Origin: a virus
Taxonomy: Duplodnaviria > Caudoviricetes
IMG/VR virus record: IMGVR_UViG_3300016467_000772
Span: 1-33,957 of that record
Strand: one strand, 5' to 3'
Length of the DNA: 33,957 nt
The notes under the pieces are model-generated. The model was not told the origin of the DNA. It did no database searches and saw nothing but the letters and a program-made list of their open reading frames with translations. The translations under genes were made by a program, and so were the position numbers. This document shows positions 1-33,957 of this stretch, one piece after another; position 1 is the first letter of the stretch; each line of letters begins with the position of its first letter.

Positions 1-21
1 AGTCCTATCGCACTGACGCCA

Positions 22-375
22 ATGAGCAAAAAAAAATCCGGCGGAGAGGCAAACTCCGCCGAACCAAGAAGTCAAAAACAGTCCACCGCACCATCTTACA
101 GCAAACCTGTCACTGAACGAGTGGCGGAAGGTGTCATCACGGTGCGCAGTGATCTGGGCTTCACGCGGGATGGCATGACGTATGCCTCGAAGGTGCCGGC
201 CCAGGACGGTCGCCTCAGTTTTGCGGCCCGTGGCCTGTTGCTGTGCATGATCTCGCTGGGCGGCCGGGTCACGCTGTCGCAGCTGGAGGCCGGAGCGACC
301 CAGGGGCAGCTTGCGGCACTCCTGCAAGAGCTGGAGGCATGTGGCTACGTCACCACCAGCCAGGGGGCCCAGTGA
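22..375 (+). CDS. hypothetical protein, possible C-terminal winged-helix
   Basis: 117 aa ORF; stop overlaps next start (TGATG 373-377). C-terminal 'LSFAARGLL...LLQELEACGYV' resembles a phage wHTH. Confidence 0.55.
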   Translation: MSKKKSGGEANSAEPRSQKQSTAPSYSKPVTERVAEGVITVRSDLGFTRDGMTYASKVPAQDGRLSFAARGLLLCMISLGGRVTLSQLEAGATQGQLAALLQELEACGYVTTSQGAQ

Positions 376-680
376 TGGCGAACCGTTATGTCGAGCCGGC
401 CCCCGGCGACCAGATCACAAGAGCCGGCGTCGCGCTGGTTCCGCTCAGGCTGCTGAGCGACTGCGTTGAGCACAAAGAAGATCTCTTTGTTTATACCTGG
501 CTCTGCGCCACCGCCGAAACCGGTGAAATGTTCGACTTGGCAGAAGGCCTGCTGGCAGAAGGCGGCTTGACGGAGGAGCAAAGCAGCGCCTCTGTGGATC
601 GTCTCGTGAAACTTGGCTGGCTCAAGAACACCGCCGCTGCTGGCGAGCCCGCTTGTTACTACATCCGCTCTGGATTCTGA
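375..680 (+). CDS. hypothetical protein, possible wHTH
   Basis: Start reassigned to ATG 375 (MANRYVEP...), with TGATG coupling at both ends. 'SVDRLVKLGWL' is wHTH-like. Confidence 0.55.
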   Translation: MANRYVEPAPGDQITRAGVALVPLRLLSDCVEHKEDLFVYTWLCATAETGEMFDLAEGLLAEGGLTEEQSSASVDRLVKLGWLKNTAAAGEPACYYIRSGF

Positions 681-1876
681 TGAAAAACACTCGGAATTGC
701 GCGAAGACATACCGCGAGCCGTTTGCGGTATCACCAATGCGTTTGTTGCGGCAGCTGGTCGAGAAAGGCCGCAAAAACTGGATGTATGTCTATTCAATGC
801 TCTGGGATTACGCGGGGCCGGACGACCGTGCATTTCCGAGCGTTGGCCGTCTGGCGAGGGACTGCGGCATGGCTGAGCGGGACGTGCGTGCAGCGCTGCG
901 ATGGCTGGTTGCAGAGGGGTGGGTGTTGCGCACGGAGCGGGCCGGCAGGACGGCGCTGTACCGGATCAGGGCCGTCCTGCAGGTTGCAGGTGACGACAGC
1001 GATCTGGGCCTGACCCCTCCCCCAGCAAGGCCAGGGGTTGAGCACCCCCTGCCAGATGGCCCCACCCCTCCCCCTAAAAGGCCGGTGCCTAGGGCCGTCT
1101 GGGAGGGGGGCACCCCTCCCCCAGATGGCCCCCCTAACAAGAGGGTTAATCCAAGAGAACAGCCAGAAGACCAGTTCTCTATCAACAAGAACACCCCCCT
1201 CTCTTCCTCCCTTCGGTCGGAAGAGCCCTCCCCCCTCACGGGGGGACACCCCACCCCAAAACCGGGATCGGGATCGGTTGACGTTCAGGGCCTTGAGCAA
1301 ACCCCGCCCCCGTCAATCCATCCGCACGCTTCGCCAGAGGCCTCCAGCAGCGCCAGGAAGGCGCCTCAGGCTCCGATTGGCGCCACTGATACCTCCGCAC
1401 CCCCCAGAGGCCCCTCCAAGGCCCGTACAGCGCAGACCAAGGCCGCGGCAACCCTGCCAGCCTTCGCCGAGCCCGTCAGGCCGCAGCTGGAGGCCTGGTG
1501 GCGCCTCCGCAAGCAGCGCCACGGCGCCAAGGCCGGCGATCAGCTCCAGGCCCGTTCTGTCAATGCCTTGGCTTTCGCCAGTGAGCGCGGCGTGCTCGAA
1601 GCCTTCGCTGATCTCGCCGCTGAATCCGGCTGGATCAGCCTCGGCTTCGCCGGCTACCGCGACGTGGTTGATCGCCTCGCCGCAGAGCAAATCACGAACG
1701 ATTGCAACAGCCGTCCAAACTTCGGGATGAATGCTGGCCAACATGGCCGCGGCTTCCACGCCAGGGCCACGACCCGTTCCTCGGAGGCCGCCGATCGCGC
1801 CATCGCCCTGTTCGCCTCTTTCGAGACCAGCCCATGCTCAACGCCACCGACTTCATCAACCTCCTTGTTGGCCTGA
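680..1876 (+). CDS. phage replication initiator (N-terminal HTH_36-like domain, Pro-rich linker)
   Basis: ATG 680 coupled to upstream stop. 'AFPSVGRLARDCGMAERDVRAALRWLVAEGWV' is a typical initiator wHTH, followed by a low-complexity linker with DNA repeats. Confidence 0.75.
   Translation: MKNTRNCAKTYREPFAVSPMRLLRQLVEKGRKNWMYVYSMLWDYAGPDDRAFPSVGRLARDCGMAERDVRAALRWLVAEGWVLRTERAGRTALYRIRAVLQVAGDDSDLGLTPPPARPGVEHPLPDGPTPPPKRPVPRAVWEGGTPPPDGPPNKRVNPREQPEDQFSINKNTPLSSSLRSEEPSPLTGGHPTPKPGSGSVDVQGLEQTPPPSIHPHASPEASSSARKAPQAPIGATDTSAPPRGPSKARTAQTKAAATLPAFAEPVRPQLEAWWRLRKQRHGAKAGDQLQARSVNALAFASERGVLEAFADLAAESGWISLGFAGYRDVVDRLAAEQITNDCNSRPNFGMNAGQHGRGFHARATTRSSEAADRAIALFASFETSPCSTPPTSSTSLLA
1013..1130. 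repeat. iteron-like direct and inverted repeats inside initiator (candidate origin)
   Basis: ACCCCTCCCCC at 1013, 1064 and 1112; CCAGATGGCCCC twice (~1052, ~1121); imperfect inverted repeat GGCCGTCTGGGAGGGGGG / CCCCTCCCCCAGATGGCC at 1093-1130. Confidence 0.55.
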
Positions 1877-2280
1877 TTGAGTCACTGCCAATGCACAAAG
1901 GCCTGTCAGAACGTGGCCTTGCCTTTGCGTGGTCAACGCTGCCAAAACAGGCCAAAGAGCAACTCAATCAGCAACACATTGCCTACGCCGCCGGTCAACG
2001 CATCCTTGACCCCGAACCTCGTCATCAGCTCGCCATTCACTTGCAGCTCCTCGCCTATCTCTACCCCTTGAACAACGGCGTTCCCGTCGTTGACCAGGGC
2101 CTACGGCTGGATCTGGAGCAGCGTATGGCTCACCCAGATCGCTTTCACCCTCTCAGCGTCCCAGCTGAGCATTGCCGTGTCCTTCTGCCCGGCGAACCGC
2201 AGCCATTGCCTCCTGAATCAGCAGAACAGCTCCGTCGACGCATCAGCCTCCTCGCCAAGCAAACCGGCCTGGACCTGTGA
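1834..2280 (+). CDS. hypothetical replication-associated protein
   Basis: Likely start ATG 1834 (MLNATDF...), overlapping the initiator end; position typical of a helicase-loader-type partner; GTGA overlap with next gene. Confidence 0.55.
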   Translation: MLNATDFINLLVGLIESLPMHKGLSERGLAFAWSTLPKQAKEQLNQQHIAYAAGQRILDPEPRHQLAIHLQLLAYLYPLNNGVPVVDQGLRLDLEQRMAHPDRFHPLSVPAEHCRVLLPGEPQPLPPESAEQLRRRISLLAKQTGLDL

Positions 2281-2606
2281 AAACCATGGCCACCGAGCCG
2301 GTCGGGCGACTACTCGCTCGCTATGCGCTCCAGGGCCTGATCACCCTTGAAGACCTCGACACGCCACCCCCAGGCTGGTCTCGGCTGGAAGCTGATCGCG
2401 CTGCAGCCAACGCCCGCAGTCAACGCACTGCACGCCGTCCTGTCTATCCGCCTGCCCAGCCCTGGCGAAACCTCGCCCGCGAATGGATCGAGGCCCATCC
2501 CCGCGAATGGGAAGCCATGGTCCGAGACGCCCTCGCCCTGGAGCAACCGCCAGAACCCTTACCCCCCGTCACCGATGAACTCCTCTCCCTCGGACAGGTG
2601 GCTTGA
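2277..2606 (+). CDS. hypothetical protein
   Basis: 109 aa, coupled to upstream gene; 'GLITLEDLDTPPPGW' is ordinary protein-like sequence. Confidence 0.6.
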   Translation: MKTMATEPVGRLLARYALQGLITLEDLDTPPPGWSRLEADRAAANARSQRTARRPVYPPAQPWRNLAREWIEAHPREWEAMVRDALALEQPPEPLPPVTDELLSLGQVA

Positions 2607-3258
2607 ACCGCTATGCCCCACACCGCCACCCCCTGATCAGCAGCGCCGCGCCTTCGAGCACATCGTCAATGACGCCTGCTCACCCGTTGAACGCATCCCA
2701 CCCAGGCCGCGACTGCTCCGCCGCGCTCTCGCGTTGCACCTGCGATCCCTCCATCATCCTGTGATCAGCAGCAGGCAAGGCCCCTGGCAGCCCACGCACC
2801 GCGACTACCGCAGCCTCCTGCATCAGATCTCCCCCCTCCTCGCCCATCCGATCTGGATCAACAACCAGATCCTCGCCGCACCCTGGACCCTCTACCTCCC
2901 ACGCATCAGCGCCTACGGCCACGTCGATGCCGTCATCCAACACCCCGATCAAACCATCGGCATCGTCATCCTTCAGGCCGCCCCGCGCATCGAGGAGCGC
3001 GTCCGCGCCGCACAGGCTGAACTCGGTGCCGCCATCGCCTCCATCGCCGACCACCACGGCCCCCACATCACCCACGCCGTCACCCTCTGGCCCTCCAGCC
3101 CTGACGCGCAAGCCGAATACCACCACCCCGATCGGTGCCTTGGCCTCTGGTGCGATGCCTGTGATCTCTCCCGTTACGCAACACGGACCGTGAATGCCGT
3201 CCGATTCATCCCACACTCTGCACAGCCTCACGCGCCAGCAGATCCGACAAGCCGCTGA
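2575..3258 (+). CDS. degenerate PD-(D/E)XK exonuclease-like protein
   Basis: 'YGHVDAVIQHPDQTIGIVILQ ... AQAELGAAI' resembles the GxxD...IxDxK...QLxAY pattern but lacks D-x-K. Start uncertain. Confidence 0.4.
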   Translation: MNSSPSDRWLEPLCPTPPPPDQQRRAFEHIVNDACSPVERIPPRPRLLRRALALHLRSLHHPVISSRQGPWQPTHRDYRSLLHQISPLLAHPIWINNQILAAPWTLYLPRISAYGHVDAVIQHPDQTIGIVILQAAPRIEERVRAAQAELGAAIASIADHHGPHITHAVTLWPSSPDAQAEYHHPDRCLGLWCDACDLSRYATRTVNAVRFIPHSAQPHAPADPTSR

Positions 3259-3487
3259 TCACGGCAGCCTCCTCTCCTTACGCGCCTGGACTGCATCACT
3301 ACTGGCCGCGGCCGGTTGGATCGATCCAGCCTCCGACCAGATCACATCGCCCGGCCTGACCGCCTTCCTGCGGCTGCATTCGCCTCCACATGCCCCCGCG
3401 ACCCTCCACCAGGCTCTCGCCGCGCTCCCCTTTCACGCTCTCGCAGCTCTCGCCCTCCTCGCCGCCCAACACCATGCCCACCAGTAA
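3194..3487 (+). CDS. hypothetical protein
   Basis: 97 aa ORF filling the gap in a co-oriented cluster. Confidence 0.4.
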   Translation: MPSDSSHTLHSLTRQQIRQAADHGSLLSLRAWTASLLAAAGWIDPASDQITSPGLTAFLRLHSPPHAPATLHQALAALPFHALAALALLAAQHHAHQ

Positions 3488-3707
3488 GCCCGTCGCGATC
3501 CTGCCGCCCGGAACCCTCGTCATCCGTCAGGCCCGCGGTGATCGCCGCGTCCAGGATCCGGCTCGCATCATGGAGGCATTCACCGTTACGGATAGGCTCG
3601 GACGCCGCATGATCCGCTACCGTGTCCAGATCCTTGAATCAGGCCTGATCCGTGACTGGCCCGGCTCGCACTGCAGCGTTGTTTCCCCTCCACCCGCTTC
3701 TGCTTGA
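3474..3707 (+). CDS. hypothetical small protein
   Basis: Likely start ATG 3474 (MPTSKPVAIL...); stop coupled to next ATG (TGATG). Confidence 0.5.
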   Translation: MPTSKPVAILPPGTLVIRQARGDRRVQDPARIMEAFTVTDRLGRRMIRYRVQILESGLIRDWPGSHCSVVSPPPASA

Positions 3708-3871
3708 TGGACTGGGCTGCCATCCTCGCCGCCGCTGGCATCCCTGAACCGCCCGGCCGGCAAGAAGCCGCCGCCGCCGCGCAGCTGCACGCCGCTCAAC
3801 GCCGCGCTGAACGCACAGCAGCACGCAAAGAACCACCACCAGCAGCATCGAAGCCCCGCCGTCGCTCATGA
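3707..3871 (+). CDS. hypothetical 54 aa protein (not in ORF track)
   Basis: Manual translation MDWAAILAAAGIPEPPGRQEAAAAAQLHAAQRRAERTAARKEPPPAASKPRRRS; coupled upstream (TGATG) and downstream (ATGA). Confidence 0.6.
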   Translation: MDWAAILAAAGIPEPPGRQEAAAAAQLHAAQRRAERTAARKEPPPAASKPRRRS

Positions 3872-4101
3872 GCACCGCCTTTCACGTCATCAGCTCAGGC
3901 CCCGCCCTCAGCGCCGCACAGGCACTCCGAAACATTGCTGTCGAGGAAATGCAACGGCGTTTTGACGAAAGCTCCCTAGTGCATGACCACCTTGGCGGTG
4001 TTACTGATGAAGTCGTATTCGATACGCCGAACAAAACGCAGAAGGATCGGCCGAAGGTTGCTATTCGACGTAAGCAGAAACGCTCTCTCGCTGGAAAATA
4101 G
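3868..4101 (+). CDS. hypothetical protein, convergently overlapping the recombinase
   Basis: ATGA-coupled start; last 126 nt overlap the recombinase 3' end on the opposite strand. Confidence 0.35.
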   Translation: MSTAFHVISSGPALSAAQALRNIAVEEMQRRFDESSLVHDHLGGVTDEVVFDTPNKTQKDRPKVAIRRKQKRSLAGK

Positions 4102-5316
4102 ATCCTGATAGTCAGGCTCAAGCCACGGATCTCGAATCCTGCCGATCCGCATCGCTGCGATCTGATCTCGCAACGTAATAATCGACCCGCGTAGGTTCGG
4201 CACCCCCTGCCGCTCTAGCTCCTGCAGTTGCCGCAGCTGTTCATGCAGCCGGCTCTCCTCCGGTGGTACTTCGATCGGTGCATCGGCCGCGGCGATCTCT
4301 GCCATCTGCTTCGCTCGTTTCGTCAGGGCCTGTGCAACGGCCTGGCGGAGCACATCCTCGCGCACGGTCCGACTCGCGTAGGGGCAGCGGCTCGTTCGGC
4401 ACTGGTATCGAGAAGCGTGAGTCTCTGCTCGCTTGGTCTTCCAGCCCAAGTTTTTGCCGCAGTGGAGGCATTGAACCATGCTGGTGAACAAGTGATTGTT
4501 ACCGCAATTCCTGGTGCGAACATTCGAGCCCCGTCGTGGCCTATAGAGCCGCATGGCTAGATCAAACTCGTCGGTCGTGATTAGCCGGGGCGCCCGCCCC
4601 CATTCGACCCGTTCCCATTCGCCGATCTGACCGCGACCGTATCCGACCCCGCCGCGAAGCATCGGGTTGAGCAGCCAGTTGAGCAGGCCGGTACTCGTGG
4701 GCAGGAAGGGGAAGTCGTCCGGCAACGCCCGCACCGCATTGGTCAGTGACATCTGGTGCTCAATGAGCAGCTCGAATAACCACCTCGCCTGCTCCCATGT
4801 CGCCGGATCCATTGCTGGCTTGCCATCGATGGCCTTGTAGCCAAACGGCAGCCGGCCGCGGGCCAAGAAGCCAGCCTCACGCCGCCGCCGCAGCCCATCG
4901 GCCGACTTGAGCCCGATCATCCGGGACTGGATGCGGTTCATCAGGCTTGTGATGCCGCTAGTGGCTAGGCCGTTGACGGTCTGGTTCTCCCACACCTGGC
5001 CGAACAGATCGCGAACCTCTGTGCCGGCTGCAGCGCACTCCTCCAGGAACTCCATGTCAGAGCCGTCTCTGGCCAGCCTGGAAAGGTCAACCATCAGCAC
5101 CCGCCGGACCCGCCGCTGTGCGACAAGGGTGCGAAGCTCAGCCCAGCCCTGGCGATGGCCTTTCGATGCGCTGGCCTTCTCGGAGATCACCCGATCGACC
5201 CCGGCCCGCTCCAGATCGGCGATCTGCCCCTCAAGGCTGATGCCCTGAGCTTCCTGCTGCGTCGAGACCCTCGCGTAGCCGATGACCTGCCTGTCGTCGA
5301 TCTGAAGGCGTGCCAT
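3976..5316 (-). CDS. large serine recombinase (integrase)
   Basis: 'IGYARVST' catalytic Ser motif, 'DLSRLARD', recombinase domain 'GRLPFGY', Zn ribbon 'CLHCG...YQCRTSRC', C-terminal coiled coil. Start ATG 5316 or TTG 5334. Confidence 0.93.
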   Translation of the reverse strand: MARLQIDDRQVIGYARVSTQQEAQGISLEGQIADLERAGVDRVISEKASASKGHRQGWAELRTLVAQRRVRRVLMVDLSRLARDGSDMEFLEECAAAGTEVRDLFGQVWENQTVNGLATSGITSLMNRIQSRMIGLKSADGLRRRREAGFLARGRLPFGYKAIDGKPAMDPATWEQARWLFELLIEHQMSLTNAVRALPDDFPFLPTSTGLLNWLLNPMLRGGVGYGRGQIGEWERVEWGRAPRLITTDEFDLAMRLYRPRRGSNVRTRNCGNNHLFTSMVQCLHCGKNLGWKTKRAETHASRYQCRTSRCPYASRTVREDVLRQAVAQALTKRAKQMAEIAAADAPIEVPPEESRLHEQLRQLQELERQGVPNLRGSIITLRDQIAAMRIGRIRDPWLEPDYQDLFSSERAFLLTSNSNLRPILLRFVRRIEYDFISNTAKVVMH

Positions 5317-5372
5317 CGGGTTGATTTTGCGCAAGTGAGCCCATTATCTTGAGCAGACATCCGAGTGCTTGA

Positions 5373-6056
5373 ATGGTGGGCTCACGAGTGAGACTGACAG
5401 AAACCCAGCTGCCGCAAGGGATCTCGGCGAAAGAAGGCCCAAAAATCGTGGACTTGTCTCACTTGAGACCCGATCTGGCGAATGCACGAAAACGGACCGA
5501 GCGGAGCGCTTCGCTGATCGAGCAGAGCCTCTCTGAGTTCGGCGCCGCCCGCTCGATCGTCATCGACGAGCAGGGCACCGTTCTGGCCGGCAACGGCACG
5601 ATCGAGGCCGCCGCATCCATCGGGATCGAGCAGGTGCTTGTCGTGCCCATCGACGGGAACACGCTGGTCGCCGTGCAGCGGACCGACCTGACCGACCGAC
5701 AGAAGGTGCGATACGCGATTGCCGACAACCGCGCCTCTGATCTCTCCGAATGGGACGCCGCCACTCTTGCCGACCTGCAGAACGCTGACCCCGATCTGCA
5801 CCTTGACAGCTATTGGACCGAACCAGAGCTGGATGCCCTCATGGGGGGGCTGGAGCAGGGCGAGGAGGAGGAGGAGGACGGCGACACTGGCAGTCAAGGT
5901 AAGCTTGAAGTGAAACTGTCGTTTGACGACCCGGCCGATTTCGATGTGTTCCTGCAGTCTCTGCAGCAACTCTCAGCCGCGTTGCCTAAGATCAAGGCAA
6001 CTGAGCAACGGCTGCAGTTCATCATTGACCAATTCCTGAGCTGTGCCAAAACCTGA
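5373..6056 (+). CDS. ParB/Srx N-terminal-domain protein
   Basis: 'NARKRT...IEQSLSEFGAARSIVIDEQGTVLAGNGTIEAA...YAIADNRASDLSEWD' is typical of phage ParB-like genes upstream of terminase. Start uncertain. Confidence 0.85.
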   Translation: MVGSRVRLTETQLPQGISAKEGPKIVDLSHLRPDLANARKRTERSASLIEQSLSEFGAARSIVIDEQGTVLAGNGTIEAAASIGIEQVLVVPIDGNTLVAVQRTDLTDRQKVRYAIADNRASDLSEWDAATLADLQNADPDLHLDSYWTEPELDALMGGLEQGEEEEEDGDTGSQGKLEVKLSFDDPADFDVFLQSLQQLSAALPKIKATEQRLQFIIDQFLSCAKT

Positions 6057-6450
6057 GCCGCCGAAAGACGTTCGCCACCGCTCAACCACGAAAGAGCGCG
6101 AATACCGCACTCGCAAGCTGATGCAGCTCGCAAAGCTTGGCTGGGATGCCATGCAGATGCGGGAGTTCGCGCAGAAGGAGTGGAATGTCTCCGACAAAAC
6201 AGCTCGCCGCCTGGTCGATCTCTGCTATGACGCCATCGTCAATGGTATGAGCCAGCTCGACCGGCGACGCATTGCAGCAATCTGCCTGGTCCGATTCGAG
6301 AATGCCTATCGGCTCGCGGCAAGCCAGCGCAACCCCATGGCGATGATCCAGGCCAATGCTCACATCGCTAATCACTGGGTACGCAGCGCACCGGAGATCA
6401 CGATCAACGAGCCGCAATCTGACGAGCTGGATCCCGACGAGGATTTCTGA
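6043..6450 (+). CDS. putative terminase small subunit
   Basis: 135 aa helical HTH-like protein ('WNVSDKTARRLV') immediately upstream of TerL; acidic tail. Confidence 0.6.
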   Translation: MPKPEPPKDVRHRSTTKEREYRTRKLMQLAKLGWDAMQMREFAQKEWNVSDKTARRLVDLCYDAIVNGMSQLDRRRIAAICLVRFENAYRLAASQRNPMAMIQANAHIANHWVRSAPEITINEPQSDELDPDEDF

Positions 6451-6453
6451 GCA

Positions 6454-7941
6454 GTGGCTCTGCGCCAGCCACAGGCCGACCGCCGCGGCCGGCGTTCCGT
6501 CAGCCTGGCCGACTGGTACACCGATGACCCGCTGATCGCGGAATCATCGCGTCGTGTTCGCCCATGGGACACCCTGCCAAAGGCATGGCCGAGCTTCGCG
6601 CATGAAACGCTGGTCGCCTCTGGCGGGCGTTACGTCCCCTTCGATCCATACGGCTATCAGATCGATCTCGTTCGCACGATCCGCCGCTGCACGAACACAT
6701 ACGTCCTGAAGAGCCGGCAAACCGGTGTTTCCGAGACTGTGATCAGCTACATGCTGTCGCAGGCCATCCGCAAGCCGGCATGGACTGGAGTGGTCTTCTC
6801 CAAGACCGGTGATGACGCTTCAGAGCTGGCGGCGCGGATCAAGGGGCAGGCATCCACGCTTCGGGACCGCTGCCCCAAGTTCTCCAAGGATTCGATGCGC
6901 AAGATCGTCTTTGACGGCGCCGGCTCCCTGCATTTCCTGCCGCCGACCGAGCGGGCCGCCCGTGGCATCCCATCGGCATCGTTCATCCTGTTTGACGAAG
7001 CCGCCTTCATTGACAAGCTGGCCGGCATCGAAACGGGCGCCCTGCCCACCACCTCGATGCTGGGCGATCGAGCCCGTCATGTCTGGGTGACAACCCCAAA
7101 CGGGCGATCCGGCCCGTTCTCCGACCACTGGCAAACCGATCACGGCGAGATCGTGATTGACCCGCGCCCCATGGGTGCCTCCAACGTGCCGCGGCTGCAG
7201 ATCAGCCCGGATAACCAGTTTGCGAAGGTGGCGATCCACTACAGCGAGCATCCCATCTACGGCGCTTCGCCAACATGGGCCGAAAGCACCCGCCGCCGCC
7301 GGCAGCTCACCCTCAAGCAGTGGAACCAGGAGTATGAGCTGGATTTCGCGGCAAGCGACCACGAGATCTTCTCTCACGAGCTGATCGACCTGGCCGAGGC
7401 CTCTGGCGGCTGGGAAAACCCCAAGCGCGGTCACACCTACGTCATGGGCATCGATCCCAACGGCGGCGGCAACGATAATTTCGCCGTCATGGTGGTGGAT
7501 GTGACCACCGCCCCGTGGAAAGTGGTCGCCGGCTTTTACGCCAACGAAAGTTCACGCGACTACGGCCTCAGGAATGCTGCCCGTCTCTATGACCAGTACC
7601 AGCCGGTCCTGACGTGCGTGGAAAAGAACGGCGTCGGCGCCGCCGTTGGCGAGGCCCTGGTGCTGCTCCGGCCTGATTGCCTGATCGAGGAGATCAGCAC
7701 CAGCCAGACAACGAAAATCCTGATGACAGATCGCCTGGTCCTCTTGCTCGAACAGCAGGAGCTGACCATTCCGCCCGACAGCTACCTCGGCAAGGAAATG
7801 AGGAACTTCCGGCAGACGGCAAAGGGCAAGCGAGAGGCAGCGGCTGGTCAGCACGATGACGCTGTGATGGCCCTGGCCCTGGCCTGTCATGCCGGATCGG
7901 TGCAGCGCCCCCTGGATAGCAGCTGGGTGTCCATGGTTTGA
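6454..7941 (+). CDS. terL: terminase large subunit
   Basis: Walker A 'KSRQTGVSE', Walker B 'ILFDEAAF', motif III 'TTPNG', nuclease 'MGIDP' and 'HDDAVMALALA'. Confidence 0.95.
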   Translation: MALRQPQADRRGRRSVSLADWYTDDPLIAESSRRVRPWDTLPKAWPSFAHETLVASGGRYVPFDPYGYQIDLVRTIRRCTNTYVLKSRQTGVSETVISYMLSQAIRKPAWTGVVFSKTGDDASELAARIKGQASTLRDRCPKFSKDSMRKIVFDGAGSLHFLPPTERAARGIPSASFILFDEAAFIDKLAGIETGALPTTSMLGDRARHVWVTTPNGRSGPFSDHWQTDHGEIVIDPRPMGASNVPRLQISPDNQFAKVAIHYSEHPIYGASPTWAESTRRRRQLTLKQWNQEYELDFAASDHEIFSHELIDLAEASGGWENPKRGHTYVMGIDPNGGGNDNFAVMVVDVTTAPWKVVAGFYANESSRDYGLRNAARLYDQYQPVLTCVEKNGVGAAVGEALVLLRPDCLIEEISTSQTTKILMTDRLVLLLEQQELTIPPDSYLGKEMRNFRQTAKGKREAAAGQHDDAVMALALACHAGSVQRPLDSSWVSMV

Positions 7942-7978
7942 TCCGCCTGGTAGGATCGTCCAAGACTTTGGACGCGCA

Positions 7979-8356
7979 ATGCTGATCCAGACGGCTACAG
8001 AGCTAGACCATCAAACGGCCGCGGCGGTCGGCTACCGAGCGGTGTTCTCCAGCCAGAACGGGACGTGGCTGATCGGAACCTATCCGGTCCTGTTTGGCGT
8101 CCGCGTCGTTGCCTGGCGCTCAGGCAGCATGACCCGCTGCGTCGATTACTGCGTCGGCGCCAGCCGGCCAGACCTAATCACCCTGCTGGCGCTGATTCGC
8201 CAGATCTTTGAGCTGCACTTGCCAGAGGACGCCACAGAGGAGCAGGTGACGTGCCTGCTGCCCGGCTGGAGCTGGCGGCCGGTTCAGACCGATCCTGCCT
8301 GCTGGAAGCGGTTGCATGAGCTGGCCATGAGCCCGATCGAGGTGAAAGAAGCTTGA
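7979..8356 (+). CDS. hypothetical protein
   Basis: Likely start ATG 7979 (MLIQTAT...); stop coupled to next ATG. Confidence 0.5.
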   Translation: MLIQTATELDHQTAAAVGYRAVFSSQNGTWLIGTYPVLFGVRVVAWRSGSMTRCVDYCVGASRPDLITLLALIRQIFELHLPEDATEEQVTCLLPGWSWRPVQTDPACWKRLHELAMSPIEVKEA

Positions 8357-8904
8357 TGGCGAAAGCAAAGTCAACGCCTGAGCGGATCGCCTTCGGGCAG
8401 ATGCTCAAGTCCTGGCGCCTGCAGATGGGCTGGACGCAATACACCGCCTGCGACTGGGCCAAGATCGCCGGCTTCGAGGTGATCAGCTACGGCAACCTCT
8501 CGATCTTGGAGCAGGGCACGGCCGGCGAATTGCGCCACAAGGCGTTTCTGCAGCTGGGCGAGCTGAACCGCCGCATCGCCGAGCGGGACTTCAGCGGCGT
8601 CACCGATCGCAGGCTGCTTGATCGCCTGGCCGCCAGCTTCCCCCTGGGCGATGCCTCGCATCCCGTCTGGGATGAAGTGCAGTTCTGGACCTGCTACATC
8701 GGCCGCTTGCCGGTGCCAGAGCGGTTCCGCAGTGTTCCGGTGCTGCCGCCACCGGAGACGCTGCCGCAGGCCCTGGTGCGGCAGGGGCTGGTCACAGACC
8801 CTGCACAGGCTGCGGCGATCCTGGCGGCCATCGCTGCGTTCAAGGCTGCCAACACCCGCCCCCGGCGCAGCAAGAAAACCAACACCCAACCCGACAACAC
8901 ATGA
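8356..8904 (+). CDS. XRE-family HTH transcriptional regulator
   Basis: 'FGQMLKSWRLQMGWTQ...ISYGNLSILEQG' XRE pattern. Confidence 0.7.
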   Translation: MAKAKSTPERIAFGQMLKSWRLQMGWTQYTACDWAKIAGFEVISYGNLSILEQGTAGELRHKAFLQLGELNRRIAERDFSGVTDRRLLDRLAASFPLGDASHPVWDEVQFWTCYIGRLPVPERFRSVPVLPPPETLPQALVRQGLVTDPAQAAAILAAIAAFKAANTRPRRSKKTNTQPDNT

Positions 8905-9437
8905 AGCCATCCATCGCCTTTCTCGCGATCACTCTGCTGGCGCCCGCCATCGCTATGCCAGCGCCCGCCGCCGACATGGCGCCCACCACCGCCGGCATGG
9001 GACCCGCCGCCGACATAGCGCCCACCACCGCCACGCCGGCCCCCAGCGTCCCGAACGTCTTTGAGCTAAGCCACCCGCCGGTCACAGCGGCACAGCAGGG
9101 CGTGCTCGACCGGATCCGCCGCCAGCGCAAGGCAGAAGAAGACCCCTACGGCGGCGTCGACTTTCGCGGCTTCGGTGATTGCGTCTACAACTGGGGCCGG
9201 TGGAGCCTGGCCGCCAACGGTGTCCGCACCACCACCTATGGCTGTCGTTCGCCGGTGATGAACCGCAGCATCGCCGTCTCGTGCGAAAAGCTCCAGATGG
9301 CGACAACGAACTACCCGGTCTCTCGGCGGTGGGAGCCGTGGCGAACCCCTGCCGCCGGCACGGAAGAGCGTGTCGTCGCCGCCCTCTGCGCCAACCTGCT
9401 GCCCGCAGCCGGTCAAGCCTCGGCGAGTCGCAACTGA
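8901..9437 (+). CDS. putative secreted protein
   Basis: Signal-peptide-like N-terminus '[18 protein letters not shown]', short tandem repeat, Cys-containing C-terminal domain. Confidence 0.65.
8964..9032 (+). repeat. 39-nt-period coding tandem repeat (PAAD[M/I]APTTA x2)
   Basis: cccgccgccgacat(g/a)gcgcccaccaccgcc at 8964 and 9003. Confidence 0.85.
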
Positions 9438-10432
9438 TCGGGATTGCGCCCACCGCCCGGCTTCCGGGGCCGCCGCCGCCGGGCCGCTTGTTGCCCCGCA
9501 GGGCCGGTGACCAGCAGCGGCAGCTGCTCTGCTCTTTCGAGTGATCCCCACACCGGGCTCGCGGCCGCGCAAAGCTCAGCGCTCTGCCCCTCGGTCGACA
9601 TCCACCGCCGCAGCTTCTCGCGGGCCGACACATCGATCTGCCGCACCCGTTCGCGACTGATCCCGATCAGCCGGCTGACCGCAGCAAAGGTCATGCCCTG
9701 TAGGTACACCAGCCCGAGAATCTCCTGTTCGCGCTCGTTCAGGTGCGGAAGCAGCCTGCGCAGCACTTCAATGTCGAGACCGCGCTCAACGCGATCAAGC
9801 GCTTCATCGCTGTTCGGGCACGCAATCAGATCTACCAGCGGCTGCTCATGGTCTCGGACGGGCTTATCGATGCTGACCACAGCGCGGCTGAACACTCCCT
9901 GCCGCACCATGTCCAGCTGTGCGGGTGTCAGATCCAGATCAGAGCAGATCTGCGCGTCGCTGGGCTCGATGCCCTGGTGTCTGCAGCGCTCCAGGTAGGC
10001 GCTGACCAGCCTCATGCGGTCGTTGACGTGTGACGGGACACGGATCGTGAAGTTGAAGCTGGCGAGCGCCCTAGTGATCGACTGGCGCACCCACCAATAG
10101 CTGTAGGTGCTGAATGCGTAGCCGCGCTCTGGGTCGTACAGCTCGGCCGCCCGCGTCAGCCCGATCGCGCCCTCCTGAATCAAGTCCTCCAGCGGCAGCC
10201 CGAAACGGAGGTACTTCTTAGCGACGCTGACCACCAGCCTCATGTTGGCTTCCACCATGCGCTGTCGAGCCCGTGCGCCAGCACGTCGGATCGCTGCAGG
10301 AGCGGCATCGGGGCCGCCATCCCAGTCAAGCCACTGGCGAATCCTGCGGCCGTATTCCAGGTGCTCCTCATGGGTCGGCACCGCGAACCGGCCGAATGAT
10401 TCCAGCATCAGATCAACGGCACTCGTGGCCAT
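9413..10432 (-). CDS. RNA polymerase sigma-70 factor, RpoD/group-2-like
   Basis: Region 2 '[16 protein letters not shown]...[41 protein letters not shown]', region 4 'ISRERVRQI'; no region 1.1. Confidence 0.95.
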
Positions 10433-10546
10433 GCGTTCACGCTCTAGGACGGACGCACTCTAAGCCGCTTGTTGTTCACGGCCATGGATGCCACTATTCA
10501 TGAATTGAGCACGCCGCCTACGGTAAGGGAGGCGCGGCACGGCACG

Positions 10547-12646
10547 ATGGCAACGGAAGAGCGGCAGGATGGCGTCCTCGCCAACGTGTTCACCGGCATG
10601 GGTGTTCCCGGCCGTGACCGCAACCTCGCCACCGTCGTCGCGCCGGCCGAGTTCCTCCAAGAGGGTGAGCTTGACAGTCTCTACCTCAACAGCTGGCTGT
10701 GCCGCCGCGTGGTTGATCTCTGGGCTTCAGAGGCAACGCGAATGGGCTGGGACATCAGCCTTGGCAAGGACACGAAGAAGGCCCGCTCACAGGCAGATCT
10801 GCTAGTAGCGGCGGGCGAAAAGCTGCGCCTGCGCAAGCAAGTCCGCAGGGCGGTCCAGATGGCCCGCCACCAGGGCGGCGCGGCCTTGATCATGCTGGTT
10901 GATGACGGCGGAAGCGATTTCTCACAGCCGATCAATTTCAAGCGGCTCAAGCGGATCAAGGGCCTTTACCCGCTGGATCGCTGGCGGATCTGGCCAGAGC
11001 CCGGATGGTCCGGCATCGGCACGCCAGCCGCGTATCAGTTCAACACCAACAGCGATGCCGACCTGGGCAAGCTGGGGCTTGAAGGAGCGCAGACCGTCAC
11101 GATTCACGGAAGCCGTGTGCTGCGCTTCGAGGGTGAAGAGGTGCCATGGCGCTACCGGTCCCATTTCAACTGGTGGGGCGCCTCTGTCCTGCAGTCGATC
11201 TGGGAGGTGTTCAAGCGATACGAGACCGGCCAGACCGCCGCTGCAAGCATCCTGCACGATTTCGATCAGTTCATCCACAAGATTCCCGGCCTGGGGCAGA
11301 TGATCGCAGCCGGCAATCAGGATGCGATCACACGCCGGCTTGAGGTGAACCAGATGGCGCGATCCGTCTACCGCGCCATGGTGCTCGATGTGAACGAAGA
11401 AGCCTCCTACCTCACCCGCTCGGCGGCGGGTGTGGGCGACGTGCTGGATCGGTTGGTTCAGGAGGTCACGGGCGCCTCCGGGATGCCGCATACCAAGCTC
11501 TGGGGAGAATCCCCGAGCGGCCTAGGTGCCACCGGCCGGAGTGAAGACCGCAACTTTGCAATGCAGATCCAGGAGTACCAGGAGGATGTTCTTGAGGATC
11601 CGCTCAGGCAGTTCTATGAAACCCTGATGCGCTGCAGCGACGGGCCTTTCAGTGGTGAACCACCTGACGACTGGCGCGTGCAGTTCCGTCCCACGTTCGT
11701 CATGACCGACGAAGAAACTGCCGCCCTGCGTCAGCAAGTGGCCGCAGCGGATGTGCAATACATCAACGCCGGTGTGCTCAAGCCAAATGAGGTGGCGCTG
11801 GCCCGCTTCGGCCGACCTGAGTTCAGCCTTGACACGACCCTGATTGATCGAGAGGAGGACGGCTCAGTCAAGGAGGAGGAGCAGGACATGAGCGCCGTCG
11901 AGTTTGGCGGTGATTTCGGCCAGGGCGACGGCGCTGCCGCCGAGGATGCTCCAGCGGAGGAAGGTGCCGCCGAGGATGCTCCAGCGGAGGAGAACGCCGA
12001 GCAGCCGCCCGCTGACGATCGGCAGACCGTGGATTCAGCGGATGGCGCCTGCTGTGAGTCCTGTGCGCAGGGGCACGAATGCGAATCCGACTGCGAAGGC
12101 GGTTCATGCGAAAAAGAGGACGAGGATGCCGGCGGTGAGCATGAGCATCCCGACGCCGTTGGCCAGGTGATGCACCGGTGGAAGCACGGCACCCTTCACA
12201 GCGGCACCGGCAAGAAGGGCGAGCATCGTGGTGAGGTGGACTACCCCGCCGGGCAGAAGCAGGCCATTGCCATTGCGCTCTCGATCGCCGGCAAGAGCAA
12301 GTCTCGCCGCCGCACCGGCCGCCGCCGCACCATCAGGGAGGATGCCTGGGAGCTGCCAGCTCGCATCAGCGTGGCTGGCGTGACGGTCGACGTGGGCGTC
12401 GATGGCATTGGCCCGCTGGTGGGGCCGTATGGCGCTCCGACGCCCCATCAGGCGATCGTCGGCCCTGATGCCACCGGGCTGTGGGAGGTGATGGATTCCA
12501 CCGGCGAGTGGTTTGCAGTGGTCGGTGTCGCTGATCAGGAAGCCCTGCAGACGGCGGCCGGACCCAACGCCACCATCCGCCGGCTGGACTCCGTTGATCT
12601 CGTGGCAATGGGTGTGCGCTGCGACGCCTACAGCGAGGAGGCCTGA
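10547..12646 (+). CDS. phage portal protein (DUF1073-type) with C-terminal extension
   Basis: 'RQDGVLANVFTGMG', 'LYLNSWLCRRVVD', 'TIHGSRVLRF', 'WWGASVLQ', 'ASGMPHTKLWGESPSGLGATG'; lies between terminase and MuF. Start 10547 or 10484. Confidence 0.9.
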   Translation: MATEERQDGVLANVFTGMGVPGRDRNLATVVAPAEFLQEGELDSLYLNSWLCRRVVDLWASEATRMGWDISLGKDTKKARSQADLLVAAGEKLRLRKQVRRAVQMARHQGGAALIMLVDDGGSDFSQPINFKRLKRIKGLYPLDRWRIWPEPGWSGIGTPAAYQFNTNSDADLGKLGLEGAQTVTIHGSRVLRFEGEEVPWRYRSHFNWWGASVLQSIWEVFKRYETGQTAAASILHDFDQFIHKIPGLGQMIAAGNQDAITRRLEVNQMARSVYRAMVLDVNEEASYLTRSAAGVGDVLDRLVQEVTGASGMPHTKLWGESPSGLGATGRSEDRNFAMQIQEYQEDVLEDPLRQFYETLMRCSDGPFSGEPPDDWRVQFRPTFVMTDEETAALRQQVAAADVQYINAGVLKPNEVALARFGRPEFSLDTTLIDREEDGSVKEEEQDMSAVEFGGDFGQGDGAAAEDAPAEEGAAEDAPAEENAEQPPADDRQTVDSADGACCESCAQGHECESDCEGGSCEKEDEDAGGEHEHPDAVGQVMHRWKHGTLHSGTGKKGEHRGEVDYPAGQKQAIAIALSIAGKSKSRRRTGRRRTIREDAWELPARISVAGVTVDVGVDGIGPLVGPYGAPTPHQAIVGPDATGLWEVMDSTGEWFAVVGVADQEALQTAAGPNATIRRLDSVDLVAMGVRCDAYSEEA
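11935..11991 (+). repeat. 30-nt-period coding repeat (AAEDAPAEE x2) in portal acidic linker
   Basis: tgccgccgaggatgctccagcggagga at 11935 and 11965. Confidence 0.85.
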
Positions 12647-12649
12647 GCA

Positions 12650-12772
12650 ATGGCTGGCCATGGCATTGAGCGCTGTCCCGGCTGGGGTGATGCCCCGGAG
12701 GGCTGGCTGGACGAGTGCCGCGATTGCCAGCACCTGCGCGAGCTGGCTCAACAGCAGGGGGCGCCAGCGTGA
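12650..12772 (+). CDS. hypothetical 40 aa Cys-containing protein (not in ORF track)
   Basis: MAGHGIERCPGWGDAPEGWLDECRDCQHLRELAQQQGAPA; fills the portal-MuF gap, GTGA overlap with MuF. Confidence 0.4.
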   Translation: MAGHGIERCPGWGDAPEGWLDECRDCQHLRELAQQQGAPA

Positions 12773-14139
12773 GTCAAGAGCGGCGCGAGCAGCTGGCGCA
12801 GCAACTGACAGAAGAGCTGCGAGGCCTTGAGGACCAGCAGATCGACCGGATCGGCCGGATCTGGTCGGCGGCCCTGAGCGAAACGGTCAAGAAGGTGATC
12901 GGCATCCTCGATGCCATCGAGGCGCAGCCCGATTACGACCCCAAGACCACCCCCGGCGCCTTCCTGGGCTCCACCCCGGATGGCCCAGTCCCCATCACGC
13001 CTCTGGAGAAGAACCAGGCAGCGCTCTACCTCGAAGGGCAGCTGGTGCAGGATCTGCGCCGTGTGCTCACTGAGCTGGCGCTCAGTCCACGGCAGGAGGC
13101 GCGGATGGAAGAGGAGCTGGCGACCCTGTTCAACCGGGCTCAGGATCTGGGCACCGAGTATGCGATCCAGTTCACCCGCGATGAACTGGAGCCGGCGATC
13201 AGGGCCGCCGGCTCCCCGCCCGGCCCTGATCCCGCCACGGAGCTATGGCCCGATCGCGAACGGGGCAAGTATCAGGAAGGCCAGCGCTTTACGCGACTGT
13301 TCGACATGGCCGGCTCCATCGCCGCGGCCGAGCGTGATTTCCGCAGCCTGGCAATGGAGTATCGGCGCCAGAGGGACATTGCCACAGATGCCCATGTGGC
13401 CGCCTCCAAGCACTACTACTTCAAGTGGTGGCGCCACTGGGGCGACACGGTGAGCTTTCTCACGGCCCGTCAGATGGCCGCTGGCACCGATCCGCGCAGC
13501 CTGAAGCGCGAGCTACAGAAGGCGATCCCTGGCATCAACCAGGCCTTTCGCAACCGCGCCGAAACGATCGCCCGCACTGAGACCCTGATGGCCTCAGGCG
13601 AAGCTCAGGAGCGCACTTACAGAAAGCTGCGCGTCGGGTTTGTGCAGTACCTCGCCACGGCTGATGATCGCACTTGTGAGTTTTGCGCCCCGCGGCATGG
13701 CTGCCTCTATTGGCTCGGCAGCGTCAAGACCCCGATTCACCCAAACTGCCGATGTGATCTGACACCAGTAACCTTCGAGTCGCTCGCTATAGAAAACAGC
13801 TTTGCCGAGGACGATGCAGAGAAGTGGGAGGCGCAAGCTCAGGCGCAAGCGCAGTCTGTTCAGCGTCATTTCGAGTCGGTCAATGGCGAAGGCGCCCAGA
13901 TGCGACCAATCGGCGGCGCCGGCCAGGCCCGCAGTGATCGCGACTACCCGTTGATGGAGCGATCGGGGCTGCCGCAGACCAGGCCGCGGCAAGGGTTGCC
14001 CAGTGACGACCCGCGGAATGCCGGCAGCAGGCCCTGGCCATCAGGCGAACCGGTGTGGTGCCCACGGCGCGGCTGGATCAACAGTGAAGCGCGGCAGATC
14101 TATGAATCAATCGTGAGGGAAGTTGAAGCCGGTGCCTAG
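12769..14139 (+). CDS. head morphogenesis / minor capsid protein (SPP1 gp7, Phage_Mu_F)
   Basis: 'RAETIARTET', 'YLATADDRTCEFCAPRHG', 'PIHPNCRC' MuF signature; follows portal. Start GTG 12769. Confidence 0.92.
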   Translation: MSQERREQLAQQLTEELRGLEDQQIDRIGRIWSAALSETVKKVIGILDAIEAQPDYDPKTTPGAFLGSTPDGPVPITPLEKNQAALYLEGQLVQDLRRVLTELALSPRQEARMEEELATLFNRAQDLGTEYAIQFTRDELEPAIRAAGSPPGPDPATELWPDRERGKYQEGQRFTRLFDMAGSIAAAERDFRSLAMEYRRQRDIATDAHVAASKHYYFKWWRHWGDTVSFLTARQMAAGTDPRSLKRELQKAIPGINQAFRNRAETIARTETLMASGEAQERTYRKLRVGFVQYLATADDRTCEFCAPRHGCLYWLGSVKTPIHPNCRCDLTPVTFESLAIENSFAEDDAEKWEAQAQAQAQSVQRHFESVNGEGAQMRPIGGAGQARSDRDYPLMERSGLPQTRPRQGLPSDDPRNAGSRPWPSGEPVWCPRRGWINSEARQIYESIVREVEAGA

Positions 14140-14186
14140 GTTGAACCAAGTGCCACGCGGCTGCGAGGCTGAACAGGTTTCCGCTG

Positions 14187-14486
14187 ATGCAGCTGCCCCG
14201 CCCGCCACGGATCACCGCTGTAGGCGGCTTGCTGGTGCTCACCGGCATCATCATGGTGTCCAGCGTGCTGCACACCCGCGAGAGTCTGCTGTTCTGCGAG
14301 CGGGCTCTGTTCGGCGAAATGGAGACGATCGCCAAGGAAGGCAAGGCGGACAAGCCGATCCGCTTCAACGAGGTGTGTCCCGACGTACGCGCCAGGGCAG
14401 AAACGGCCACAAACCGTCTGCTCGACATCACGCTCGCGTTGATGGTGCAGTTCACTGGGCACGGCGGCCCGCCGATGGAGCGTTAG
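14187..14486 (+). CDS. small membrane protein
   Basis: N-terminal hydrophobic helix 'ITAVGGLLVLTGIIMVSSVL', two Cys, hydrophobic C-terminus. Confidence 0.5.
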   Translation: MQLPRPPRITAVGGLLVLTGIIMVSSVLHTRESLLFCERALFGEMETIAKEGKADKPIRFNEVCPDVRARAETATNRLLDITLALMVQFTGHGGPPMER

Positions 14487-14638
14487 CGCTGCGCGGCCTG
14501 GCGCTGCTCCACGCTGACCTCCAGCAGATAGGCGCAGAGGCTGCTGAGGGAGCGCCCCTGCTGGTCCGCCATGGTCTGCAGCTGGTTGAACAGCTGATCG
14601 CTGACGGTGATGTTGATCCGCCGGGGCTTCCTGGTCAT
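14483..14638 (-). CDS. ribbon-helix-helix (CopG/Arc-like) DNA-binding protein
   Basis: 'RINITVSDQLFNQLQTMADQQGRSLSSLCAYLLE' RHH pattern. Confidence 0.8.
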   Translation of the reverse strand: MTRKPRRINITVSDQLFNQLQTMADQQGRSLSSLCAYLLEVSVEQRQAAQR

Positions 14639-14812
14639 GGCGCAAGGATGCGGCATCTTCAGCGGGAGCACTCACGGTCTGGCGCCTATCCTGCCGCGCC
14701 AATGAGTGAACGGTGAGGCAGTGCATCATTCCTCACTCACACGCGCTACACCCCGGCTGGGTCATCGGTCGCGGCTTCCGCCACCCTTGAGCGGTCCGTC
14801 ATTCACTCCACT

Positions 14813-15202
14813 GTGAAGACTGCTGCTTTTGCTGCCCTGGCCGCCCTGGCCCTCGGCGCCCCCGTGTTCGCCGGTGACTCCGGCACCCTGACCCGAACTC
14901 GCACCTACACCGAGAACGGCACCCGCGCTGTGTCCACCGTGGGCACTGTCGATTCCGCCAGCTACAGCCTCGATTCCGCCGCCAACGGTCTCGGCGCTTC
15001 TGCCGTATCGACCGGCAGCTACACCAACGGCGGCAATGTGATCACCAGTGGCACTGCCACCACGGCATCCACCGGCACCGCCGTGTCCGCCAGCTCCACC
15101 GTCTCTGCCCAGCAGATGATCGGTGCTGCCTTCAGCGACACCTACAACGCCACCACCGTCGATCTGGTGACCGAGACCCTCACCGGCGTCTTCGCCAACT
15201 GA
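14813..15202 (+). CDS. secreted Thr/Ser-rich beta-strand protein
   Basis: Signal peptide 'MKTAAFAALAALALGAPVFA'; alternating beta pattern; ends 'GVFAN'. Confidence 0.75.
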   Translation: MKTAAFAALAALALGAPVFAGDSGTLTRTRTYTENGTRAVSTVGTVDSASYSLDSAANGLGASAVSTGSYTNGGNVITSGTATTASTGTAVSASSTVSAQQMIGAAFSDTYNATTVDLVTETLTGVFAN

Positions 15203-15717
15203 TGATGCCCCGCCGCCTTCTTCTGATCCTGTCGAGCGCTGTGCTCGCACTGCCGGGCGCCGCATTGGCGCAGAGCAACGCATCCACGGATGTCAACAAC
15301 TCAGTCTCGCCAAGCTCGACTGTTAATCAGGTGACAGGCGGCGGGGTCAATCTCAACCAGCAGTACAACAACCAGTGGGACAACCAGAACGGTTTTGCCC
15401 CTGGCGTGTTCTGTCGCACGCCGACCTTCTATGTCGGCGGCGGCACCAACCAGGCCAATGTCTGGGGCGGCAGTCTTGGCACCTCAGCCAATGACACCAG
15501 CGTTCAGGCTGGCCTGCTGGTGCCGTTCGGTTCCAGCGTGCTGGCGGACTGCAAACGGCTGGCCAAGGCGCTCACCGATCGCGCTGAGATCAGCAACCAG
15601 GCCAGCCTGGCCAAGACCTGCCATGAGCTGAAGACCCTCGGCGTGACGATCGACCCGGCCCGCTTCCCGGCCCTGGCGGTCTGCCTGCCGGCTGACACCG
15701 CCAGCAAACCGCTGTGA
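15202..15717 (+). CDS. secreted protein with Asn/Gln-rich region and 4 Cys
   Basis: Signal peptide 'MPRRLLLILSSAVLALPGAALA'; coupled to upstream gene. Confidence 0.75.
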   Translation: MMPRRLLLILSSAVLALPGAALAQSNASTDVNNSVSPSSTVNQVTGGGVNLNQQYNNQWDNQNGFAPGVFCRTPTFYVGGGTNQANVWGGSLGTSANDTSVQAGLLVPFGSSVLADCKRLAKALTDRAEISNQASLAKTCHELKTLGVTIDPARFPALAVCLPADTASKPL

Positions 15718-15905
15718 CGATCGTTTGCCTGCCGGTGGCGCCGGCCAATCCGGTGGACCCGCTCTGTCTGCCGATCGAGCGGCCGGCCGCCGGCACCATC
15801 AACGACAACGCCTTCGACGGCGCCCAGGATCCGGTGCAGCAGGCGCCATCGCTGGCGGCGCCAGATGACAGCGCTGAGCCGCCGGTGCTGCCGGTCATCC
15901 GATGA
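15714..15905 (+). CDS. hypothetical protein
   Basis: 63 aa, GTGA-coupled. Confidence 0.4.
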   Translation: MTIVCLPVAPANPVDPLCLPIERPAAGTINDNAFDGAQDPVQQAPSLAAPDDSAEPPVLPVIR

Positions 15906-16164
15906 TCACGGTGGGTCGCCAGCCGCTGAACCACAGCCGCCGCGCCAGCGCAAACGCCTTCCGCCGATCCAGGCCCCACGCCTCAAGCTGATCCTGTGCA
16001 GCGCGGGCTAGTTCCTGACTGCCGATGCCCGTGTTCTCGTAGCGGCCGATCAGCTCGCAACAGAGCACGATTCCGGTATCGGTGCAGCTGCAGCCGGCAA
16101 GTGCCGCCAGGCGCTGCGCATCGGCGGCGTGCTGGTCGGGCGATGGTCTATCAGCAATGGCCAT
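15895..16164 (-). CDS. DUF3288-like protein
   Basis: 'PDQHAADAQRLAAL...ELIGRYENTG...QLEAWGLDRRKAFALARRLWFSGWRP' resembles the cyanobacterial DUF3288 pattern as I recall it; start ATG 16164. Confidence 0.5.
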   Translation of the reverse strand: MAIADRPSPDQHAADAQRLAALAGCSCTDTGIVLCCELIGRYENTGIGSQELARAAQDQLEAWGLDRRKAFALARRLWFSGWRPTVIIG

Positions 16165-16172
16165 CGCCGTCC

Positions 16173-16463
16173 CTATGCGCGTTGAAGAGCCGCCTGCGCA
16201 GTGGCCGCCCGCAGTCGAGCCCATCGCCAAGCCTCCGGCCGGTTCGCCCTGGCTACATCGTTGAGCGCGGCGCGGGCGATGGCCATCGGATCGCGGGGGC
16301 ACGCTCGATGGCGCTCCGCAAACGCATCAGCGACGACCACCAGGGCCTCGATCTCCATCGGAAGATTGATGGCTTCTTCTTCCCCGCAACGAGTGCAGCG
16401 CAAGCAGTCGGGCCGAGCAGCCTGCAAAACGCAATGGTCAACCACGAAGCTGGGCCTCCACAT
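16173..16463 (-). CDS. hypothetical protein with CxxC
   Basis: MWRPSFVVDHC...LRCTRCG...FAERHRAC, possible Zn finger; start uncertain. Confidence 0.45.
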   Translation of the reverse strand: MWRPSFVVDHCVLQAARPDCLRCTRCGEEEAINLPMEIEALVVVADAFAERHRACPRDPMAIARAALNDVARANRPEAWRWARLRAATAQAALQRA

Positions 16464-16674
16464 TGCGACCGGCAGGCAGCGCGGCCTGCAATAGAAAATG
16501 AGCCACGGCGTGGGCATCCATGACGCCCCGCCGGGCCTGATGCTCAAGAACCTCAAAGGCAAGGTGTTCAAGCACCCTGGCCATGCCGTCAGGAGAGGCC
16601 GGCTGCGTAGCGTCGCTGGCCATTTCGTAGGAGCGACAGCAGCTTTCGAGCAGAGAAGAGGGAAGGCTATTCAC
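16438..16674 (-). CDS. hypothetical protein
   Basis: 78 aa helical ORF in a minus-strand cluster. Confidence 0.45.
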   Translation of the reverse strand: MNSLPSSLLESCCRSYEMASDATQPASPDGMARVLEHLAFEVLEHQARRGVMDAHAVAHFLLQAALPAGRNVEAQLRG

Positions 16675-17003
16675 GGATCAGAGGTGGGGGCGCTGGGGTG
16701 TCGCGGCGGCACTGCTGGGAAGGGACTGAAGCGCCGTGGTGTCGCGCCAACAGGAGAAAACCACCAGCCCAGCAATCACCAGGGACTGACAGAACAGAAA
16801 GGCGACTTCCTGACGTGAGAACGCAGGCCGAAACTTGCTGGCCGACATGGCAGGCAGAGCAAAAAAAACCGCCGCCGGATGGCGACAGGCGCACCATACA
16901 GGAGCCTGGACAAAAGGGCCAGCATCCAGGGCTCTGACGGCTCTGGCCGCTGTGCTGGCTTCAGATCGCAGCCTCTACCATAAAGAAGATAGAACCGCTC
17001 CAG

Positions 17004-17360
17004 ATGGCGCCACAGACGAATCTCGGATTTGCGCTGCTCACGATGGGCCAGTGGTGTCGAAACCACGGCATCCACGAATGCCGAGCGGTGTTGAACCAGG
17101 CTGCATCGCTCGCTGCTGGCGCCGAGAGCGGCGAGCTATTGGCTCAGGCACTGGAAGAGGCTGGGATGGCGGTCGAGGTAGCCGCGGCGGACGCACCGGC
17201 TGCTCCTGAGGCCTGCCCAGCGCCCGAGGAGCAGCCCGAGGCCGCCGCCGCCCCTGAGGCCTGCCCGGCGCCCGAGGAGCAGCCCGAGGCCGCCGCCGCC
17301 CCTGAGGCCTGCCCGGCGCCCGAGGGAGCTGATTCCGCGCCGCGCAAAGGCAAGCGCTGA
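17004..17360 (+). CDS. hypothetical protein with PEACPAPEEQPEAAAA repeats
   Basis: 118 aa; acidic Pro/Ala repeat tail; first gene of the long plus-strand array. Confidence 0.6.
   Translation: MAPQTNLGFALLTMGQWCRNHGIHECRAVLNQAASLAAGAESGELLAQALEEAGMAVEVAAADAPAAPEACPAPEEQPEAAAAPEACPAPEEQPEAAAAPEACPAPEGADSAPRKGKR
17205..17325 (+). repeat. 48-nt coding tandem repeat, ~2.5 copies
   Basis: cctgaggcctgccc(a/g)gcgcccgagg... at 17205, 17253 and 17301. Confidence 0.9.
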
Positions 17361-17398
17361 CACAGCCCTCGATCGTCCACCCTGTCTGATTCCCGGCC

Positions 17399-18415
17399 AT
17401 GGCCAACCTGCAAGAGATCGCCCGCCTGGTGCGGGAGGAGCTGCTGACCCTGATTCAGCCTGTGCGGTTGATGACGGTCAATCCCGATCGCGGGACGGGT
17501 GAGGTGTCAGGCCGGTTTCGGTCCAATGGTGTTCTGTTCGACTACTCGATCGGCTCCGGCTCCGTGACCTATCGCCCCGTGGGCGCCGGAGGCGATCGAG
17601 CCGACAGCGCCGCCGGGATCCGCCGTGATGCCAATGGAGCGGCCCGCAAGTGTCAGACCGGCTACTCCTGCGGCAACAGCTGCATCCCCAAGGGGAAAAA
17701 GTGCCGCAAGCAACCGGGGGCCGCAGCCAAGGAGGTGCTGGCGATCGTCAAGGTCAGCGGCCCTGGCCAGGCCGCCGGGAAGGGCAAGGCCAAAGGTGCC
17801 GGCAAGGCTGCCCCCGCCGCCAAGGGTGCCGTGAAGGGGCCAAGCCTGAAGGAGGTCAAGGCGGCGATCGTCAAGGATTTCGGCGTCAAGAGCGTCCGAG
17901 CGCTGAAGGCGGACAAGACCTTTCAGATGGCCATGGCGGGTGAGGACAATCCACTGTCTAGCCATGAGGATTGGCTGAAGGTCTACCGGCGGTTCATCGG
18001 TGTTCCCAAGAATGAGCGGAATCAGCCCGATGGGCCAACCGTGATCAACGGGCTCGATGTGACCAAGCATTTCAGGCCATGGCACACGTTTGGCCTGGAT
18101 CCGAAAACGGCAACGGTCAGCGACATCAATCAGGCCTACCGGCGACTGATGAAAAAGCACCATCCCGACATGGGTGGTGATCCCCGCGTGGCTGAACGAC
18201 TCACGCAGATGCGCAAGTCCCTAATCGCGCTGCACCCCGAGACGGAGGCCAAGAGCAAGGGCCGCCGCGATTCCGCAGACCGCCGCCTGTGGACTCAGGC
18301 CCGATGGGACGGCTACCAGGAGGTCATGACGGCCGCGGCCAGATCTGATGCCTCCGGCGCCAAAAAAAAAATTGTGAACGTGGCTATGGATGCGGCTCGA
18401 CCTGTATTCAGCTGA
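17399..18415 (+). CDS. modular protein: N-terminal 'YRP' domain, Cys module, Ala/Lys linker, DnaJ J-domain
   Basis: CQTGYSCGNSCIPKGKKC at 17651-17704; J-domain 'FGLDPKTATVSDINQAYRRLMKKHHPDMGGD' (HPD 18161-18169). Confidence 0.85.
   Translation: MANLQEIARLVREELLTLIQPVRLMTVNPDRGTGEVSGRFRSNGVLFDYSIGSGSVTYRPVGAGGDRADSAAGIRRDANGAARKCQTGYSCGNSCIPKGKKCRKQPGAAAKEVLAIVKVSGPGQAAGKGKAKGAGKAAPAAKGAVKGPSLKEVKAAIVKDFGVKSVRALKADKTFQMAMAGEDNPLSSHEDWLKVYRRFIGVPKNERNQPDGPTVINGLDVTKHFRPWHTFGLDPKTATVSDINQAYRRLMKKHHPDMGGDPRVAERLTQMRKSLIALHPETEAKSKGRRDSADRRLWTQARWDGYQEVMTAAARSDASGAKKKIVNVAMDAARPVFS
18362..18371 (+). other. A10 homopolymer frameshift site joining the J-domain ORF to the zeta-toxin frame
   Basis: The -1 frame directly after the tract reads KNCERGYGCGSTCIQLTKDC (Cys module) and stays open to 19440; that frame has TGA at 18346-18348 and no start before 18556. 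Confidence 0.85.
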
Positions 18416-19440
18416 CCAAAGACTGCAACAAGGCCAGCGGCGCCGCAGCACAGCGGCTACGGGCTGCGCTGGGCGTTCAGCCCAAGGCTCGCGAGAGTAG
18501 CGCCAGCTCAAAAGCGCAGAAGCGCATTGCAGAGCTTCAGGCAGAACGCGAAAGAATGGGGCGGCAGCTGGTCGCTGACCTGACCCGACAGCGGCCTGAT
18601 GGCCTGGGAACATTCATCGAGCATCCAGACGCTGCGTCGATGAAGCGAATCGACCGGGTGCAGCGGCGGATCGTGCATGTGGATCGTGCCCTGAACAAGC
18701 TGGAAGGGAAGGAGGCGACGCACAAGCGCTGGGTTGAGGGGGATCCGTATGGTCTGAGCCGTTACTCCGACTTCGAGAGCCCTGGAAGACGCGCCTATGA
18801 GGACAAGTTGATCGCGGATCGTCTTGCTGGCGCGACCAGTACCGGGCGGGCGGTCTTCCTGTCTGGTGGGCCGGCATCAGGGAAATCAACCCTGCGGCAG
18901 CGCGAGTTTGGCGACGCCAAGGGGTTCGTCACAATCGACCCGGACGAGCTGAAGAACGCGGATCCCGTTATGGCGATCGGCGTCGCCCTGGGGATGCGTG
19001 CCGCCGCCGCGCTCGCCCACGAAAACTCCAGTCGCCTCGCGAAACGCCTCTATGGCACCACTCGCGACCAGGGCCTTGATGTGCTGGTCGATGGCACCGG
19101 CGCCAATGCGGGCAAGTACATCAGCCAGATGCAGGAGCTGCAGGGACGTGGATACCGTGTAACCCTGCTGGCTCAGCATGTGCCCGAGGAGGTCGGCGTT
19201 AGCCGCGCCCTGGCCCGCGCAGACAAGGCCGGCCGCTATGTCCCGCCTGAGTTCATCAGGCACGCCTACGAGGTGATCCCCGGCAACTTCGAGCGCCTGG
19301 CCCGTGTCGCAGACAGCGCCACCTTGAACGACGGTGAAAGCAACACGGTGATCATGCGCTACGAGCGCGGCCGCCACGCAGGGGGCGATGCGAAACGAAC
19401 GGCCGAATACCGCAAGCGCTACGGTCGCCCACGCCCGTAG
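18370..19440 (+). CDS. Cys module + zeta-toxin-family P-loop kinase (frameshift continuation of 17399 ORF; ORF-track start 18556)
   Basis: Walker A 'GGPASGKS' (18865-18888), 'TIDPDELK', 'VLVDGTG', 'RADKAGRYVP', typical of Zeta_toxin/AAA_33. Confidence 0.85.
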   Translation, partial: NCERGYGCGSTCIQLTKDCNKASGAAAQRLRAALGVQPKARESSASSKAQKRIAELQAERERMGRQLVADLTRQRPDGLGTFIEHPDAASMKRIDRVQRRIVHVDRALNKLEGKEATHKRWVEGDPYGLSRYSDFESPGRRAYEDKLIADRLAGATSTGRAVFLSGGPASGKSTLRQREFGDAKGFVTIDPDELKNADPVMAIGVALGMRAAAALAHENSSRLAKRLYGTTRDQGLDVLVDGTGANAGKYISQMQELQGRGYRVTLLAQHVPEEVGVSRALARADKAGRYVPPEFIRHAYEVIPGNFERLARVADSATLNDGESNTVIMRYERGRHAGGDAKRTAEYRKRYGRPRP

Positions 19441-19479
19441 CCGACCATCGTCGCGTATACTCGAACAGGAGGACGAGCC

Positions 19480-19665
19480 ATGAGCACAGCAGATCGAGCC
19501 GACAGGGATGCCCGCCGCCAGGCCTATAGGGCTATGCGGGAGGAGATCCCAAGCGTGACACCAGCGCGTGATGCCCAGCTGAAACAGCTGTACCCGGTTG
19601 ATGGCAGCGATACACCAGCCGAATACAAGAAGATCAGCCCTGAGGCATTCTTTGACGGCGATTGA
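19480..19665 (+). CDS. small protein downstream of zeta toxin (candidate antitoxin)
   Basis: 61 aa with AGGAGG RBS at 19467-19472; function inferred from position only. Confidence 0.6.
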   Translation: MSTADRADRDARRQAYRAMREEIPSVTPARDAQLKQLYPVDGSDTPAEYKKISPEAFFDGD

Positions 19666-19753
19666 GGGCAGCCGTCCGGCTTCGCTAGAGGCTGCAAGCC
19701 GGCATTCGCCAGAATGGGAAGACGTGGGCTGGCGATGAATTGTGGAGCTGCTG

Positions 19754-22700
19754 ATGGGGCTGAGCATCCGAGCGGCGGAGGAGCGCATTCAGCGCCTGGA
19801 CGCCAAGATCAAGCAGGCCCCCGGTCAGATGGGCTTCGACTTCAGCGCTCCCCCGCCGGCAGGGAAGGTGCCCAAGGGCGGCGGTGGCACCGGCAGCTCG
19901 CGGAAGCCCAAGGGTAGAAAGGCCCCCAGCGCCAAGGGTGGCGGCACTGGCCAGAGGTGCGGCGGTGGCTGGATTGATCCCCGGAAGGAATGCCACAAGG
20001 GCGGCGGCGGTGCGACCGGTGTAGCGCCCGATGGCAGGGGGCTCAATGGCGGCGGCTCTGCTCGCAAGACGCCTCAGATCCATGAACCATTGACGGTCGG
20101 CGGCAATCAGCCCGGCTGGAAGACCTACAACGTTGCCGCCGAAAAACAGGCCTATAAGGGTGGCCTTCGCTTCTGGCGATCAGCACAAGGGCGTCACCCA
20201 GCCTACTTCTACTTCTTCCGCGACCGCAATGCGGTAGAGCATTGGCTGGCAGATGACAACGCAAAGGCAGATGCTGACATGGAGGCCGGCTCAGACAAGC
20301 GGCGGAGCAAGGAGTGGCAGGCCGAATACAAGGCATCCTATGAATCGCATCGCAACATGTACCGGGAGACCGGTGATTATGATCTGCTCAAGATCGCCGA
20401 GGGCTTCGCGGAGGCGGGCAAGGCAACCCGCGTCGGGACCGTCATCGACGTGCGGATTGCAGGCAACAAGCACTCTCGTCCCATCCGTGATGGGTTCTTC
20501 GATCCCAAGGGCAAGAAGGAAGAATCGCCGCCGGCCACCGCCGAGCCGGTTCTGACCAACCCTGGCAGGGAGGATCCCGGCCTGGCGCCCAAGCCCAAGC
20601 CCACCGGCATCAGCGCCAATGAGGCCGTCACCGCCAAGCAGCAGGCCGATCTGGCAAGGCAGCAACAGCAGGCGGCGCGTGAGGCCGGCGATGACAAAGG
20701 CGCTCAGGCCTGGAAGGAGCGCGAGCGGGCTGTCGAGCGCGAACGCCTCGCCGGAGCTATGCAGCAGCGCCAGCAGAGCCAGACATCCCTGTTCGGCGTC
20801 ACCGAATACGACGAGACGATGCCCCTGTTCCGGGGCGACAGTATCGACCCCGTAGCTCAGCTCTGCGGGCAGATCCTGCGCGAGCAGCTCCCCGGTGCTC
20901 AGGTGCTCGACTGGAGCGCACACCCCCGCGGCATCACCGCCGGCCGTGCCGCCGCCGGTGGGCTTGTCTACCGCTTCCGCCTGGATGCCGCATCCATCGG
21001 CTACAGGCCCGCCTGGGATGGCGTCAGCGAGCAGCAATGGGAGCACCGCTCCGAAGGCTTCCTGCTGGCGCGTGATCCCGCCGTCCGGTTGGATGCCAAG
21101 GCCCGCGCCAAGTTCAGGCAGACCAGCTCAAAACGGAAATGCGGCAAGGGCTATGGCTGCGGATCAGCCTGCATCAGCCTGCAAAAAGAGTGCCGCACTA
21201 CCCCAAAAACCGCTATCGGGAAGCTCAGGCTGAGTCAGCTGCAGGCCCTGGCGAAAGAAGGCGACAGCAAGGCCGCGGCAACTGCTCAGCAGGTGCAGCT
21301 GCAGCGAAATGCGCAGGCCGAGGGGCTTCGCAAGGGTCGACAGGTGAAATCCCTGGAAAAAATGCTGCAGGATCCTGCGGTGGCGGAAATGGTCCGCACC
21401 GGCAAGGTGCCAACGGCTGCGGCCGGCGCAGCGAAGCCGGGGCAGGTGCGAGACGTGAAACCCGATGAAGTCGAGGTTGATGCGGATCGGTTCCAGTACA
21501 AGATCGGCAGCAGCGCCACCGGCGAGGTGGGATCCCTGTCGGGTGTCCGTCGATGGGATCCGAACCTGGCTGGCGTCATCAGCGTTTGGCAGGATCCAGC
21601 GGACGGCAAAACCTATGTCGTCAACGGTCACAACCGTCTTGCGCTGGCCAAGCGCCTGGGGGCCGAGGAGGTCACGGTCAGGTATCTGAAAGCCAAGGAT
21701 GCAAAGGAGGCCCGTGCGATCGGCGCCCTGCAGAACATCGCCGAGGGTGCCGGCAGCGAGATCGATGCTGGCAAGTTCTTCCGTGACACCGGCGTCAAGA
21801 CCCTTGCCGAGGTGGAGGCCAAGGGTCTGCCGCTGCGGAGTGGCAAGGCTCAGAAGGGTCTTGCGCTGGCACAGTTGCCGGATGAAATGTTTGACGACGT
21901 TGTGCATGGCCGTCTGCGGATGCGCCGCGCTGCAGTGATCGGGGCATCAGGGCTCGATCAGGACAAGCAGCGAGAGGTCTACAAGAAGCTCAAGGCGACA
22001 CCATCCATGACGGATGAAACCCTGCAGGAGTATGTCGAGCACCTTGAGGTCAGCACCCGTCAGACGCAGGGAACGATCGACGTTTTTGGCACCGGTGAGA
22101 AGGTGGTCGATAACGGCCTGGCACGGGCTGAACTGGCCAGCGGCCTGAAGAAGGCTCTGGGGCGTGAAGCAAGGCTGCTGAGTGCTGTGTCCAAGAGCGC
22201 TGCAGCTGTTGAGCTGCTGGAGCAACGGGGCGGCAACACGATCAATGTGGAGCAGAGCCAGCAACAGGCCGGCGAAGCCAGCACGGTGTTGCGCACGTTC
22301 GATCAGCTGAAGAGCGTGAGCGGCCCTGTCGCCGACGCATTGAACGATGCCGCCACCCGTGTCACCAACGGGGAGAACAAAAACAAGGTCATGCGGGAGC
22401 TGCGGGCCAAGATCATTGATGCGCTTGAGGAGGAGCTGAAGCGCCTGGGGTTGAAGAAGCCCGACTCGACGGTCAACGAAGCACCGACCATGAGCATCTT
22501 CGATCGGGCCGACCGCTTCGACAGCCTGCTGGTCCGCATTGACGCCCTGAAGCGCAAGTGCCAGACCGGCTACGCCTGTGGCAGCACCTGCATCAGCGCC
22601 GACAAGGATTGTCGGTCCAGCGGCAAGGCCACGACCGGCAAGGAGCGCCTGAAGCGGCTGGAGCAGGCTGCCCAGGGCGGCAGCGCCGGCCGCGGCATCG

Positions 22701-23359
22701 GTCGCCTGAGGGGCGAAAGCGCAGCAGCCAAGGCCGGGGAGATCAGGGCATCCCGCGCACAGCAGGCCGCTGCGCTCCGCCAACAGCGCGGGCAACAGCG
22801 CGGCCGTGCCGGGGCCCTGGCGATTGGCGGGCGTGCAACACCTGAGGTGATCACGCCTGAGGTGATCACGCCCGAGCAGGGAGCGAATGGGATCGCTCGG
22901 CGCCGCGGCCGTCGTCCGGGCAGCATCGCGGATCTGATGCAGCAGGGACTGGATCAGCTGAAGGCCTCAGATGCCCGTCACATGGGGATGCTTGCCGAGC
23001 AGCTCTTTGAGACCAGCTGGAAGGTCGAGAGGCGCACCCGGTTCCCTGGCATGAGCAAGGACCAGGCGCGAGACGCCTTCAAGGCTGATTTCGTGCGGAA
23101 GATGCAAGAGGGCGCGAGCTCGCCCGAGGCCGCTGCTCGCCAGCAGGAGCGCCGCCGGAAGGTGTCGGAGGCCGGCAGCCTGGCAGGCGCCATGAAGGTG
23201 CTGCTCGAAGAAATGAAGCAGGGCGATCAACGGCTGGAGCAGATGGGGCGCGACGTGATCAACGCGAGAATCGCAGCTGAAGAGATTGGCGAGAATGGCG
23301 ATGGGCCGGCGCTTGGCGGCAGCACCGGCCGCCGCCGGCTGGGGGGCCGCCGCCCGTGA
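19754..23359 (+). CDS. large polyvalent modular protein with ParB-like domain and three Cys modules
   Basis: ATG 19754 after GGAG; CGGGWIDPRKEC 19958-19993; Cys modules 21140-21193 and 22559-22612; ParB-like 'VDADRFQYK...GVISVWQDPADGKTYVVNGHNRLALAKRLG'. Confidence 0.85.
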   Translation: MGLSIRAAEERIQRLDAKIKQAPGQMGFDFSAPPPAGKVPKGGGGTGSSRKPKGRKAPSAKGGGTGQRCGGGWIDPRKECHKGGGGATGVAPDGRGLNGGGSARKTPQIHEPLTVGGNQPGWKTYNVAAEKQAYKGGLRFWRSAQGRHPAYFYFFRDRNAVEHWLADDNAKADADMEAGSDKRRSKEWQAEYKASYESHRNMYRETGDYDLLKIAEGFAEAGKATRVGTVIDVRIAGNKHSRPIRDGFFDPKGKKEESPPATAEPVLTNPGREDPGLAPKPKPTGISANEAVTAKQQADLARQQQQAAREAGDDKGAQAWKERERAVERERLAGAMQQRQQSQTSLFGVTEYDETMPLFRGDSIDPVAQLCGQILREQLPGAQVLDWSAHPRGITAGRAAAGGLVYRFRLDAASIGYRPAWDGVSEQQWEHRSEGFLLARDPAVRLDAKARAKFRQTSSKRKCGKGYGCGSACISLQKECRTTPKTAIGKLRLSQLQALAKEGDSKAAATAQQVQLQRNAQAEGLRKGRQVKSLEKMLQDPAVAEMVRTGKVPTAAAGAAKPGQVRDVKPDEVEVDADRFQYKIGSSATGEVGSLSGVRRWDPNLAGVISVWQDPADGKTYVVNGHNRLALAKRLGAEEVTVRYLKAKDAKEARAIGALQNIAEGAGSEIDAGKFFRDTGVKTLAEVEAKGLPLRSGKAQKGLALAQLPDEMFDDVVHGRLRMRRAAVIGASGLDQDKQREVYKKLKATPSMTDETLQEYVEHLEVSTRQTQGTIDVFGTGEKVVDNGLARAELASGLKKALGREARLLSAVSKSAAAVELLEQRGGNTINVEQSQQQAGEASTVLRTFDQLKSVSGPVADALNDAATRVTNGENKNKVMRELRAKIIDALEEELKRLGLKKPDSTVNEAPTMSIFDRADRFDSLLVRIDALKRKCQTGYACGSTCISADKDCRSSGKATTGKERLKRLEQAAQGGSAGRGIGRLRGESAAAKAGEIRASRAQQAAALRQQRGQQRGRAGALAIGGRATPEVITPEVITPEQGANGIARRRGRRPGSIADLMQQGLDQLKASDARHMGMLAEQLFETSWKVERRTRFPGMSKDQARDAFKADFVRKMQEGASSPEAAARQQERRRKVSEAGSLAGAMKVLLEEMKQGDQRLEQMGRDVINARIAAEEIGENGDGPALGGSTGRRRLGGRRP
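22841..22870 (+). repeat. 15-nt exact tandem duplication (PEVIT x2)
   Basis: cctgaggtgatcacg twice. Confidence 0.9.
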
Positions 23360-24342
23360 GCAGATCCACGCCCGCGACCCTTCGCCACCAGCGGGCCCGC
23401 CTGGATGCCCTGGAGGCCCGCGCTGATGCGCTGAAACGCAAGTGCCAGACCGGCTACGCCTGCGGGAGCACCTGCATCGACAGGGACAAGGATTGCGCCA
23501 GGCAGTCCGGCGCCGCCGCTGAAGGCCTCCGGCAGCGGATCAAGGGGTATGCCCGCCGGTTGCTTGGCCGCACCGGTCGCACCGAGCGTCAGCCGCCTCC
23601 CAGCGCAGCGTCCGCAACGGCTGCCGCGGCCCGGATTCAGGCCATGGCAGCGGCTCGGCGGCAACAGGAGAGGGAACAGCAGCAGCGCGATGAGGAAATG
23701 CTCAGTCGCCCACCCCGGCCCTGGGCAGTCAAGCGAGTCGAGCACCGTGAGCAGAAGGACGGCGATGCCATTGGCTGGCACGACAGCCGCTTTGAGGTCC
23801 AACTGGAGCGCCCGCTACGGCTCCCGGTGGCACACGGCAAAGGGAGCAAGGTCTACGACAGGCTCAGTTTCTCAGTGGCCGTTGAGCCGGCCAATGCGGC
23901 GCCGGTCGCCAGGCAGTTGCTGAAGCAGGGCGTCTCCCTGCCCCGCGAAGCGGTCGCCAGTGCTCTTGAGCTCGGATGGGCCACTGGCGCCGGTGGCAGC
24001 GAGTCCCTGCTCACTGCAGAGCGGCTTTCATTGCCTCAGGACGTAGCGCGGCGATTCTCGCGGGAGATCTCAAAACAGGTGAAAGCCCTGGTCTCCAGAT
24101 CGGAAGAGGGGCAGATCGTCTTGTGCAGCGCTTACGACGAAGACGGCGCCGGTGAAAAGCGTCAATCGCTTTACAAGCGAGCCGGCTTCACCTTTATCGA
24201 CGGCGTTGGCGTTGCCGTCGTGCGCAACGGCAAGCTCAGTCGCATCGAGGGTGCCCGCGGTGATCGACAGGATGCCGCCGACGAGATCAACCTGGATGAC
24301 CTGATTTACAAACTGCTCACACTGGAGCCCGCAGACCGATGA
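23356..24342 (+). CDS. modular protein: RLDAL leader + Cys module + GNAT-like C-terminal domain
   Basis: Cys module 23443-23496; C-terminal 'VLCSAYDEDGAGEKRQSLYKRAGF' resembles the GNAT 'LYxRxGF' motif. CDS is solid; the domain call is tentative. Confidence 0.7.
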   Translation: MSRSTPATLRHQRARLDALEARADALKRKCQTGYACGSTCIDRDKDCARQSGAAAEGLRQRIKGYARRLLGRTGRTERQPPPSAASATAAAARIQAMAAARRQQEREQQQRDEEMLSRPPRPWAVKRVEHREQKDGDAIGWHDSRFEVQLERPLRLPVAHGKGSKVYDRLSFSVAVEPANAAPVARQLLKQGVSLPREAVASALELGWATGAGGSESLLTAERLSLPQDVARRFSREISKQVKALVSRSEEGQIVLCSAYDEDGAGEKRQSLYKRAGFTFIDGVGVAVVRNGKLSRIEGARGDRQDAADEINLDDLIYKLLTLEPADR

Positions 24343-26378
24343 CACGCATCGTTGAGCACCAGCGGGCCCGGCTGGATGCCCTGCTCGCCCGCGCTGATGC
24401 CCTGAAGCGGAAATGCCAGACCGGCTACGCCTGCGGGAGCACCTGCATCAACGTCAAGAAGGAATGCCGATCGGAGGGTGGCGCCGCCGTCAGCAAGGAA
24501 AGGATCAAGCGCCTGGAGCAGCTGGCCAAGGGTGAGATCAAACCTCGCGGCATCGGCACCCCCAAGCCGGAGGAAGCGGCGGCCCTGGCGGGCGCCCTGC
24601 GCACTGCCCGCACCAGCAAGGCCGGTGAGCTCCGTGATCAACGCAAGGCTGCAAGGGAGGCCAAGGAGCAAGCGGCGGCCACCAAGCAGGCAGCGACCAC
24701 CCGCGCCGCCAAGGCCACCGCCAACCCCCGCGCAGAGGCCGATACGGTCGAATCGTCGGGCGATTACGACTTCGCCCGCAAGTCCGAGGTGCAGAACGCT
24801 GGCGAGGACATTGCTCTGTCAGCCCGTCACCGGCGCAATGCCTTCCGCACCATCGAAGAAGCCGAGGCGTCTGGTCAGGTTGAAAAGATCCTGACCAGGG
24901 ACAATCTCTTCAAGAACTTCCCGACCGATCTGGTCAGCGGCATTGACGAGCACAACGCACTCAGCCGGCTGGAGGCGCACTATGCGCTGCGTGCATTCCC
25001 TAGTCTCGCCGCAAAGGACGTGGATAAGTATGTCGCAGCTGCCAAGAGACGCAAGGACCAAAGGGATGCCGATCCTTCCCGACAGTTCACGCCAGAAGAG
25101 GCCGTCGATGCCAAGACGGTGCGAAAGCAGTATTTCGACACGTTCCAAGAGTTGCGGCAGATGGTCGAGAGCAATAAGGACCTGCCGCCCGGCGAATTGC
25201 GTCGCAAGATGACAGCCCGAATCTCCGAAATGATCGGAACGCTACGCAAGCAATCCGGCGAAGGATACGGCCGCACCTATCGAGACCCCTTCAATCCTGT
25301 CGCCAATAGCCTGATCAGTATGCACGACAGGCTCAGAAAGACCGGCAAGACATCTTTATATGGGCAGATGAATGAGTTTGCCAAGGCGCTCAAGGCCACC
25401 GGCGACATGGATCAGGGCGCCGAAACGGCCATGAAGCGTGCTGCTGAGGCCGCGGCAAAGGTGATCGAAGGCGCCAGCCTGGATAAGGCCTTTGGGCGAG
25501 AGGGCAACGGTAAGTGGCGGTTCACCTCTGCTGAGCGCTATGTCGGCGCCGTCCGACGTTCTGGCGGGCGATCGGTGGGTGGCACCCCCGAGCAGGCCAC
25601 GGATGCCATCGTCAAGGGCCTGGGCTTCCGCGGGCTCCAGTACGGCAACTCTGTGACCGATGACGAGCGGCGGCACCATGTTCAGAAGGCTGCTGAGGCT
25701 CTGGTCGATCTCGCGGATGCCATCGGCTTGCCCGACTCTGCGATCGGTCTGAACGGCACCCTGGCCCTGGCCATCGGCGCCCGCGGTCGCGGTGGCGCCG
25801 TCGCTCACTATGAGCCTGACCTGAAGGTGATCAACCTCACCCGCAAGAACGGTGTCGGCTCGCTGGCCCACGAGTGGGCGCATGCGCTCGATAACTACGC
25901 CGCGGGTGGGCAGAGTTTCCTCTCTGATTACGTTGGATCCCCTGAGCAGCGCAGCAAGATGCTCAGCGTCGTCAACAGTTGGAGTGAGAGCGCCTATACG
26001 CAGTCCTGTTACGCCGCGCTACGCGAGATCAGGCAAAACGGCGGCATGGTGAATGAAAAATACTGGCTCAGCCACGTTGAAATGTTCGCCCGTTCTTTCG
26101 AGGGCTATGTCGCGCTCAAGCAGCTGAAGGCTGGCAAGGCAAACACCTATCAGACACGCGAGTTCACGGAGAGAGGGGCGAAAAAGGCTGGCCAGCTTCC
26201 CTTTGTTGGTGAAGGCCTGTGGCCGACAGAGGAGCAGGCCCGGAAAATGGAACCGATGTTTGATGCCCTGATCGCTCAGCTGCGACAGGACAAGTTCCCC
26301 GGCCCCACCAACCGGACCGACAGCCGCGACGAACGGATCTGGCGGTTCATGCACGCCATCGCCGGTGCCCGCCGATGA
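24339..26378 (+). CDS. modular protein: leader + Cys module + LPD1-like zincin domain
   Basis: Cys module 24414-24467; 'FRGLQYGNSV...ALVDLADAIG...LNGTLALAIGARGRGGAVAHYEP...VINLTRKNGVGSLAHEWAHALD...EMFARSFE' matches LPD1-type large polyvalent proteins. Confidence 0.85.
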   Translation: MTRIVEHQRARLDALLARADALKRKCQTGYACGSTCINVKKECRSEGGAAVSKERIKRLEQLAKGEIKPRGIGTPKPEEAAALAGALRTARTSKAGELRDQRKAAREAKEQAAATKQAATTRAAKATANPRAEADTVESSGDYDFARKSEVQNAGEDIALSARHRRNAFRTIEEAEASGQVEKILTRDNLFKNFPTDLVSGIDEHNALSRLEAHYALRAFPSLAAKDVDKYVAAAKRRKDQRDADPSRQFTPEEAVDAKTVRKQYFDTFQELRQMVESNKDLPPGELRRKMTARISEMIGTLRKQSGEGYGRTYRDPFNPVANSLISMHDRLRKTGKTSLYGQMNEFAKALKATGDMDQGAETAMKRAAEAAAKVIEGASLDKAFGREGNGKWRFTSAERYVGAVRRSGGRSVGGTPEQATDAIVKGLGFRGLQYGNSVTDDERRHHVQKAAEALVDLADAIGLPDSAIGLNGTLALAIGARGRGGAVAHYEPDLKVINLTRKNGVGSLAHEWAHALDNYAAGGQSFLSDYVGSPEQRSKMLSVVNSWSESAYTQSCYAALREIRQNGGMVNEKYWLSHVEMFARSFEGYVALKQLKAGKANTYQTREFTERGAKKAGQLPFVGEGLWPTEEQARKMEPMFDALIAQLRQDKFPGPTNRTDSRDERIWRFMHAIAGARR

Positions 26379-29300
26379 AGACCGCCAGCCTCGCTGCTCG
26401 CCTGGACGCCCTGCAGGCCCGGCTGGATGCCCGCCGCCGCGCCGAGGCGCCCGGCCAGATGGGTCTCGACTTCACCGCCCCCGCCCCCGCCCCCGGAGGA
26501 GGCGAGAAGTGCGGCGGCAGCTGGATCGACCCCAAGAAGGAATGCCACAAGGGGCCGGGCGGAGCGATCCCCGAGCGCCCCAGTGAGGCCCGGCGCAGCA
26601 AGCCGAAAGAGCGGATCTCCTTCCCCGATCCGATCGTGGGTCCCACCGGCGCCAAGCTCACCGGCTACACCTGGCAGTGGACCCTGACCGAGGACCTGGA
26701 TCACCGGGGCGAACCGGTCGAGAAACGAGTATCCGACTGGGAAAAGAGCATTGCCAGCGTCGAAACCGGCCGGAACGTGGTTCACCAGTTCGATGTTGAG
26801 GTCAACGGCGAAACGCGCACTGTCAGCGCCGAATCTGCCCTGAAGCTGATGGGCTTCATCAGCGATGCCGACCGCAAGGCCTTCGGCAGCATCAAGAGCG
26901 GCGCCCGCACCGTCGCCCGGCTGCGCATGGCACAGCAGGAGCTGGATCAGAGGGAGAAGGCATGGCAGAAGGACTGGGATGCCGTAGAGGCCTCGCCGCG
27001 GCCACCGCTTGAGGTCGGCGAGTGGGAGGAGGTGTCGGCCGCCGGCCGCAGTGGAGCGTACCGGCGCCGCGCCTGGAGAGCCGGCGACATCGAGGATTAT
27101 CAGATCTGGAACGAGCTCGGCGCCTTCCCGGACCAGGACCAGGCCGCCCACGTCTGGGTGCAGTGGAAGGCAAAGGAAATGGAGCGCCGCGGGTGGGATT
27201 ACACCGGCCAGCGCAAGCGCTCGATGCAGAGCAGCATCGAGCGGCAGCGCGACGATCTGACGAAGCGGCTGGCCAAGGCTGAGGCCAAGCTGAAGGCGCT
27301 CACCGGATCGGGCTCCACCATGGCGGCTGACGGCCGCGGCGACTCAGCCGATCGCATCGACGCCCTGCAGGCCCGGATGGACCGCCGCTGCCAGCGGCCG
27401 GATGGCAGCTACTACGGCACCAGCGGCGAATGCAAGAAGGGCAAGCAGGCTGGCGCCGTAGCAGCTGCCAAGAAGGCGGCGCCGAGGGCTCCGCGCACGC
27501 CAGCAGTCAAGACCCGCGCCAAGGCTGCACCGGCGACCAAGGCGACCCCGGCTGCCAAGGCTGCAGCGGTCGCCAGGGCCGCCAAGAAGGCACCACCTGC
27601 CGATCCCGCTGCCTCGGCTGCCAAGAAGGCCGCTTCGAGAGCGACCAACGGGCCAGCCGCGCCGGCCGCCAAGACCCGCGCCAAGGCGACCAAGGCGACC
27701 AAGGCGGCCCCGGCCGTGACAAGCAGCCCGCTCAAGAACATCAGGGATGAAGCGGCGGTCCAGCGTCAACTGCTGACAGAAGAGGCAAAGATCAGGAAGC
27801 TGCCAGAAGAGAACATTGTCGTCATCAGCCCCAAGGGCAAGGTGCTCTATCGCGGCACAGAAGGCGATAGCAACCACGTCGCCATGGGCAAAGGTGAAGG
27901 CCTATACGACGACTTCCTCACCGTTACTCACAACCACCCGGAGGCTGGAAACCAGGGCTATGACGCCAAGGTCAAAGGCTCGCAGCTCACTGCAGGATTC
28001 TCGCCGGGTGATCTGAAATCAGCCATCAAGCGCTACATGGCCGAAATGCGAGTCGTGGGCGCCACCAGGGCCTACAGCTTCAAGCCGTCCTATAGCAAGA
28101 TCGAGAACGTAGGGCTAGTGGTTGACAGGGCCAAGACATTCAATCAGGAAATCCAGACCGCCTACGAACTGGGTCGCTCAAACCGAATGAGATCGGAAAT
28201 GGAGGTGAGCGAGAAGTTTGCGCAGCGGATCAAGGAAGCCGAACGGCAGTGGTGGAATCCCGTCAAGCGCCGCAAGGCGGGCCGGCTCAAGGTGATGCGC
28301 GATCGTTCGGCGCAGGCCATGGCCGCCACCGCGCACTTTCGGGAGCAGGCCAGTGCGCTGCGCGTTCTGCGTGACCATGGATGGGACATCACATCACGCC
28401 GTAGCCGAGATCTCGAAGCGGCACCCGCTCGGCGGGCCGACCGCATCGACGCCCTGGAGCAGCGCCTGGATGCCCTGAAGCGGAAATGCCAGACCGGCTA
28501 CGGCTGTGGCTCGGCGTGCATCAGCGTCAAGAAGGAATGTCGCAGTAGCCCGAGCGCCGCGATCAGCAAGGAACGCATCCGCCGGCTGGAGCAGCTCGCC
28601 AAGGGTGAGATCAAGCCGCGGGGCATTGGCACCCCCAAGCCGGGCGAGGCAGCTGCTCTGGCGAGCGGGCTTCGCGCTGCCCGCAGTGGCAAGGCCGGCA
28701 GCCTGCGCGATCAACGCAAGGCCGCCGCTGCTGCCAAGGCCGCAGCAACGGAACAGCCGGAGCGTCCCCAGCGCACACGCCGGGCACCGGGCACAAGCCG
28801 GCCGCCCAAGGATCCCAACCGCAAGCCCGGTGTGAAGGTGCTGCTCCGCCGCGCCAAGCCGGGCGGCGAGTACGGGCCAGACGGCCACTGGTATCCCGGC
28901 GGCGCCTGGATCAGTGAAGGCAGCTATGTCGGTGCCAAGCCTCAGGGAGAAGGCGAAGCCGCCGGCAACGCCGGCAAGGGCAAGCCGGGAGGCGGCGAGG
29001 AACGAGTGATTCGCCCCCGGCGCCCCCGGTTCCCGGAACGCCCGCTACAGCCCAGAGGAGAGGGTCTGCCGCAGCCAGCCGGGCTGAAGAAGATCGCCAC
29101 GAAAAACGACGAGATCTTCTTTGGCCGTGACGGCTTCATCCGCTACCCGCAACCGAAGGGTGCTCCAGGCCTGGAAGGAACGCTGTTTGAGGCGGCGGTG
29201 ATCCAGCGGATGACCACAGAAGAACTCAAGTGGGCGACGGAGCAAATCCGGCAGAGGGTTGAGGCATCTGGCGATCAAAATACAAAAGACTGGTTCCGTG

Positions 29301-29614
29301 ATAGCCAGCTGAACATCGACGACGACATTGCTCGTTATGGGGGTGCAGAAAGCTTCTCCCAACAAGACCGCTGGACGGCACGCAGGCAGCTATCTGGTGT
29401 CGATGCCGATCGCTACATCGCGGGCCGCCGGTTCATGATGGCATCAAGAATCTTGGCAGGCATCAACAGCGAGGCCGGCCGCCGCCGAGAGGAGCGCTAC
29501 AGCGATCCCCGGTTCGAGGATTGGATCAAGCCAGAACATGGCGAATACGACAGATGGGTATGGGGGCTGAACAACGTCTTCAAGGCCGTTCGCATCAGGA
29601 GAGGGCGCCAGTGA
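26375..29614 (+). CDS. tripartite modular protein with JAB/MPN-like domain
   Basis: Three units, each opened by R-x-D-A-L plus a Cys module (26510-26545, 27389-27433, 28487-28540); middle unit has 'EE...VTHNHP...FSPGD', a JAMM-like HxH...SxxD. Confidence 0.8.
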   Translation: MKTASLAARLDALQARLDARRRAEAPGQMGLDFTAPAPAPGGGEKCGGSWIDPKKECHKGPGGAIPERPSEARRSKPKERISFPDPIVGPTGAKLTGYTWQWTLTEDLDHRGEPVEKRVSDWEKSIASVETGRNVVHQFDVEVNGETRTVSAESALKLMGFISDADRKAFGSIKSGARTVARLRMAQQELDQREKAWQKDWDAVEASPRPPLEVGEWEEVSAAGRSGAYRRRAWRAGDIEDYQIWNELGAFPDQDQAAHVWVQWKAKEMERRGWDYTGQRKRSMQSSIERQRDDLTKRLAKAEAKLKALTGSGSTMAADGRGDSADRIDALQARMDRRCQRPDGSYYGTSGECKKGKQAGAVAAAKKAAPRAPRTPAVKTRAKAAPATKATPAAKAAAVARAAKKAPPADPAASAAKKAASRATNGPAAPAAKTRAKATKATKAAPAVTSSPLKNIRDEAAVQRQLLTEEAKIRKLPEENIVVISPKGKVLYRGTEGDSNHVAMGKGEGLYDDFLTVTHNHPEAGNQGYDAKVKGSQLTAGFSPGDLKSAIKRYMAEMRVVGATRAYSFKPSYSKIENVGLVVDRAKTFNQEIQTAYELGRSNRMRSEMEVSEKFAQRIKEAERQWWNPVKRRKAGRLKVMRDRSAQAMAATAHFREQASALRVLRDHGWDITSRRSRDLEAAPARRADRIDALEQRLDALKRKCQTGYGCGSACISVKKECRSSPSAAISKERIRRLEQLAKGEIKPRGIGTPKPGEAAALASGLRAARSGKAGSLRDQRKAAAAAKAAATEQPERPQRTRRAPGTSRPPKDPNRKPGVKVLLRRAKPGGEYGPDGHWYPGGAWISEGSYVGAKPQGEGEAAGNAGKGKPGGGEERVIRPRRPRFPERPLQPRGEGLPQPAGLKKIATKNDEIFFGRDGFIRYPQPKGAPGLEGTLFEAAVIQRMTTEELKWATEQIRQRVEASGDQNTKDWFRDSQLNIDDDIARYGGAESFSQQDRWTARRQLSGVDADRYIAGRRFMMASRILAGINSEAGRRREERYSDPRFEDWIKPEHGEYDRWVWGLNNVFKAVRIRRGRQ
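28438..28542 (+). repeat. 105-nt near-identical dispersed repeat, copy 1
   Basis: Matches 29634-29738 with one mismatch (G28503 vs C29699); encodes DRIDALEQRLDALKRKCQTGYxCGSACISVKKEC. Confidence 0.9.
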
Positions 29615-31014
29615 CCCACCAGCAGACCACCAGCGACCGCATCGACGCCCTGGAGCAGCGCCTGGATGCCCTGAAGCGGAAATGCCAGACCGGCTACGCC
29701 TGTGGCTCGGCGTGCATCAGCGTCAAGAAGGAATGTCGGAGCAACCCGCAGGACAGCCTGAGCAAGGAGCGTGCTCAGCGCCTGATGGCCCTGGCCAAGG
29801 GTGAGATCAAGCCACGGGGCGCATTCGGCCTGAAGCCCGAGCAGGCCGGCGAGCTGGCGATGGGGATCAACAAGTTCCAGCGCACCGGCATCAAGCCCGA
29901 CTGGCACGCCGAGCCGGGCACCGATGCCGGTGCGGCCGACGAGCTGGATGTGAGCACACCAGAGGCTCGCATGGCATTCATGAAGACAATTCGCCAGCGA
30001 TCTGTCGCCCGCCCTGGCGCCACCTACGACGGCGGCTCCATGGCGGCTGGTCTGCTGAAGCTCTGCGATGAACCCGGCGAGACGGGCCGTCAGGCGCGGC
30101 GGGTGGCCAAGTTCCTGCGGGACAGCAACATCGTCACGGTCGTTGATCGCGTCCGGCCTACGAGCCGCCGCGGCAACGACGCGAACACCGTCGTCCAGGA
30201 GAAAGAGGTCAAGCACCTGCTGACGAAGGAGGCCATTGGTCTATTGGGAGAACGTTCCCCGTTGATCAAGCGGATCGCCGATAGCATCACCTACAGCAAC
30301 GACCTAATTAGGCATCACCGCCGATCGCTCAAGGAGCTAAAGATCAGCATCGAGGAAGACAAGAAGATGGGCTGGGACACGCTGGAGGTTACGAAAGAGG
30401 CAGTCAAGCACCACAAGGAAGGGCTGAAGATGGCGCAGGAAGACAGGGCGATCATGTACCGATCACTGACGCACCTGACACAAGGCAAGCCTGAGGCTCA
30501 TGGCATGGCAACCCGTGAGGGTCTGCTGCTGATGCGAGACGATCCCGATTACGATCAGCCGTGGTCGCCAACGGGCTACAGCGCTGCTGACATGAGCGCA
30601 GCTGCCCGCCGTCACCTCATAGCAGGCAAAAAAACGTCGCACTTTGCTGTAAGCCATTCAGGCAATACATGGTCAGAGAAGACGCTGGGAACCTACGTCC
30701 ACGAGCTTGGTCACATGGTTCACTTCGCATCCGGCGACGCCCGGAACACGCTGGCCGTTCTGCCGTTTGAGCTGCAAACAAGAATCCGCGAAAAGGACGA
30801 CACCAATCCGCTCAGCCCCTTGATCGGCAAGCCGGAGTATTTCGTTAGTGACTACTCCAGGACGAACAGGCTGGAGCTGTTCGCTGAAACCTTCACCGCC
30901 TTTGTCCTGGCGCCGGAGCAGCTGCGAAAGCAGCAGCCGGATCTCTACAACTGGGTTGACGACACCCTCCGCCGCGCTCAGCAGTCGCCGCAGCTGCCGC
31001 AGGGCCGAGCATGA
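29611..31014 (+). CDS. modular protein: leader + Cys module + zincin metallopeptidase
   Basis: Start GTG 29611 (GTGA overlap); Cys module 29683-29736; 'YVHELGHMVH' (30700-30714) and 'VSDYSRTNRLELFAETF', as in anthrax-LF/MPTase-like zincins. Confidence 0.85.
   Translation: MTHQQTTSDRIDALEQRLDALKRKCQTGYACGSACISVKKECRSNPQDSLSKERAQRLMALAKGEIKPRGAFGLKPEQAGELAMGINKFQRTGIKPDWHAEPGTDAGAADELDVSTPEARMAFMKTIRQRSVARPGATYDGGSMAAGLLKLCDEPGETGRQARRVAKFLRDSNIVTVVDRVRPTSRRGNDANTVVQEKEVKHLLTKEAIGLLGERSPLIKRIADSITYSNDLIRHHRRSLKELKISIEEDKKMGWDTLEVTKEAVKHHKEGLKMAQEDRAIMYRSLTHLTQGKPEAHGMATREGLLLMRDDPDYDQPWSPTGYSAADMSAAARRHLIAGKKTSHFAVSHSGNTWSEKTLGTYVHELGHMVHFASGDARNTLAVLPFELQTRIREKDDTNPLSPLIGKPEYFVSDYSRTNRLELFAETFTAFVLAPEQLRKQQPDLYNWVDDTLRRAQQSPQLPQGRA
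29634..29738 (+). repeat. 105-nt near-identical dispersed repeat, copy 2
   Basis: Matches 28438-28542. Confidence 0.9.
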
Positions 31015-31283
31015 TGGCAACAGCACCCGCGCAGTCGACCGTGTTCAATGCCGCCACCAGGGAGGCCCTGCTGGCCTGGCTGGTCAGTTACCGATCAGCC
31101 AAGGGCAGCGAGCGAAAGCGCCTGGGCATGCAGGTTGAGGCCCACACCGCCATGGCGGACGGTGCGCAAGATCAGATCTGGCTGGCGGTGCTTCACGCCA
31201 ACGCCGAGACCAATACACCGGTCGATGCCGTTGCCGCTGAGGCCGATCGCGTTGCCGCAGCGGCAGCAGGCGGCACCCCTTGA
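31011..31283 (+). CDS. small helical protein downstream of zincin (candidate partner/immunity)
   Basis: 90 aa, 4-nt overlaps at both ends. Confidence 0.6.
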   Translation: MMATAPAQSTVFNAATREALLAWLVSYRSAKGSERKRLGMQVEAHTAMADGAQDQIWLAVLHANAETNTPVDAVAAEADRVAAAAAGGTP

Positions 31284-32644
31284 AATCGCGCCTGGCCACC
31301 CTGACCGCCCGGCTGGATGCCCTGCAGGCCCGGCTGGATGCCCGCCGCCGCGCCGAGGCCCCCGGTCAGATGGCGCTGGATCTCACCGGCGCCAGCACCG
31401 GCCAGAAGTGTGGCGACGGCTGGATCAGCCCCCGGAAGGAATGCCGCAAGGGTGCGGCCGGCGGTGCCGCTGAGGTCTCGGCTCCGGCCAACAGCCGGTT
31501 CATGCAGCTGCACCAGGAGACGCAGGCCCGCAAGGCTGCCGCGGCCGAGCAGCGGGCGGCCACTGCCAAGGCCAGGGCAGCAGCCGATCGCAAGACAGCG
31601 CAGCAGGCCGCCGCGGGTGCGATGCCGGTGGTCGTCACCCAGCTGGACAACGGCGAATTGCGCTTCAACGGGCGCCCCGCCAAGAAGGCCCTGGGCAGCG
31701 GCGCCTTTGGTGATACCTGGATGGTCGACACGCCGGCCGGGCCGGCCGTGGTCAAGGTGGACCGGTTGACCAATGGCGACCCGCTGGATCGCAGCCACAC
31801 CCCGCCCGATCGCGCCACGCAGCGCCGCAACATGGTTGAACGCGAGCGGGCCAACATGGAGCGGGCTCACGCGCTCGGCCTGGGGCCGCGGCCACTCGGA
31901 CCGGTTCAGAGGCTTCTCGATGGCCGGCTGGCCTTTGCCTATGCCATGGATCCCGGCGTCAAGCTGGCCGCTGATCACAGGGCTATGGAGCCGACCCCGG
32001 AAGCGGCAGAGGTGTTGCGCCAGCCTGGGGCTCTGGCGCGTTACGCCGCCGGTGTTGCCCGCATCGCCCGCACCATGGCCGATGCCGGCTTCGATCACGG
32101 CGACCTGCACGGCGGCAACATCCTGATCGGCGCCGATGGCACGCCATCGCTGATCGACTGGGGCATGGCAGAGCAGAAGAAGAATGCCCTACCCCATGAG
32201 CGGGCCATGATCGAGGCCGCGGCACTAGCCGTGCTCGGCAACCATCTGGTGAAGATCAACGAGCAGATCAACGGTCCAGACCCCACCGGCCGGATGGTGC
32301 GGCGCAAGCCGACCATTGACCACTTGCTCGGCCACGTCATGAGCATGGTCTGGAAGGCACCCAAGGCCTACAAGGCTGTGACCGATGCCTTTGACAAGGA
32401 GCAGAGCCGGAGCGGTGCCTACAAGGTGCCCGGCACCATCCCTGAACTCTTCAGAAAGATGCACAAGCTGGCCGAGAGCGGCGTCGACATTGACGAGGCC
32501 GAACGGATGGTGGGCCTTCTGCCGCCGCTGCCCGATGCGGTCAAGGCAAAGGCCGCGGCAGCTCGCGATCGTGTCTTTGGCCCCCGGCACCTGGAGCGCT
32601 TCCGCCGCGCTATTGATCAGCACTACGCCGCCCTGTTGCCGTGA
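31280..32644 (+). CDS. modular protein: leader + CGxxWI module + protein-kinase-like domain
   Basis: CGDGWISPRKEC 31409-31444; Gly loop 'LGSGAFG', 'AVVK', catalytic 'HGDLHGGNILI', 'LIDWG'. Confidence 0.88.
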   Translation: MKSRLATLTARLDALQARLDARRRAEAPGQMALDLTGASTGQKCGDGWISPRKECRKGAAGGAAEVSAPANSRFMQLHQETQARKAAAAEQRAATAKARAAADRKTAQQAAAGAMPVVVTQLDNGELRFNGRPAKKALGSGAFGDTWMVDTPAGPAVVKVDRLTNGDPLDRSHTPPDRATQRRNMVERERANMERAHALGLGPRPLGPVQRLLDGRLAFAYAMDPGVKLAADHRAMEPTPEAAEVLRQPGALARYAAGVARIARTMADAGFDHGDLHGGNILIGADGTPSLIDWGMAEQKKNALPHERAMIEAAALAVLGNHLVKINEQINGPDPTGRMVRRKPTIDHLLGHVMSMVWKAPKAYKAVTDAFDKEQSRSGAYKVPGTIPELFRKMHKLAESGVDIDEAERMVGLLPPLPDAVKAKAAAARDRVFGPRHLERFRRAIDQHYAALLP

Positions 32645-32940
32645 ACGCCACCCCTGCCCACATCACCGCCTGGGCGGCCTACAAGCAGGCGGAAGGCCGC
32701 GGCGATCTGGTCGCCGCAGAGCGGTCCTATCGCGAATGGCTTGATCTGCTGTCAGGCTCGATCAGGAACGATGCCGCGCCCCCGATGACCGGTTCACAGG
32801 AGCAGAAGCCCGCCCCGGCTCCGAGCGATGCCGGCGGCGGCATCGACTGGAGCAACGTGGCCAGCGAGGTCGGGATCATGCTGGCGCTGAATCCTCAGGC
32901 GGGCTCTGATCAGGAGGAAGAGCAAGAAGAGCCCGCGTGA
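32641..32940 (+). CDS. small acidic protein downstream of kinase
   Basis: 99 aa, GTGA-coupled; contains 'RNDAA'. Confidence 0.6.
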   Translation: MNATPAHITAWAAYKQAEGRGDLVAAERSYREWLDLLSGSIRNDAAPPMTGSQEQKPAPAPSDAGGGIDWSNVASEVGIMLALNPQAGSDQEEEQEEPA

Positions 32941-33076
32941 TCGCATCCCGGAGGAAGGTGGAGCGATCGGGCATCGCCCGGACCCTGGCAGCAAGACTGA
33001 CCGGCAGGCGGCAACAGATCGGCCTTGAGTCCAACGGCTCGCCGCCGGCTTGGCTGAAGCGGTAGAGATCGCCCAT
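32876..33076 (-). CDS. RHH-like small DNA-binding protein
   Basis: From ATG 33076: 'EPLDSRPICCRLPVSLAARVRAMPDRSTFLRDAITRAL', a beta-helix-helix pattern; overlaps the upstream gene end convergently. Confidence 0.55.
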   Translation of the reverse strand: MGDLYRFSQAGGEPLDSRPICCRLPVSLAARVRAMPDRSTFLRDAITRALLALPPDQSPPEDSAPA

Positions 33077-33217
33077 AGTGTCGTGTATCCGCGACCCTAT
33101 GGTAGGATTGCGGAGCGATCGAGAGAAACCGATCTGCAGGCCAGCCGGCAATAGGCCTTAAACCGTGCCGAACCGCCCCCAGTAGTCCGGGGGCACACCA
33201 TTCCGAAGTCAGCAGAC

Positions 33218-33862
33218 ATGAATGGCAACTATTCCCACCGCATCAGACGAGCGTGGTTCTCTGGGGGTGGCCAATTATCCCCGTGCATCCTCAGGAACCC
33301 GACGCCTAGTTCCGACGAGCTGCAGTTGCTGCGCCGCATTCGCCCACACCTTCGCAATTTCAGCGCCGACGAGGCGGGACTGCTCTACCTGCAAGAGCGC
33401 ATTTCAAAGATAAAGGCAGTCATTCATGGCGACAAGAAAAACAAGGGGCGAGGAGGCCTGATCAAGCGATGCTCTTCTCTAATTCGCGATCTTGAGAAAA
33501 GCCGCCGCAAGCCGCTTCGCTCGTTCCCTGACCCGCTGAGCGATGACGCAGGCATCGTCTACCTGCTGCACAGCCCTAGCCATCGGGCTTGGAAGATAGG
33601 GAAGTCGAGCGGGGTTGACCCGACGCGGCGCCTGATTCAGATCCGCGAAGGAAGTAGCGCAGAGGATGCTGAGCTAATTTGCTTCATCCAACTGGTCAGC
33701 GAGCGCAATGCTCGGAGGCTTGAGCACTCCCTGCACCAGCGCTACGCCGCTGACCGTTACGACGGGATCAAAGGCGACGGATCAAGCGAGTGGTTCCGAT
33801 GTGCGGATCTGCCTGGGCATTTTGCGGAAATGATCCGCCGGCAGCAGGCAGCCCGGGCCTAG
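33218..33862 (+). CDS. GIY-YIG superfamily (T5orf172/MUG113-like) nuclease domain protein
   Basis: 'IVYLL...WKIGKS...RRLIQI...LEHSLHQRY...SEWFR'. Confidence 0.8.
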   Translation: MNGNYSHRIRRAWFSGGGQLSPCILRNPTPSSDELQLLRRIRPHLRNFSADEAGLLYLQERISKIKAVIHGDKKNKGRGGLIKRCSSLIRDLEKSRRKPLRSFPDPLSDDAGIVYLLHSPSHRAWKIGKSSGVDPTRRLIQIREGSSAEDAELICFIQLVSERNARRLEHSLHQRYAADRYDGIKGDGSSEWFRCADLPGHFAEMIRRQQAARA

Positions 33863-33900
33863 CGCCGCGTTTGCGCGGGCGATGTGCTACATTAGCGAAA

Positions 33901-33934
33901 TGAACAGAAGAGCCGGCGAAGCCGCCTCTGTTCA
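33901..33934. terminator. hairpin, possible terminator or regulatory stem-loop
   Basis: TGAACAGA (33901-33908) pairs with TCTGTTCA (33927-33934) around an inner CGGC-GAA-GCCG stem; no clear U-tract. Confidence 0.4.
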
Positions 33935-33957
33935 ACAAGGCATTGAAAACGAAGCTC

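What the first reader, a model, noticed from the sequence alone, without database searches (positions are those of the whole stretch)
17399..32940. Array of modular phage effector proteins sharing a common leader/Cys 'address tag' with interchangeable toxin-like domains
Seen: seven large co-oriented proteins downstream of portal/MuF are built from about 12 units. Most units are [R-x-D-A-L leader] + [small Cys module] + [basic helical/low-complexity linker] + [unrelated cargo domain]. Cargo domains are J-domain, zeta-toxin P-loop, ParB-like, GNAT-like, LPD1 zincin, JAB-like, HExxH zincin, protein kinase, and several unknown domains. Known: these domain classes recur in phage polyvalent proteins and MuF-linked polymorphic toxins. 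Inference: a conserved tag directs diverse effectors into the head for co-injection with DNA (host takeover, anti-defence or competition), i.e. a polymorphic cargo system not fused to MuF. I do not recognise this tag as a described family.
Basis: partly seen in the sequence, partly recalled or inferred. Interest (0 to 1): 0.93.

Follow-up and report, generated by a model that had tools for sequence, protein, structure and literature searches.

The report
Portable cysteine tag on cyanophage cargo
Twelve unrelated protein domains in this cyanophage each sit behind the same small, undescribed cysteine module and a likely cut site for the virus's head-maturation protease; relatives bearing the module are found in purified virions of two cultured cyanophages, so it likely marks cargo loaded into the head for delivery with the DNA.

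Summary
Confirmed and extended. Seven genes (one split by a frameshift) carry 12 Cys modules, each followed by a different cargo domain. The 'tag' has two parts. The R-x-D-A leader is likely the cut site of the DUF2213 head protease. It recurs in that protease's scaffold, and it becomes x-D/E-F in phages with a Mu-type head, whose scaffolds carry the Phe motif instead. This scan noted the RxD rule before on other DNA. The Cys module is the constant part: no Pfam or PDB match, 997 clusters, three kinds of head. It usually lies at the start of the mature protein: after a cut site, a start codon or a signal peptide. All 4 module-bearing genes of cultured phage CL131 are in its published virion proteome. 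In S-CBWM1 the three kinases reported in virions start with the module; a fourth kinase lacks it. Not always next to portal/MuF, sometimes fused to them; no cognate immunity pattern. Best reading: packaged, protease-released effector cargo with a portable loading or retention tag. No experiment shows what the module binds.

The parts
10469..12646 (+). Portal (PF06381, DUF1073 type) with acidic/Cys tail, DUF6496 and three RxD[AS] sites in the C-tail
12715..14139 (+). MuF protein; no Cys module, no RxD[AS], no toxin family hit
17399..18415 (+). Gene A, first frame: N-domain, leader, type A module, J-domain cargo
17408..17584 (+). N-domain copy 1 (helix plus 4-strand sheet, predicted), upstream of the predicted cut
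17651..17704 (+). Cys module 1 (type A)
18362..18371 (+). Run of 10 A at which gene A changes frame
18373..18426 (+). Cys module 2 (type A), in the frame of the zeta ORF
18556..19440 (+). Gene A, second frame: zeta-toxin-like P-loop cargo
   Evidence: (E 4.5e-25)
19480..19665 (+). 61-aa ORF after zeta; no homolog in any fetched locus, including the two with a zeta homolog
19742..23359 (+). Gene B, three units: type B module (19958-19993) + unknown; N-domain 2 (20840-21013) + type A module (21140-21193) + ParB-like cargo (21413-22396); type A module (22559-22612) + unknown helical cargo
23356..24342 (+). Gene C: type A module (23443-23496) + GNAT-like cargo (motif only)
24339..26378 (+). Gene D: type A module (24414-24467) + HExxH zincin (CLCA_X-like) + LPD1
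26375..29614 (+). Gene E, three units: type B module (26510-26545) + unknown; type C module (27389-27433) + JAB-like cargo (34% identical to CL131 virion protein ORF044); type A module (28487-28540) + unknown
29521..31014 (+). Gene F: type A module (29683-29736; 99% DNA identity over 99 nt to module at 28487) + HExxH zincin
31011..31283 (+). 90-aa ORF after gene F; homolog only after the gene F ortholog of the closest relative
31280..32644 (+). Gene G: type B module (31409-31444) + APH/protein-kinase-like cargo
32641..32940 (+). Conserved array-end peptide (RxD site, then I-D-W-x-N-V-A helix); last element before the DUF2213 protease gene in relatives whatever cargo precedes it

Best explanation
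The array encodes polyvalent proteins that are likely packed into the phage head, predicted to be cut by the head-maturation protease after each R-x-D site into twelve pieces that each begin with a basic Cys module, which likely is the tag that loads or holds the cargo in the head so that it would enter the host with the DNA. Shown in sequence: the repeated unit, the motif excess, the match of leader type to protease type, the lack of a known family. Shown by others for homologs: presence in purified virions (about 0.85 that it holds here). Inferred: cleavage by the DUF2213 protease (0.8); the module is what selects or retains cargo (0.5); it does so as a small basic knuckle binding DNA, the partner I think most likely (0.4; inner capsid wall or scaffold are the alternatives); cargo acts in the newly infected cyanobacterium against defences or to redirect the host (0.7). 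Near-identical DNA across modules lets units be shuffled by recombination.
For: Closest complete relative G001 has the same array directly followed by DUF2213 protease-scaffold, cement and PF09950 capsid genes; all 7 profile matches in that genome lie in the array. RxD[ASG] in 4 of 4 DUF2213 scaffolds: 10, 3, 12, 5 sites (0.5-1.2 expected); x-[FY]-x-E in 0 of these but 5, 7, 6 in 3 of 3 Mu-type scaffolds (0.2-0.5 expected). Leaders within 25 aa of type A modules: DUF2213 heads RxD 51 of 53 (background 15%); Mu heads [DEN]F 10 of 16, 4 more at a native N-terminus, RxD 1 of 16; lambda-portal/S78 heads RxD 0 of 5, all with an Arg 2-12 residues upstream. Nodularia phage 2AV2, found by structure alone, has Mu-type scaffold and D/E-F leaders in 2 of 2 module proteins. 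T1 capsid protein of the same family (E 4e-33) reads V-K-Q-D at 23-26 and its cryo-EM model starts at residue 27 (PMC11945409). CL131: ORF044, 045, 047, 048 carry 1, 1, 1, 5 modules; all four are in the LC-MS/MS virion list, ORF048 with the top score (PMC6293099 Table S5); 4 of 21 matched virion ORFs against 0 of 113 others have a module, and RxD[AS] is 17 vs 4.6 expected in virion ORFs, 5 vs 7.3 in others. S-CBWM1: RIO-, ChoK- and APH-like kinases begin with the module and have no leader; these three kinase types are the ones reported in its virions (PMC10665884 citing Xu 2018); its PknB-like kinase has no module. All 12 window module regions have more K/R than D/E.
Against: No cleavage, binding or delivery experiment exists for this family. 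Virion mass spectrometry cannot tell inside from outside, and the citing paper itself warns of co-purification. The four CL131 genes are neighbours in the late operon, so the Fisher p of 5e-4 overstates independence. The module is retained in portal and MuF fusions, where it is not needed for loading. It is not needed for all cargo: an NMNAT-like protein is reported in S-CBWM1 virions and none of its five module genes is so annotated; S-CBS4 has the DUF2213 head and no module. 49 of 132 new representative hits are signal-peptide-like secreted proteins, so the module is a generic fold, not a phage-only address; their partners (SH3, sunset-like at E 0.004-0.03) do not point clearly to DNA. Many DUF2213 loci were found with leader-containing queries, which inflates 51 of 53. 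The Phe regex was written after seeing two of the three Mu scaffolds. The protease gene itself is not on this contig.
Confidence: 0.6

Rival explanations
1. As in T4, the address is the part that is cut off (N-domain and amphipathic leader that co-assemble with the scaffold); the Cys module only acts later, in retention, ejection or folding.
For: N-domain lies within 90 aa upstream of a module in 20 of 25 non-redundant cases and in DUF2213 and Mu-type phages. RxD sites come in 7-residue pairs (80 of 231 spacings up to 30). Best scaffold segment scores near the 97th-99th percentile of a leader profile in 4 of 7 scaffolds (weak). Module kept in portal/MuF fusions.
Against: S-CBWM1 kinases and PaV-LD ORF080 have neither leader nor N-domain, only the module at the N-terminus; 13 of 132 representatives start with the module.
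Confidence: 0.2
2. The module has no targeting role: it is a hitchhiking DNA repeat that serves as a recombination joint, and packaging comes from the basic low-complexity linkers.
For: Five window modules share 70-99% DNA identity and exact tracts of 16-61 nt; laid contigs of other strains join at module positions.
Against: C, G, C-G, C-I and C are invariant in 21 modules from three head types whose other positions differ; other window pairs share only 44-59% DNA identity; single-unit proteins keep it.
Confidence: 0.1
3. The proteins are outer virion parts (disulfide-linked decoration or tail-associated enzymes acting on the cell envelope).
For: Homologous modules are in secreted proteins, one with an SH3 domain; one small virus has a module gene directly before a sulfhydryl oxidase; some cargoes are alpha/beta hydrolases or LRAT-like.
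Against: Kinases, ADP-ribosyltransferases, zeta-like P-loop and J-domains need cytoplasmic substrates (established knowledge); head-protease sites are reached only inside the procapsid (inference).
Confidence: 0.07
4. A MuF-type polymorphic toxin-immunity locus used in competition between lysogens.
For: Temperate phage (serine integrase); toxin-like cargoes; small ORFs follow three cargo genes; the 90-aa ORF travels with gene F in the one close relative.
Against: The ORF after zeta has no homolog beside the zeta genes of L012 and L074; the ORF after the kinase is an array-end peptide found after many cargoes; nine units have no small ORF.
Confidence: 0.06

Closest known systems
T4 capsid targeting sequence (CTS) on IPI-III with prohead protease gp21; phiKZ gp175 and SPN3US gp245 processing (PMC9026906, passages read)
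   Same: Short shared peptide on unrelated head cargo, next to a prohead-protease motif; several redundant sites in propeptides.
   Different: Protease is DUF2213 with an Asp motif (or Mu-type with Phe, S78 with Arg), not gp21 with Glu. The conserved part lies after the cut and would be kept; the CTS is removed. Units are strung into polyproteins.
Phage-type polyvalent proteins (Iyer et al. 2017, PMC5512222, passages read)
   Same: Multi-domain late proteins with zincin, kinase, GNAT, ParB-like, LPD1, ART and InPase domains, predicted to be packaged.
   Different: That paper proposes release by embedded metallopeptidases, reports a paucity in cyanobacteria, and its main text has no occurrence of 'cysteine' (its supplements were not seen). 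Here a repeated adaptor and head-protease sites mark every joint.
MuF-fused polymorphic toxins (Jamet et al. 2017; recalled, not read)
   Same: Toxin-like domains encoded beside portal and MuF; in Mu-type relatives module and cargo are fused to MuF.
   Different: In the window MuF is unfused; cargoes are many per locus; no cognate immunity pattern.
Virion-associated kinases of cyanophage S-CBWM1 (Xu et al. 2018, seen only as cited in PMC10665884)
   Same: Same Cys module at the N-terminus, same kinase class as gene G.
   Different: The module was not mentioned in the passages read; no leader there.

Membership tests
T4-type CTS/prohead protease cargo system | Short shared peptide at the start of unrelated head cargo | tested here: met
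   12 modules before unrelated cargoes; about 60 cargo clusters among 436 units, with at least one false hit
T4-type CTS/prohead protease cargo system | gp21-family protease cutting after Glu | tested here: not met
   Protease of the closest relative is DUF2213; motif is R-x-D
T4-type CTS/prohead protease cargo system | The conserved tag is removed on maturation | tested here: not met
   By sequence the Cys module lies 2-52 residues after the motif, 5 residues in 137 of 196 type A cases; only the leader would be removed
T4-type CTS/prohead protease cargo system | Tag is sufficient to package a foreign protein | not testable with these tools
   Needs fusion experiments; S-CBWM1 kinases are a natural hint only
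Phage-type polyvalent proteins (Iyer 2017) | Two or more unrelated effector-type domains in one polypeptide, from the polyvalent repertoire | tested here: met
   Genes A, B, D, E; LPD1 above cut-off; ART-PolyVal and InPase in relatives
Phage-type polyvalent proteins (Iyer 2017) | Late-gene context in a terminase-portal phage | tested here: met
Phage-type polyvalent proteins (Iyer 2017) | Release by an embedded zincin | tested here: inconclusive
   Two zincins are present, but joints carry head-protease-type motifs
MuF polymorphic toxins | Toxin domain fused to the MuF C-terminus | tested here: not met
   Window MuF has only PF04233; fusion occurs in relatives L006, L054
MuF polymorphic toxins | Cognate immunity gene after each toxin | tested here: not met
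   no homolog of the post-zeta ORF beside other zeta genes; post-kinase ORF is cargo-independent; the post-gene-F ORF is undecided
Described Cys-rich or zinc-finger families (Pfam) | Profile match above cut-off | tested here: not met
   21 modules scanned, best E 0.03; PDB sequences best E 1.8
Described Cys-rich or zinc-finger folds (PDB) | Structural match | tested here: inconclusive
   32-aa model (pLDDT 71, pTM 0.32) is too small; no rows from Foldseek or VIA-align

The most novel reading that the evidence does not exclude
The ~20-residue Cys knuckle is a self-sufficient, protease-independent capsid-loading tag shared by sipho-, myo- and podo-like cyanophages with three unrelated head modules: it binds the genome (or a common inner-head feature), so that any protein starting with it is packaged and injected. 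Phages have re-tuned only the upstream cut site to their own protease. It would be the first cargo address that moves between unrelated head-assembly systems, and is of the same family as a widespread secreted bacterial mini-protein.
Probability: 0.35. Interest if true: 0.9.

Novelty: new variant of a known kind. Interest (0 to 1): 0.72.

Why it matters
How phages other than T4 choose the proteins they inject with their DNA is largely open. This gives a short, searchable sequence that predicts virion cargo (it picks out 4 of 4 such genes in the CL131 proteome and the three packaged kinase types of S-CBWM1), a cleavage rule that tracks three protease families, and a catalogue of dozens of cargo domains, many of unknown function, as candidate first-minute anti-defence or takeover proteins in cyanobacteria. 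Four cultured phages (CL131, PaV-LD, S-CBWM1, 2AV2) make it testable now; a working tag would also be a protein-delivery tool for cyanobacteria.

Tried and rejected
Family searches of the module: Pfam, PDB sequences, Foldseek PDB, VIA-align, ESM Atlas (unnamed clusters at 0.80-0.81, a lead only; no usable hit) gave no name. N-domain unit model (pTM 0.73): best PDB Z 4.2, cystatin/PepSY-like arrangement, not significant; part of the model is barely tested. NCBIfam and PADLOC added only CLCA_X (below cut-off) and weak kinase hits. ParB-like domain had no PDB sequence match. Frameshift as an assembly error: not supported by contigs of run X1, which may be the source and so is not independent. No RNA holder listed. 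Alphaproteobacterial loci L007-L010 are small non-phage proteins with the module, not prophage arrays (2 of 4 inspected). Origin of the small basic module proteins without signal peptide (giant-virus-like by eye) was not established: searches gave nothing. A search for longer proteins with the secreted-type module found none. Type B module query found no convincing cultured phage. E217/Pa193 papers show the capsid model starting at residue 66 but I did not fetch those sequences; the Pam3 paper says nothing on cleavage. The PaV-LD paper is not held, so its virion list was not seen. Literature searches for a described module (listings only) and the earlier-findings search found none; most subscription papers are outside the library. 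No complex prediction was run: no specific binding partner is claimed.
Full report
Context. The window is a whole 33,957-base virus record. It holds replication, serine integrase, terminase, a phage sigma factor, a PF06381 portal and MuF, then the array. Relatives lie in Cyanobium MAGs (3 of 9 loci); the nearest cultured capsid protein to a relative's is that of Synechococcus phage S-CBS4 (44%). The host is therefore likely a freshwater picocyanobacterium (inference). Related complete genomes are about 70 kb, so the capsid genes are off this contig.

Observation. Twelve Cys modules (8 type A, 3 type B, 1 type C) lie in seven genes between 17651 and 31444 and nowhere else in the six frames. R-x-D-[AS] occurs 26 times in the eight large ORFs (5.5 expected), 0 times in 16 other proteins (3.6 expected), 3 times in the portal tail. 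ORFs 17399 and 18556 are one gene that changes frame at a 10-A run; L012 has it as one ORF. J-domain, zeta, LPD1 and kinase pass Pfam cut-offs; the second zincin is below cut-off; ParB-like is a weak PHROG hit; GNAT-like and JAB-like are motif calls that got no family hit.

Interchangeability. A profile of the 8 type A units found 116 proteins among the 7,991 candidates scored, with 226 modules. A leader-free 32-position profile found 997 clusters at E up to 0.001 among 1.84 billion representatives, of which I saw the best 150. Cargoes named by Pfam include kinases, ADP-ribosyltransferases (one ART-PolyVal), zincins, DnaJ, GNAT, LRAT-like and alpha/beta hydrolases. 436 distinct units fall into 61 single-linkage clusters, 24 with two or more members; the largest merges several cargoes through shared linkers and at least one singleton is a false hit. 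The closest relative has the same order but lacks the zeta and JAB-like units and fuses the GNAT-like unit to gene B. Five window modules share 70-99% DNA identity, enough for recombination (inference).

The leader is likely a protease site. In the closest complete relative the array is followed directly by the DUF2213 protease-scaffold, cement and PF09950 capsid genes. Eleven related scaffolds hold 69 RxD[AS] (6.5 expected); cement, MuF and terminase hold none; every capsid protein inspected has R-x-D in its first residues (10 of 10). The homologous T1 capsid protein has K-Q-D at 24-26 and its cryo-EM model starts at 27 (PMC11945409, passages); this fits cleavage but could be disorder. The decisive pattern is a double dissociation. 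DUF2213 scaffolds carry RxD and no x-[FY]-x-E (4 of 4); Mu-type scaffolds carry 5-7 x-[FY]-x-E (3 of 3). Leaders follow: RxD in 51 of 53 modules of DUF2213 phages, [DEN]F in 10 of 16 in Mu-type phages (4 others at a native start), an Arg close upstream in 5 of 5 in lambda-portal/S78 phages, whose RxD count is 0. The DUF2213 figure is inflated by leader-containing queries, and related genomes are not independent. 2AV2 was found by structure alone and has the D/E-F leader in 2 of 2 proteins. I reached this reading before looking (note); earlier scan notes on other DNA reached the same RxD rule. They are not independent support.

The Cys module is the constant part. It has no Pfam or PDB sequence match. 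AlphaFold2 gives a small hairpin knuckle (pLDDT 71-82). Of the 132 new representatives, 49 follow a signal-peptide-like start, 38 an RxD, 12 a [DEN]F, 6 an Arg motif, 13 a native start, 13 other, 1 no match (rough rules). So it mostly sits at the start of a mature protein. It is fused behind Mu-type portals, a lambda-type portal and MuF in relatives. An upstream N-domain accompanies it in 20 of 25 cases and is conserved in PaV-LD, CL131 and Nodularia phages.

Virion evidence from cultured phages. tblastn found the module in PaV-LD, CL131 and S-CBWM1. CL131 ORF044, 045, 047, 048 carry eight modules; all four are among the 23 proteins of CsCl-purified virions, ORF048 first and ORF045 second by score (PMC6293099, passages and supplementary file 2 part 4 of 6). 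With my ORF calls on bases 1-110,000, 4 of 21 matched virion ORFs and 0 of 113 others have a module (two listed ORFs were not matched); the four are neighbours, so this is weaker than p 5e-4. ORF044's cargo is 34% identical to the window's JAB-like domain. In S-CBWM1 five genes carry the module: the RIO-, ChoK- and APH-like kinases at their N-terminus (for gp161 from an in-frame ATG upstream of the annotated start), gp106, and gp174, annotated virion structural protein. PMC10665884 (passages) cites Xu 2018 for APH, ChoK and Rio2 kinases in its virions; I matched them by product name and did not see the original table, so the absence of the module-less PknB-like gp173 is only 'not named'. PMC9602691 adds an NMNAT in those virions, which is not among the module genes by annotation; PMC9964418 had nothing relevant. 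S-CBS4 has the same head type and no module: the system is accessory.

Mechanism. Likely order: precursors join the procapsid core; the head protease cuts at R-x-D, removing leaders and N-domains and splitting the polyproteins; each piece starts with a basic knuckle (K/R exceeds D/E in 12 of 12 regions) that holds it in the head, most plausibly on DNA; pieces leave with the genome and act in the cytoplasm. Whether the module or the leader does the loading is open: leaderless S-CBWM1 kinases favour the module, portal fusions favour a later role. Metal versus disulfide is open: cytoplasmic assembly suggests Zn (inference), secreted homologs and a gene next to a sulfhydryl oxidase suggest disulfides.

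Comparison. It works like the T4 CTS/gp21 system (PMC9026906, passages) but is not a member: other proteases, and the conserved tag is kept. The proteins are phage-type polyvalent proteins (PMC5512222, passages), a class said there to be scarce in cyanobacteria; no Cys adaptor appears in its main text, and its supplements, unseen, list 40 LPD domains that could include it, although Pfam's LPD models do not hit it. It fails the MuF-toxin test (no fusion, no cognate immunity). Searches listed no description of the module.

Verdict. Real, and better supported than sequence alone would allow because of the two published proteomes. New variant of a known kind; interest 0.72. The bold reading, a self-sufficient portable loading tag, has probability about 0.35.

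Noticed in passing
window 18362-18371: A 10-A run puts the zeta unit out of frame; could be a mutation in this population or a slippage/phase-variation switch for a toxic cargo. Intact in L012.
   Followed up: partly
window 32641-32940: Conserved array-end peptide (I-D-W-x-N-V-A) just before the protease gene in about 30 loci, free or fused to the last cargo; function unknown.
   Followed up: partly
window 17408-17584 and 20840-21013; L001:1362-1634, L006:2981-3379, L023:7836-8069: Undescribed N-domain, also as a stand-alone small gene in L001 (profile hit) and look-alikes by eye in Mu- and lambda-type heads.
   Followed up: partly
P0124-P0241, L007, L010, L114:2938-3363: Large unnamed family of small secreted bacterial and eukaryotic proteins made of a signal peptide and one or more of the same Cys modules, some with SH3, sunset-like or HNH-like partners.
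   Followed up: partly
L113:14958-15203 and 17494-18331: Pinkberry virus MD00 has two module genes, one directly before a sulfhydryl oxidase gene.
   Followed up: no
window 9413-10432 (-): Sigma-70-type factor antiparallel between terminase and portal; same place in many relatives.
   Followed up: no
window 33218-33862: T5orf172/MUG113 gene where relatives have the protease next; no match in loci L001-L042, so likely an inserted mobile endonuclease.
   Followed up: partly
window 17004-17360: 118-aa ORF with a three-fold acidic Pro/Ala repeat just before the array; homologs in L011, L012, L074.
   Followed up: partly
window 14813-15717: Two signal-peptide-like ORFs between MuF and the array, no family hits.
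   Followed up: no
window 12130-12300 (portal tail): DUF6496 and a Cys-rich acidic stretch in the portal extension, bounded by RxD sites; possibly another released piece.
   Followed up: no
L054:18301-21699: MuF protein interrupted by an intein-like insert (Pfam E 1e-7) and fused to a module and zincin cargo.
   Followed up: no
L051:8800-12981: CL131 portal is a portal-InPase-MuF fusion with RxD sites at the joints.
   Followed up: partly
window 17768: Run X1 contig has an 18-base in-frame duplication in the linker of gene A.
   Followed up: no
L013:1131-1370, L018:1721-1960: 79-aa fragment resembling DUF2213 upstream of the sigma gene, apart from the full protease gene.
   Followed up: no
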